The notes under the pieces: model-generated | What the model saw: only the letters and a program-made list of their open reading frames with translations | Database searches by the model: none | What the model was told of the DNA's origin: nothing | Shown: piece by piece, positions 1 to 64,000 of the stretch | Position numbering within the stretch: position 1 is the first letter of the stretch | Layout: each line of letters opens with the position of its first letter | Assembly (NCBI GenBank): GCA_044892525.1 | Contig: CM097885.1 | Span: forward strand, 8,868,001 to 8,932,000 | Reading direction: 5' to 3' | DNA length: 64,000 bases | Origin: Schmidtea polychroa | Lineage: Eukaryota | Position numbers and translations under genes: made by a program

Positions 1-744
1 TGAGATTGACGTTCACCAGAATCTAATCTTCTAATCACTTGCATTTTAGTTTCCAGTGAAATGATTTTTCTGGTTGCTTTATTTTCTTATTTTTCATTAT
101 CACCTATGATAAAAACTAAAGAGCATAATATTTGTCAATGTATTAATCGTTATAGTATTATATAAATTTATACTCACAATAATGTCAACAAATGTTTCAA
201 ATAATAAAAATCCTCATGTAACACCGCACCAAACAAAAAACACAACTGTACTGTTTCGTGGCGAATCCCCATAGTTCTACGAGCAATTTCGAGGATTTCC
301 TGCGTTGAAATAAAAGAGTGCTAAACCGAAACAGCGCTAAACGAAACAGCGTTAAGCGGCGTTTTACTGTATTCCTAGAATAATTTGAAAATCGAATATG
401 AATTGATTTAATATTAAACTCAATGCAATTGGATCAAATGAATAACTGTGTAATATGAACAGCTACAATATAGTATGTTAACGGAATCGCAGATAATTCA
501 ACAGAAAGCACTGATTATTATCTCACATTTTCCAATTCTTTGAATCTTGTGAAATTCTGTGAAATGTTTAACATAGGAGTCCAAGGTAGACAGCAACGAG
601 CAAGGGATTGGGTAAATCATAAATCATAGAAATGGCTGAATAGAAATCTGGAAATTTGACCAATAGAAAGAGAGAAACTAGCAAACTGCTGTAGAATCAA
701 TCAAATACAATTCATTAGGAAATTATTAATCAGTGAACTGTACC

Positions 745-1080
745 AGTAGGTAGACATGTCATCAGGACATTGATTTTTTCTTTTTTTTTATATAGGTCAA
801 TCAACTATAAACATGTCACCTCTAGGACACTATATAAAATAAGTAGGTCAAGCCAAAAATATGTAGGTCAACTCAAGAATTATATAGGTCAACTCAAAAA
901 TATATAGGTCAACTCAAAATTTTTGAATATGCATGACTTTCTCATGGTCTTTTACGAAATTTTCCTAAGTTTGTATGAAATTCAACCGATTTTATCGATT
1001 TTTCACAAATTTTCTGTTTTTATGTATGTCAAGGTGAAATTTTATTTTTTAAAGGTTATATTGATCGATGGCTTATTTTA
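745..1080 (+). mobile_element. Possible orphan left terminus of a Polinton-like element
   Basis: Starts AGTAGGTAG like the other elements' termini and is followed by repeated TAGGTCAA motifs. No matching right end or TSD found. Confidence 0.3.
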
Positions 1081-1143
1081 AAACCAGCTGCAAGACCTTT
1101 TTAATGAGCTGTAGATATCATTATTATCATTAGTAGTTTTAAA

Positions 1144-1518
1144 GGAGAACAGGATACTTCCCCCTTGGACATTTCACCCCTGTCATTCTTCCCTGGACAT
1201 TTACCCCAAGGATATTCACCCCATGAAATTTAAAATAAAATATAATGATCAATATAATGAATGACAGAGGGGAAATGTCCAGGGGGAAATATCCTGTTCC
1301 CAATAAAAATATATACCATTGCGACATTTTGAGTGTGTTATGTTACATTCAAAAGGCTGGGGGAAATGTCCAGGGGAGAATGATAAGGGGAAAATATCCT
1401 GGGGGAAATGTCCAGGGGAAAAGGTATGAGGGGAAAGGCTGGGGAGAAATTTCCAGAGAAGAATGACAGGGTGGAAATGTATGGGGGAAATGTCTAGGGG
1501 GACAATATCCTAGACTCT
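1144..1518. mobile_element. MITE with imperfect TIRs and internal GGGGAAATGTCC-type subrepeats
   Basis: Left GGATACTTCCCCCTTGGACATTTCACCCCTGTCATTCTT mirrors right AAGAATGACAGGGTGGAAATGT...GGGGGACAATATCC. TTTTAAA flanks both sides (1137-1143, 1519-1525). Confidence 0.6.
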
Positions 1519-1539
1519 TTTTAAAGATATTAACAATTG

Positions 1540-2086
1540 ATGACTAGTATCTTTTTCAAGGTCATATTATTATTTTTCAAGGTCATATTATTATTTATTT
1601 AAGGTCATATTTTAAAATTTTAAATTTTCAGACTTCCCATCAATGGATTCTATTGATTGATGGTTCATTCGAAAGGTATTTGAGAGGTAAGTATGACGGT
1701 CAGACCGTCAAAGGCTATTTTTCAAACCTTATAAAATGTATATCAACACATGGTATACTCTGAGTTTATCTGACAACATATTTTGTCCCCATATGGGGAT
1801 TGGTGGCAAGGGTACTGGTCACACTCAACATGTCACAAAAGTATATTATTATTACATTTATTATTTTTTCAAGGTCATATTTTCAAAATTAATATTTTAT
1901 GAGTTCACGACCATGGACTTTATTGAACAATAGCTCATTTTAAAGGTTGTTCAAAAGGCTTCACATGAAAATATTGTTAATAATAGTATTATTATCACTA
2001 GTATATATTTTATATATTTTATCATCTTATGAGTACTACTCACACTGAACATGTTACAAGGATATATTAATTTAATAATAATAATA
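1540..2086 (+). mobile_element. Degenerate Polinton subterminal sequence, interrupted by the Tc1-like element
   Basis: TTTTCAAGGTCATATT repeats, CATTCGAAAGGTATTTGAGAGG (inverted at 8265-8400) and a degenerate palindrome module at 1772-1787. Confidence 0.55.
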
Positions 2087-2321
2087 CAGGGTTTCTCAAA
2101 AATTTTAATTCGTTTGTCAAATGTCTTAATCCATTTTTCAAAAGTCGTCATCATTTTTTCTAAAGTCTTAATCCATTTTTTCAACATTCTCACTAGCTTC
2201 AACGGAAACAATAAAAAAATATAAAATGTATTTTAATACTTCGATCAACTTTAAATCATTCACGCATACTATTTTACCATATAAATCGATTGCAATTTAC
2301 AAAGTATAAAAATTACAAAAA

Positions 2322-3606
2322 ATGCACCATATGCAATCAAACCCCAAAATACATCGTGTACAACTGACAAACCAAATCAGGGAGTTAATATGCTCAAAGT
2401 TCGAGGCAGGAAAAGGACCGAGTGAGATTTCCAGAAAACTTGCAATCAACGCAAAGACTGTCACGAGCGTAATCCGGGTGTATAGTTCCACCGGAAGAAT
2501 CCATGCAATAAAGACGAAAAGTGGAAGACCAAAATCATTAAATGAAGCTGCTGTACAGTCTTTACAGTCACAGATACAAGAAAACGTATCAGTGACTTTA
2601 AATGCTATGAAGAGAAGATTACATTCCGATCTAAACGTTGTAGCATCTCATTCGACAATAGCTAGATCAATTAAAGCGTTTGAATACACACTCAAAAGGG
2701 TTCGATTGATACCCGAACGAAGAAACTCGGCTGATAATATCGAAAGGCGTTTCGAATATGCATCCGATTTCGTGCTCTTGAACGACGAGAAAACTTTTTT
2801 TGTTGATGAAATGGGACTTAGCTGTTCTAAGAGGTTGAATTATGGTCGCAGCCTAAGAGGAACAACACCCAGGAAACCAGTGCGATCCATAAGATCGAAA
2901 AATATTTCGACCGCTGCTGCAATATCTAAAAATACTGTCATGCATTTCAGCACTCGCGATACTGCATTCAATAGTAATCATTTTGGTGTTTTTTTGCAAG
3001 AGCTCAATGAAAAACTATCAACTTTAGGCATTGAAAATGCAACAATAATAATGGATAATGCCACGATTCACAATACCGACGAAATTCGAACTATATTTGC
3101 AAATTCTGACCATGATTTACTATTTCTTCCTCCATACTCCCCTTAATTAAATCCAATTGAAGAGGTGTTTTCAAAATGGGAACATATTGTTAAATCGATG
3201 GAATGCAATCAAGCAGATGAGTTATTGAGGGCTATAGCCCAGGGGTCTCAAACACGTGGCCCGCAACGAAAAAACATAGATTTGTAATTTAACCAAACTT
3301 ATTTAACAATTAAAATCATAATTGGCTGTATAAATTAAAACTTATCTTTTTAATTATTTTTATTTATACATATGACGTCTAGTACAATTTAATAATTTTA
3401 ATTAAATAAATATTAACGTCGGTGTTTCAGACTCCACATGTTCTGAAAAACAATTATTTATGTTGCGGCCCGCAGGCCAGTTTGAGTTTGAAACCCCTGC
3501 TATAGCCAGTGCCCACTTGGATATTACGCCCGAAGATTGTTTGCAGTATGTTCAACATATGAAAAGTTTCATAAGAAAAGGAGCCGAAGAGAACCTATTT
3601 AAATGA
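2322..3606 (+). pseudogene. DD34E transposase inactivated by a nonsense codon and a MITE insertion
   Basis: HTH N-terminus and FVDEMG / IMDNA / LPPYSP*LNPIEE motifs, with TAA at 3144-3146 in frame. Removing the MITE plus one TSD restores the frame to TGA at 3604-3606. 34 residues separate the second D and the E. Confidence 0.9.
3240..3499. mobile_element. hAT-type MITE nested in the transposase
   Basis: TIRs CAGGGGTCTCAAAC / GTTTGAAACCCCTG, subterminal GGCCCGC motifs, perfect 8-bp TSD CTATAGCC (3232-3239, 3500-3507). Confidence 0.92.
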
Positions 3607-3760
3607 TAATTTTTGAATTCCCGGGTTTTTATGTTTATTTAATTATATAATCGCTCAAATATTATTTACTTCATTTAATATTTTTTTTTAAATAACACTT
3701 TTTTTTTGAAAAATGGATTAAGACATTTGACAAACGGATTAAAATTTTTGAGAAACCCTG

Positions 3761-3807
<47 letters not shown>

Positions 3808-4078
3808 CTATTATTACTTGCAAAGTTCTTATTATTATTTTATATTCAAAGTTTCATTATTATTTACTTAAATATTCATAAAATTTAATTTCTGCATCAA
3901 TTTCATGACTATTTTCAACATTTTCATTATTATTATTAGAAGCTGCTAACGCATCTTTTAAATTATTTTTTATATCCGGTTCAAAAGTTAACGTCATAAT
4001 TCCAAGTATTTATTTAATGAAATATTGTATAATTTCTAAACAAATTTTCAGCGTTGAATAAAATATTTTAAAAACCAT

Positions 4079-4250
4079 TAAAACAATAAAGTGATAATTT
4101 AAGCCTTCTGCTGCGAACAATGTATTTAATGAAAAAATATTCGACTTTAAGTAACCCTTGTCAATTGACAAGGCCTATTTTATAGTCGACAAAAATTCAT
4201 TAAATACATTGTTCGCAGCAAAAGGCTTAAATTATCACTTTATTGTTTTA
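4079..4250. repeat. ~170-bp imperfect palindrome formed by two inverted copies of a dispersed repeat
   Basis: Arms AATAAAGTGATAATTTAAGCCTT.TGCTGCGAACAATGTATTTAATGAA and its reverse complement; centre CCTTGTCAATTGACAAGG. Single arms recur at ~24297-24385 and ~54480-54565. Confidence 0.8.
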
Positions 4251-5089
4251 TTTTTATTATTATTATTATTATTGCAAATATTAGTGACAAACCTGAAGTA
4301 TTTATTTTTACACACATACTTTAAATAATGGGGTAGAGAATTATTGTGTGTTTGCTTTAGGTAATAATTAAGAGTGTATTGACATTCGAAATGGAGTGCC
4401 AACAGAAAATTGGTATATATACAGACTGATATTTCAGTCAAAGCACCCAAAAAATCATTTGCGAAGAAGAATTGCAAATTCAGTAATTGATATTGCAATA
4501 TAAATTTGAGCATACAGATTTACATAACCGAGCTCAGGTGATAGCATTTAGAGACTATTAGCAAAGAAAACAAGACAAAAAGAGAACCTTATATAACATT
4601 ACATAATTGACTGTGTGAAAAGGTGAATATTTTATTTTGTAATATATCATTATTCTTATCAAATAAAAGTCTTGAACGAGCCAGTGTTTGACTTATTTAT
4701 TTATATAGGATCATCAAGTTGAGATTCTTGGAACCTCAACACATGTTAATTTCTGTATGGTTAATATTATTTATAGATATTATACAGCTGGTTAATTTCA
4801 ACATCGATATATTGAAGCCGAACTTATCAAATAGATTTTGAATTACTTAATGTTTGAAAGATTTATTTATTTTGGCCAGGAATATATAATCTTCATCATT
4901 TATTGTTAGAAGTTTATCTATTATTAAAAAAGAATGATCGCAATCAATAGACAATTCTTGTACCTTATTTAAAATAATTAAATTACTAAATAATTATAAC
5001 ATCAAACCTGTGGATCGTTTGAAGACATCGAGGAATATTTGTGAATGTTGTAAATGAAGTTATTAGACCTATTTATATATATATATATG

Positions 5090-5975
5090 AGTAGGTAGTT
5101 AGGGGCTCCCGGCAACAATAGGGGGAGGGGGGGGGGGGGGGGTAAAAAATGTTGCAACTTCTGATTGCGTAACTTTTGCCGTAGACATTTTTTTTATTAC
5201 ATAATTGTTCCCGTACGCTCCAATGACTTTTTTTTCTGGGATTTTCAATAGAAAAATTGTTTTCAATACAAAAAGTCAAGGATAAGTCAGTACTATTTGG
5301 ATGGGTTTCCTTGGTCCTGAGAATTTCAATACAAAATCCGGCTATCATTAAAAAAGCATGGATTATTCTGAGTGAGGGGGTCTCGACGGTCCTGAGAATT
5401 TCAATAGAAAAAGGTGGTCTACACTAAAAAGCATGGAATAATTTAGACTATAATGAGGGGTCACCTTGGTCCTATGATTTTCAATAAAAAAGGGGGGGGG
5501 GGGGTTTACACTTAAAAAACACGGTAGTTTTTGAATTAAAGCAAATTATGGTCTAAAATTTAAAATTAAAGTTAATTTAGGTCTAAATTTTTTCAGTTAA
5601 AGTTAATTAAGACTCAAATAAGTAAAGTAAGATTCTAAAAAATTAAATTAAAGTAAATTAAGGTCTAAAATTTAAAATTAGAGTTAATTAAGATCCAAAT
5701 TGAAAAATTAAGTAATCAATGGTCAAAATTTTTAAATAAGTAAATTAATGTAATAATTTTTAAATAAGTAATATAATAAGTAAATTAAAGTAAAATTTTA
5801 AAATTCATTAACAAAAAGTTGGAATAATAGTCAGTAATTGAGAATTGAAATTTTTTAATGAAAATTTTTATGAAATTTTTTTAGGATAATTTTAAATGAA
5901 AATTTTAATGTAATAATTTTTTATGTAAATTTTTTTTAAGTTATTTTTTTTTATAGATTAATAATAATAATTATT

Positions 5976-6035
<60 letters not shown>

Positions 6036-7775
6036 GTAATAATAGTAATAATATTTCAACCAAATACTATACAACACATAAAAATAACTAGACACATATC
6101 AAAACATATAAACATTAACTAAACACATAAAAATAACTAGACACAAAACAAACATAAAAATTTACCAAACACATAAAAAGAACAAAATTAAAGATATAAA
6201 ATTTTATTTAATAAAATCATTCTTCATCAGATAAAATAATGTCATTAATATCAGCTTCTCCAACAACTTCTCCAATATCTTCTCCAACATCTTCTTCATC
6301 AAATTCTTCTCCAACAATTTCTCCAACATTTAAATAACTTAATCTTACATGCCCATATGCTAAACTAGTATTTTTCCCCAGCCAAACCCTTTTGTCATCT
6401 GCGTTAGTTAGTGCTATTTTAGTATTTTTAATTGTAAAAATTTGATGATTTTTGCTTGTTATTTTTGTTTGAGGAATCGAAAAAATTTGATTAGTGTTAT
6501 AACAATCCAGATATGACTGATGTTTTATGTCACTACCTTTCAATGTTACACCTTTAGACTTTTTTGTTTCCTCATCACCCAACAAGCTATAACACTGAGG
6601 TCTAAGAAATACCCATTCCTTATATTTAAGACCTTTATTCTCGTCTTTGAACTTTCCAATGACAAAATCAAGGTTCTTACTATATAAGGAATGTCAACTA
6701 TTGTAATTGGAAGTATCTAATAAATTATCTCGAATCATTGCAGGTAGAAGAACCTCAAGTTTACAGTTAATTACTTCGAGGAAAAAAGAGTCTGTATCAC
6801 CTGCAACGATATTAATTTTACAACTAAACTCATTGCGAAATGATTCTAAATCCTTATATTGTAATTCATACATTCTAAATTTAGATAGATCAAGTACAGA
6901 CTGACCAATGTAACCTGGTCTATCTAAACATATAGAATCTGAATTCAATAATGCTGCAATTAAATTATCATCTAAAATAACTTAAAAAATTATTCCATTA
7001 AAATTTTCATTTTAAATTATCCTAAAAAAAATTGATCTATAAAAAATTTCAGTAAAAAAATTACTTAAAAAAAAATATTTCATAAAAATTTTCAATTCTC
7101 AATTACTGAATATTATTCCAACTTTTTGTTAATAAATTTTAAAATTTTACTAAATTTACTCATTATATTACTTATTTAAAAATTATTACATTAATTTACT
7201 TATTTAAAAATTTTGACCATTGATTACTTAATTTTTCAATTTGGATCTTAATTAACTCTAATTTTAAATTTTAGACCTTAATTTACTTTAATTTAATTTT
7301 TTAGAATCTTACTTTACTTATTTGAGTCTTAATTAACTTTAACTGAAAAAATTTAGACCTAAATTAACTTTAATTTTAAATTTTAGACCATAATTTGCTT
7401 TAATTCAAAAATTTACCATGATTTTTTAGTGTAAACCCCCCTTTTTTATTGAAAATCACAGGACCAAGGTGACCAATCATTACAATCTAAATAATTCCAT
7501 GCTTTTTAGTGTAGACCACCTTTTTCTATTGAAATTCTCAGGACCATCGAGACTCCTTCACTATAGTCTGAATAATCCATGCTTTTTTTATTGATAGCCG
7601 GATTTTGTATTGCAATTCTCAGGACCAAGGAGACCCATCCAAATAATACTGACTTATCCTTGGCTCTTTGTATTATGTAATCAAAAAATATGTCTACGGC
7701 AAAAATTATGCAATCACAAGTTGCAACATTTTTACCCCCCCCCCTATTGTTTCCGGGAGCCCCTAACTTCCTACT
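5090..7775. mobile_element. Element A: 2.7-kb non-autonomous Polinton/Maverick derivative
   Basis: Termini AGTAGGTAGTTAGGGGCTCCCGG / CCGGGAGCCCCTAACTTCCTACT, 6-bp TSD TATATG (5084-5089, 7776-7781), ~0.8-kb diverged TIRs, pPolB fragment inside. Confidence 0.92.
6217..6975 (-). pseudogene. C-terminal fragment of protein-primed DNA polymerase B
   Basis: LDRPGYIGQSVLDLSK, IVAGDTDSFF, GKFKDE, LRPQCYS, KSKGV, DDKR...LAYGH. Frameshift near 6690; clearly homologous to 54859-56787. Confidence 0.9.
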
Positions 7776-7787
7776 TATATGTTTCAT

Positions 7788-7789
<2 letters not shown>

Positions 7790-7871
<82 letters not shown>

Positions 7872-8692
7872 TATAATAATTATAATAATACTTATAATAA
7901 TAATATTTTTACTTTATTAAAACAAATTAAGACAACATTTGCGCGCACGGATTTCCCTTTGAACTACCTTTAAAATGACCCCTTGATCAATAAAATCCAA
8001 GCAAAGGTACTCTCAAAATATTAATTTTAAGAAAATACACACACGCAATCTTTAATTAAACTATATATCCGCCATCTTGAAAAATATGACCTTGACCTTT
8101 GAAAGTATGACCATGATACTTACATCTCAAATACCTTTCGAATGATATATATATATATAATGATATATATATATATATTATAAGGTTTGAAAAATTCGAA
8201 GGTTTTTACCCTTTGAAGGTTATTGACCAACCATACACCTTCGAGGATATGACCATTAGATAGACCTCTCAAATACTTTTCGTCTGGTATATATATTATA
8301 AAGTTTGGAAAAAATTCGAAGGTTTTTACCCTTTGAAGGCCGAGGACCCACCATTCACCTTTGAGGGTATGACCATTAGATATACCTCTCAAATACCTTT
8401 CGAGTGATACCCTTTGGTGAAGATTTGACCTTAAAAAATATATCCTTGGCCTTAAAAAATATGACCTTGACCTTTAAAATATGACCTTGGCCTTAAAAAT
8501 ATGACCTTGATGAGTCATCCAATGACATTGAATGAGTCATGGTCTTTGTTTCGATGACCTTGATGAGTCATCCAATGACCTTGATGAGTCATCGGATGAG
8601 TCATGGCCTTTGTTTCAATGACACTGATGAGTCATATGTCTTTGTTTAAAATTTGACCTTGACATGTGCCAGTGGTGACACATCCTACTACT
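7790..8692. mobile_element. Orphan right TIR of a Polinton-like element
   Basis: Ends ...GACACATCCTACTACT. Dense TGACCTTG and ATGAGTCAT repeats; 7890-8500 closely resembles 51160-51625. No partner end or TSD found. Confidence 0.7.
8495..8665. promoter_or_regulatory. Cluster of AP-1-type (TGAGTCA), TGACCTTG and CTTTGTT motifs in a Polinton TIR
   Basis: Six ATGAGTCAT copies interleaved with TGACCTTG, CTTTGTT and CCAAT within ~170 bp. Function is inferred. Confidence 0.55.
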
Positions 8693-9446
8693 CATATTTA
8701 TCGAAATGACTTCTATTTATATTTTGAACATCTATTAATTATAATGATAATATGAATGCATTTTTTATACATGTATCTTCTATTTATCTTTATTTGGTTA
8801 TTCGTTTTTAATAAAATTCCCATTTTTTCGATTTTTCTTTTTGAATTAGATGCAAAATAATTTTTCTATATATTGTCCTGCATATGCTTTAATTTCCATA
8901 CAGGTAATTTAAACAATGTTACATTTTCATGTATGTGAGGAACCCAGGATGGATAATGACCTACCGAGCTTTTTTCCAATTTACAGGGTAACATTATTAC
9001 GGAAACAGGTTTGAAGATGGTCTTTTCTCTTAATTTTTCTATTATCTGAATAGATACAAATCCATCTAGTTTACAGGTTTTGACCCAATAGTCACTATGT
9101 GCGTAAACAGGACCTCGTGCAAATAACCCCACATATCTGAATTGAGGTGTTTCTCTCCTTTTTTACAGTTTCGGTGATAGGAAGTTGCTATTTTATGAAA
9201 ATACAAAAATAAGGTATAAATAAAGATATAAGAGATTAAATGAAGTGCATTTACGAAAATTGTTACATACATACATTACATTGCGGGTAATAAAATATAC
9301 TGCTTAACTGTGTTATTAAATAATTGAAGTGTCATTTAAACAAGAAACATGCGCAAAGATGACCAAAAAATTAAAGGATTTTACTAATAAAAATAAATTA
9401 TCAATCATGTAAATAAAGAGGTGAAATAAATAAATAGAATAATTTT

Positions 9447-12400
9447 TTATTTTCTTTTATAATATCTACAGAATAAATTGTAATATTTGTTTGAACAGTC
9501 ATTAGTGTTGCAGTAAAGTGATCCACAGGACAAACATTTGACATTGGGATTTGATATGTTGATCTTATTATTTGTTATAAACTTTTGATCGTGCAGTATT
9601 GACAAGGGCCGCATCAATCCTTGGGGAATTTTCCTTTCATTAATTAATGTCTGCTTTTGATAGAACCTCATTTCTTCCAAACGTTTATGAAAATATTTGC
9701 TTGAATTTTCATTTGATTCTTGTTTTTCATGTTCGACAAAATTATATGAAGATTTAGGACGATTTAATTTTGGGGTTGGAGATTTATTCTCCTTGTGAGA
9801 TTTTTTATTTGAAGTTATGTAGAGAAACACTTTTCTGGTGCTCTGATATTGTGACAATTGGGTTGATGATCTGGAAAAAGATAATTAGTAATTTATTAAT
9901 AATTTTTTCAGAAGACTTAATATTTATGGGCTCAGTTGTATTGAAAAATTATAATTATATATGTTGATGTTGAATAATCTATGAAAATAGCGAATTCATC
10001 ATTGCCGCCAGAAATTAGTCAAAGTTAAGTAAAAAATAAAAATTTAGAAATCAAATTACCAAAAAACTAAAATAAGATAATTTCAGGATTAAAAGAAATA
10101 GGAATTATATAGTAAAATTTTTAAGTATTATAGAATATTTAAGAAAATAGCCACTATTCGGATTGTCAGCTGTTACAACATTATTATCTGTTTCTAAATC
10201 ACTAAATAATTCCATAAATTTTATTTAATAGATTATACACTCAAAAACCTATCTTTTCTTTAGTTTGTTATTTAAACAAATTTCAATCTTTCTTTTAAAA
10301 TATTTTTAGATAAAAATATTTTTTAAAAATGCTAAATTTCAATTTTCTTTTTAAATTTTTTTCAATAAAAATATTTTTTAAATTTAACAAAATTTCAAAT
10401 TATAACTTTAATAATCTTTCAACTTCCTCGTAGCCATATCAATCATAGTGGCGAAATTAAAAATGCAGAATAATGCAGAAGATCCATGATCGCCGATATC
10501 TGCTACAAGGCCAAAGTGGGAAAATGCTTCAAAGAAATGTTGAAAAGATGAAGAAACTTCTTAAAGAAAAGGGATGTGAGGTGTTTTCAGCTGAGAGTTA
10601 AATATTTCAAAGGTTTATCAAAATAATTTTAAATTGTAAATAATTGACTATTAAAAAAAATTTTAAATAATTTTTAAATTGGATTTTTCAAGTTGAAATT
10701 TTTAAATTAAAAATTAAAATAGCTTTTTTAAAAAGAAGTTTTTTTTTAATGAAAAATTTTAAATAAATATGTTTTAAATATTGAAATATTTTGATAAATG
10801 GTTTTGAAAATATTTTATTCAACGAGGAAAATTTGTTTGGAAATTATACAATATTTCATTAAATAAATATTTGGAATTATGTCTTTAACTTTTGAACCGG
10901 ATTTAAAAAATAATTTAGAAGATTTTTTAGAAGTTTCTAATAATCAGTATTATGAGAAACTTAAAAGTTTTCGAATCATAATACAATATCAAGTAATGAG
11001 AAAACTATTTAGGAACTGACCGTCATGAAACAAATAAATGCTTTATAAATTCACGCGTAACAATTTCCGCCGAACGAGATAAATAATAATTAGCATGTTT
11101 TGACTTTATGTATTTCGAATTTATTAATTACTCAACTGGTATAAAGTGGTAAAGCAACCTTGTACTCTGGGTTACGCTGGAAAAATTACGAAAAGGTATA
11201 GTTTGGTTACCTATAACCCACAGAGTCAAAATTATGAAAACTGTTTGGTTTTTGTTTTCACTGAGAATTTTATTTAACGACAAATAAAAATACCATAAAT
11301 AGAGTTACTCAATTTAATGTATTTTTTAATATTAATTTTAAGTTTTAATAGTTCTTATAACGCAATTCATTCTGTCACAATTGTCAGGTGAATATTAAAT
11401 GTTACGAAGAGCAGTATATGGTTATAAAAATCCCTGTTAGAATAATTTTTTAAAGTCCAGAAAAAATATTATTGAGAGTGATGCATCAGGGTATCCCACG
11501 CGGCACTTTGCGTAAGAAAAAATAATTTTTTCAGAATAAAGAAATATTTAAATAAATATTGCAATTTTACAATAATTTTTAAAGTGGTAATATTAGTTGT
11601 GCTCTAAAAGTATTTAAAAGATCACATAAATGCTTTAATACACCTGTTGTTTAAAATGAGCTATAATTTTAATTCTGCAATAGATAATCGAAAGCTTAAA
11701 TAAATTAGATGGAATCTTAAAATTATTAATCTTAATCCTAAATTAATTTTTTAATATATTTTATAGCTCACTTTTATTTATATAAGAGTAAAGGTAATAT
11801 TAGAGCATATTTAATAACCACCCAATTTTAAATATTCATTTATTTTTATTTTACCTTGATAAATTGTAAAAGTTCTGGCTGGAATATTGAAGGGGAGTCG
11901 AACTGAGCTCTGATTTATTCTGATATTTTCTGGCACTCTACAAATCATCACTACCACATTATAAATTGGAATTATAATTTAATATAATAAATATAAAAAT
12001 TTTATAAAAATACGACATACTGAATGGTTGCGTTCGTAGAAGTGGCAAGACTGGCATTTCATCAACGTGTCAAACATCAAATGAGGTTATGAGATGTCAT
12101 CTTGTTGAAAGGAGAATAAATTTCAATAAAAATTAAAACTGTCCCATTAAGACGAGTAAGAAAAAATAAATTTCTGCATGCCATTATGAACAGTAAAAAA
12201 AACAATCACCAGTCTGGGATTTTTATGACATAATTTCAGATGAGGAATTATGTTGAGCAAATAAATTTCCTTTAAGAATGGGAATAATATGTCAAATTCA
12301 ACACTGAGAGGTCATAGATTATTTATACGTACATATCTGTAACAATTCGTTTATGATCAGATTTCCATCTCCTCTCTGTTTGTTCACTCAGCCCAATTCG

Positions 12401-12480
12401 AAAGAAAAAAGAGTTTGTAAAATTATTTCCTTTCTTTTTACATTAATGTTGCGCAGCATCATTTTATCAATATTTTCTAG
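9447..12480 (-). CDS. Probable multi-exon host gene of unknown function (boundaries approximate)
   Basis: Minus-strand ORF 9447-9857 plus several GC-richer blocks bounded by GT/AG-like ends (~10150-10195, 11855-11940, 12020-12100, 12330-12480). No recognisable domain and exon phases not resolved. Confidence 0.3.
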
Positions 12481-12972
12481 TACAGAACTCATTTTCATTT
12501 AAAAAATTTAATAAAAAAATCTAATAAATGTAAAAAAATTGCAAATTTTGCAAAAAAAAACAATTAAAATTATTAATAAATCATACAATATGGGTTTCAA
12601 GAATAAAAGTTGTAATAAGTTTTACCCCTCACTCCTTGTGTTCCCTACACTTGGGAAATATTTCATAATAATTTATAATTGAAATTTAATTCAGGACTTT
12701 CAAAACTCTCATGGACAGAGACCCGCTTTCAAAAACGGAAATTTTCCTTGTCCTACGCAAAGGGCCGAGTAAAATTAAAAAAACTTAATTTTTTTCAGTT
12801 TTTTATTTAATATATATTTTTAATATATATTTTATTATCATAAATCTAGCTAGAAAATTTAAAAAGTATTTATTTAACAAATAAAATATTACAGCTAATC
12901 AGATTTACTCATTTTAATTAAATTATTAAATTAATAAAACATTATAGCTATGACTAAAAGTCACCTTTTGGG

Positions 12973-13241
12973 CATTAGCATAACTACGGGGTCGCAGGTC
13001 CCGCAACGGCCCATTTTCAAACCTTAAAAAATGAAATATTTTAAATAATAAATGCACAGCAGAAAGGCCATTTTTGAAACTTAAGTTCATCAAAAATTAT
13101 TTTCGTAATTCGATGGGTCAAGAACGCCTTAGTGGTTTAGCCTTGTTGAGAATTGAAGCCTTACGGGCAAAAGTTATAGATGGTGACCAGCTCATTGACC
13201 GATTTGCAGAGATATAGAGACGTCGCAAAGACTTGTCTTAG
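12973..13241 (+). pseudogene. hAT transposon remnant (dimerisation-domain fragment) adjacent to element B
   Basis: Translates FLKLKFIKNYFRNSMGQERLSGLALLRIEA, a typical hATC motif. hAT-like end CATTAGCATAACTAC at 12973. Confidence 0.7.
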
Positions 13242-13879
13242 AATACTCATCTCTACTCATAGTACTGTACTAAATACAAAATTGTTGTTGATTTATGATT
13301 TGATAACATTTCAGTAACATTTTCATTAATAACAGTAGTAGGATTGGGGCCATCCAGATCAGGGGCCCTCTCGATCACATACCCCTCCCCCCTGGGAAAA
13401 AATTTTTTAGAACGATGCCACATATTTTTAGAACTATTACGTAACCAATGCCTAATATTTTTAGAACTGTTGCGTAATTTTTTTAAATTAAGTGATCTGG
13501 CGGGCTCACATTCTTTTTCATCCCAAAAATTAATGTTCTCGTTAACAAATTTTATTAACCGATACCTCATCTTAAAGCTCAGTCCAAGACCTTTCGAATG
13601 AGTTATAGGTATCTTATATATCTTTAATAGTTTTAATGTTATTAACAATTGATGACCACCATCTTTTCAACGTTAAATTATTATTATTTTCCAAAATATT
13701 ATTAAGTGATCTGGCGGGCTCACACTTGTTTTCATCCCAAAAATTAATGTTCCCATTATCCGAATTTATTGGACGATACCTCATCTTAAAGCTCAGTGCA
13801 AGACCTTTCGAATGAGCTATTGAAGGTATCATCATCATTAATATTAACAAAGAGAATGACTCACCCAATGACTCACCCA

Positions 13880-14245
13880 ACGATGTCTAATATTTTTAGA
13901 ATGATTACGTAATAATTTTTAGAACGATGCCTAATATTTTTAGAACGATGTCTAATATTTTTAGAACGATGCCTAATATTTTTAGAACGATGCCTAATAT
14001 TTTTAGAATGATTACGTCATAATTTTAGAACGATGTCTAATATTTTTAGAACGATGCCTAATATTTTTAGAATGGTGCCTCTTATTTTTAGAACGATGCC
14101 TAATATTTTTAGAACGATGCCTAATATTTTTAGAATGATTACGTAATAATTTTAGAACGATGCCTCATATTTTTAGAACGATGCCTCTTATTTTTAGAAT
14201 GATTACGTCATATTTTTAGAACGATGCCTCTTATTTTTAGAACTA
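13880..14245. repeat. Tandem ~21-23-bp minisatellite (TTTTTAGAACGATGCCTAATA variants) in the left TIR of B
   Basis: Directly visible; mirrored at ~21500-21866. Confidence 0.9.
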
Positions 14246-14672
14246 ATAATTTTGTTTTAATTATCGATTATATAATAATTTAATTTTGTTTAAATCGTTG
14301 ATTATATAATTTGTTTAAATCATTGATTATATAATTTTTTGTTTTAATTATCGAATACGTAATAATATAATTTTGTTTAAATCGTTGATTAAATATTATT
14401 ATTTTTTAATTTTCAATATTTTCTTTTAAAATATTAACGCACGCGTGGAAGTTGTTATTATTATATATAATCTATCCGACAAAATATTCTGTCCCCCTAT
14501 GGGTAATGGTCACAAAGGTACTGCTAAAACTTTAACATATTATTACACACAATGTAGAAAAAATATTATTAGTGTCCACACATGCTACAAGTTAGTATTC
14601 TTATCAATAGCTCATCTTAAAGTCTAGTGTAAGATCTATCTAATGATATATTATTATTATAATTGGTAAAGA

Positions 14673-14790
<118 letters not shown>

Positions 14791-17700
14791 GGTAAAGATA
14801 TTAACACCTGCGCGAAAGATGTTATTATTATTATGATTATTATTATATAATCCGAGTCTATCCGACAAAATATTCTGTCCCCCTATGGGTATTGCTCATA
14901 TGGGTAATGGTCACAAGGGTACTACTTACACTCAACAAGGGTTTTCGATCTTAAAGCATATTATGGTTTATTAGGGTTAGTAAATAAAACTTATCACACA
15001 CACTTTAATATTTAAACGATAAAAATAAAGACAAGAGAGGACAAGGCAAAGTGTATGCATTTAGTATTGCCAGGCCTAATGAGCAGTGACCAAATATCTG
15101 TGCCTGAAAGACACGGTGGATATTTGTTCGCGTCCACAAGGGTCGTCTGTGCCTCCCCCAAGTGGGGTCAGAAGAACCTGGGCATTATAGCTTTCCGTAC
15201 GGAACATTACGCCTAGCATGGGTAGTCAACTACCAGCACATTCGAAACGTATAATTTCAAAATACATGCGTCATTGGCACTATAACCAAATTAATTAATG
15301 TTTTCACTAACACAAATATATATTTACAGAGGCCTCCCACTAGTTGGATTACAACCGCCCACCACGACGATCAGCTTGTAAATATATATTAATTAAGGGA
15401 TAAAGAGGACCCACCCAACCCTATTATATTTAATTTACAAATTTTTCTCGCTCTTCTGCCGGTAATCTATCTCAAAATTATCATCTCCATCGGGCCATTT
15501 GGAATACATCTTGCAAATTGGACGTATTTCTTAGTTTCTGATGCGGCGTCAACTATCATTGCTAAAATTTATATTGATTTAATAGCAATTAACTTACATT
15601 ATCTAGCATTTTATCGTCACAGGCTTGATAAATTAGGCAACTGTTATTTGTGGTATACTTTTTCAATGTCATTTCCCACCATAAAACACAGATACCTAAA
15701 TATAATATATATATTTTAAAGAATTAATTCATGTCTTACATTAATAATAATATTCTTCAGGTAGTACTTTACAATATCTAATTGCTAAAACATCGGTTTT
15801 TCCCATTTTTCTTGACATTCGTTGAAAGTTTACATAATTTAAGTCTGATAATTCATGTTGAAGGACACCCACAATCAGCTAATTCATTTAAGAAATCCAG
15901 AACATAGCAATGTTTCACCATTTTGTCTGGTTCATTTTCTTCTATAATTCATGTTTTAATAAGAAATTTCTAAATCCAGAAGATAAGTCATTTAGTGTTT
16001 CACCATTTTATCTGGTTCATCTTCTTCATAATTATATAAGTCATAATAGAAATATGGTTAGAAATATATATTATAAAGTAACAATTATTTTCTAATTTAA
16101 TTAGATGACCATTAGACGTAATATAATAAACTTCAAAGGGGTTAAAATAAGTGTTAGAATTATTCATTATTGGATTATGGAAGGTCAATGAAAACATACA
16201 GAGAAGTGGCATGGATATATATTAATTGTATTTATTTAAAATTATTTCATAAAATTCATAAATTTCATAAAAATTCATAAAAACGTTCACTTTAATAAAA
16301 AAATATTTAATACAATTTTAAAAGAAATATTTAGTGTAAAATAGTAAATTAAATATAATTGCTAATATTAAAGGACTTAATCAAAATTTAAAATATGAAT
16401 TTATCATAATTACTCTGTCAAATACCCTTCACGGTTTCTTATGTAATAAAATAATCATTTGGGGATTAAATACTTTATTAAATAAAAGTTTATCGCATTA
16501 TTAAAATATTTTAATTCGTGAGTAGCTCATATAATAGAAATAATTTTATTTATATATCCTCATCACTTATAGCCGCCTATTCTCGATTTCCCAATAATTA
16601 TTATCATTTAAATTCTCCGGGCAAATATTTCTTTTAAAATTGTATTAAATATTTTTTTATTAAAGTGAACGTTTTTATGAATTTTTATGAATTTTATGAA
16701 ATAATTTTAAATAAATACAATTAATATATATCCATGCCACTTCTCTGTATGTTTTCATTGACCTTCCATAATCCAATAATGAATAATTCTAACACTTATT
16801 TTAACCCCTTTGAAGTTTATTATAATTTTATGACAGAATAATAAATAATTTCCTCACTTTAATGAAGATTCTTACCACCTGAGAATAATATTGTTAATTT
16901 ATCTCGGTGTTATTAAAATTATCTTTCGACTTTACGCTTCTTAACATTTTAGAATAAGATTTTTTATCAAAATTTGTGTTAATTTGACTGATTCAATTTG
17001 ATGGAGTTATTGTTAATTCGTTTTATTATATATACTCTGAGTTTATCCGACAAGATATTTTCTCCCTCTATGGGTACTGCTCACAATTGGTACTGCTCGT
17101 AAGGGTACTGGTCGTAAAGGTACTGGTGTGTTTTAATGATTTTATTTAGGCAAATTTTTGGTTATTATTTAGCATTAAATTCATTGGTAATTTTTAGAGT
17201 TAGCGGGATTTTACTAACATTATTACTAACCTTTTTGTGAATAATTGAAAGAATATTTTGAAATTTAACGTTTTAGTGTTAATTCTAAGACAAATTTAAT
17301 TAATTTCTTGATAATTTGCTATATTTTATTGACTTGTTTTTAAATTTACTTTTAAATAAAAATTATTTTTAATGACAGTTAGGTTAATAATTAGAGTTTT
17401 TACAATAATCAAGTGATTATTATTTAATTTTTGTAAAAATTATTGTAAAATATACTGAAATTTGTGATTTTGAAAGATATATCACGTTATAATTGCTATA
17501 TAATTAGTTGAATCGATGAAGAATTATGATCAATCAATATATTTCATCTCTAGTTAGGTATTTGATGGTAAATGTGGTGAAATATTTGTAGAAAATATTG
17601 ATTTTAGTGAATTTTGATCTTTTAGTGGGCTCTTACTACATGAATTTAGATACTAAATTATTTCAATGGAAGGATGTCTGTAACAATTAAATAAAATTCA

Positions 17701-20700
17701 TATTTTGAAGAATTTTCTATGGATTTTAAGAGAATTGATATATTAAAGGTCTGATATATTAAAGTCGGTTGGTTAAGATGGTAATATATGATTTTTAAGG
17801 GGGTGTTTAAAATGATAGAAATATTTGGTGAGGGATCGGTTAAGGTGGAAATGTTTGAAATCTCTATTTAAATCGACAATGTTCTTATTGGTAAAATATC
17901 AAATTTTCAAAGGAAATAGTCAGTATTTAGCTATGAATTAATAATAATTCCAGTGAACTTATATCGTTTTAGAGGTTTATTAGGTCGTGATGAATGTTAT
18001 TGCACAGTAATTTAGATTTATGTTTTAGAACCAGTTTTTTATTAATTATCCACTGTTTTATTAAGTCGTTTAGGGTTAATGATCAATTTACTTGGTTTTC
18101 ACAATGAAATATTTGAAATCTTTAGAATTAATTGGGATTGATATCAAAGGTTATTGCTTTAAATTATTTACTTAAGAAGTTATTTTATTCATTGTGGGGA
18201 CATCAGTGACAAAACTTGAGAAATATTGACTTAAAAGTTGGAAATCAACAACAGCTAAAGAAAGTTGATCTTTATTGAAGGAATTTTATGATTTTAATTA
18301 GATTTCTAGAAATTAAATCGGTTGAATATTAAAGGTAAAATCTATTGAAGGAATATTATTATCGGATGGATAAATCTTTCAATGATATTTTGCTAAATTA
18401 CCTTTGCTAAATATTATTTTAAATGACTAAAAATAACAAAATTAACCAATATTCATAAATTTATCGCACAAAATATCCATGTTTTGGTTACTCAAACATC
18501 TTAAATTTCTCGCAAAGATATATTACGTCTAATGATCATCTAATTAAATTAGAAAATAATTGTTACTTTATAATATATATTTCTAACTAATAAGCCCCTT
18601 AATTGGATAAATGATAACCATATTTCTATTATGACTCCTTTAATTATTTTTGCCTCAAACAAATTTACTCTAAATGATAAAGAATTTAAAATTATCAATG
18701 AATAATGACCATGTTTTTCTCATATTATTAACTATTGTAACGAACATTAGATGAATAAATTATCTTTTGCTTTAAATGTCTAAAACGTTAACCAATAAAT
18801 TAGTCGCTCGACATAAGTGTAAAGTTACATTTAAAATATTCACAAATTTCTGATTATCTTACCTAAGAATTTCTAAATGAATAATATACCCTTGCGACTT
18901 GTTGAGTGTGACCAGTACCCTTGCTAGCAATACCCATAGGGGGACAGAATATTTTGTCGGAAACTAGGAGTATATGGTCTTTATTGATATATCAAAATAC
19001 TGTTATTTATAAATCAACTAAAAATACTCAAAAATACTATATTATTTTACTGAATGATACCTTAAATGTTTTTAATATACATATTTCTAAAATAAATAAA
19101 CAGTTCAAACCAACAACATGTATGCAAGACCACCCATTGTTAATTTATTCCCAGTGTCACGTCCCTCAAAAATACCGTGAGTGTTTTAACAAAACTGAGC
19201 TAAAAGAAACTTTCCAGATAACAACTCACCTGAATGTTTTGAACAAAAATGAGCGAAATTGAGAACAAACGATTAGATGGCGATTAAATTCTGGCCACAA
19301 CCCTAACAACATGAAAATTAAGATTTTAATTATTGAATTCGTTGTTTTCTGCCTGGAAATACTAACAGAATATTTTTTAATTCAAAGAATCTTCATTATA
19401 AATATTTGAATTTAAAAAATTAAATGAAGGATATATAAGTGTACATAAAATTATATAAAATTATACTATATTTATTAATAAATTTAGAATACATAAAATT
19501 ATACTATATAATAATATTAATGTTTAAATATGCTTAAATAACTAAATTGTTTAAATATTTTTAAATAACTAAAATTAAATTATTTAAATTTAAATTATTT
19601 AAATATACTTTTGATATAACTTTATTTCTTTCGTTTTAGTATCCATAAAGTAAGTAAATAAAGAATTTACTACAATATTTTAATTATTTTACTTAGTAAT
19701 GAAGAAAATGAATTATATAATTATGAAGAAGATGAACCAGATAAAATGGTGAAACACTAAATGACTTATGTTCTGGATTTAGAAATTTCTTATTAAAACA
19801 TGAATTATAGAAGAAAATGAACCAGACAAAATGGTGAAACATTGCTATGTTCTGGATTTCTTAAATGAATTAGCTGATTGTGGGTGTCCTTCAACATGAA
19901 TTATCAGACTTAAATTATGTAAACTTTCAACGAATGTCAAGAAAAATGGGAAAAACCGATGTTTTAGCAATTAGATATTGTAAAGTACTACCTGAAGAAT
20001 ATTATTATTAATGTAAGACATGAATTAATTCTTTAAAATATATATATTATATTTAGGTATCTGTGTTTTATGGTGGGAAATGACATTGAAAAAGTATACC
20101 ACAAATAACAGTTGCCTAATTTATCAAGCCTGTGACGATAAAATGCTAGATAATGTAAGTTAATTGCTATTAAATCAATATAAATTTTAGCAATGATAGT
20201 TGACGCCGCATCAGAAACTAAGAAATACGTCCAATTTGCAAGATGTATTCCAAATGGCCCGATGGAGATGATAATTTTGAGATAGATTACCGGCAGAAGA
20301 GCGAGAAAAATTTGTAAATTAAATATAATAGGGTTGGGTGGGTCCTCTTTATCCCTTAATTAATATATATTTACAAGCTGATCGTCGTGGTGGGCGGTTG
20401 TAATCCAACTAGTGGGAGGCCTCTGTAAATATATATTTGTGTTAGTGAAAACATTAATTAATTTGGTTATAGTGCCAATGACGCATGTATTTTGAAATTA
20501 TACGTTTCGAATGTGCTGGTAGTTGACTACCCATGCTAGGCGTAATGTTCCGTACGGAAAGCTATAATGCCCAGGTTCTTCTGACCCCACTTGGGGGAGG
20601 CACAGACGACCCTTGTGGACGCGAACAAATATCCACCGTGTCTTTCAGGCACAGATATTTGGTCACTGCTCATTAGGCCTGGCAATACTAAATGCATACA

Positions 20701-20961
20701 CTTTGCCTTGTCCTCTCTTGTCTTTATTTTTATCGTTTAAATATTAAAGTGTGTGTGATAAGTTTTATTTACTAACCCTAATAAACCATAATATGCTTTA
20801 AGATCGAAAACCCTTGTTGAGTGTAAGTAGTACCCTTGTGACCATTACCCATATGAGCAATACCCATAGGGGGACAGAATATTTTGTCGGATAGACTCGG
20901 ATTATATAATAATAATCATAATAATAATAACATCTTTCGCGCAGGTGTTAATATCTTTACC

Positions 20962-21073
<112 letters not shown>

Positions 21074-21499
21074 TCTTTACCAATTATAATAATAATATAT
21101 CATTAGATAGATCTTACACTAGACTTTAAGATGAGCTATTGATAAGAATACTAACTTGTAGCATGTGTGGACACTAATAATATTTTTTCTACATTGTGTG
21201 TAATAATATGTTAAAGTTTTAGCAGTACCTTTGTGACCATTACCCATAGGGGGACAGAATATTTTGTCGGATAGATTATATATAATAATAACAACTTCCA
21301 CGCGTGCGTTAATATTTTAAAAGAAAATATTGAAAATTAAAAAATAATAATATTTAATCAACGATTTAAACAAAATTATATTATTACGTATTCGATAATT
21401 AAAACAAAAAATTATATAATCAATGATTTAAACAAATTATATAATCAACGATTTAAACAAAATTAAATTATTATATAATCGATAATTAAAACAAAATTA

Positions 21500-21866
21500 T
21501 TAGTTCTAAAAATAAGAGGCATCGTTCTAAAAATATGACGTAATCATTCTAAAAATAAGAGGCATCGTTCTAAAAATATGAGGCATCGTTCTAAAATTAT
21601 TACGTAATCATTCTAAAAATATTAGGCATCGTTCTAAAAATATTAGGCATCGTTCTAAAAATAAGAGGCACCATTCTAAAAATATTAGGCATCGTTCTAA
21701 AAATATTAGACATCGTTCTAAAATTATGACGTAATCATTCTAAAAATATTAGGCATCGTTCTAAAAATATTAGGCATCGTTCTAAAAATATTAGACATCG
21801 TTCTAAAAATATTAGGCATCGTTCTAAAAATTATTACGTAATCATTCTAAAAATATTAGACATCGT
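21500..21866. repeat. Mirror copy of the minisatellite in the right TIR of B
   Basis: Reverse complement of 13880-14245. Confidence 0.9.
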
Positions 21867-22958
21867 TGGGTGAGTCATTGGGTGAGTCATTCTCTTTGTT
21901 AATATTAATGATGATGATACCTTCAATAGCTCATTCGAAAGGTCTTGCACTGAGCTTTAAGATGAGGTATCGTCCAATAAATTCGGATAATGGGAACATT
22001 AATTTTTGGGATGAAAACAAGTGTGAGCCCGCCAGATCACTTAATAATATTTTGGAAAATAATAATAATTTAACGTTGAAAAGATGGTGGTCATCAATTG
22101 TTAATAACATTAAAACTATTAAAGATATATAAGATACCTATAACTCATTCGAAAGGTCTTGGACTGAGCTTTAAGATGAGGTATCGGTTAATAAAATTTG
22201 TTAACGAGAACATTAATTTTTGGGATGAAAAAAAATGTGAGCCCGCCAGATCACTTAATTTAAAAAAATTACGTAATAGTTCTAAAAATATTAGGCATTG
22301 GTTACGTAATAGTTCTAAAAATATGTGGCATCGTTCTAAAAAATTTTTTCCCAGGGGGGAGGGGTATGTGATCCAGAGGGCCCCTGATCTGGATGGCCCC
22401 AATCCTACTACTAATAACATTTAATCAATTTTAATGCAAATCGAATACAATTTTTAGTTGTGGCATAAGATTACAAATTAATAATAAAATACAATATCAT
22501 AAATTAAAATCATTAAAATATATTTCTCAAAAGTGAGTCGATAATTAAAAAGATAAAATTATTGTCTATCAGATTGTCAATGGTTGTATGGAGGCATTTT
22601 TAAAATCTTACAGGGGGCCCACTGCTTTTAGGAGACTGGTTATTTTAATTTGAAATTTAATTTAATATTTAATTTAATTTAATATAAAATGTACATAATA
22701 TTTTTAATTAAAATATTATCTATACATGTTTTAAATATCAATAAATTTATGAATTCTTGCATGATCATGCAAAACCATGAAAACTCTTAAAATGGAAACG
22801 AAAATGCAGTTGTAATATATAAATTATAAAAGGCGTGTCCTATCTTAATATATTTTTAATTCATATAGTGAAATTAAGGAAAGTTTATTTTTACAAGAGC
22901 CTCCTGATTACAAGACCCAATGTCGGTTTCAAGTAAATCAATGTTTAAGATGCATTTT

Positions 22959-23322
22959 GGTACTTCCGTGTTATCTTACCCCCAAAAATTAAATTAAAAT
23001 AGAATACATATAATTATTATATTTATTTTCTAAATCACAGTTACAAACTCAGCAAATGTTTGTAAAGAGTTTGTAAATAGTCATCCAGGTGGCCAGAAAA
23101 CCACAATGTCGTTGAGAATAGTGTCGAACACGTCGGCACTGTTGCTTAGAACACTTAAACTCACATAATCACATAATCAAATAAATCACAGATAGCCTTA
23201 ATAAATTCATGTTCAATAATGTGCAATAACGTCATCAATAATTTATTCTCTCATTTTTTATATTGTTATTTTAATTGTATTTTATAATTTAATTTTTGGG
23301 GGTAAGATAACACGGAAGTACC
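22959..23322. mobile_element. MITE, probably Merlin/IS1016 superfamily
   Basis: Perfect ~38-bp TIR GGTACTTCCGTGTTATCTTACCCCCAAAAATTAAATTA and 8-bp TSD TGCATTTT (22951-22958, 23323-23330). GG termini with an 8-bp TSD fit Merlin. Confidence 0.8.
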
Positions 23323-23902
23323 TGCATTTTTTATGCACGAAAATACGGTGAACATCCCTATTCAATTTGTTTGTTTTTCCTTTCTTTTCCGACAGAACTC
23401 ATCCGTATTGTCTTCGGGTCTATGTTACCTTCACCGACCATAAAACAGTTGTAATTATAACCTTAACCGAGTTAAAAAATGTGATATAATAATTATTTAA
23501 ATTATTATTATTAATTATTATCAAGATTAGAAAATTCAAAAACCGACTTACGTTGCAGAAACTCGCATGGTAGTCAAAATGAAGATCAGAATAAAACTGG
23601 GGAAATTTAGAATTATTTTCTGTGTTATTTCTCAGCTGAAAATGCAAAATATCATCAATGGTTACAAAAGAACAGTCTGTCATTGTATTATAAATGATAA
23701 TTATCAGAGCGTCACTTTTATAAATAAGGAAAAACACTTCCTGCAAAGGAAGAAGCTACTCAATCAGCCGTTTATTTCATTTTAATTTTATATTGACTCA
23801 ATGAAAAATGAATTTAAATTCATATTTAAAAAATCAAATATCAATTATTCATTATTTATCACTTGGATACAACTTTCAATTATTGAAATATTCCCAGAGA
23901 GA

Positions 23903-24163
23903 ATGTTCAAATACACAGCAAAATGCCCACAGTGTCAGACCGAATACCCCACTGTATACAACAGCTATCCAGAAAAGTGGAAAACCATTGACGCAGACAT
24001 GGCAAGATTCAAGAATTGTAAACTTCAAAGAAACTATGACACGTTTTATCGGGACAAATACACGAAATGTTCTCCAGTTTACTCTCCATACATGGTGGAC
24101 TCTAGACAAGAATGGCCTCAACACGTACCAGCTACCATTTCATGCAGAAGTTGCGGTCTATGA
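23903..24163 (+). CDS. Small hypothetical protein (86 aa) with N- and C-terminal CxxC pairs
   Basis: MFKYTAKCPQCQ...ISCRSCGL*. GC-richer than its flanks, with ATTAAA downstream. Confidence 0.4.
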   Translation: MFKYTAKCPQCQTEYPTVYNSYPEKWKTIDADMARFKNCKLQRNYDTFYRDKYTKCSPVYSPYMVDSRQEWPQHVPATISCRSCGL

Positions 24164-24236
24164 AATTAAACATTTGTCAAAATGTACACAATTTTCTTTC
24201 AGAAATACAAACGTATTAAATCCAGTGTCTGTTTTA

Positions 24237-24289
<53 letters not shown>

Positions 24290-25687
24290 ATTATTTAAAA
24301 CAATAAAGTGATAATTTAAGCCTTTTGCTGCGAATAATGTATTTAATGAAAAGATTTTCAACTATAAGATAGTATTTTTCAATTGTTTTTGTTAAAATTT
24401 TATGAATTTTTGATTTTTCCTTTCTTTTAAATTTTGGTGAAAATGAATTGTTTCAGGGGGTGATGGGTATCTCAAATATTTTGTGGTTATAAATAAATAT
24501 CAAATTTTCTTTCATTTAATTAATTGATTTTAAAATGAAAGTCAGAAAATTAAATTAATAAAGTTATCTTTTGTCCTTGAGGTCGAAATATAAAGGAATT
24601 GTGAAGGTAAAAGGAATTAGAGTTTAAGTGGAAAATTTTTCAAAATTTAAATTCGGAAATTATAAAACTTTAAAAAAATCAGGAATTTAGGGTATTCAGG
24701 TTTTGTAGAAGCGGAATGTTTGACTAAAACTATGTATGGTATGAGAAGGATAGGTGTGATAAGGTATGGCGGGATCCATAAATATATTGGTATATCTCTC
24801 ATTAATTGCTCAATTTTCAGACGAAGCTTTGGTAGACCTTCAACTAAATGACTGAAGGGAAGGGATATCGTCAGGTCAAATACGATCAACTCAAGGAGCA
24901 ACATTTCTAGACGGAAGGAACGTGGGTTTGGCCGGAACAAATGAAGATGGCATTGCAAAATATTTCCAGAGCTTGACCAGAACTCCGGAAACTCCAGCTG
25001 GTCAATCACCATATGAGGAAAGAGTTGTGAAGATACTGGTTGGATGAAAATTTCATCTAAGAGAGTTGCTTCTTTCAAGAGTGTGCCATCCCATTACCTT
25101 AATCTGTTCCGTCGTAATTAACACATGTGTTCTCCATTGACACGCTCACTTCGAGCAAGAGGGCATGACTACCTCGCAAGAATAAGCAAATGTTTCGGTG
25201 GATCCAACGACGCCATGAAGATCAGCTGATGCACAAGATGCGGGAGCGTACTAAATTTTCACAAAGTAGAATGGCTATAAGATGATTTCAATAGAATCTC
25301 AGTTCGCAATAAATCAAATTGTGAATTTATAAATTCGAATTTTTAATTATAATTTGTGAATGAATTTTGAATTTGTTGGGTTCTTTATTGCGGCCATTCA
25401 TATATTACGTACGTACGCAACGTAAGCATACATACGGCAACTTTGAAATTCTGACAGTTCATATATAGCCAAATGCCGCATCAAGGTATATGTAATATAT
25501 GGTGAGATACAGGTAATGCACGTCTTAATCTTTCGTGTTGTTTCCAGCATAATCGAAAATATAGGAAAGTTGCTCCGTTCAACTTTGGAACTGTATCGAG
25601 TGGGTGGGTACTTGTCAAAAGTGAGCGTACCCTTGTACACTATAATCGACAAGGACTCGAGCGGGTTCGTGGACTGCCGTTAAAAGC

Positions 25688-26940
25688 AGTGGCGTCGCTA
25701 GGGTTGGTGTAATCCAGTGCGGTAAACTCGCGGTGTCACCCATCTAGATTTCGACCACAGATTTATTCTTATTTAATCAGCGTGTAATAAATCAACAGTA
25801 TCAAAATGACTAAAACGAAAAACAAGTTAACTGAAGGTCAGTGTGCACCAGTATTAAAGAACTGTAACAACTTTAAGTTATTGATATTAATACATTCTTT
25901 AAAATTTTCCTTTCGCGGTTTTCAGAGCTGCAAACTTGTCAATCACCTCATCAAAGTCTATGTCCTTCACGGTCTCACTTTCAATTGATAATTGAGCCAG
26001 ATCAGAAATTCTAGGCTGGCCCATGATGGATCGTAAATAATTCTTTATCAGCTTTAGTTTTGAAAACCTCCACTCACATGAAGCTACAGACACCCAAATT
26101 GTCAGAAATAATTGAAGGCTTAGAGATACGAGGAAGATTCGAGGACGTCCCATTCAGCTATAAATTGCAAAAGAATAACCAGTCGATGGCTTTGTTTAGA
26201 TCAATATCAGCTACAGGTGCCTTCTAAACCTTGGTATTTCTTTTAAAAGCTCAACTTCAGATAACTCGTCATACAAAGAGGTTAATTTAGGAACCGATAC
26301 TAGTAACTATTCTTGACTTGTCGATAGTAGACTCTTGGGTTGAACAGCCACAAACATATCTACTACTTCCTTGATCGCTTTTTGATCTCATCTGGAGTTC
26401 AGAATGAAAACGATCGATACATTCCAGAATCTCCCTGCGGTTTTCTTCTAGTAGAAAGAGTCCAGTGTCTCCCAGTTGTTCCCCCGCCATTCTCTTTTTG
26501 AATCTTAATCTTCTTTCTAATGAAATTCCTTATTGGTCTGATTTTGAAAGTGCCCATTCAATTGCATGCTCAACTAAGTGACTGCGTTTCTAGTACAGAA
26601 ACAATTTTAAGTCCTCTAATTTTGTCACAACTTTGTCAAGAGTTAAGCTTTTAGTCTGGAGGTACTGCTGGGTGAGATTGGGTTCCTCAAGTAGATCAGC
26701 CCAGAGGTAAATGTAGCAGATAAACGTGAAATCACCGACAGCATGTAAATGATCTTGTGCTGTACCCCTTGTGTCCAAATTCCCACTAGGATCACATAGA
26801 GCTTCAATCGTTGCCATACATTCATCAAACCTATCTTTCACTTCCATAACAGCAGCATAATGAGCACTCCAACGTGTTGTTGATAACCTTTTCACCGACA
26901 TCCCAGTGTGTTCAATCAAAACATAGATTTGTGCACTCCA
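25688..26940 (-). pseudogene. Truncated, frameshifted hAT transposon (ZMYM1-like transposase remnant)
   Basis: End CAGTGGCGTCGCTAGGG at 25688. Fragments LSTTRWSAHY and SVASCEWRFSKLKLIKNYLRSIMGQPRISDLAQLSIE lie in different frames. Confidence 0.85.
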
Positions 26941-27959
26941 TGTAGCATGATTGAATTATATTGAAAAATAAAAATATAATAATATATATTAAAATTGTTA
27001 AAATGTAACTATTTACATGCACAATTTAATTGAAGGCTCTTTATTTTCTCCTGCCGCGCTTGCAAATAATATAATAACCAAAATATTATACCAACAATTG
27101 GTAGATAATTAGGAGTACAAATATATTATTAGTGTGCAACCCAATTCGCCCATCATGCATTGCAAATGAATTTTTGAGGGCAGCAACAGCAACTATATGA
27201 GAGTTCATAGCAAGTCAAAGAATGTGTGCGTGTCGTCATTATCATAGCAGTAATTAAATACTAGTAGTACTCACTTTTTAAGTGTAATCCTTTCTTCGCT
27301 GTTCATCAGTTATAAAAATTGCGTCCTGTTACTTTAAACAGGTTAGTGATACAAATTACAAGTTTCACAAAATTTACTGTTTTGATATAAAAACAAATAA
27401 GTAAACGTCTGCACATCTAAATCATACCACGTCATACCAAAAGTCAAGCCAAAGATGGTACCTCGTACTCATGAAGCACTCGGCCTACGGAAACGCCTCC
27501 AAGTCTATTGATCTATTCTACCTCATTAATTATCACGTTCGTACATCACTTTTTTTGATGTTATTTTGTGAAAATCTTTCTAATTTTCATTCCTCTCTCC
27601 TTATTGCCATTAATTCAAATTATTTATTATTTAAAATTAGGAGAAGGGGTATGAAAATATGAGTTTTATGTGTACATAATATATGGATGGCCATAATTTA
27701 TGTTTATTTCTACCAAAAATACAAATAACCCAACAAAATAAAATCTAAGAAAGAGATCTTATAATAAAAGTCTATAATTAGACTTCATTTTGTAAAATAA
27801 TGTTTTCAAATAAAAATGAAATTCATCGAATTTCATTGGATAAAATATTTGCGATCGGTTATGTCTGAACACTGATTGGTTGAATGTTGCACCCGTAAAT
27901 ATTATATTTCATATAAAATAGACAAATTCATTAATGATATTACTAAAATTTGTTTCGAA

Positions 27960-28107
27960 ATGAAATTATTTTGCAGGTTTTTATTAATATTTTTCCTGCC
28001 GACTGCATTTTTCGATGAACTCGAAATTGAAAATGACGTTTTTGTCATTAATACAGAAACTTTTGAAGAAATTGTTAATGACCATAAACCGATTTTAATT
28101 AACTTTT
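27960..28107 (+). CDS. PDI-family protein, exon 1 (signal peptide and start of thioredoxin a domain)
   Basis: MKLFCRFLLIFFLPTAFF...ENDVFVINTETFEEIVNDHKPILINF, then a 47-nt GT-AG intron at 28108-28154. Confidence 0.85.
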
Positions 28108-28154
28108 GTAGGATATTTTCAATTAATAAATCTTTTAGTGATCTTAATATTTAG

Positions 28155-28474
28155 ATGCACCTTGGTGTAAATATAGTCAGAAATTATTGCCACATTTTCA
28201 AAATGCCGCCAAAACTCTTTTGGAAATGGAGTCGAGAATAAAATTGGGCAAAGTCGATGTGACGGTTGAAACAGATTTGGCAAATAAATTCAAAATCAAA
28301 TCCTATCCGACAATTATTTTGTTCAAGGAAGACCGAGAAATACTTTATTCAAAAGCCCATAATCATTTGACCATTTTAAACTGGGTCATTGCAAAAGTTG
28401 ATAAACTTATAATTTCTATCAACTCAACGGACAGCCTCGATGAAGTTAGAAGGAAGACAGACGTTTTATTTTTG
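28155..28474 (+). CDS. PDI-family protein, exon 2 (active site WCKYS)
   Basis: Spliced FYAPWCKYSQKLLPHFQNAAK...LGKVDVTVETDLANKFKIKSYPTIILFK; donor GTAAGA at 28475. Confidence 0.9.
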
Positions 28475-29029
28475 GTAAGAAATTTTTAAATTAATATAAA
28501 TAAGATTTTATATGGTTTTTATAATATCTCCCCTTCGGAGGATTTAGGAAACTATTTTTAATAGTGATTTCTGATCTGATATTTCCTTTAGAAAATTACT
28601 TTTGAGTTATCTAGAAAATGCATATTTTGACGAAAAAGAATTTTAAATTGTGAAAAAATTTATTTTGAAATTCAACCAAATTCAGTCGAATAATACACAA
28701 ATCAAATTTGATAAATAAAAAAAAATTTATGAATGCTAAAAATGAAAATAAAAATATTTAAAAAATTCATTAATATAAAAACCGAATGGTCGGTAATAAT
28801 TAACGAATTTGATTGTAATATCATTTATTTACAAAAGCTAATATGAGATAGTAGATGGATTGGTCACCGCTAGATCAGGTCACCGCTAGATCACCTACCC
28901 CCCCCCCCACCCCCCCCCCCGGCAGGAAAAATTTTTTTAAGATTTTTTTTTCAAGGTCAAATTTTTAACAAAGACAATGACTCATCAAGGTCATTGAAAC
29001 AAAGAACTTTTTTTTTTGTTTTAATTATC

Positions 29030-30095
29030 GTGATCTAGCGGTGACCTACCTTTTGACTTCCCAGAACTTTTTGAGTTTTCAAAATTATTTAAATATTTAT
29101 ACATCATTTTGAAGGCCAGACGAAAATCTATCTTTTAAGCCATAGAAATAATTTTTATCATTAGTGGTGCAAAAGTTATTAATTTTTTAGTCAGACACTA
29201 ATTTGGTTAAAATTATTATTATTTTTCAAAATATTATTATTTTCAAGGTCATATTATTATTAAGTGATCTAGCGGTGACCTACCTTTTGACTTCCCAGAA
29301 CCTTTTGAGTTTTCAAAATTATTTAAATATTTATACATCATTTTGAAGGCCAGACGAAAATCTATCTTTTAAGCCATAGAAATAATTTTTATCATCAGTG
29401 GTACAAAAGTTATTAATTTTTTAGTCAGACACTAATTTGGTTAAAATTATTATTATTTTTCAAAAATATTATTAAGTGATCTAGCGGTGACCTACCTTTT
29501 GACTTCCCAGAACTTTTTCAATTTTCAAAATTATTTAAATATTTATACATCATTTTGAAGGCCAGACGAAAATCTATCTTTTAAGCCATAGAAATAATTT
29601 TTATCATTAGTGGTACAAAAGTTATTAATTTTTTAGTCAGACACTAATTTGGTTAAAATTATTATTATTTTTCAAAATATTATTATTTTCAAGGTCATAT
29701 TATTATTAAGTGATCTAGCGGTGACCTACCTTTTGACTTCCCAGAACTTTTTGAGTTTTCAAAATTATTTAAATATTTATACATTATTTTGAAGGCCAGT
29801 CGAAAATCTATCTTTTGAGCCATTAAAATAATTTTTATCATCAGTGGTACAAAAGTTATTAATTTTTTAGTCAGACACTAATTTGGTTAAAATTATTATT
29901 ATTTTTCAAAAATATTATTAAGTGATCTAGCGGTGACCTACCTTTTGACTTCCCAGAACTTTTTGAGTTTTCAAAATTATTTAAATATTTATACATTATT
30001 TTGAAGGCCAGTCGAAAATCTATCTTTTAAGCCATAGAAATAATTTTTATCATCAGTGGTACAAAAGTTATTAATTTTTTAGTCAGAGACTGATT
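29030..30095. repeat. Five tandem units, alternating 234/212 bp, each starting GTGATCTAGCGGTGACC
   Basis: Unit starts at 29030, 29264, 29476, 29710 and 29922; mirrored at ~44275-45340. Confidence 0.9.
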
Positions 30096-30178
30096 TATGG
30101 TTAAAATTTTCAAAAATGTTCAAAATTTACTAAGTAATTTGCGGGTAATTTGTCAATCATCCAATCAGGTACGACTTT

Positions 30179-30713
<535 letters not shown>

Positions 30714-31422
30714 GGGTAATGCTCGCAAGGGTACTGCCCGGAGTCTATCCGACAAAATATTTTGTCCCCCTATTTGTACGGCTCACAAGGGTACTGGTCA
30801 CGCTCAACAAGTCACAAGGGTACGGCGCAACACACACACACATATTATTATTATTATTATTATTTTCAAGGTCATATTATTTTATTTTTATTTTAATTAT
30901 CGATTGCGTAATAATAATAATTTTGTTTAAATCGTTGATTATATGATAATATTTTTATTTTTGTTTTAATTATCGATTACTTAATAATTTAATTTTGTTT
31001 AAATCGTTGATTATATGATTTTTTTTGTTTTAATTATCAATTACATAATAATTTCATTTTGTTTATTTTTCAAAATATTATTATTTTCAAGGTCATATTA
31101 TTATTTTCAAGGTTTATTATTATTTTTCAAAATATTATTATTTTCAAGGTCGTATTATTTTTTTTTGTTTTAATTATCGATTATGTAATAATTTAATTTT
31201 GTTTAAATCGTTGATTATATGATTTTTTTTGTTTTAATTATCAATTACACAATAATTTCATTTTGTTTAAATCGTTGATTATATTATTTTTTTTATTTTA
31301 ATTATCGATTACGTTTGTTTAAATTATCGATTATGTAATTATTTAATTTATCATTATTATTGGGAAAGAACGCCCGCACGGAAGATTAAAATAAATATTA
31401 TTATTTTCAAAGTTTTAATCAA

Positions 31423-31491
<69 letters not shown>

Positions 31492-31528
31492 AATTATTAT
31501 TATTATTTTCAAAGTTTTAATCAATATT

Positions 31529-31559
<31 letters not shown>

Positions 31560-31963
31560 TTAATATTTTCAAAGTTATTTTGAAAATTCTTCTTATTATT
31601 ATTATAATTATAATTTGCAAATATTCATAAAACCTAATTTCTACGTCCATTTTATGCTTTTCAGCATTTTCATCATTTGTATATTTTAATAATTTTCAAT
31701 ATTTTCATAATTTCCAACATTTTCATGATTTTCATAATTATTAATATTTTCATGGATTTTTAACATTTTCATAATTTTCTACATTTTCATAATTTTCTAC
31801 ATTTTCATAGTTTTCTACATTTTCAATATTTTCATTATTATTTCAGGAACATTTTCATTAGTTACATGAACATTTTCATCAAATATTTTTCAAAGTAATA
31901 TTTCCGTTAGCTTATTTTCAAACAGTTTTTCAAAGTTCTTATTATTACTATTATTATTATTAC

Positions 31964-32056
<93 letters not shown>

Positions 32057-32305
32057 GATTATTATTATGATTATGATTGCAAATATTCATAAAACTTAAT
32101 TTCTGCGTCAATTTCATGATTTTCAACATTTTGATCATTTACATGAATATTTTAATAATTTTCTACATTTTCATAATTTTCTACATTTTCAATATTTTAA
32201 CGATTTTCAACATTTTCACGATTTTCAGCATTTTCATGATTATTTCAGGAACTTTTTCATCAAATATTTTTCAAAGTATTATTTTCAAAGAATTATTTTC
32301 AAAGA

Positions 32306-32336
<31 letters not shown>

Positions 32337-32589
32337 TTTGCAAAGGTCTAATTATTATTTTAATTTAGAAGTTTCATTATTATTATTTACTTAAATATTT
32401 ATAAACTTAATTTCTACGTCAATTACATGATTTTCAACATTTTCATCATTTGCATGATTATTTTAATAATTTTCTACATTTTCAATATTTTCACGATTTT
32501 CAACATTTTCATGATTATTTCAGGAACTTTTCATCGAATATTTTTCAAAGTATTATTTTCAAAAAACTATTTTCAAATTATTTTCAAAG

Positions 32590-32680
<91 letters not shown>

Positions 32681-32922
32681 CTCCTAGTCTATCCGACAAA
32701 ATATTTTGTCCCCCTATGGGTACTGTTCACACTCAACAGGTTGCAAGGGTACTAGTCATGTTTATTATTATTGTTATACAATATGATGTTACTTAGACAT
32801 TTGAAGGTTCAACCATGGTTACAATTTCTACATTTTGAAAACTCTAATTTGATTGGCTATCTCAATCGTTATAAATGTAAAAACAAAAGTAATTTAGTTA
32901 TTAAGAAATTTATTTATTACTG

Positions 32923-33576
32923 ATGATTTCAACAAGTAACACTGTTGAATATGAATGTATAAATCACAAAACACATTTGGTAACTTTATTATTTTGTCAA
33001 TATTTTTATATATGTCATTTATAGCAAGGAAATCCTACTAGAAATAAGGAAATATAAAGTCCAACCTATTCCGAAGATAAGCGTTCATTGAAATTGTTCA
33101 ACACAGTTGAAGATTTTATAAATAATCATGATACTTACACTGATAAGGAAATCATAAATATTTTAAAAATTTTTAAACATTCCTCTATTCAATATTTGAT
33201 TGATTTATTTAATTATGATAAATGCATTTTAAAGTTATCTAGTTATTTAATGTATTTAGAAAAAACAGTGGTAAACAACGATTCACTGAATGAATGCTTT
33301 TGGAGTTGCATGTATTTAAGGTTGAAACCGGGATATAGTAGATTGATTTATGAATGGATAGCAAAAGCCGATTTGATTGAAAATAAGCTAACGGAAAAAC
33401 TGAACGATGTTAAGAAAAGGTATTTAACTTGTTCAATTTGTAAAGAAAATCAAGTTTCGGTTTTGTATTTACCGTGTGGTCACGTAATTGTTTGTTCTAA
33501 GTGTCACGAGAAGAATGTTCACAATTGTCAAGCCTGTTCAACACTGATTAATGAATATCATACTATATACATGTAA
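32923..33576 (+). pseudogene. Two-exon gene with a C-terminal IAP-type RING finger and an in-frame stop in exon 2
   Basis: Exon 1 32923-32979, GT-AG intron 32980-33024, exon 2 in frame with ORF 33088-33576 but with TAA at 33055-33057. Ends CSICKENQVSVLYLPCGHVIVCSKC...CQACSTLINEYHTIYM. ATTGG and TATAAAT lie upstream. Confidence 0.75.
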
Positions 33577-34719
33577 GTTCTCAATACAAATCAATACAAT
33601 ATCAAAGTCAAATGAATTATTACCATCCATAATGACGGTACTATAATGTAGAAAATTTTCAAACATTGAATAATATGAAATCATCTTGGTAATTAAATAT
33701 ATTGGGCGCAACTACCAAATGGTGATGATATGATGAAGGGATACCCATGAGTTCATCAAAATGAGAAAAAGATCTTCTCAAGAACCATCAAAATGCTCGA
33801 AAAGAAGAAGAAACCCTAACCAATATTTTAAAGTTGCCATTATATGTTGCAGTAGTATTGGTTATTACTGTTTCGTAAATAAATGTTTTAATTTGTTTTT
33901 ATAAATTTATTGTTTTATTCTAATACTTTTTGATTAAAACATTCATTATTAATTCATTTTGTTTTAATATTTGTATTAATTTTTGAAATAGTGATATTTA
34001 TATATATGGAAATTTACAATTCATGAAATATTCATAATGATGCTTTTCTCTGTCCATTCATTCTCCTCTGATATTACTGCCATAATCATCTTCAACATAA
34101 TGCAAATATAATATTTCTAATGTCTTTGTTAATCATGACCATTTATTGCAAAGTCTTTGTTAATTATGCACTTGTATTGCAAATTTATTAGTCATACAAT
34201 CATATTATTTTTTCATGCCCTGTCATAATATTATTATTTTTAATTTTATTATTATGATTATTTTATTTAACAATACCATATAGCAAATTTTTAGGCAATT
34301 TAGTGAAAAGTACGTGGTTATTTTAAATATAGGAATTTCTTAAGTAAAATATTTCCAGATAAATTTACCAATTTAGTTAGAAATCCATGTTTTTGGTTGT
34401 ACCATTTAATTAAAATATCCTTGGATTCATAACAATTTTTATATAGTTGATACATATACCAATTATTTAACTTGAAACATAACAGAATTCGTAGGTAATA
34501 TAGAATATTTGTGTATTTTTTTTAGTTAATTTATAAATATTATCTGACATTTTGATGAATCAATGCAATATACAACAAATTAATCAATAAAAACCATAGC
34601 ATATTGTAAGTATTTATATATAGTCTGAATTTTTCCGACAAAATATTCTGTTCCCCTATGTGTATTTGTCGTAAGGGTCATATTCAATATGTCGCTGGTC
34701 ATATTCAATATGTCGCAAG

Positions 34720-36545
34720 GGTATATTAATTAAGGCATATGTATATTAGTTAAACATTCTTAGGTAATTTAGTGAGAAATGCATAATCATTAATAACAAC
34801 ATATATTCATTGATAATTTTGGTAGAAAGTCTTTATCATTTGGAGTAAATTTCTGTCTTTGTTCGAGTCAAAAAAGGAGTCATAATAGAAACATGATCAT
34901 TTGGTTATCATCTAACCAATTAAGGTGCTCATTAGTTAGAAATATAGGGTTACAATTCTTTTCTAATTTAATGAGATGATCATTGGGTGTAATATATCTT
35001 TGTGAGAAATATATGGTTAACATTTTTAAATAGGGATTTTTGAGTAACCAAAACAGGGATATTTTGTGTGAATAATTTAAGAATATTGGTTAATTTTCTC
35101 TTTTTTAGTCATTTAAAATAATATTTAACAAAGGTAATTTAGCAAAATATCATTGAAAGATTTATCCATCCAATAACAATATTCCTTCAATAGATTTTAC
35201 CCTTTATTCAACCGATTTAATTTCTAGAAATCTAATTAAAATCATGAAATTCCTTCAATAAAGATCAATTTTCTTTAGCTGTTGTCGATTTCCAACTTTT
35301 AAGTCATTATTTCTCAAGTTTTGTCACTGATATCCCAACAATGAATAAAATAACTTCTTAAATAAAATAATTTAAAGCAATAACCTTTGATATCAATCCC
35401 AATTAATTCTAAAGATTTCAAATACTTCATTGTCAAAACCAAGTAAATTGATCATTAACCCTAAACGACTTAATAAAACAGTGGATAATTAATAAAAAAC
35501 TGGTTCTAAAACATAAATCTGAATTACTGTGCAATAACATTCATCACAACCTAATAAACCTCTAAGACGATATAATTTCACAGGAACTATAAATAATTCA
35601 TAGCTAAATACTGACTATTTCCCTTTAAAATTTTACCAATACATTGTCGGTTTAAATAAAGATTTCAAACATTTCCACCTTAACCGATCCCTCACTAAAT
35701 ATTTCTACCATTTTAAACACCCCCTTAAAATCATATATTCCCATCTTAACTGAACCTTCACTAAATCCAACCGACTTTAATATATCAGCCCTTTAATATA
35801 TCAATTCTCTTAAAATCCATAGAAAATTCTTCAAAATATGAATTTTATTTAATTGTTACAGACATCCTTCCATTGAAATAATTTCGTATCTAAGAGCCCA
35901 CTAAAAGATCAAAATTCACTAAAATCAATATTTTCTACAAATATTTCACCACATTTACCATCAAATACCTAACTAGAGGTGAAATATATTGATTGATCAT
36001 AATTCTTCATCGATTCAGCCAATTATATAGCAATTATAACGTGATATATCTTTCAAAATCATAAATTGCAGTTTTTTTTTTACAATAATTTTCTAGTAGA
36101 TTTCAAATATATCATCATGATAAAATTAGCTGGTTTCAACTTTAGATTTTCAATATTTAAAAGTTCATCAATATTCGTAGAAAATATATGAAAAAATTAT
36201 TTAGTCAAATTCAATATCATTACAAAGTCATCATAAAAATTAAATAATAATAATCACTTGATTATTGTCAAAACTCTAATTATTAACCCAACTGTCATTA
36301 AAAATAATTTTTATTTAAAATTAAATTTAAAAATAAGTCAATAAAATATAGCAAATTATCAAGAAATTAATTAAAAATGTCTTAGAATTAACACTAAAAC
36401 CTTAAATTTCAAAATATTCTTTCAATTATTCACAAAAAGGTTAGTAATAATGTTAGTAAAATCCCGCTAACTCTAAAAATAACCAATGAATTTAATGCTA
36501 AATAATAACCACAAATTTGCCTAAATAAAATCATTAAAACACCCC
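34720..36545 (-). pseudogene. Unidentified, heavily decayed coding-like remnant shared by elements B and C
   Basis: Homologous blocks at 17130-18890 and 37830-39640. Purine-rich short open stretches broken by many stops; product not recognisable. Confidence 0.3.
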
Positions 36546-39500
36546 AGTACCTTTACGACCAGTACCCTTACGAGCAGTACCCTTACGAGCAGTACCGATT
36601 GAGAACAGTACCCATAGAGGGAGAAAATATCTTGTCGGATAAACTCAGAGTATATATAATAAAACGAATTAACAATAACTCCATCAAATTGAATCAGTCA
36701 AATTAACACAAATTTTGATAAAAAATCTTATTCTAAAATGGTAAGAAGCGTAAAGTCGAAAGATAATTTTAATAACACCGAAATAAATTAACAATATTAT
36801 TCTCAGGTGGTAAGGATCTTAATTAAAGTGAGGAAATTATAAGAACTAACAATTGCTGTAAAGTATTTAATCGAATTTGGTTTTGTTGTTTTATGTCTTT
36901 CGGTTATATTCGAGTAAGTTTTCGTGTGTCCCTTTTAACTTTGAGTGCTTATTTTCATTGAAAAGAGTAATGTATCTTAAATTATCTTTAAGAATATTTG
37001 TTTTTGAAAATGAAATATTTAGTGTAAAATAGTAAATTTAATAATAAATTGCTAATATTAAAGGACTTAATCAAAATTAAAAATAAGAATTTATCATAAT
37101 TACTCAGTCAAATACCATTCACGGTTTCTTATGTGATAAAATAATCATTTGGAGAATAAATTCTTTATTAAATAAAAGTTTATCACATTATTAAAATATT
37201 TTAATTCGCTAGTAACTCATATAATAGAAATAATTTTATTTATATATCCTCATCACTTATAGCCGTCGATTCTCGATTTCCCACGAATTATTATAAGTTA
37301 TATCATCCGACAAATATTTCTTTTAAAATTGTATTAAATATTTTTTATTAAAGTGATCATTTTTATGAAATTTTATGAATTTTATGTAATTTTAAATAAA
37401 TACAATTAATATATATCCATGCCACTTCTCAGTATATTTTCATTGACCTTCCATAATCCAATAATGAATAATTCTAACACTTATTTTAACCCTTTTGAAT
37501 TTTATTATTAATATATCACAGAATAATAAATAATTTCCTCACTTTAATGAAGATCCTTACCACCTGAGAATAATATTGTTAATTTATTTCGGTGTTATTA
37601 AAATTATCTTTCGACTTTACGCTTCTTACCATTTTAGAATAAGATTTTTTATCAAAATTTGTGTTAATTTGACTGATTCAATTTGATGGAGTTATTGTTA
37701 ATTCATTTTATTATATATACTCTGAGTTTATCCGACAAGATATTTTCTCCCTCTATGGGTACTGTTCTCAATCGGTACTGCTCGTAAGGGTACTGCTCGT
37801 AAGGGTACTGGTCGTAAAGGTACTGGGGTGTTTTAATGATTTTATTTAGGCAAATTTGTGGTTATTATTTAGCATTAAATTCATTGGTTATTTTTAGAGT
37901 TAGCGGGATTTTACTAACATTATTACTAACCTTTTTGTGAATAATTGAAAGAATATTTTGAAATTTAAGGTTTTAGTGTTAATTCTAAGACATTTTTAAT
38001 TAATTTCTTGATAATTTGCTATATTTTATTGACTTATTTTTAAATTTAATTTTAAATAAAAATTATTTTTAATGACAGTTGGGTTAATAATTAGAGTTTT
38101 GACAATAATCAAGTGATTATTATTATTTAATTTTTATGATGACTTTGTAATGATATTGAATTTGACTAAATAATTTTTTCATATATTTTCTACGAATATT
38201 GATGAACTTTTAAATATTGAAAATCTAAAGTTGAAACCAGCTAATTTTATCATGATGATATATTTGAAATCTACTAGAAAATTATTGTAAAAAAAAAACT
38301 GCAATTTATGATTTTGAAAGATATATCACGTTATAATTGCTATATAATTGGCTGAATCGATGAAGAATTATGATCAATCAATATATTTCACCTCTAGTTA
38401 GGTATTTGATGGTAAATGTGGTGAAATATTTGTAGAAAATATTGATTTTAGTGAATTTTGATCTTTTAGTGGGCTCTTAGATACGAAATTATTTCAATGG
38501 AAGGATGTCTGTAACAATTAAATAAAATTCATATTTTGAAGAATTTTCTATGGATTTTAAGAGAATTGATATATTAAAGGGCTGATATATTAAAGTCGGT
38601 TGGATTTAGTGAAGGTTCAGTTAAGATGGGAATATATGATTTTAAGGGGGTGTTTAAAATGGTAGAAATATTTAGTGAGGGATCGGTTAAGGTGGAAATG
38701 TTTGAAATCTTTATTTAAACCGACAATGTATTGGTAAAATTTTAAAGGGAAATAGTCAGTATTTAGCTATGAATTATTTATAGTTCCTGTGAAATTATAT
38801 CGTCTTAGAGGTTTATTAGGTTGTGATGAATGTTATTGCACAGTAATTCAGATTTATGTTTTAGAACCAGTTTTTTATTAATTATCCACTGTTTTATTAA
38901 GTCGTTTAGGGTTAATGATCAATTTACTTGGTTTTGACAATGAAGTATTTGAAATCTTTAGAATTAATTGGGATTGATATCAAAGGTTATTGCTTTAAAT
39001 TATTTTATTTAAGAAGTTATTTTATTCATTGTTGGGATATCAGTGACAAAACTTGAGAAATAATGACTTAAAAGTTGGAAATCGACAACAGCTAAAGAAA
39101 ATTGATCTTTATTGAAGGAATTTCATGATTTTAATTAGATTTCTAGAAATTAAATCGGTTGAATAAAGGGTAAAATCTATTGAAGGAATATTGTTATTGG
39201 ATGGATAAATCTTTCAATGATATTTTGCTAAATTACCTTTGTTAAATATTATTTTAAATGACTAAAAAAAGAGAAAATTAACCAATATTCTTAAATTATT
39301 CACACAAAATATCCCTGTTTTGGTTACTCAAAAATCCCTATTTAAAAATGTTAACCATATATTTCTCACAAAGATATATTACACCCAATGATCATCTCAT
39401 TAAATTAGAAAAGAATTGTAACCCTATATTTCTAACTAATGAGCACCTTAATTGGTTAGATGATAACCAAATGATCATGTTTCTATTATGACTCCTTTTT

Positions 39501-40794
39501 TGACTCGAACAAAGACAGAAATTTACTCCAAATGATAAAGACTTTCTACCAAAATTATCAATGAATATATGTTGTTATTAATGATTATGCATTTCTCACT
39601 AAATTACCTAAGAATGTTTAACTAATATACATATGCCTTAATTAATATACCCTTGCGACATATTGAATATGACCAGCGACATATTGAATATGACCCTTAC
39701 GACAAATACACATAGGGGAACAGAATATTTTGTCGGAAAAATTCAGACTATATATAAATACTTACAATATGCTATGGTTTTTATTGATTAATTTGTTGTA
39801 TATTGCATTGATTCATCAAAATGTCAGATAATATTTATAAATTAACTAAAAAAAATACACAAATATTCTATATTACCTACGAATTCTGTTATGTTTCAAG
39901 TTAAATAATTGGTATATGTATCAACTATATAAAAATTGTTATGAATCCAAGGATATTTTAATTAAATGGTACAACCAAAAACATGGATTTCTAACTAAAT
40001 TGGTAAATTTATCTGGAAATATTTTACTTAAGAAATTCCTATATTTAAAATAACCACGTACTTTTCACTAAATTGCCTAAAAATTTGCTATATGGTATTG
40101 TTAAATAAAATAATCATAATAATAAAATTAAAAATAATAATATTATGACAGGGCATGAAAAAATAATATGATTGTATGACTAATAAATTTGCAATACAAG
40201 TGCATAATTAACAAAGACTTTGCAATAAATGGTCATGATTAACAAAGACATTAGAAATATTATATTTGCATTATGTTGAAGATGATTATGGCAGTAATAT
40301 CAGAGGAGAATGAATGGACAGAGAAAAGCATCATTATGAATATTTCATGAATTGTAAATTTCCATATATATAAATATCACTATTTCAAAAATTAATACAA
40401 ATATTAAAACAAAATGAATTAATAATGAATGTTTTAATCAAAAAGTATTAGAATAAAACAATAAATTTATAAAAACAAATTAAAACATTTATTTACGAAA
40501 CAGTAATAACCAATACTACTGCAACATATAATGGCAACTTTAAAATATTGGTTAGGGTTTCTTCTTCTTTTCGAGCATTTTGATGGTTCTTGAGAAGATC
40601 TTTTTCTCATTTTGATGAACTCATGGGTATCCCTTCATCATATCATCACCATTTGGTAGTTGCGCCCAATATATTTAATTACCAAGATGATTTCATATTA
40701 TTCAATGTTTGAAAATTTTCTACATTATAGTACCGTCATTATGGATGGTAATAATTCATTTGACTTTGATATTGTATTGATTTGTATTGAGAAC

Positions 40795-41448
40795 TTACAT
40801 GTATATAGTATGATATTCATTAATCAGTGTTGAACAGGCTTGACAATTGTGAACATTCTTCTCGTGACACTTAGAACAAACAATTACGTGACCACACGGT
40901 AAATACAAAACCGAAACTTGATTTTCTTTACAAATTGAACAAGTTAAATACCTTTTCTTAACATCGTTCAGTTTTTCCGTTAGCTTATTTTCAATCAAAT
41001 CGGCTTTTGCTATCCATTCATAAATCAATCTACTATATCCCGGTTTCAACCTTAAATACATGCAACTCCAAAAGCATTCATTCAGTGAATCGTTGTTTAC
41101 CACTGTTTTTTCTAAATACATTAAATAACTAGATAACTTTAAAATGCATTTATCATAATTAAATAAATCAATCAAATATTGAATAGAGGAATGTTTAAAA
41201 ATTTTTAAAATATTTATGATTTCCTTATCAGTGTAAGTATCATGATTATTTATAAAATCTTCAACTGTGTTGAACAATTTCAATGAACGCTTATCTTCGG
41301 AATAGGTTGGACTTTATATTTCCTTATTTCTAGTAGGATTTCCTTGCTATAAATGACATATATAAAAATATTGACAAAATAATAAAGTTACCAAATGTGT
41401 TTTGTGATTTATACATTCATATTCAACAGTGTTACTTGTTGAAATCAT
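40795..41448 (-). pseudogene. Second copy of the IAP-type RING gene (right arm of C)
   Basis: Exact mirror of 32923-33576, including the in-frame TAA. Confidence 0.75.
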
Positions 41449-41690
41449 CAGTAATAAATAAATTTCTTAATAACTAAATTACTTTTGTTTTTACATTTAT
41501 AACGATTGAGATAGCCAATCAAATTAGAGTTTTCAAAATGTAGAAATTGTAACCATGGTTGAACCTTCAAATGTCTAAGTAACATCATATTGTATAACAA
41601 TAATAATAAACATGACTAGTACCCTTGCAACCTGTTGAGTGTGAACAGTACCCATAGGGGGACAAAATATTTTGTCGGATAGACTAGGAG

Positions 41691-41778
<88 letters not shown>

Positions 41779-42031
41779 CTTTGAAAATAATTTGAAAATA
41801 GTTTTTTGAAAATAATACTTTGAAAAATATTCGATGAAAAGTTCCTGAAATAATCATGAAAATGTTGAAAATCGTGAAAATATTGAAAATGTAGAAAATT
41901 ATTAAAATAATCATGCAAATGATGAAAATGTTGAAAATCATGTAATTGACGTAGAAATTAAGTTTATAAATATTTAAGTAAATAATAATAATGAAACTTC
42001 TAAATTAAAATAATAATTAGACCTTTGCAAA

Positions 42032-42062
<31 letters not shown>

Positions 42063-42311
42063 TCTTTGAAAATAATTCTTTGAAAATAATACTTTGAAAA
42101 ATATTTGATGAAAAAGTTCCTGAAATAATCATGAAAATGCTGAAAATCGTGAAAATGTTGAAAATCGTTAAAATATTGAAAATGTAGAAAATTATGAAAA
42201 TGTAGAAAATTATTAAAATATTCATGTAAATGATCAAAATGTTGAAAATCATGAAATTGACGCAGAAATTAAGTTTTATGAATATTTGCAATCATAATCA
42301 TAATAATAATC

Positions 42312-42407
<96 letters not shown>

Positions 42408-42811
42408 GTAATAATAATAATAGTAATAATAAGAACTTTGAAAAACTGTTTGAAAATAAGCTAACGGAAATATTACTTTGAAAAATATTTGATGAAAATG
42501 TTCATGTAACTAATGAAAATGTTCCTGAAATAATAATGAAAATATTGAAAATGTAGAAAACTATGAAAATGTAGAAAATTATGAAAATGTAGAAAATTAT
42601 GAAAATGTTAAAAATCCATGAAAATATTAATAATTATGAAAATCATGAAAATGTTGGAAATTATGAAAATATTGAAAATTATTAAAATATACAAATGATG
42701 AAAATGCTGAAAAGCATAAAATGGACGTAGAAATTAGGTTTTATGAATATTTGCAAATTATAATTATAATAATAATAAGAAGAATTTTCAAAATAACTTT
42801 GAAAATATTAA

Positions 42812-42842
<31 letters not shown>

Positions 42843-42879
42843 AATATTGATTAAAACTTTGAAAATAATAATAATAATT

Positions 42880-42948
<69 letters not shown>

Positions 42949-43657
42949 TTGATTAAAACTTTGAAAATAATAATATTTATTTTAATCTTCCGTGCGGGCG
43001 TTCTTTCCCAATAATAATGATAAATTAAATAATTACATAATCGATAATTTAAACAAACGTAATCGATAATTAAAATAAAAAAAATAATATAATCAACGAT
43101 TTAAACAAAATGAAATTATTGTGTAATTGATAATTAAAACAAAAAAAATCATATAATCAACGATTTAAACAAAATTAAATTATTACATAATCGATAATTA
43201 AAACAAAAAAAAATAATACGACCTTGAAAATAATAATATTTTGAAAAATAATAATAAACCTTGAAAATAATAATATGACCTTGAAAATAATAATATTTTG
43301 AAAAATAAACAAAATGAAATTATTGTGTAATTGATAATTAAAACAAAAAAAATCATATAATCAACGATTTAAACAAAATTAAATTATTAAGTAATCGATA
43401 ATTAAAACAAAAATAAAAATATTATCATATAATCAACGATTTAAACAAAATTATTATTATTACGCAATCGATAATTAAAATAAAAATAAAATAATATGAC
43501 CTTGAAAATAATAATAATAATAATAATATGTGTGTGTGTGTTGCGCCGTACCCTTGTGACTTGTTGAGCGTGACCAGTACCCTTGTGAGCCGTACAAATA
43601 GGGGGACAAAATATTTTGTCGGATAGACTCCGGGCAGTACCCTTGCGAGCATTACCC

Positions 43658-44188
<531 letters not shown>

Positions 44189-44274
44189 CAAAGTCGTACC
44201 TGATTGGATGATTGACAAATTACCCGCAAATTACTTAGTAAATTTTGAACATTTTTGAAAATTTTAACCATAAA

Positions 44275-45340
44275 TCAGTCTCTGACTAAAAAATTAATAA
44301 CTTTTGTACCACTGATGATAAAAATTATTTCTATGGCTTAAAAGATAGATTTTCGACTGGCCTTCAAAATAATGTATAAATATTTAAATAATTTTGAAAA
44401 CTCAAAAAGTTCTGGGAAGTCAAAAGGTAGGTCACCGCTAGATCACTTAATAATATTTTTGAAAAATAATAATAATTTTAACCAAATTAGTGTCTGACTA
44501 AAAAATTAATAACTTTTGTACCACTGATGATAAAAATTATTTTAATGGCTCAAAAGATAGATTTTCGACTGGCCTTCAAAATAATGTATAAATATTTAAA
44601 TAATTTTGAAAACTCAAAAAGTTCTGGGAAGTCAAAAGGTAGGTCACCGCTAGATCACTTAATAATAATATGACCTTGAAAATAATAATATTTTGAAAAA
44701 TAATAATAATTTTAACCAAATTAGTGTCTGACTAAAAAATTAATAACTTTTGTACCACTAATGATAAAAATTATTTCTATGGCTTAAAAGATAGATTTTC
44801 GTCTGGCCTTCAAAATGATGTATAAATATTTAAATAATTTTGAAAATTGAAAAAGTTCTGGGAAGTCAAAAGGTAGGTCACCGCTAGATCACTTAATAAT
44901 ATTTTTGAAAAATAATAATAATTTTAACCAAATTAGTGTCTGACTAAAAAATTAATAACTTTTGTACCACTGATGATAAAAATTATTTCTATGGCTTAAA
45001 AGATAGATTTTCGTCTGGCCTTCAAAATGATGTATAAATATTTAAATAATTTTGAAAACTCAAAAGGTTCTGGGAAGTCAAAAGGTAGGTCACCGCTAGA
45101 TCACTTAATAATAATATGACCTTGAAAATAATAATATTTTGAAAAATAATAATAATTTTAACCAAATTAGTGTCTGACTAAAAAATTAATAACTTTTGCA
45201 CCACTAATGATAAAAATTATTTCTATGGCTTAAAAGATAGATTTTCGTCTGGCCTTCAAAATGATGTATAAATATTTAAATAATTTTGAAAACTCAAAAA
45301 GTTCTGGGAAGTCAAAAGGTAGGTCACCGCTAGATCACGA
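44275..45340. repeat. Mirror copy of the five-unit tandem array of C
   Basis: Five GGTCACCGCTAGATCAC-ending units; reverse complement of 29030-30095. Confidence 0.9.
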
Positions 45341-46035
45341 TAATTAAAACAAAAAAAAAAGTTCTTTGTTTCAATGACCTTGATGAGTCATTGTCTTTGT
45401 TAAAAATTTGACCTTGAAAAAAAAATCTTAAAAAAATTTTTCCTGCCGGGGGGGGGGGTGGGGGGGGGGGGGTAGGTGATCTAGCGGTGACCTGATCTAG
45501 CGGTGACCAATCCATCTACTTGAGATAATTTATGGCACACTCATTTGATAAATATACTGATGTAGTAAGTGTATAATATAACAGATTGCAATCCTATATA
45601 TTTAAGTGTGAATAAAAAATACGTACAATATGAACGTGGCCTGTTTTCAAAGCATTCTCCAGACGGAATTATGAAGTTTATATGTGAAACCGTCAAAGAT
45701 GTTTAATTAAGGTAAGTATATAGTAAAAGCTATATAAATAAAAAACTTTACATTATGATTTCTATCTGATTATATCCAAATATTAAAGACAAATTACTCT
45801 TAGGAAACTTTGTTTTTGAAAATTCATTTTTAATAGCAATTTTTGAGAGATTTTGATAGAAAAAAAATGTCAACGTTGGAGAGAAATGTACAAGAACTGC
45901 TATTTAATTAGTTAGGAACTCAAAGATTACGGAAACCAAATGTTAAATCTTCATTTTGAAAGATTTTGTCACAAATTCATTCTTGGAACAAATTTGAAAA
46001 GGTTTGGTAAATCTTAACAGCAATTTTATTTGCAG

Positions 46036-46176
46036 ATAAATAATAACATTATGGAGGAAAATTTCGTGGGTGCTGCCGAACTCATTGATGATGTTCAGTT
46101 TGCAACAATGGACAGCCGTTTATTCGATTCCTTATTCTCATATGCCGACAAAACAAAAGCTATTCTTATACGAAAA
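46036..46176 (+). CDS. PDI-family protein, exon 3 (b domain)
   Basis: TGCAG acceptor, phase 0, INNNIMEENFVGAAELIDDVQFATMD...AILIRK, donor GTGAGA. Resembles the PDI b domain. Confidence 0.8.
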
Positions 46177-46845
46177 GTGAGATTTCTAATTTAACAATTT
46201 TTTATTACACAAAACAATAAATTTTTATCTGTTATTACTTTTGACATATTTCTGTTTTAAATTTCTTGTCTAATATTATTGAATCTTTAATTATAATTTT
46301 ATGATAACTGAAAATAAAACCTGTTTGAAATAATATTATTGCATGTTGAATTTGGATGACTGATTATTATGTAATGTATGTCTGAATGTCAAAGGTGTAA
46401 TATTGTATTATTGGTGCATGTGTATATTTTGCTTAAGATACTTGCAATATAATTACTTCGCTATTTTCAATATATTCTCTTCATTTTCATTAAATTATAA
46501 ATCAATAAATTTAAAATACACAAATTTTCGACACAGCCTTTATCAAACAATAAAAATGTTTTAACCAATGAGTAATCAAAGCAGTTTAAATGATAATAAA
46601 TGCATTCAAATGAGTTTCAAATTTTTTGAATTTTGTCTCATAATTTACTTAAAATAATTAACAAGTGTTTTAAACAGTTAAACAGATCAAAGGTGAACAA
46701 AAAAATAAATAATTTTTTTTTGAAAGTTATATTATAAAATTAAATAAGAATATTGAAAAATTTTAAATAATGAATTTTAAATTATTTGTCAAAACATTTC
46801 ATATTTTTTCAAAGCAAAATTGACATATACAATACAGTGTACACG

Positions 46846-47073
46846 CATGGCCGGATATAAGACGATTGCGCCCAATTAGTCTCCGTGTTTCAAGGGTCCA
46901 CGCACTTTAAAATTTATGTTTATATTCAATAAAATGTTATTTTTATAATTGATTTTGTGTCAATAAATATATCAATAATTAAATTTTTAAATATTAATTA
47001 ATTTTTTTATGAAGTTTGAGAAGCCCCGCGAAAAAAACCAAGTCGGGCCTCGCACTTATTGGATCTGGTTTTG
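46846..47073. mobile_element. Degenerate hAT-like MITE in PDI intron 3
   Basis: CATGGCCGGAT... / ...ATCTGGTTTTG ends; imperfect 8-bp TSD TGTACACG / AATACACG. Confidence 0.5.
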
Positions 47074-47200
47074 AATACACGAGAGAGTCAATTTGAGGGA
47101 ATCCTAATTAAATTTACAATTAATAAATGAATTTACTTATTTGGATAGAATTTATTATTATTTATTTAAAGTTTTCATATTTTATTAAATAATATTTTAG

Positions 47201-47425
47201 ATCGACAACACTCTGGTTCCATTTGGAAATGGTGAAATGAACCAGGAAAGTCTAATAAAATTTGTCAGATCAAACGAAATTCCTTCCGTTGTGAAATATT
47301 CATTTGATATTGGAGGAAAGGTGTTTCCGAATTCACACAGATTTATGCACTTCATGGTCTTTATGACCCATAAATTTGAAGAAGCTCACAAAGAACTGGA
47401 GGAAGCAGCTAACAATCATCCTGAA
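47201..47425 (+). CDS. PDI-family protein, exon 4 (b/b' domains); later exons not found
   Basis: TTTTAG acceptor, IDNTLVPFGNGEMNQESLIKFVRSNEIPSVVKYSFDIGGKVF...LEEAANNHPE, donor GTATGA. Matches the PDI 'L..FI..N.LP.V..F' region. Confidence 0.82.
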
Positions 47426-47709
47426 GTATGACTTAATAAATTTTATTTTAAATGTTTAGAGATTTTTTCTTTCAAAGGTCTTCGCTTAAAAGACTTTACA
47501 GTTTGACGGAACGAGTTATATGGTTATGGTTTCATATTCGTATTTGGATTTTCATTCTTCTTTTACTTGTTAGAGCACACCAACCATTCTTCAGCACATC
47601 TTGGATTTTAAAAACTAGACTTTTGTAATATCCTACTGTTAAATTATTTGCTTTTTAAGCAAATGAAATCCCAATATATATACAAAATTATTAACCCAAA
47701 AATACGTAA

Positions 47710-47971
47710 GGGGCCGTTCATAAAGTACGTCATGCTCCAAAGGGAGGGTGCAAGAAAATGTGACGGTTTTGACAAGGGAAGGAGGGTATTCAGGCCATAT
47801 GTGCTTCACATATTTAATTTTTTTTATTTTTTTTCTAATTTATTTTTTTCGAAATTGTGACGTATTTTAGGAGAGGGGTTCGAGATTTATGACAGTTTTT
47901 AACATGGGGAGGGAAGGAGTGTGTTATTAATATATAAATACGAAACTTGATGAGTGACGATATGGTCATTT
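47710..47971. mobile_element. Probable Harbinger-type MITE running into the gap
   Basis: TAA followed by GGGGCCGTTCATAAAGTACGTCA. Right end not visible. Confidence 0.4.
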
Positions 47972-48211
47972 NNNNNNNNNNNNNNNNNNNNNNNNNNNNN
48001 NNNNNNNNNNNNNNNNNNNNNNNNNNNNNNNNNNNNNNNNNNNNNNNNNNNNNNNNNNNNNNNNNNNNNNNNNNNNNNNNNNNNNNNNNNNNNNNNNNNN
48101 NNNNNNNNNNNNNNNNNNNNNNNNNNNNNNNNNNNNNNNNNNNNNNNNNNNNNNNNNNNNNNNNNNNNNNNNNNNNNNNNNNNNNNNNNNNNNNNNNNNN
48201 NNNNNNNNNNN
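47972..48211. other. Assembly gap (N run)
   Basis: 240 N characters. Confidence 1.
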
Positions 48212-48492
48212 GCATCTTTAAACAGAGTATGAAACAGGAAATTGTTCGGTATTACATCTGCATTGGCATCCAAAACTTTTCTATCTTTATCTACAACCTT
48301 GATCTGAACAGTCAATAAAGTATCGTTCAAATCTAAATATTCAGTTTGCGAACCAGTAATATAAAACTCTTTATCATTTCTACTATCGGTAATTGAATTC
48401 ATAAGAAAAACTTCCTCAAAAGCCCCAAATTCTATTACAGCCTGGGGCGATGGTCTATCAAATATACATAATTCAGATTTACCACAAATCAT
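48212..48492 (-). CDS. Polinton major capsid protein (double jelly-roll), N-terminal part cut by the gap
   Basis: CGKSELCIFDRPSPQAVIE...EFYITGSQTEYLDLNDTLLTVQIKV matches the conserved KSELxLF...EF.I.G...YLDL start of Polinton MCPs. Confidence 0.85.
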
Positions 48493-48857
48493 TTTGAAAT
48501 ATTAGTTCCATGTCCTTTCATTCGTTTGTTTATACGTGATATTCCATGTCTTTTACGTTTTGGAGCTGGGGCTGGGGATGGAGGCGTATCTTTTTGAAAC
48601 ATACCTGCAACCCCGGGTAGAACCTTCCCTAACTCAGCTAAAGCATTTGTTTTTAGGGATTGTAATATTTTCTGTTCATTCATAATCACGTCTTTAGTAG
48701 TTTTCATGCCAAAACTACCAATACGTTTAAGAATAGGAAGTGCAAATCTCCCTATTGTTTTTAACCAACCTGATCCGTACTGTTTACCAACGAAGTATGG
48801 TAATTCACCGCCAGATTGGCTATCACTATACATACTAATAATATCGGAATTAGCCAT
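48489..48857 (-). CDS. Polinton virion core/membrane-active protein precursor with putative protease sites
   Basis: QSGG and QYGSG motifs, amphipathic GWLKTIGRFALPILKRIG and a basic C-terminus. Lies between the minor and major capsid genes. Confidence 0.7.
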   Translation of the reverse strand: MANSDIISMYSDSQSGGELPYFVGKQYGSGWLKTIGRFALPILKRIGSFGMKTTKDVIMNEQKILQSLKTNALAELGKVLPGVAGMFQKDTPPSPAPAPKRKRHGISRINKRMKGHGTNISK

Positions 48858-49893
48858 CTACTTTACGAAAATGTAATGTCAAATGAGTTTTTGAACCTTT
48901 TGGAAAGTTTATAAGTTTTCCACTATCATCACGAATATTTATTTCTATATTGTTTATACATGAACTTGCTATTGGTAAATACATGGGATTATCGATATTT
49001 ATATTGAAAACTTCATCATGTTCATATCTACCAATCCATACCGATTTCAAAAAAGGAACACTGGAATCACCAACAGTTATGGGTTCGATAATGTTAGTAT
49101 ATATGAACATTTGTTGATGATGTTCTAGTATTATTGGTTTGCGTATACCAGTCGATTTTTCTCGATATTTTTGCCTATCTAATCCAAGTGAATTTGCCAA
49201 ATTTTTATCAAATGTAACTTCGCAAATATCATCATTCAAACTGAAGGTAAACATTAAATCTTTCACAATTTCCAAATTTTTAAATATGTGTGAACAATTG
49301 AACTTTAAATATTTAAGTAAATCATCAAGTTTATCAAAATATAATTCATCAGCAAAGGTAAATGATTCTTCAACTTCATTATTATACGACACAGATATTT
49401 TGATTTCTTCTTTCACTATACTGTTTGCTTCAAATAGATTAAAACGTAATAAATACTCGGTCTCCGTAACAATATTTTTCAACTTATTGCAACCCATTCG
49501 TTTGGCATCTTCAATAGTTTCGAATGTTATTGCAAATGGTTTAAAATCACAACTGATATTTAATCCATCCTTGTAAAACATATAGCAATGAGAATCTAAT
49601 ATTTGATTCGGAATATGATATGTTTTATCATAATTACTGATAACAAAGATACCGCTACATGTTTTCACAATATTCCTTTTGAAATCAATCTTACATTGAC
49701 TCTAAAATGGGAATGTGTTGTACACGAATGTAAAATCTTGCAGTGCAACTTCCCAGTCCCCATTTAAAGAAATCGGATTCTGGAGGTTGACCATGAATTT
49801 GCTGGCTTGATTATCTGGATGAATTAATGGACAACTATTGCTCGGCAAAATAGTATAAAAATTCACTTTATTAGGTCTTTTGCTGATATCCAT
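48850..49893 (-). pseudogene. Polinton minor capsid (penton) protein with one in-frame stop
   Basis: FYTILPSNS...F.VNLQNPISLNGDWEVAL N-terminus and FIYTNIIEP..VGDS.VP.L...P.YLP...I..IEINIRD..G..I.F...T.LTLHFRK C-terminus. TAG at 49702-49704 separates two in-frame ORFs. Confidence 0.88.
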
Positions 49894-50492
49894 GACGGGT
49901 TTTGATAACCATGCCATTTGACATAGTATTGTTTATCCTTGCCGACCTTTTTAGTTAACAATATATTTTTTGAATTCTAAATACTTTTGGGGGAGGAATG
50001 ACTTGTAATTCCTGCTCATAAAATTTCCCTTGTACAATATTATTATCATTATCTTTGATGACATACATTACAGGATTCTGTTTAGTATTTATTTTTGAAA
50101 TTACAAAGACTTCATCACTCCAATTTGTATCAAAATTTTTAATAAATGGTGATGCACTAATTTTACTAATTCTAACATGGTAACCGACTTTATATTTAGG
50201 TTTTGCAATTTTTACAGATTTTTTAGAAGTCAATGATGTTTTTGATGTAATATCAACCGGTCTCAATCCATTCAGTCCTCGATGTGATGAATGATTATAA
50301 CTTGTTAATATTTTCGGTAAAACATTTACCCATTTTTTATTACCTTGATGCACGAACAATTTCTTTAATCTATCTCTCAATGTTCGATTTAATCTTTCAA
50401 CATGGGCAGCTTTTATTGAGAATGTACCGAGTAGTGATTTATTTTCAGTTTATCGAGGATTTGCTTAACTTTGCTATTGTAGAACTCTTTAC
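49863..50492 (-). pseudogene. Polinton retroviral-type integrase, 3' exon (catalytic E region, chromodomain-like tail), frameshifted
   Basis: TTTTAG acceptor, then (G)KEFYN...KAAHVERLNRTLRDRL...SYNHSSHR...YKVGYHVRIS...NWSDEVF...GKFYEQELQ...YYVKWHGY...SWI. Frameshifts near 50418 and 49955. Confidence 0.88.
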
Positions 50493-50984
50493 CTAAAATA
50501 ATAATAAGTAATAAATTTAATAAATCAATATGTGTTTGTCCGAATACAGCCAAGTTGATGGATATTTTATATATTCTCGACAAACCAAAATGGTCAAAGC
50601 ATCCAGGAAAAGGAATATCTCAAAGATTGGAGAATTTAGAAAACAGCTATGAACTATCATTTGTATATATACAAAATATAAAAATTAAATTGATTGATCA
50701 TATTGAAGTTTTCAATAACTCTATTATTGAAAATAAAAAGAATATGAAAATTATTGATAAGAAGCATGATTATTTGTTAAAATAGATTGAATTATTATTA
50801 AGCGAAATTCAAGCAATCAAAGGATCAATAGAATATCTGAAAAGCAATTCAACATTACCAATTTCAAACAATATTGCTGCAAATACTAGTACATCAATAT
50901 TTAGTTTACCTTTGTTAATTTTAAATTATTTAATTGTTTAAATAAATGTATGTTTTTGTTGATTTGTTGATTTGCGAGTTGTTG

Positions 50985-51069
50985 AATGTGAGCAGTACCC
51001 ATAGGGGGACAAAATATTTTGTCGGATCGACTAGGAGTATATATAATAATAATAATAATATACTTTGAA

Positions 51070-51134
<65 letters not shown>

Positions 51135-51630
51135 TAATAATAAAAATAATAATAATAATAATACTTATAATAATAATATTTTTACTTTATTAAAACAAAT
51201 TAAGAAAACATTTGCGCACACGGATTCCCCTTTGAATTACCTTTAAAATGACCCCTTGATCAATAAAATCCAAGCAAAGGTACTCTCAAAATATTAATTT
51301 TAAGAAAATACGCACACGCAATCTTTAATTAAATTATATAGCCGCCATCTTGAAAAATATGACCTTGACCTTTGAAAGTATGACCATGATACTTTCATCT
51401 CAAACACTTTTATAATAATGTCTGAAAAATTCGAAGGTTTTTACCCTTTGAAGGTTATTGACCAACCATTCACCTTCGAGGGTATGACCATTAGATAGAC
51501 CTCTCAAATACCTTTCGAATGATACCCTTTGGTGAAGGTTTGACTTTAAAAATATGACCTTGACCTTAAAAAATATGACCTTGACCTTAAATATATGACC
51601 TTGGCCCTAAAAATATGCCCTTGGTGAGTT
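50985..51630. mobile_element. Polinton subterminal/TIR fragment of the same family as 7790-8692
   Basis: Palindrome module at 51008-51023, (AAT)n, then sequence closely matching 7890-8500. The terminus is missing. Confidence 0.75.
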
Positions 51631-52340
51631 GTGTTAAAGAATTTCTATTCTTAGAAAGATTCTCCATATTATAAGAAAAAATTTTCAAGATTACTAACTT
51701 CATAGTCGAAAATATTTTGCAAAAGACTGAAACTTTGACTTTTCGAATATTTGTTCATAAATGATTTTTTGCTATAATGAATTTTTCGAATCTGATATTG
51801 AAATTGACAATTTTGACAAATAAAATTTTTTGCTGATTCATTAAATACAATTTTTATGTCCTTTTCGACTTAAAAAATGCAATTTATTTATTATTCTTAG
51901 ATTTGTATTGTTTAAATATTCATCATATATTAAATTCTATGTGAAATCTTTTAAATAAAGATGAAGAAATAAAATTATATTTAAATGTAATCAATAATAA
52001 ATAACAATTTTTGTATATGAAATAATTGATATAATATTAATAAAATCATAGCTAAACTAGACCCTTCTAAAAGACAGATTAAACCTGTTGATAAAGATGC
52101 ATTTCAATTATTTGATGATATAGAATCATGATCAGATGAAGATTTTGTTTTTGGATCTGATGATTTTTCTGATGGTAAAATACTTATTATTGGTTTATCC
52201 AATTGGTATTATTGGACGTATTGGTGGACCAAGAAATTAAAGAAAGTGAAGACGAGGAAGAAAACGACAATTCTACCACAGAATTAAATAACTAAGATGG
52301 AACTTCTGATACAAATATATCTAGTAAAATTGAAGAAAAT

Positions 52341-52600
52341 ATGAAGAAAAGAGAAAGTGAAATGAAGGGTAGTAAGGGATGTATGAAAGCGAATGGGGTC
52401 ACATTGAAAGATACTGAACTTACTCATCGGTCGTATCTGAATTGTTATAATAATAATGAGATTTATACGGTACTCCAATTTAGAATAACAAGTAAAAACA
52501 ATCAAATTTTTAGTATTAAAAATAATAAGAGGCCTAATGTTGATGATAAGCGCAATTGGGTATTTAAAAATAAAAGTTATGTGTATGGTCATATTATAGG
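52341..52600 (+). pseudogene. Third pPolB C-terminal remnant
   Basis: KANGVTLKDTELTHRSYLNCYNN...RITSKNNQIF...DDKR.WV...SY.YGH aligns with the ends of the other two pPolB copies. Confidence 0.8.
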
Positions 52601-53039
52601 GGATGGTATGGTTATAGCTGATGATTCTGGTGAAGAAATGTTGCTACCTATAGTTGATCGAGATGAAGATTTGTTATATCATCCTCATTTTCCGGTTGTC
52701 AATTATTAAAATTTATGATATAACAAATTTGTTTTTACTCTATTTTTAAACGTTACAAAATTTTTATTTCGTTAGTGTTACTTGTGATAGTACACTATTT
52801 TTAATATCACTAATTATTTTAGTACACATTTTTGCAATACATCTGCAACACATCTGAAAACTATGAATGACTCACATACAAAGGTCAATTATTCACACAC
52901 GCAATATACATGCAGTAATTTGATTAGTTATACACAAGTATAAAATAGAAGTGAATTGGCATGATAGTCTTTATTTTTAAAATGCAATCCTAGAAGAACG
53001 CTTTTGGTGAGAAAACATTTTCTAATTTATTGAAAAAAA

Positions 53040-53260
53040 CAAGTCCAATTAAGAACATAACTGAGACGAAGCCTGTCAAGAATGATGTGAAACCAGTACA
53101 AATGTATCATAACCATAAGATATATTTCTTGGTAGATGAAATTCCATATAAATTCTCAAATACAGTCAAATTTATCAAGAAGCAAAATATTCAAATTTCA
53201 TAGCTCATATAACAAAAGAAGATGTTGCTGTAAATATAGTGTTGGGGAAAATCAATAAGA
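53040..53260 (+). pseudogene. Decayed homolog of ORF 59854-60264
   Basis: VKPVQMYHNHKIYFLVDEI versus VQPVQMFHNYKMYFLKEEI; TATAAAA upstream at ~52939. Confidence 0.65.
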
Positions 53261-53895
53261 ATCAATAAGTTGCAATAGAAATAAATCCCCAACAATCGAA
53301 ATTCCCGTTTTAATAATTTTAATTTGCACTTTCTAATTAAAAACTATTTTCAATTAAATTTCTCAACAATAGTAGGTGGTTTGGGCACCGGGAAAACAGG
53401 ACTCCGGGAGCACAGTACCCCCCCCCCCCCCCCGGGGGAAAAAATTAAAAAAAATTTTTTTTTCAAGGTCAACTTGAGAACAAAGACAATGAGTCATCCG
53501 ATGACTCATCACTCGTCTAGAACAAAGACAATGACTCATCCGATGACTCATAAAAAATTATTATTATTTTTCAAAAATATTATTATCTGTGCTCGCGGAG
53601 TTCTACTTTTCGTCAGCCCAAAACTTAGTCTAAATCTCAAAATATTTTAACAATTTATAGTTCATTTTGAAGACCAGACGAAGACAAATCTTTTGAGCCA
53701 TATAAATAATTTTTATCATTAGTAGTATAAAAGTTATTAATTTTTTAGTCAGACACTAATTTATAGCAAATTTATAGCAAATTTTATGAAGAAATTTGCG
53801 GGTGATTTATCATTCACCCAATCAGGTAAGACTTTAATTTTATGAAGAAATTTGCGGGTGATTTATCATTCACCCAATCAGGTAAGACTTAAATG

Positions 53896-53942
<47 letters not shown>

Positions 53943-53967
53943 AAAGTTTTAACAAGTTTTAACAAAG

Positions 53968-54057
<90 letters not shown>

Positions 54058-54858
54058 CTGTTGTTATTGACTTTGAGAATAACTGACAATATACAAAGAA
54101 ATTAAAAAAATAAGAATAAATTAAAAAGTAATAATTAGAATAATATAGAAAAAAATTTTAAAAAATAGGGTTTGAAAATCAAAATTGACACATTTATTGA
54201 AATATTTAAATAGCATATATAAGTAGTTATTGGAGGCTTTATTTAAAATATTTTCAAATATTTTATTAGGCTTCTAGAAGCTAATTATAGAAGCTGTAAA
54301 AAATTTAAAAATTTTAGTTTGTGTCATTTTGAAATTTTAAATGTAAAAATTATAAAAAAATTTTAAAAGTTTTTAGTAAAACAATTCATTATATTTACAA
54401 CCAATGAGAATTAAGAGAAAGGAAATAAAAGAAAGATTGAAGGGTATTTTGAAGAAGAACATTGCTAAATTCCAGGAGATTGACAAGGACTATCGTATAG
54501 TCGAAAATTCTTTCATTAAATACATTATTTGCAGCAAAAGGCTTAAATTATCATTTTATTGTTATTATTATTATAAGAGAGATGTAGTTGCATGCTGACT
54601 GCAAACTACTGTTACAAATTATTTTCTCGTATACCAAATATAAAAATGAAAACATTACAAGTTTTCAAAAATAATAATTTTTACCAATAATATCATTTTA
54701 TGCTGAAACATTTTCGATAAATTTATATGAAAATATAATGTTTAAACATAGAAAGAATTGTGAAAACTATAACGAGTTTTCAATAAAATATATACATTAT
54801 AAAAGAATACAAATCAATAAAAACATTTTTTTTTTAAAAGATATATTAATATATCACA

Positions 54859-56889
<2,031 letters not shown>

Positions 56890-57274
56890 CTAAATCTGTT
56901 TGCAAGTTATTAGGATGTCCATCTTTAAATAAAATATTAATTGCCTTGGACATTTCTTCTGCAGATTTTGCCTTGACTGGTATTGCTCGTGCAAACCTGC
57001 TGTATACATTAATACATGTTAAAATATATTTATTCCCATTGTTAATTTTCGAATAAGGTATCATCATCAAATCCATTTGCCATAAATCGTCAATACCAAA
57101 TGTTTTATACGCTCTTGTTGGAAATCTTTTCCGCATTGGTTTGTTCAAACTGTACGCAAGCTGATCTGATAACCACTTCTGGGTTTCTTTTTTCGAATTC
57201 GGAACTCTTTTCTTTAATTTTGCCACTCCACCGAAACCGGCTTCGTCTTCTGGGTTCTTCCAAATCTTCTCCAT
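56890..57274 (-). CDS. Polinton integrase, 5' exon only
   Basis: MEKIWKNP...GFGG...WLSDQLAYSLNKP...LWQMDL...KYILTCINVYSRFARAIPVK...LQTDL(G). Donor G|GTATT at 56889 is followed by (TAT)n. Confidence 0.9.
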
Positions 57275-57332
57275 TACAACAAGAAGATTTAAAATTAAAT
57301 TTAATGTCGGGCAATGAAGGATTAGCACCCAT
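57105..57332 (-). CDS. Putative myristoylated small protein overlapping the integrase 5' end
   Basis: MGANPS fits MGxxxS, followed by CC and an RRRSRFR patch. The ATG lies 3 nt after the stop of the preceding gene. Confidence 0.5.
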   Translation of the reverse strand: MGANPSLPDIKFNFKSSCCNGEDLEEPRRRSRFRWSGKIKEKSSEFEKRNPEVVIRSACVQFEQTNAEKISNKSV

Positions 57333-57335
57333 TGT

Positions 57336-57602
57336 TTATGACTGTGTAACTCCACCTAATAATGATAATGCCAGAGGTATCAATGCACCAATAAATCCAC
57401 CTTGTTGTTTATATATAATTTTCCTCATTTGCTTACGATTTTTATTATTTACTAATGATAACAAAGGTTTCCTATGTTTGCTCAATAAATGCTTTTTTGA
57501 TTTACTGATTTTAATTTTGCCTTTGACTACTTTAAGTATAATATTGAGTAAATCATCGACAACAAAATTTGGGAATGATTGCAATATATTCATTCTTTTC
57601 AT
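57336..57602 (-). CDS. Adenovirus pX-like core protein precursor
   Basis: Basic body, then QQGG-FIGALIPLALSLLGG, resembling the adenoviral pX cleavage site and hydrophobic tail. ATGA overlap with the upstream ORF. Confidence 0.75.
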   Translation of the reverse strand: MKRMNILQSFPNFVVDDLLNIILKVVKGKIKISKSKKHLLSKHRKPLLSLVNNKNRKQMRKIIYKQQGGFIGALIPLALSLLGGVTQS

Positions 57603-57871
57603 ACTCGGGCCTTTAACAATGCATTAAAAAATGGAAAACTGCGATGATTTTTAACTACTTTTTTACCGGTTTTACGGGTTTTACGGGTTTGACGTTTAGG
57701 TTTAGGATTTTTCGAAATAAGATTCATTGCAGAGAAATTTTCAGTTACAAGTTTTTTAGATGGTGTATAACTAGTTGTTGGTGGAACTTTTGGAACTTTT
57801 GGAACTTTAATACTCTTTCTAATACTTTTTCTTAATTTCCTAATATTTTTCACCCTTGCTTTTAGAAACAT
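57599..57871 (-). CDS. Lys/Arg-rich basic protein, putative DNA-condensing core protein
   Basis: Very basic 90 aa with PKV and TRK repeats; tightly packed between the ATPase and the pX-like gene. Confidence 0.6.
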   Translation of the reverse strand: MFLKARVKNIRKLRKSIRKSIKVPKVPKVPPTTSYTPSKKLVTENFSAMNLISKNPKPKRQTRKTRKTGKKVVKNHRSFPFFNALLKARV

Positions 57872-57889
57872 TATTATTCATAGAGGTTT

Positions 57890-58516
57890 TCAACTTTGTT
57901 TATAAACCATGGCACCTTTTGGGTTGAAAATATCTGTTTTTACTCGTAAATCATCGGGACATTGTTGCGTGAAATCAAGAAATATATATCCATGAGGTAT
58001 TTTTGTAGCATCTTGAAATGCACTGATAAGAAAATTACGATTGTTAGGGTATGCTTGATGTGCAAGAAAATCAATCACTGTTGCATCTCTAGGATTCTTG
58101 AAAATAACTAAATATTGTACATTTAAATTACGTGTTCGATGTGCCCCACCTTGATGAAATAGATTTTGTGTTATGAAAATAACTGTTACACCGACATGTC
58201 TGCTGATCTTTGTAAATAAATTATTAAAATCTTTTTCTTTATTAGCTTCTTGATACAGATCATCAATAATAATGACATCACCTTTCTTTAATCGGCTGGA
58301 CCAGTTTTTATCGAATCCCTTTACTATTTTCATGTTTTTTATTTCACAGAAACTTGATTGAGTTAATCCATGTTCTTCATCAGCACCCCTATGCCAATAA
58401 ATCCTGTTGAATTTTGATTTGAATAAATTTGATTTTAGTAATTTACAAACAAATAATGTTTTTCCACTACCACTCGGACCAACGATTTGGTATACTGCAT
58501 CATTTCTTAATTCCAT
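57890..58516 (-). CDS. FtsK/A32-like genome-packaging ATPase
   Basis: Walker A GPSGSGKT, Walker B IIIDDL, SRH.GVTVIFITQNLF, RTRNLN.QY...FKNPRD, PHGY...D. Confidence 0.95.
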   Translation of the reverse strand: MELRNDAVYQIVGPSGSGKTLFVCKLLKSNLFKSKFNRIYWHRGADEEHGLTQSSFCEIKNMKIVKGFDKNWSSRLKKGDVIIIDDLYQEANKEKDFNNLFTKISRHVGVTVIFITQNLFHQGGAHRTRNLNVQYLVIFKNPRDATVIDFLAHQAYPNNRNFLISAFQDATKIPHGYIFLDFTQQCPDDLRVKTDIFNPKGAMVYKQS

Positions 58517-58615
58517 TTCAAAAATTTTATAAATGTGTATTTGTTTATATTCAATGATTTAATGAACTCGTGCTCAATTTGTATATAAAGAATAATTTTC
58601 ATAAATGATTTAATA

Positions 58616-59053
58616 ATGTTAGCAAATATAAATTATCGAGGAAATTTTGATGTATCGAATATGAGGTTCCCACCAGGGAAACCCCAGCAAATTATCGATA
58701 GAAGCGGGAAATATCCGATAATATTTTTCAAGACTGGTAAATGTAGAATCATGGGATGTAAGAAACCTTTGGATATTAATAAATTACAATATCGAATAAA
58801 TAATATTATAATCCAATCAATTACCGTTACTATGGATATGGGACATAGTATCAATTTATATAACATGTCGAAAAAATGTGATTGTATGTTTGAACCGGAA
58901 TTGTTTCCGGCACTAAGACTATTAAAATATAACCCTATATGTGTCAACGTGTTTGCTAGTGGAAAGGTTGTCATGCTGGGGTTGAGAAATTTGGAGTATA
59001 GAGAATTTGTTGACAATGTTCGAAATGAGATAATTTCATTGGTCGATTTCTAA
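58616..59053 (+). CDS. TATA-binding-protein (TBP)-like protein
   Basis: Two TBP-type repeats: IIFFKTGKCRIMGCK, IIIQSITVTMDMGHSINL, FEPELFPAL, VNVFASGKVVMLG. Divergent from the ATPase gene, with TATATAAAG at 58582. Confidence 0.9.
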   Translation: MLANINYRGNFDVSNMRFPPGKPQQIIDRSGKYPIIFFKTGKCRIMGCKKPLDINKLQYRINNIIIQSITVTMDMGHSINLYNMSKKCDCMFEPELFPALRLLKYNPICVNVFASGKVVMLGLRNLEYREFVDNVRNEIISLVDF

Positions 59054-59127
59054 TTGGTTAATTTCTAATTGGTTATTGATTGATTTAAACAAACGGTTTT
59101 TTGTTTAGGATTCATTTATTCAACACT

Positions 59128-59542
59128 ATGTACAAATTACCAAGCGCAGCAAACCTCATGAAAGATATCGACGATTATGGTAAATTTAAAATTTTTATTT
59201 TGACATTTTTTTTTTATTATTTTAGAAAAATATTTAGAAGTTATGCTCAATAGGATAAAATATTATTATCCTCAAATTGCGGAAATAATCAAGGACAGAG
59301 ATCCAGAAATCGTTCCAGATTTGATTTTTTATTCAACCCAAATTAGAATCATGGAGGTATTCCATCAATTCTTATGGGATATTAAGATCAACAGAACCAT
59401 GAAGCAAATGGAGCCAGAGTACCAGTGCATCATCGGATGTTCATGTTGTGCCGATCGATATCGGCGATATGTCGAATGGGAGTTCGTGAAAACTCTGAGA
59501 AGGTTTCACTACTCCCGGATTGTTGATTTAGGATATGAATAA
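59128..59542 (+). CDS. Two-exon hypothetical protein with a C-x3-C-x-CC motif
   Basis: Exon 1 59128-59179, 46-nt GT-AG intron 59180-59225, exon 2 in frame with ORF 59243-59542; AATAAA at the stop. Confidence 0.7.
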
Positions 59543-59782
59543 ATGTATTTAATGTTTCAATTGTGTTTTTTTTTTTTTATATTTAAAATAGTAATAATTA
59601 TAATAATAATAATAGAAATAGTAATAATAATAATAGAAATAGTAATAATAATAATAATAATAATAGAAATAATAGTAATAGTAATAATATAAATAGTAAT
59701 AATAATAATAATAAAACATTAATAGAACATAAATGCAACATCAATGCATTTTGAATGCAATTTAAACAAAGACATGCTATAA

Positions 59783-59820
59783 TCTGATTGGTTGATAGGC
59801 ATGAGTCAAAGGTATAAAAA
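59783..59820 (+). promoter_or_regulatory. Compact Pol II promoter: inverted CCAAT, AP-1 site, TATA box
   Basis: CTGATTGGTT...ATGAGTCA...TATAAAA, with the TATA box ~40 nt upstream of the ATG at 59854. Confidence 0.65.
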
Positions 59821-59853
59821 CCCTGTAACATTTAAATTTATTCATTATTCACG

Positions 59854-60264
59854 ATGACCAAGAAAATTTCAAGCACCGAAAAACCTAAAGAAATGGTACA
59901 ACCAGTTCAAATGTTCCACAACTACAAAATGTATTTTTTGAAAGAAGAAATCAATATGAAATTGGTTGCACCAGTCAAGCTAATTCCAACTAAATTTCAA
60001 TTCTTATCCGGCACGCTTTCAATGATTGATGTCAAAACTATTGATGATGTTTTTAAACGGATAGATTCGAATCTATCGTGTAATCAACATGCATGGTTCA
60101 ACAATAGATATGTAAGATTTTATGATGCTTTCGATGAAATCAGTTTCAAAGAAAATGAAAATTGGTATATAACAATTGCAATCCAGGGATATAAAGTTGA
60201 TAATAATGATGTATATTCTCCTATTTGGAAAATTATGTCTGCTAGACTTTCACAAATATTTTAA
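59854..60264 (+). CDS. Hypothetical protein conserved among these elements, possibly an OB-fold ssDNA-binding protein
   Basis: Clean ORF with promoter and AATAAA; homologous remnant at 53040-53260. Aromatic, beta-rich C-terminus. The fold is speculative. Confidence 0.7.
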   Translation: MTKKISSTEKPKEMVQPVQMFHNYKMYFLKEEINMKLVAPVKLIPTKFQFLSGTLSMIDVKTIDDVFKRIDSNLSCNQHAWFNNRYVRFYDAFDEISFKENENWYITIAIQGYKVDNNDVYSPIWKIMSARLSQIF

Positions 60265-60391
60265 TGTTATATTTAATAAATGTATTAGTCAGATTTGTTT
60301 TTTCTCTTTATTAATTGCAACATAAATGCAAATGACATGCAAATTTAACAAAGAAAATCTATAAACAAACTTATAATATAGTTTTAAAGTG

Positions 60392-60768
60392 ATGAAAATG
60401 ACTGCAGAAAAAGGTTAACATGATTAATTAATTACCGAATTATTTATTATTTAGAATTTGTAATCAACTTTTTGTTGGAAAAGTTAGCAGAAATAGCTGG
60501 TGTGAAAATTGAGGACATATTATCTGTTACAAATGCATTAAATATCGGCTGGGTAGTTGAGAGTCAAGATACAGGATTTGATGATCAGGAAGAAGAAACT
60601 CAAGAAACTGATACTCAAGAAATTGATGAGGAAATATATGAACCTATAGATGAACCTATAGAGGAACCTAAAGATGAACCTAAAGATAATATTACGAATG
60701 ATTGTATTGATCATGTCGTTGAAAATATAATGAAATGCGGAGATGACGACTGCGAATGTGTTAATTAA
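60392..60768 (+). CDS. Two-exon acidic hypothetical protein
   Basis: Exon 1 60392-60413, 41-nt GT-AG intron 60414-60454, exon 2 in frame with ORF 60472-60768. D/E-rich with EPxD repeats. Confidence 0.65.
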
Positions 60769-60845
60769 TAAATCTTAGTTAGTTAGTGTTTGTAAATTTA
60801 TTCAAAATTTTATTTAAAAACGAAACAAAATAACTATATTAATTT

Positions 60846-61360
60846 TTATTTAAAAAATCGCGATAAAGCATACAAAATAGCAACACCTGTTGCAAGTTTT
60901 ACATAGTTTTTAAATTTTCTTTTCTGATGATCTATTTCCTTCGCATTTCTGGCGAGTTGATTCAGTACGCCCCATCTGCCATTGGCTTCAATCCATGGTT
61001 GAAACTTTGACTTGATTATCTAGAAAATATATATTAATAAAATATAGATTATAAAAGTATTACTTCTTGAGACCACTGATAATAATGTTCAGAGTCCCAT
61101 AAACTTCTTTCGATTATGATCTTCATATAAGCAAACCCTACTAGTATTCGGGTCCACTTCATCTCATCATCGCATAGACAGTTAAAAATCCTATGAAAAT
61201 AGAATTTTTTCGTTTCGAGGCAATCGCTATTGAGCATATCTTCATAATCAATATGATTTCCTTCTATAATCTTTTCGGTCCGATCGACCAGGAAACTGAG
61301 GCTTTCCATAATCTTCTTGTTGATAAGTTCGCTTAAAAGATTTTCCATAAAATGAGACAT
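60846..61360 (-). CDS. Bcl-2 family protein (156 aa, two exons)
   Basis: Exon 1 61360-61064, 44-nt intron 61063-61020, exon 2 61019-60846. BH1-like FHRIFNCLCDDEMKWTRILVGFAY, BH2-like FQPWIEANGRW, tail anchor YVKLATGVAILYALSRFFK*. Confidence 0.85.
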
Positions 61361-61487
61361 TTCTACAATAATTTAAAATATGATGTTTTATTTATACTAA
61401 TACCGTATGATTTTGATTGGTTGATAGACTATAAATGTAAAAGAAAGGTTTTGATTTGATACACCATGAAATCTATATTCATATTGC

Positions 61488-61572
<85 letters not shown>

Positions 61573-61604
61573 CTTTATAATAATAATCCAATGTGAATTT
61601 GTTT

Positions 61605-62113
<509 letters not shown>

Positions 62114-63568
62114 CATTTAAGTCTTACCTGATTGGGTGAATGATAAATCACCCGCAAATTTCTTCATAAAATTAAAGTCTTACCTGATTGGGTGAATGAT
62201 AAATCACCCGCAAATTTCTTCATAAAATTTGCTATAAATTTGCTATAAATTAGTGTCTGACTAAAAAATTAATAACTTTTATACTACTAATGATAAAAAT
62301 TATTTATATGGCTCAAAAGATTTGTCTTCGTCTGGTCTTCAAAATGAACTATAAATTGTTAAAATATTTTGAGATTTAGACTAAGTTTTGGGCTGACGAA
62401 AAGTAGGACTCCGCGAGCACAGTTAATAATATTTTTGAAAAATAATAATAATTTTGTATGAGTCATCGGATGAGTCATTGTCTTTGTTCTAGACGAGTGA
62501 TGAGTCATCGGATGACTCATTGTCTTTGTTCTCAAGTTGACCTTGAATAAAAATTTTTTTTTAATTTTTTCCGCCCGGGGGGGGGGGGGGTACTGTGCTC
62601 CCGGAGTCCTGTTTTCTCGGTGCCCAAACCACCTACTAACAATAATTTTGTTATTTTCAAATTTCGATTTAAATAATTTTTGAAAAATATTTAATTATTT
62701 TTCAAGAATTTTGAAAAGAAAATTACAAATAAATAAGAAATACACTGAAAAATTACCAATAATCAAATATCAATTTTATCTACATCAAAAAACATTTTAA
62801 ATATTGAATTTTTAAAAGTAAGAAGAAATAATTATTATTTATAATTATGATGAAAAATTTGAAATATTTTATTAATTTCATAATGAAATATTTAATTGAT
62901 TTATTTTCATAATTATTGGTTAGAAACTTATTTGAATAAGACAAAATATTTGCTTTTTTAACATTTTCACAGATATTAATATTTTATTGATTTATTTATT
63001 TTACTACAAATTTTCATTATCCCGATTGACTTATTTTAATTATTTCTTAAAATTCTTGATACAAGATTTAGATTAAATCTTCTGAGTGAATTATATTCTA
63101 ATATTTGGATCAGTGAAATATCCTTATCCAATTATGGATCATTCCCAATATTTATAACCATAACGAGATCATTAGATCAAATGCCAAAACCCCACAATTT
63201 CTGAATACATTAGCGTTACCCAATAAAATTTCATTCAAATATTAAACAATTATTCTTTAAAAAATGAATGAAATTTTTTTGTTTATTTTGTTAAAAAGTA
63301 TTTGAAATAACAATATTGATTTAATTTGAATTTCCGTTTAAAAATGTTATTTAAATTTCCATCAAAATTTTACTTTTTGTTATCAAATTTTAATTTAAAA
63401 TATTTTGTAAGATTTAAAATAAATAAAAAAAATAAATAGTAACATTAATTTCGAATTTCGCTCAAAGCTAAAATACAATATTTATATATTGTTTGTTTAT
63501 CTACATTAAAATACAAATTATAAATATTGAAATTGTAAAAGTCAGAAGTAATAATTAATATAATAAGT

Positions 63569-63984
63569 ATGATTGATGAATTGAGAATAGAGATGGAGAC
63601 AAATATTGGATCAACCAATCAAGTTTGATTATTTATTTGATTTATTATTGATTTGTTATTGATGCGAAGCAGATCAGACAGCAAGTTGATGAGATGAAAA
63701 AGAAATGCGAGCAGCGTCTGCAACAGGAGAATGAATCTCCAAAGGAAATAATTAATATAATAAGTATGATTTATGAAAGTTGTAAAATGTTGAAAATTTT
63801 GTTAATTTTAGATAGCTCTGATGGCTCTGATGTCTCTGATGGCCCTGATGGCTCTGATATAAAATGTATAAATGACGGACATTTTGAATGGGAAATCGAT
63901 GAATTTTCAAAACAAGAGAGAGAGATAAAACAATTTACAGCGAGGAATTTTATTCCGGGCCAAATGGTTACAAAATGTGCTTGA
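63569..63984 (+). CDS. Possible spliced gene fragment of unknown function
   Basis: GC-richer blocks separated by short GT...AG stretches; no recognisable domain. Confidence 0.25.
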
Positions 63985-64000
63985 GGTATTTATTACTGAT

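Follow-up and report, generated by a model that had tools for sequence, protein, structure and literature searches.

The 145-aa ORF at 58616..59053 (+) raises the question of why a virus-like mobile element should carry a TATA-binding protein (TBP) of its own, and to what end it might use it. To our knowledge, almost nothing is known about gene control in Mavericks/Polintons, the integrated virus-like elements of animals and protists. A first-pass annotation of the window, i.e. the whole stretch of 64,000 nucleotides that was analysed, had proposed a Polinton/Maverick encoding its own TBP homolog: the TBP and the Maverick identity both stand, whereas the copy contained in the window is internally deleted and does not represent a complete Maverick.

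The mini-TBP gene and its predicted fold

The ORF is intact, running from ATG to TAA as first described, and is matched by the Pfam TBP family (PF00352) in 2 stretches, with an E-value of 6.8e-15 and a score of 55.1 bits, against a cut-off of 22.9. Both TBP repeats, recognized in the first-pass annotation by the strings FFKTGKCRIMG and FEPELFPAL...VFASGKVVMLG, are present in the translation. Comparison with PDB sequences, performed by using phmmer, returned 35 TBP chains, with E-values between 1e-9 and 3e-5, and one chance match (E 1.2). On the basis of Pfam, phmmer, alignment, model and tree, the product, here called mini-TBP, is described as a TBP homolog having a helix-less first repeat and a whole second repeat.

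The TBP fold, which the annotation had left to structure prediction, is supported in this way: the AlphaFold (AF2) model reached a pLDDT of 95.6 and a pTM of 0.83, and all of the 44 PDB entries matched by Foldseek at E<=1e-3 are TBPs (TMq 0.67-0.79, about 170 columns). The model aligns to whole TBPs, with the saddle predicted to be kept and half of the upper surface predicted to be missing. The second repeat aligns end to end with solved TBPs, stirrup and both intercalating Phe included. Repeat 1 is modelled as four strands with no helices, only strands being found across residues 1-60, and hhalign places a gap of 12-13 residues where helix H2 of this repeat would be; the shortening of the first repeat and the lack of its YNPKRF loop had been correctly noted.

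The role of the intercalating Phe residues of TBP is known from TBP-DNA crystal structures. Three of the four positions are kept in mini-TBP, as originally read, and the residues involved (F38, F97 and F113) are invariant in 56 aligned family sequences; the missing one, the first of repeat 1, corresponds to P23/Q24. A total of 15 columns are invariant across the 56 sequences, E93 and E95 being found among them, together with the three Phe. FEPELFPAL aligns to YEPELFPGL or YEPEQFPGL of solved TBPs, with the acidic stirrup residues present; in TBP, the acidic residues of the C-terminal stirrup contact TFIIB. Ser68 and Leu121 stand at positions occupied by Asn and Thr, respectively, in archaeal and microsporidian TBPs, and Met46, at the matching position of the first half, stands at one occupied by Thr in the aligned TBPs. 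Because of these three changes, and of the missing intercalating Phe, DNA binding by mini-TBP could be weak or altered.

The element in the window and its full-length relative

The gene lies within an element extending from 53371 (5'-AGTAGG) to 62637 (CCTACT-3'), bounded by inverted repeats (TIRs) of about 630 nt, 96% alike. The left arm (53371..54000) begins with 5'-AGTAGGTGG and the right arm (62010..62637) ends with CCACCTACT-3'; blastn of 53370-54000 against 62638-62010 produced an alignment of 632 nt at 96%, containing a 523-nt core at 99%. An identical hexamer, AACAAT, directly flanks the two termini, at 53365..53370 and 62638..62643, in agreement with the TSD-bounded element of the earlier description.

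The genes to the left of mini-TBP are on the minus strand. A PolB fragment (54859..56742; Pfam DNA_pol_B_2, PF03175, E 2.2e-20) aligns at 54% with the PolB of L013 (829 aa), over residues 237-829 of the latter. It is separated by an (AAT)n microsatellite (56786..56890), producing poly-N/poly-I translations, from the N-terminal part only, about residues 11-140, of an rve integrase (56888..57274; Pfam rve, E 3e-6; tblastn to the integrases of L013 and L008); the microsatellite marks the junction of the internal deletion, and the similarity to full-length copies begins at 56786. Two overlapping small ORFs of 88 and 90 aa (57336..57871) correspond to a single 175-aa ORF of the full-length copy, and their downstream part is kept in 9 related loci. 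The following gene, intact, encodes an A32/FtsK-type genome-packaging ATPase of 208 aa (57890..58516; Pfam Pox_A32, E 4.2e-7). As claimed at first pass, it is arranged head-to-head with the mini-TBP gene, across a divergent promoter spacer of 99 bp (58517..58615). Within the spacer, TATAAACA (58542-58549, minus strand) precedes the ATG of the ATPase by 33 nt, and TATATAAAG (58582-58590, plus strand) that of the TBP gene by 34 nt.

Beyond the mini-TBP gene, the plus strand carries a 99-aa ORF (59243..59542), for which no Pfam family was found above cut-off and which has a 96-aa counterpart at the same position in the full-length copy, and a conserved accessory ORF of 136 aa (59854..60264), preceded by a canonical TATA box (GGTATAAAAACC) and a GATTGG box. 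Of 81 related loci, 20 have a homolog of the latter beside the TBP gene; searches returned for it no Pfam family, and no PDB sequence match at E<=5. A weakly Bcl-2-like ORF of 103 aa is found on the minus strand at 61049..61360 (Pfam Bcl-2, E 0.014, below the gathering score); its copy in L123 reaches an E-value of 2.2e-4, also below the gathering score. Capsid and protease genes are absent, and integrase and PolB are truncated: the window element is an internally deleted, non-autonomous Maverick/Polinton derivative.

A second, separate and differently deleted copy of the same Maverick family is located at 48212..50951 (-), as established by tblastn and by blastn to the full-length copy (96.4% and 92.9%). 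It contains the C-terminal part of the integrase, a 357-aa gene, a 122-aa gene, the start of the capsid gene and the sub-terminal region; no TBP and no ATPase were found in it.

The full-length comparison was made with one copy of about 17 kb, present elsewhere in the genome, which measures about 17.0 kb between its outer ends and has TIR arms of 640 nt, 98.9% alike. In addition to what is found in the window copy, it features a full integrase, a double-jelly-roll (DJR) capsid protein, an adenain-type protease and pPolB, the PolB region (12640-15808) being read in three frames. The integrases of L056, L065 and L013 match rve, with E-values from 1e-12 to 4e-15, and that of L123 (386 aa) matches rve and chromo, both below gathering scores. 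Weak Adeno_IVa2 matches were obtained for the packaging ATPases of L056 and L065, and a Peptidase_C5 match for a 155-aa ORF of L123 (E 4.8e-6, 26.8 bits against a cut-off of 21.3). The 407-aa capsid protein of the full-length copy was modelled with a pLDDT of 72.3; 137 BFVD entries match the model at E<=1e-3, including capsid proteins of NCLDVs, virophages, adomaviruses and MELD viruses, and an Atlas lead points to DJR-like clusters; no penton protein distinct from it was recognised. RNA polymerase genes were not found in the full-length copy or in three related metagenomic genomes. With pPolB, integrase, ATPase, protease, DJR capsid, TIRs and a 6-bp TSD, these elements are real Mavericks, and the view that a Polinton/Maverick encodes, in mini-TBP, a true protein of the TBP fold is supported.

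Family, neighbouring genes and promoter motif

At least 150 intact copies of the mini-TBP gene are present in this genome, 99-100% identical. Since they are so similar, intactness within this genome alone proves little; moreover, the copies were ranked by protein score, which makes the sample biased, and host-copy pairs with dN near 0 were, for this reason, not used alone as evidence of selection. The same genome also contains 4 divergent intact alleles, of 145, 154, 156 and 170 aa, belonging to different subfamilies. Among metagenome sequences, 108 of the 116 candidates are relatives of mini-TBP at E<=1e-3, and all 108 carry PF00352; an exhaustive library contained 683 matches at E<=1e-3, 111 of them at E<=1e-10. 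The family is a deep one, with identities of 35-63%. The dN/dS ratio, proposed as a check in the first-pass annotation, was calculated for 18 pairs of metagenome loci with dS>=0.1 and falls between 0.10 and 0.45, very close pairs being left out as noisy (1.14 at dS 0.022, 1.00 at dS 0.011). The nucleotide differences between the window ORF and a 91%-identical subfamily copy are all synonymous (6 out of 6). Taken as a whole, the substitution pattern indicates that the mini-TBP family is under purifying selection.

That the ORF might be a near-identical copy of the host TBP had also been considered at first. Host TBP-like genes are 23-34% identical to mini-TBP and form a separate clade, with 100/99 support, in a tree built on the mini-TBP family and the host TBP paralogs; recent capture of a host TBP was rejected on these grounds. 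Searching IMG/VR with the TBP alignment gave 32 pattern matches, one of them a relative; this is a canonical TBP, scoring 91 bits and encoded on a contig of 44.7 kb, and was rejected as a member of the mini-TBP family.

In metagenome loci, relatives of mini-TBP usually adjoin the ATPase and the integrase, and copies beside the ATPase in sister elements, as the annotation had envisaged, are indeed found. A co-directional ATPase gene lies within 1500 nt in 16 of the 26 loci having at least 1500 nt downstream, and at 1525 nt in a 17th; none is found downstream in 9 of the 26. The head-to-head arrangement seen in the window recurs in two metagenome loci. The ATPase homologs next to TBP genes in the metagenome loci are 35-76% identical.

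Of 24 related loci, 22 have the motif YATAAAC between -90 and -8 from the start of the ATPase and two do not, the background being about 0.04 per such interval; in the same interval from the TBP start, it is found in only 1 of 68 loci. Integrase and capsid genes are also preceded by YATAAAC(A). Within five long contigs, 35 of the 74 occurrences fall in upstream intervals covering about 4% of both strands, and 62 of the 74 are on the gene strand, with none upstream of the TBP gene (0/5) or of PolB (0/5). The motif is carried by 32 of the 70 genes of these contigs, and many putative late genes have no motif upstream. The same split is observed in the host element copies. Regions upstream of TBP genes contain TATAWAW in 34 of 68 loci, often along with CCAAT/GATTGG. 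What is new here is this distribution: ATPase, integrase and capsid genes are preceded by YATAAAC(A), the TBP gene by ordinary TATA/CCAAT sequences. Such a layout in two classes lends indirect support to the suggestion of the first-pass annotation that host Pol II may be redirected to late promoters of capsid and packaging genes, and the motif conserved at the starts of neighbouring genes is an indirect hint that mini-TBP may bind a TATA-type element sequence-specifically in the minor groove.

The motif contains a TATAAA core in the window subgroup; in the L056/L065 subgroup it reads CATAAAC, which is no TATA box, yet is conserved at the same genes. Overall, it is not over-represented, 11 occurrences being found versus 19 expected in the AT-rich window, and 10 versus 14 in the full-length host copy. 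No relatives were found among 101 pattern matches when IMG/VR was searched with the ATPase alignment.

Possible roles and comparison with known systems

We favour, at about an even chance, the reading that mini-TBP belongs to the conserved gene set of one Maverick/Polinton (adintovirus-like) clade and, at the same time, acts as a functional minimal TBP of the element, an initiation factor for an element-specific promoter class producing an early-to-late switch. Mini-TBP probably helps to switch on packaging and capsid genes. The TBP gene would be transcribed by host Pol II from its ordinary CCAAT/TATA promoter, alongside further accessory genes, the Bcl-2-like and 136-aa ORFs among them. The TBP product would bind the YATAAAC(A) class of core promoters, found some 15-75 nt ahead of the genes for ATPase, integrase, capsid and the small structural module, and, by way of the conserved C-terminal stirrup, would seed a pre-initiation complex containing host TFIIB and Pol II. 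Lacking helix H2 of repeat 1 as well as the N-terminal stirrup, mini-TBP would escape host factors acting on those surfaces; the remodelled N-terminal half would lie opposite the 3' half of the promoter box, in which the C at position 7 sets the motif apart from TATAWAWR. The net effect would be a switch from early to late genes, by analogy with the TBP mimic of beta- and gamma-herpesviruses. Several points speak against this reading: the motif is missing at 2 of the 24 ATPase genes and at many putative late genes, and is not enriched overall; 9 of the 26 loci have no co-directional ATPase downstream; the changed residues could weaken or alter DNA binding; and the motif could be read by a host FOX factor or, through its TATAAA core, be bound by host TBP.

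A bolder version, put forward tentatively and at somewhat less than an even chance, is that of a Maverick clade of animal genomes with its own two-tier Pol II programme: host TBP would fire the 'early' promoters of CCAAT/TATA type, that of the mini-TBP gene among them, and mini-TBP would be the sequence-specific factor for an orthogonal YATAAACA code on packaging, integration and capsid genes, its N-terminal half reading the non-canonical 3' half of the box. If true, this would represent an independent invention of the herpesvirus-type late switch based on TBP, in the smallest known TBP, and could explain the rise of one family to thousands of copies.

Other roles can be envisaged. Mini-TBP could be a general TBP substitute, binding any TATA-like box of the element and raising or insulating its transcription (e.g. 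from limiting host TBP, or from regulators needing the missing H2 surface), with no new specificity. We consider this unlikely, although the C-terminal repeat and the stirrup are conserved, both promoter classes are TATA-like and the motif of the window subgroup contains a TATAAA core. YATAAACA would then be read by a host factor, possibly of the FOX type, since ATAAACA fits the forkhead consensus, RYAAAYA. A generic TATA reader does not account for CATAAAC being kept at the same genes; the central DNA-facing residues differ from those of canonical TBPs, which argues for changed rather than generic recognition, and the strict exclusion of the motif from the promoter of the TBP gene (1/68) suggests two regulatory tiers. 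Quite unlikely, in our opinion, is a decoy or dominant-negative role, in which mini-TBP would sequester TFIIB or Brf-type factors, or block host TATA boxes, damping transcription of the host or of competing elements. A TBP able to bind TFIIB or DNA and unable to dock other partners could act as an inhibitor, and mini-TBP keeps the acidic stirrup (E93 and E95 invariant) and, in the model, lacks the whole upper surface of repeat 1; a pure decoy, however, leaves unexplained the conservation of three intercalating Phe and of concave-face residues, as well as a dedicated promoter motif conserved on the neighbouring genes. In addition, a global inhibitor expressed from thousands of genomic copies would presumably be costly to the host, and hence to a vertically inherited element.

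The linkage to the packaging ATPase and the integrase, close and ancient as it is, would also fit a non-transcriptional DNA bender, whose saddle would serve packaging, integration or the architecture of replication origins or terminal repeats, and TBP-like folds are known to have other nucleic-acid functions in other proteins. This role appears improbable: the TFIIB-contacting stirrup sequence, irrelevant for packaging, is kept, and adjacency alone is weak evidence, since these compact genomes conserve gene order for most genes. The TBP gene is, moreover, inverted relative to the ATPase in the window and in two other loci, so that co-transcription of the two is not required. Finally, it is scarcely credible that the ORF is an inert passenger, i.e. 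a captured fragment of host TBP, intact merely through the youth of its copies. The large number of near-identical genomic copies is in line with this, but the depth of the family and its dN/dS values, the four divergent intact alleles in different subfamilies of one genome and the separate position of the host paralogs in the tree all speak against it.

Returning to mini-TBP as the initiation factor of the element, the gene and the conserved promoter motif together provide a concrete, testable model, opposing an early, host-type class of promoters to a late, element-type one. With the saddle and the TFIIB stirrup kept and half of the regulatory upper surface gone in the model, mini-TBP would be a natural minimal TBP, and could help to find out on which surfaces of TBP promoter recognition and initiation depend. 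Motif and gene could together serve as markers by which this Maverick clade is found, and classified, in genomic and metagenomic data.

The idea of a Maverick-encoded TBP is not wholly unreported, since Starrett et al. 2021 (PMC8502044) use the gene label 'TBP' in the legend of their Fig. 5, where it refers to MELD viruses whose PolB is adintovirus-like. As in the case of mini-TBP, it is a TBP-like gene in a Polinton-related midsize dsDNA virus; it is a figure label only, however, referring to non-animal datasets, and section 3.4 of that paper does not, in its text, go into architecture, distribution, synteny or promoters. The text of one supplement file of the same paper, and of one of the 2024 PNAS paper on DJR viruses, does not mention TBP, TATA or TFIID.

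Cellular TBP, a subunit of TFIID, TFIIIB and SL1 with an archaeal counterpart, belongs to the same Pfam family as mini-TBP and has the saddle fold predicted for the latter; the second repeat is shared over its whole length, with the [FY]EPELFP stirrup and the two intercalating Phe. Mini-TBP differs in its length (145 aa, with no N-terminal tail), in its sequence (21-25% identity), in a repeat 1 with no helices, no YNPKRF-type stirrup and one of two Phe, and in being encoded by a mobile element, in a clade separate from host TBP-like genes. TRF2/TLF and other TBP paralogs are divergent and direct Pol II to alternative promoter classes, but they are host genes with both repeats complete, whereas mini-TBP is an element gene with a reduced repeat 1; TRF2 has lost the TATA-contacting Phe residues, whereas mini-TBP keeps three.

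Virus-encoded TBP folds are also known from NCLDVs, where they serve cytoplasmic or viral transcription machineries. The homologs found in BFVD (e.g. those of mimivirus, marseillevirus and phaeovirus, and of asfarvirus B263R) match the mini-TBP model with E-values from 1e-8 to 1e-3. They are, however, 186-608 aa long, with full repeats and extra domains, and only 7-20% identical to mini-TBP, so that these matches are structural only and no close sequence relationship to giant-virus TBPs was found; mini-TBP, on the other hand, belongs to a nuclear integrating element of 17 kb, in which RNA polymerase genes were not detected.

The late-gene TBP mimic of beta- and gamma-herpesviruses (EBV BcRF1, KSHV ORF24, HCMV UL87) reads a non-canonical TATA variant on late promoters. 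These proteins are large and multi-domain, with a barely recognisable TBP-like core, and have no sequence relationship to mini-TBP; BcRF1 (577 aa) is matched by Foldseek with an E-value of 2e-2. They nonetheless appear to offer the closest functional analogy to mini-TBP: according to two reports (PMC7498053, PMC13345323), the herpesvirus TBP-like protein recruits host Pol II.

The mini-TBP and its predicted fold

An intact ORF of 145 aa (window 58616-59053, + strand) lies inside a Maverick/Polinton element and is, almost beyond doubt, a Maverick-encoded homolog of the TATA-binding protein (TBP), here called mini-TBP. As described in a first-pass annotation made from the sequence alone, it diverges over a 99-bp spacer from a Pox_A32-type packaging ATPase of 208 aa (57890-58516, - strand). 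The ORF matches the Pfam TBP family (PF00352) in two stretches, with an E-value of 6.8e-15 and 55.1 bits (cut-off 22.9). A phmmer search of the PDB returned 35 archaeal, microsporidian, plant, yeast and human TBP chains (E-values from 1e-9 to 3e-5), the sole other match being a chance one (E 1.2); good alignment is confined to residues about 61-131, corresponding to the second repeat.

The structure was modelled by AlphaFold2, using a 56-sequence family alignment as input (mean pLDDT 95.6, pTM 0.83). Compared to the PDB by Foldseek, the model produced 44 matches at E<=1e-3, all of them TBPs, with alignments of about 170 columns, TMq values of 0.67-0.79 and identities of 20-25%. The second half is modelled as a full repeat, composed of S1' (62-74), H1' (81-85), three strands, S5' (117-123) and H2' (129-142), while residues 1-60 form four strands (2-10, 25-28, 35-38, 42-48) and no helix. 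In profile-profile alignments with two host TBP-like proteins, i.e. proteins from non-Maverick TBP loci of the same genome, residues 26-50 correspond to strands S3-S5 of repeat 1, and are followed by a gap of 12-13 residues opposite helix H2 of both proteins. Model and alignment both bear out the shortened first repeat reported at first pass.

Family-invariant columns include F38, E93, E95, F97 and F113. Alignment to solved TBPs identifies FEPELFPAL as the C-terminal stirrup and F97 and F113 as the intercalating pair of repeat 2; F38 is the counterpart of the second Phe of repeat 1, and the first Phe position falls on the invariant P23 or the adjacent Q24. Three of the four intercalating Phe are therefore kept, as had been claimed. 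Ser68 and Leu121 occupy Asn and Thr positions of the aligned archaeal and microsporidian TBPs, Met46 being the equivalent position in the first half. Since these are the central minor-groove contacts of TBP-DNA crystal structures, DNA recognition by the mini-TBP is likely altered, not simply retained.

Defective and full-length copies of the element

The inverted repeats of the element start at 53371 (5'-AGTAGGTGG) and end at 62637, with arms of about 630 nt, 96% alike, and the hexamer AACAAT is found at both flanks; the 6-bp TSD and the AG...CT termini are consistent with a Polinton/Maverick insertion. The TSD-bounded Polinton initially proposed is thus supported by its ends and by a full-length relative, but the 9.3-kb window copy itself is defective. 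Its integrase breaks off near residue 140, against an (AAT)n microsatellite (56786-56890) whose other side adjoins a PolB fragment, the counterpart of residues 237-829 in a related polymerase of 829 aa; a small gene, elsewhere a single 175-aa ORF, is split over two frames, and capsid and protease genes are missing. A locus about 330 kb upstream on the same chromosome (L126, G000:C1:8590269-8600268) is 99.76% identical to window 53022-63021 over 10 kb; since the likeness extends into the flanks outside the TSD, it represents a segmental duplication, not a separate insertion. A second Maverick copy in the window (48212-50951, - strand) has a different internal deletion, and lacks both TBP and ATPase: its sub-terminal region is fused directly to the C-terminal part of the integrase, the 357-aa and 122-aa genes and the start of the capsid gene. 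Isolated fragments resembling the Maverick PolB C-terminus occur at 6349-6981 (-) and 52362-52592 (+), with 53-56% and 33-38% identity to the L013 and L008 polymerases. A 274-aa ORF at 2322-3146 (+), with DDE_3 transposase and HTH/paired-box-like domains, is a Tc1/mariner-type transposase.

The full-length architecture is described from one copy in the same genome (L123+L133), with 640-nt TIRs, 98.9% identical, whose outer ends are about 17.0 kb apart. The gene order is: a 167-aa ORF, a Bcl-2-like ORF, 137-aa and 96-aa accessory ORFs and, on the - strand, TBP, followed (+ strand) by the ATPase, the 175-aa ORF, a 386-aa integrase, 357-aa and 122-aa proteins, a 407-aa protein, a 155-aa ORF and pPolB. 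The integrase has rve and chromo matches, both sub-threshold; the 155-aa ORF has a Peptidase_C5 match above cut-off, and pPolB is spread over three frames. The model of the 407-aa protein (pLDDT 72.3; 137 BFVD matches at E<=1e-3) resembles double-jelly-roll capsid proteins of NCLDVs, virophages, adomaviruses and a MELD virus. By its gene content and TIRs the element family therefore conforms to a Maverick in every testable respect. The best BFVD match of the capsid protein, in structure and in sequence, is R9XLG5 (25% identity, E 2.5e-23), an uncharacterised protein annotated in the Cotesia sesamiae Mombasa bracovirus genome. A separate penton protein was not found in the Maverick family; the 357-aa-type structural-module gene is possibly the penton. 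In L013, two adjacent paralogous ORFs of about 340-350 aa (5616-6671 and 6671-7684) both match this single gene of the host element, and represent a tandem duplication. The Bcl-2-like ORF shows weak matches, below the gathering score, both in the window (61049-61360, -; E 0.014) and in the full-length copy (L123:1502-1816, +; E 2.2e-4); Bcl2 homologs are reported in adintoviruses in the article of Starrett et al. 2021 (PMC8502044).

The genome is 781 Mb long, in 1012 contigs, the four sampled ones being 93-272 Mb. A search with the mini-TBP ORF gave 4165 first-look candidates: the best 150, which were scored, are all full length, 99-100% identical and stop-free, but, as they represent the top of a protein-score ranking, their intactness alone does not demonstrate selection. 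Between the window and the full-length copy, 91% identical, 6 of 438 bases of the TBP ORF differ, all synonymous. A Pfam-TBP search revealed about six host TBP-like loci and many more repeated ORFs, five of which were sampled and belong to further Maverick subfamilies, with distinct intact TBP alleles of 154, 156 and 170 aa. In the 170-aa-allele subfamily (L128, L130, L132) the ATPase-integrase block is 94% identical to that of the window up to 58550, inside the spacer, and a different TBP allele follows; 58550 thus looks like a recombination breakpoint, suggesting modular exchange at the ATPase-TBP promoter spacer. Besides the canonical TBP locus (C1:244962231), three single-exon host ORFs with two TBP repeats, of 215, 212 and 166 aa (C2:182637078-182637596, C1:195751380-195751880 and C2:132285308-132285757), are divergent host paralogs. 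Two runs (X4, X5) contain contigs with parts of the ATPase-TBP stretch, at 90-99% likeness; since they carry a second organism label ("organism B"), a related element may occur in another species.

Conservation of the mini-TBP in a Maverick clade

In a clustered protein database 108 of 116 candidates are related to the mini-TBP at E<=1e-3; they are 96-232 aa long, 37-98% identical, and all contain PF00352. An exhaustive 50%-representative library yielded 683 matches at E<=1e-3, 111 of them at E<=1e-10. In JGI metagenomes a relative is encoded in 170 stretches, and 80 loci were kept; IMG/VR gave one distant match only, a canonical TBP on a 44.7-kb contig.

A maximum likelihood tree of 61 rows separates, with support 100/99, a 49-row group, including all mini-TBP rows and seven longer library representatives, from a 12-row group, which contains the three host TBP-like genes used and the IMG/VR TBP. 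The four Maverick TBP alleles of the host genome group with metagenomic members in a single clade of 13 rows (support 100/97). A recent origin by host capture, for which a near-identical host TBP copy absent from sister elements would be expected, is rejected: the ORF is 23-34% identical to host TBP-like genes, groups separately from them, and is present family-wide. Nei-Gojobori dN/dS ranges between 0.10 and 0.45 (median near 0.19) in 18 non-independent pairs of metagenome loci with dS>=0.1, and is about 1 in two very close pairs (dS<=0.022). The reading as an inert passenger is excluded; the mini-TBP is a conserved, selected TBP-fold protein, which keeps the DNA-facing Phe residues and the stirrup.

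By tblastn with the window proteins, ATPase was found in 27, integrase in 18, PolB in 8, an 88-aa gene in 9 and the 136-aa accessory ORF (window 59854-60264, +) in 20 of 81 related loci, many contigs being 1-3 kb long only. Five ATPase queries were used to evaluate linkage in the 26 loci with at least 1500 nt downstream of the TBP gene: a co-directional ATPase lies within 1500 nt in 16, and at 1525 nt in one more; none is seen downstream in 9, including the unrelated IMG/VR contig. Two metagenomic loci, L012 and L047, show the head-to-head arrangement of the window. The metagenomic genomes L056, L065 and L013 are compact and lack introns; besides TBP and ATPase, their genes include pPolB, a parvovirus-type PLA2, a C2H2 protein, an rve+chromo integrase and capsid-sized ORFs. 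From this synteny and gene content, the TBP gene is part of the conserved gene complement of a deep clade of Mavericks, whose ATPases are 35-76% identical. Among these relatives, the phospholipase A2 domain (E about 7e-11), a ubiquitin-conjugating enzyme domain, a KilA-N protein and C2H2 and RING finger proteins were also seen (L056:3994-4395, L065:9086-9484; L013:222-716; L065:7142-7999).

A TATA-variant motif and the possible role of the mini-TBP

A result beyond the first-pass finding is a promoter motif, [T/C]ATAAAC(A), hereafter YATAAAC(A), seen to recur on reading the upstream regions of related loci. In five long contigs, 35 of 74 occurrences fall at -90 to -8 of ORF starts, windows which, counting both strands, amount to about 4% of the sequence; of the 74, 62 share the strand of the gene, and 32 of 70 genes have the motif upstream. 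It precedes the ATPase in 4/5, the integrase in 3/5 and the capsid-protein gene in 4/5 contigs, and TBP and PolB in none of the five. Among loci with a usable start, 22 of 24 ATPase genes have it upstream, the background probability of one or more matches per window being about 0.04, as against 1 of 68 TBP genes. It is tied to the ATPase start in both gene orientations, lying at -35 in L012 and L047. The AT-rich window shows no overall enrichment (11 found vs 19 expected), yet 6 of the 11 fall within the two Maverick fragments, on the strand of their genes.

The host element repeats this pattern: TATAAACA or CATAAACA lies upstream of five genes, namely the ATPase (at -33 in the window), the 175-aa and 122-aa genes, the integrase and the capsid gene, and the 357-aa gene has the variant GATAAACA upstream. 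The TBP gene has TATATAAAG at -34; GGTATAAAAACC is found before the 136/137-aa ORF and GTATAAATAAAAC before the Bcl-2-like ORF, whose promoter is a canonical TATA one, and CCAAT/GATTGG boxes are close to these three promoters. Metagenomic TBP-gene upstream regions contain TATAWAW in 34 of 68 cases, often accompanied by CCAAT and, close to the start, by a TCAT(T/A)AT element. The genes next to that of the mini-TBP carry a TATA-variant motif that is conserved, oriented and promoter-proximal, and is missing from the mini-TBP gene itself.

We propose, giving it an even chance of being correct, that the mini-TBP gene would be an early gene under host TBP, and that its product would nucleate initiation on the packaging, integration and capsid genes, at their YATAAACA promoters, where the conserved stirrup would bring in host TFIIB and Pol II; without the upper surface of repeat 1, the product may escape host regulators. 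In TBP, the 3' half of the box is covered by the N-terminal half of the protein; this is where YATAAACA departs from TATAWAWR, and would match the remodelled half of the mini-TBP. In the main rival reading, the mini-TBP has no particular sequence preference of its own, and YATAAACA is read by a host factor; ATAAACA matches the forkhead consensus, which speaks for it. Possible roles are also those of a decoy, or of a non-transcriptional DNA-bending protein. Under the proposed initiation at YATAAACA, this candidate cognate promoter code makes mini-TBP function directly testable.

The finding is real, and its first reading was largely right. Virus-encoded TBP homologs are known from giant viruses. 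In BFVD the mini-TBP has 27 matches at E<=1e-3; those named are giant-virus, asfarvirus-like, ascovirus or iridovirus proteins, at 7-20% identity, and none of the 27 carries a Polinton, virophage or adintovirus label. The one relevant item found in the literature is a "TBP" gene label in the Fig. 5 legend of Starrett et al. 2021 (PMC8502044), for MELD viruses with adintovirus-like PolB; one supplement file of that article does not mention TBP. A paper on Cymbomonas mentions TBP genes, but assigns them to mirusvirus-like elements and not to Polinton-like ones. In the freely available full texts searched, neither a conserved Maverick mini-TBP, nor its helix-less architecture, nor a YATAAACA promoter class is described. 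The nearest functional analogy is the late-gene TBP mimic of herpesviruses; among virus-encoded TBPs, the mini-TBP is distinct in its minimal architecture and its clade-wide conservation in Mavericks.

Follow-up and report, generated by a model that had tools for sequence, protein, structure and literature searches.

What does the open reading frame of 103 codons at the right end of a Polinton/Maverick element of Schmidtea polychroa encode, and what would its product do for the element? The window, i.e. the whole stretch of DNA that was analyzed, comprises 64,000 nucleotides (GenBank assembly GCA_044892525.1, contig CM097885.1, positions 8,868,001 to 8,932,000 of the forward strand). An initial annotation, made from the letters alone, had proposed that the frame is part of a spliced Bcl-2-family gene in the Polinton accessory block, and profile searches, splice sites, selection and position support this proposal. 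We consider it fairly probable that this is a two-exon accessory gene, likely spliced by the host, and that the product is likely a tail-anchored pro-survival protein binding Bak/Bax-type BH3 helices.

A protein-primed DNA polymerase (PolB), an integrase, a packaging ATPase, terminal inverted repeats (TIRs), AGT...ACT ends and a 6-bp target-site duplication (TSD) were all present in the host element, PolB and integrase being partial in the window copy (Table 1). The TIRs were recognized as 523-nt arms, 99% complementary, and then extended outward. Apart from about 7.7 kb that it lacks, the window element is colinear with a 17.2-kb family member. The missing segment holds the protease, capsid and penton genes, none of which is present in the window copy, together with the remainder of PolB and integrase. 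In the 17.2-kb member the protease matched Pfam C5 (E 3e-6), and the capsid and penton genes, without a Pfam match, are putative and named from size and position. The protease gene of a fuller member may open with a short exon followed by a 37-nt intron (L092, about 8240-8330, minus strand, by eye). The Bcl-2 gene is the last gene before the right TIR. Exon 1 had 2,401 candidate matches, the best 150 of which were 92-100% identical, and locus L002 duplicates the insertion present in the window.

Table 1. Coordinates of the Polinton element and of the Bcl-2-family gene in the window.
Feature	Position	Strand	Remarks
Polinton/Maverick, internally deleted	53371..62637		9,267 bp; ends AGT...ACT, 6-bp TSD
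Left TIR, outer part	53371..53941
Right TIR, outer part	62068..62637
Protein-primed PolB, C-terminal half	54859..56742	minus	Pfam DNA_pol_B_2 E 2e-20; N-terminal half absent
Integrase, N-terminal part, cut at deletion	56771..57274	minus	Pfam rve E 2e-6
Packaging ATPase	57890..58516	minus	Pfam Pox_A32 E 4e-7
TBP-like accessory gene, 145 aa	58616..59053	plus	Pfam TBP E 7e-15
Accessory gene, likely spliced	59128..59542	plus	candidate 46-nt intron 59180-59225, inferred from sequence
Conserved accessory ORF, 136 aa	59854..60264	plus	no Pfam match
Acidic accessory gene, likely spliced	60392..60768	plus	convergent with Bcl-2 gene; candidate 41-nt intron 60414-60454
AATAAA of Bcl-2 gene	60850-60845	minus	overlaps stop codon; poly(A) addition site ~60831, where a poly-T loose end lies in run X3
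Bcl-2-family gene, exon 2	61019-60846	minus	57 codons + stop; BH2 segment, basic linker, hydrophobic tail
Bcl-2-family gene, intron	61063-61020	minus	44 nt, GT...TAG, phase 0
Bcl-2-family gene, exon 1	61360-61064	minus	297 nt, 99 codons, ATG at 61360, stop-free
TATA box, candidate Pol II promoter	61396-61389	minus	seen in sequence; function inferred
CCAAT box, candidate Pol II promoter	61420-61416	minus	seen in sequence; function inferred

Elsewhere in the window, a second Polinton fragment with capsid, core-protein-like and penton genes lies at 47899-49917 (minus strand), with a masked run of N inside it (47972-48211). At 28900-30200 and 44180-45460, some 16 kb from each other, arrays in inverted orientation consist of 212/234-nt repeats related to the TIRs and suggest a gene-poor palindromic Polinton derivative. 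A Tc1/mariner-type transposase ORF (Pfam DDE_3, E 4e-18) was read at 2322-3146 (plus strand). Two inverted-arm derivatives at other loci (L087+L088 and L166+L167) have the Bcl-2 gene at both ends; one of them has capsid genes and no PolB, the other PolB pieces and no capsid.

Joining the 99 and 57 codons of the two exons yields a product of 156 aa, and the frame without splicing meets a stop after 103 aa; coordinates and arithmetic of the 44-nt GT-AG intron and of both products were confirmed as initially annotated. Exon 1 covers the region of helices 1-6 including the BH3-like and BH1 segments. The GC content of the intron is 11%, compared to 35% in exon 1 and in exon 2. The CCAAT and TATA boxes, 56 and 29 nt upstream of the ATG, are common to sister subfamilies L036, L039, L136, and L149. 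About half of the close copies differ by 1 nt in the length of a T-run near 60857, a few codons before the stop, and this length difference alters the last residues of the tail.

Family membership was assessed with each exon separately. Taken alone, exon 1 matched the Pfam Bcl-2 family (PF00452) at E 0.014 and 16.4 bits, under the 31.4-bit cut-off, which was exceeded by the sisters L039 (34.5), L036 (34.4, scored with X at its in-frame stop) and L043 (32.7). A profile built from Polinton exon-1 sequences only gave 30 PDB matches at E≤0.1; 29 of these are named Bcl-2 family, with BAK as the best (E 0.001), and the thirtieth is a schistosome protein that we presume to be a Bcl-2 homologue. The Polinton-only exon-2 profile matched Bcl-xL BH2 best (E 0.007) and recovered the BH2 motif (W..xGGW) in this match, and 59 of the 60 rows shown were Bcl-xL or Bcl-2. 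An earlier PDB search with an alignment (A1, E 2e-17) was set aside as partly circular because host Bcl-2 rows were included. A single-sequence PDB search with exon 1 gave nothing significant, and the Atlas neighbours of exon 1 (0.93 and 0.91) were of low recognition. Outside this genome, exon 1 retrieved one protein and, in another search, one representative, the L043 query no homologue, and the alignment query six, three of which are host Bok-like and were in effect seeded by host rows.

The initial annotation had named a BH1-like segment, a BH2-like segment and a C-terminal anchor, each of which can be refined. The Trp and Arg of BH1 are retained; the family Gly is replaced by Thr in 35 of 36 close copies read, the site is Thr or Ser in all Polinton members and in L032, and the glycine of NWGR is absent throughout the Polinton copies compared. 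Loss of this Gly does not cost family membership, because the motif deviates in established members as well, for example in Boo (PMC8998228, consulted in part); what it lowers is the status as a canonical pro-survival protein. The BH2-like segment holds by its profile match to Bcl-xL, but of the 35 close copies read only two, the window insertion and its duplicate, have the Arg, the other 33 having Gly. A hydrophobic C-terminal 19-mer with basic flanks was found in all seven copies examined (Kyte-Doolittle means 0.99-2.29); the window copy, at 0.99, is only moderately hydrophobic, and its sisters range from 1.0 to 2.3.

Fold models were all-helical with low to moderate confidence (pLDDT 64.5 and 71.1). 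Foldseek gave nothing at E≤0.001 with these models (best E 0.007), and all 37 rows listed were Bcl-2 family; VIA-align ranked Bcl-xL at the top (Z 8.2, rmsd 3.6, 79 aligned) amid unrelated helical chains. In the comparison with Bcl-2 structures that the initial annotation had suggested, the profile of each exon thus matched, whereas the fold models were weak. Judged by its sequence, the gene is a member of the Bcl-2 family.

Viral Bcl-2 homologues are mostly pro-survival. For the predicted product a pro-survival role is the outcome that our analysis renders reasonably probable, and suppression of host cell death by the element is plausible. Host RNA polymerase II would transcribe the gene from the putative CCAAT+TATA promoter and the host spliceosome would remove the intron. 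From what is known of the family, the protein would be anchored by its tail in the mitochondrial or ER membrane, with host Bak/Bax-type BH3 helices held in its groove. Replicating linear DNA and integration would then provoke a blunted death response, and the cell would survive while the element replicates. Such a benefit would not depend on virions, being equal for an element that copies itself only inside stem or germ cells.

Binding was modeled with the intronless sister L043 (1-122) and a host Bak-like BH3. The complex scored 0.70, the best control 0.02; the mark applied to such models was reached by 51 of 78 solved pairs and by 2 of 108 mismatched pairs. The runs agreed in at least 95% of contacts, pLDDT was at least 59 for the partner and 81 for the sister chain, and the BH3 Leu sat in the groove. 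The model is one of the sister protein, which is 22-27% identical to the window exons, and its pass may be explained by likeness to solved complexes.

The initial annotation had gone further and read the Bcl-2 gene as an argument for an infectious or virion phase. This argument fails: capsid genes are missing from the window copy, a palindromic capsid-less derivative retains the Bcl-2 gene in both arms, and LTR-retrotransposon polyproteins of this genome carry Bcl-2 domains as well. The long LTR-retrotransposon frames with Bcl-2 domains also have env, and such elements may be viruses too. We hold it to be doubtful that the gene has its role in a genuine, particle-based infectious cycle, the element being a virus and not a transposon. 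In its favor, fuller family members have capsid, penton, protease and ATPase genes, and each of the best 150 capsid matches is given as 100% identical across 200 aa; this conserved capsid gene is a better hint of particles than the Bcl-2 gene. Besides the points above, relatives of the gene were searched for in viral contigs and none were found, and Maverick particles have not been observed according to the part of PMC8097293 consulted. An infectious cycle is compatible with the pro-survival reading; it is the inference from the Bcl-2 gene that does not hold.

It is unlikely, in our judgment, that the Bcl-2-fold product has a changed groove and a non-apoptotic job, e.g. damping autophagy or innate signaling, even though several viral Bcl-2-fold proteins have such jobs. 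The BH1 Gly is replaced across the clade, and the Atlas neighbours, as leads only, include poxviral Bcl-2-like clusters. M11 acts mainly on autophagy (PMC11209288, in part), and Boo and Trichoplax Bcl-2L4 point the same way, a Ser at the BH1 Gly site altering BH3 selectivity in Boo (PMC8998228). Set against this are the retained BH2, tail anchor and BH1 Trp/Arg, and the canonical BH3-in-groove pose of the modeled sister protein. Still less probable is a pro-apoptotic product or a dominant-negative decoy that would kill or sensitize cells, with progeny release or a selfish toxin-like effect as the outcome. The sequence leaves the direction of the effect unfixed, the best matches of the exon-1 profile being pro-apoptotic BAK; the best weak match of the exon-1 fold was Bax (E 0.56), and helix 2 has a Leu-x4-Asp pattern. 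The BAK and Bax scores are, however, too near those of A1 and Bcl-xL for classification. The promoter resembles the early, host-read type, candidate copies number thousands in the genome, and most viral Bcl-2 homologues described are pro-survival (PMC11209288), all of which favors the pro-survival reading over a killing one.

The 44-nt stretch has the marks of an intron, and the host likely splices it. GT and AG were retained in 38 of 38 distinct close copies, including the window copy and its segmental duplicate. Among 21 hand-picked diverged loci, 17 (34-73% identical in exon 1) carried, at the same phase-0 site, a GT..AG intron that was 38-51 nt long and unrelated in its interior; in the remaining four, one donor was changed and three loci were without a usable acceptor or donor. 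No intronless copy was present among the best 150 exon-1 and the best 150 exon-2 matches, with open frames of 106-117 aa and 57-69 aa, respectively. The second Polinton family, L043, has an uninterrupted 144-aa gene that is colinear across the intron site. The whole 156-aa window product was scored against a custom profile of such intronless relatives, and only the spliced frame of exon 2 raised the score (33.8 bits with X at the intron, about 22 bits otherwise). Read-through of a stop codon as a substitute for splicing was considered separately and ruled out, many introns not being multiples of three (44, 41, 43, 46, and 38 nt).

Comparison of the window with L039 gave pS of about 0.44-0.45 and pN of about 0.11-0.12 for exon 2 in the spliced frame; the other two frames showed no pS/pN bias, and it is only in the spliced frame that exon 2 shows, by this measure, purifying selection. 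The values for exon 1 were 0.83 (pS) and 0.13 (pN). In 35 close copies the shared variants were synonymous-rich (25:12 in exon 1, where 18 of the 38 loci had been picked by exon-1 protein similarity, which biases the counts, and 15:13 in exon 2), synonymous sites making up 17% of exon 1 and 21% of exon 2. Singleton variants looked neutral (4:19 and 7:21, with three stops). As far as the copies reveal, this pattern is one of selection during replication and decay once inserted.

Contigs from runs X1 and X3, which are only guessed to be RNA, were compared with the window. Two X1 contigs end precisely at 61019 and one at 61064. An X3 contig from a diverged subfamily has a 70-letter loose end at 61059 in the register of the 44-nt skip; 25 of its 30 shown letters equal exon 2 by eye, and 26 of 30 match exon 2 of two sister subfamilies. 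Subject to the guess about these runs, contigs thus end at both splice sites and one of them joins the exons, in agreement with the splicing initially annotated. Run X5 is DNA-like, and its contigs were compared only in part. For the convergent acidic gene, L132 has the candidate intron at an identical site, and contigs of X1 and X3 start at 60453. Run X3 also has a poly-T end at 61360 and, on the opposite strand, a poly-A loose end at 61042 within the Bcl-2 intron, beside an antisense AATAAA (61036-61042); convergent or upstream transcripts may end within the Bcl-2 gene. That the AT-rich stretch is left unspliced, the gene yielding only the 103-aa product or being dead cargo, is highly improbable: the read layout on the window does not list a joint for the intron, some contigs cover it, and database gene calls are unspliced frames of 103-112 aa, but the splice sites are fixed although intron length and interior vary, selection on exon 2 is in frame, and both the intronless relatives and the joined contig are in line with splicing.

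The position of the intron and the phylogeny were compared with those of host bcl-2 genes, as the initial annotation had called for. An exon boundary after the BH2 Trp is conserved in the Bcl-2 family (PMC8998228, in part), and host-type genes have GT directly after this Trp in five of eight loci (L028, L032, L033, L034, and L035). Polinton genes read through this boundary and have their own intron about 16 codons before the BH2 Trp. In a tree of exon 1 all intron-bearing copies formed one clade (90/91), and this clade grouped with L043 and L032 (97/97), apart from other host paralogues; three long-branch rows (Burro, L028, and L034) were omitted from this tree, and the base of a first tree that included long branches was unresolved. 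The distance of two host paralogues to Schmidtea mediterranea Bok-1 and Bok-2 is below 0.1 substitutions per site. L032 is a single-copy locus (G000:C1:268544056-268544499) without Polinton genes within 10 kb, and is 42-47% identical to the intronless Polinton family and 25% to exon 1. It has Ser in BH1; its last exon was looked for and not identified, and the gene head-to-head with it is presumably an M20 peptidase gene. On another contig, seven or more nearly identical Bcl-2 genes stand in tandem (L021-L027, G000:C4 89.9-90.8 Mb); they have no BH2 intron and no obvious tail.

The intron was likely gained inside the element, because all copies with the intron fall into a single clade, next to a Polinton family without it and the host-like L032. 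As the simplest reading we infer that an intron-free copy of an L032-like host bcl-2 gene was captured and that a single intron gain followed; L032 may instead have been domesticated from the element and not represent the donor lineage. A fuller scenario is offered tentatively: after intron-free capture the gene would have gained its own intron, one of several short introns of the accessory block, and its product would be a working BH3-binding apoptosis blocker, present in hundreds to thousands of copies as a host-spliced early 'survival' module. If true, this module could be tested in a regenerating animal.

Polinton genes have been described as intronless, namely in vertebrate Mavericks (PMC8097293, in part). 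Annotation based on open reading frames misses spliced accessory genes, as the database calls, cut off at 103-112 aa, illustrate. A lineage-specific intron gain would imply that the element's genes have long been transcribed and spliced in the nucleus. In the planarian, PIWI silences Polintons, and the silencing is released on differentiation (PMC8532177, in part); a pro-survival gene on an element of very high copy number would offer a tractable test of whether elements of this type manipulate the death of host cells. A Bcl-2 gene alone does not settle whether Polintons form virions.

Several known systems are comparable. Bcl2 and IAP homologues have been published in adintoviruses (Starrett et al. 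2021, PMC8502044), where, likewise, a Bcl-2 homologue lies in the accessory region of an animal element with PolB, integrase and capsid. The part of that source consulted does not mention introns or splicing of these genes, whereas the planarian gene is likely spliced and occurs in at least five subfamilies; planarian names had no matches in its main text and part of its supplement. Vertebrate Mavericks (Barreat and Katzourakis 2021, PMC8097293) share the AGT...ACT ends, 6-bp TSD, TIRs, length of about 17 kb and core plus accessory genes. As far as that paper was covered, introns were not seen in genes that intact elements carry and bcl is not mentioned; in the planarian Polinton, introns of 41-46 nt occur in at least one accessory gene and likely in three. 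The vNr-13 gene of herpesvirus of turkeys (PMC7199394, in part) is likewise a two-exon viral Bcl-2 homologue with a TM tail, but it retains the host exon/intron organization and NWGR; the planarian Polinton gene lacks the host BH2 intron, has its intron at a new position, and carries Thr/Ser in BH1. The planarian LTR retrotransposon Burro (PMC6431247, in part) is also a mobile element with a BCL2-like domain, which differs in lying inside a long polyprotein and on a separate long branch in the tree, and its capture was likely independent of the Polinton capture. Among the cellular Bcl-2 family (PF00452) the nearest member is L032, which shares the BH1 Ser and differs in its single copy and in the GT after the BH2 Trp. 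Our literature search, to which introns of nematode Maverick cargo did not belong, found no report of a spliced Polinton Bcl-2 gene, and the part of PMC11071296 covered has no mention of bcl2. Bcl-2 cargo is thus already known in this class of elements; the spliced form, with an intron gained in the element, appears to be new.
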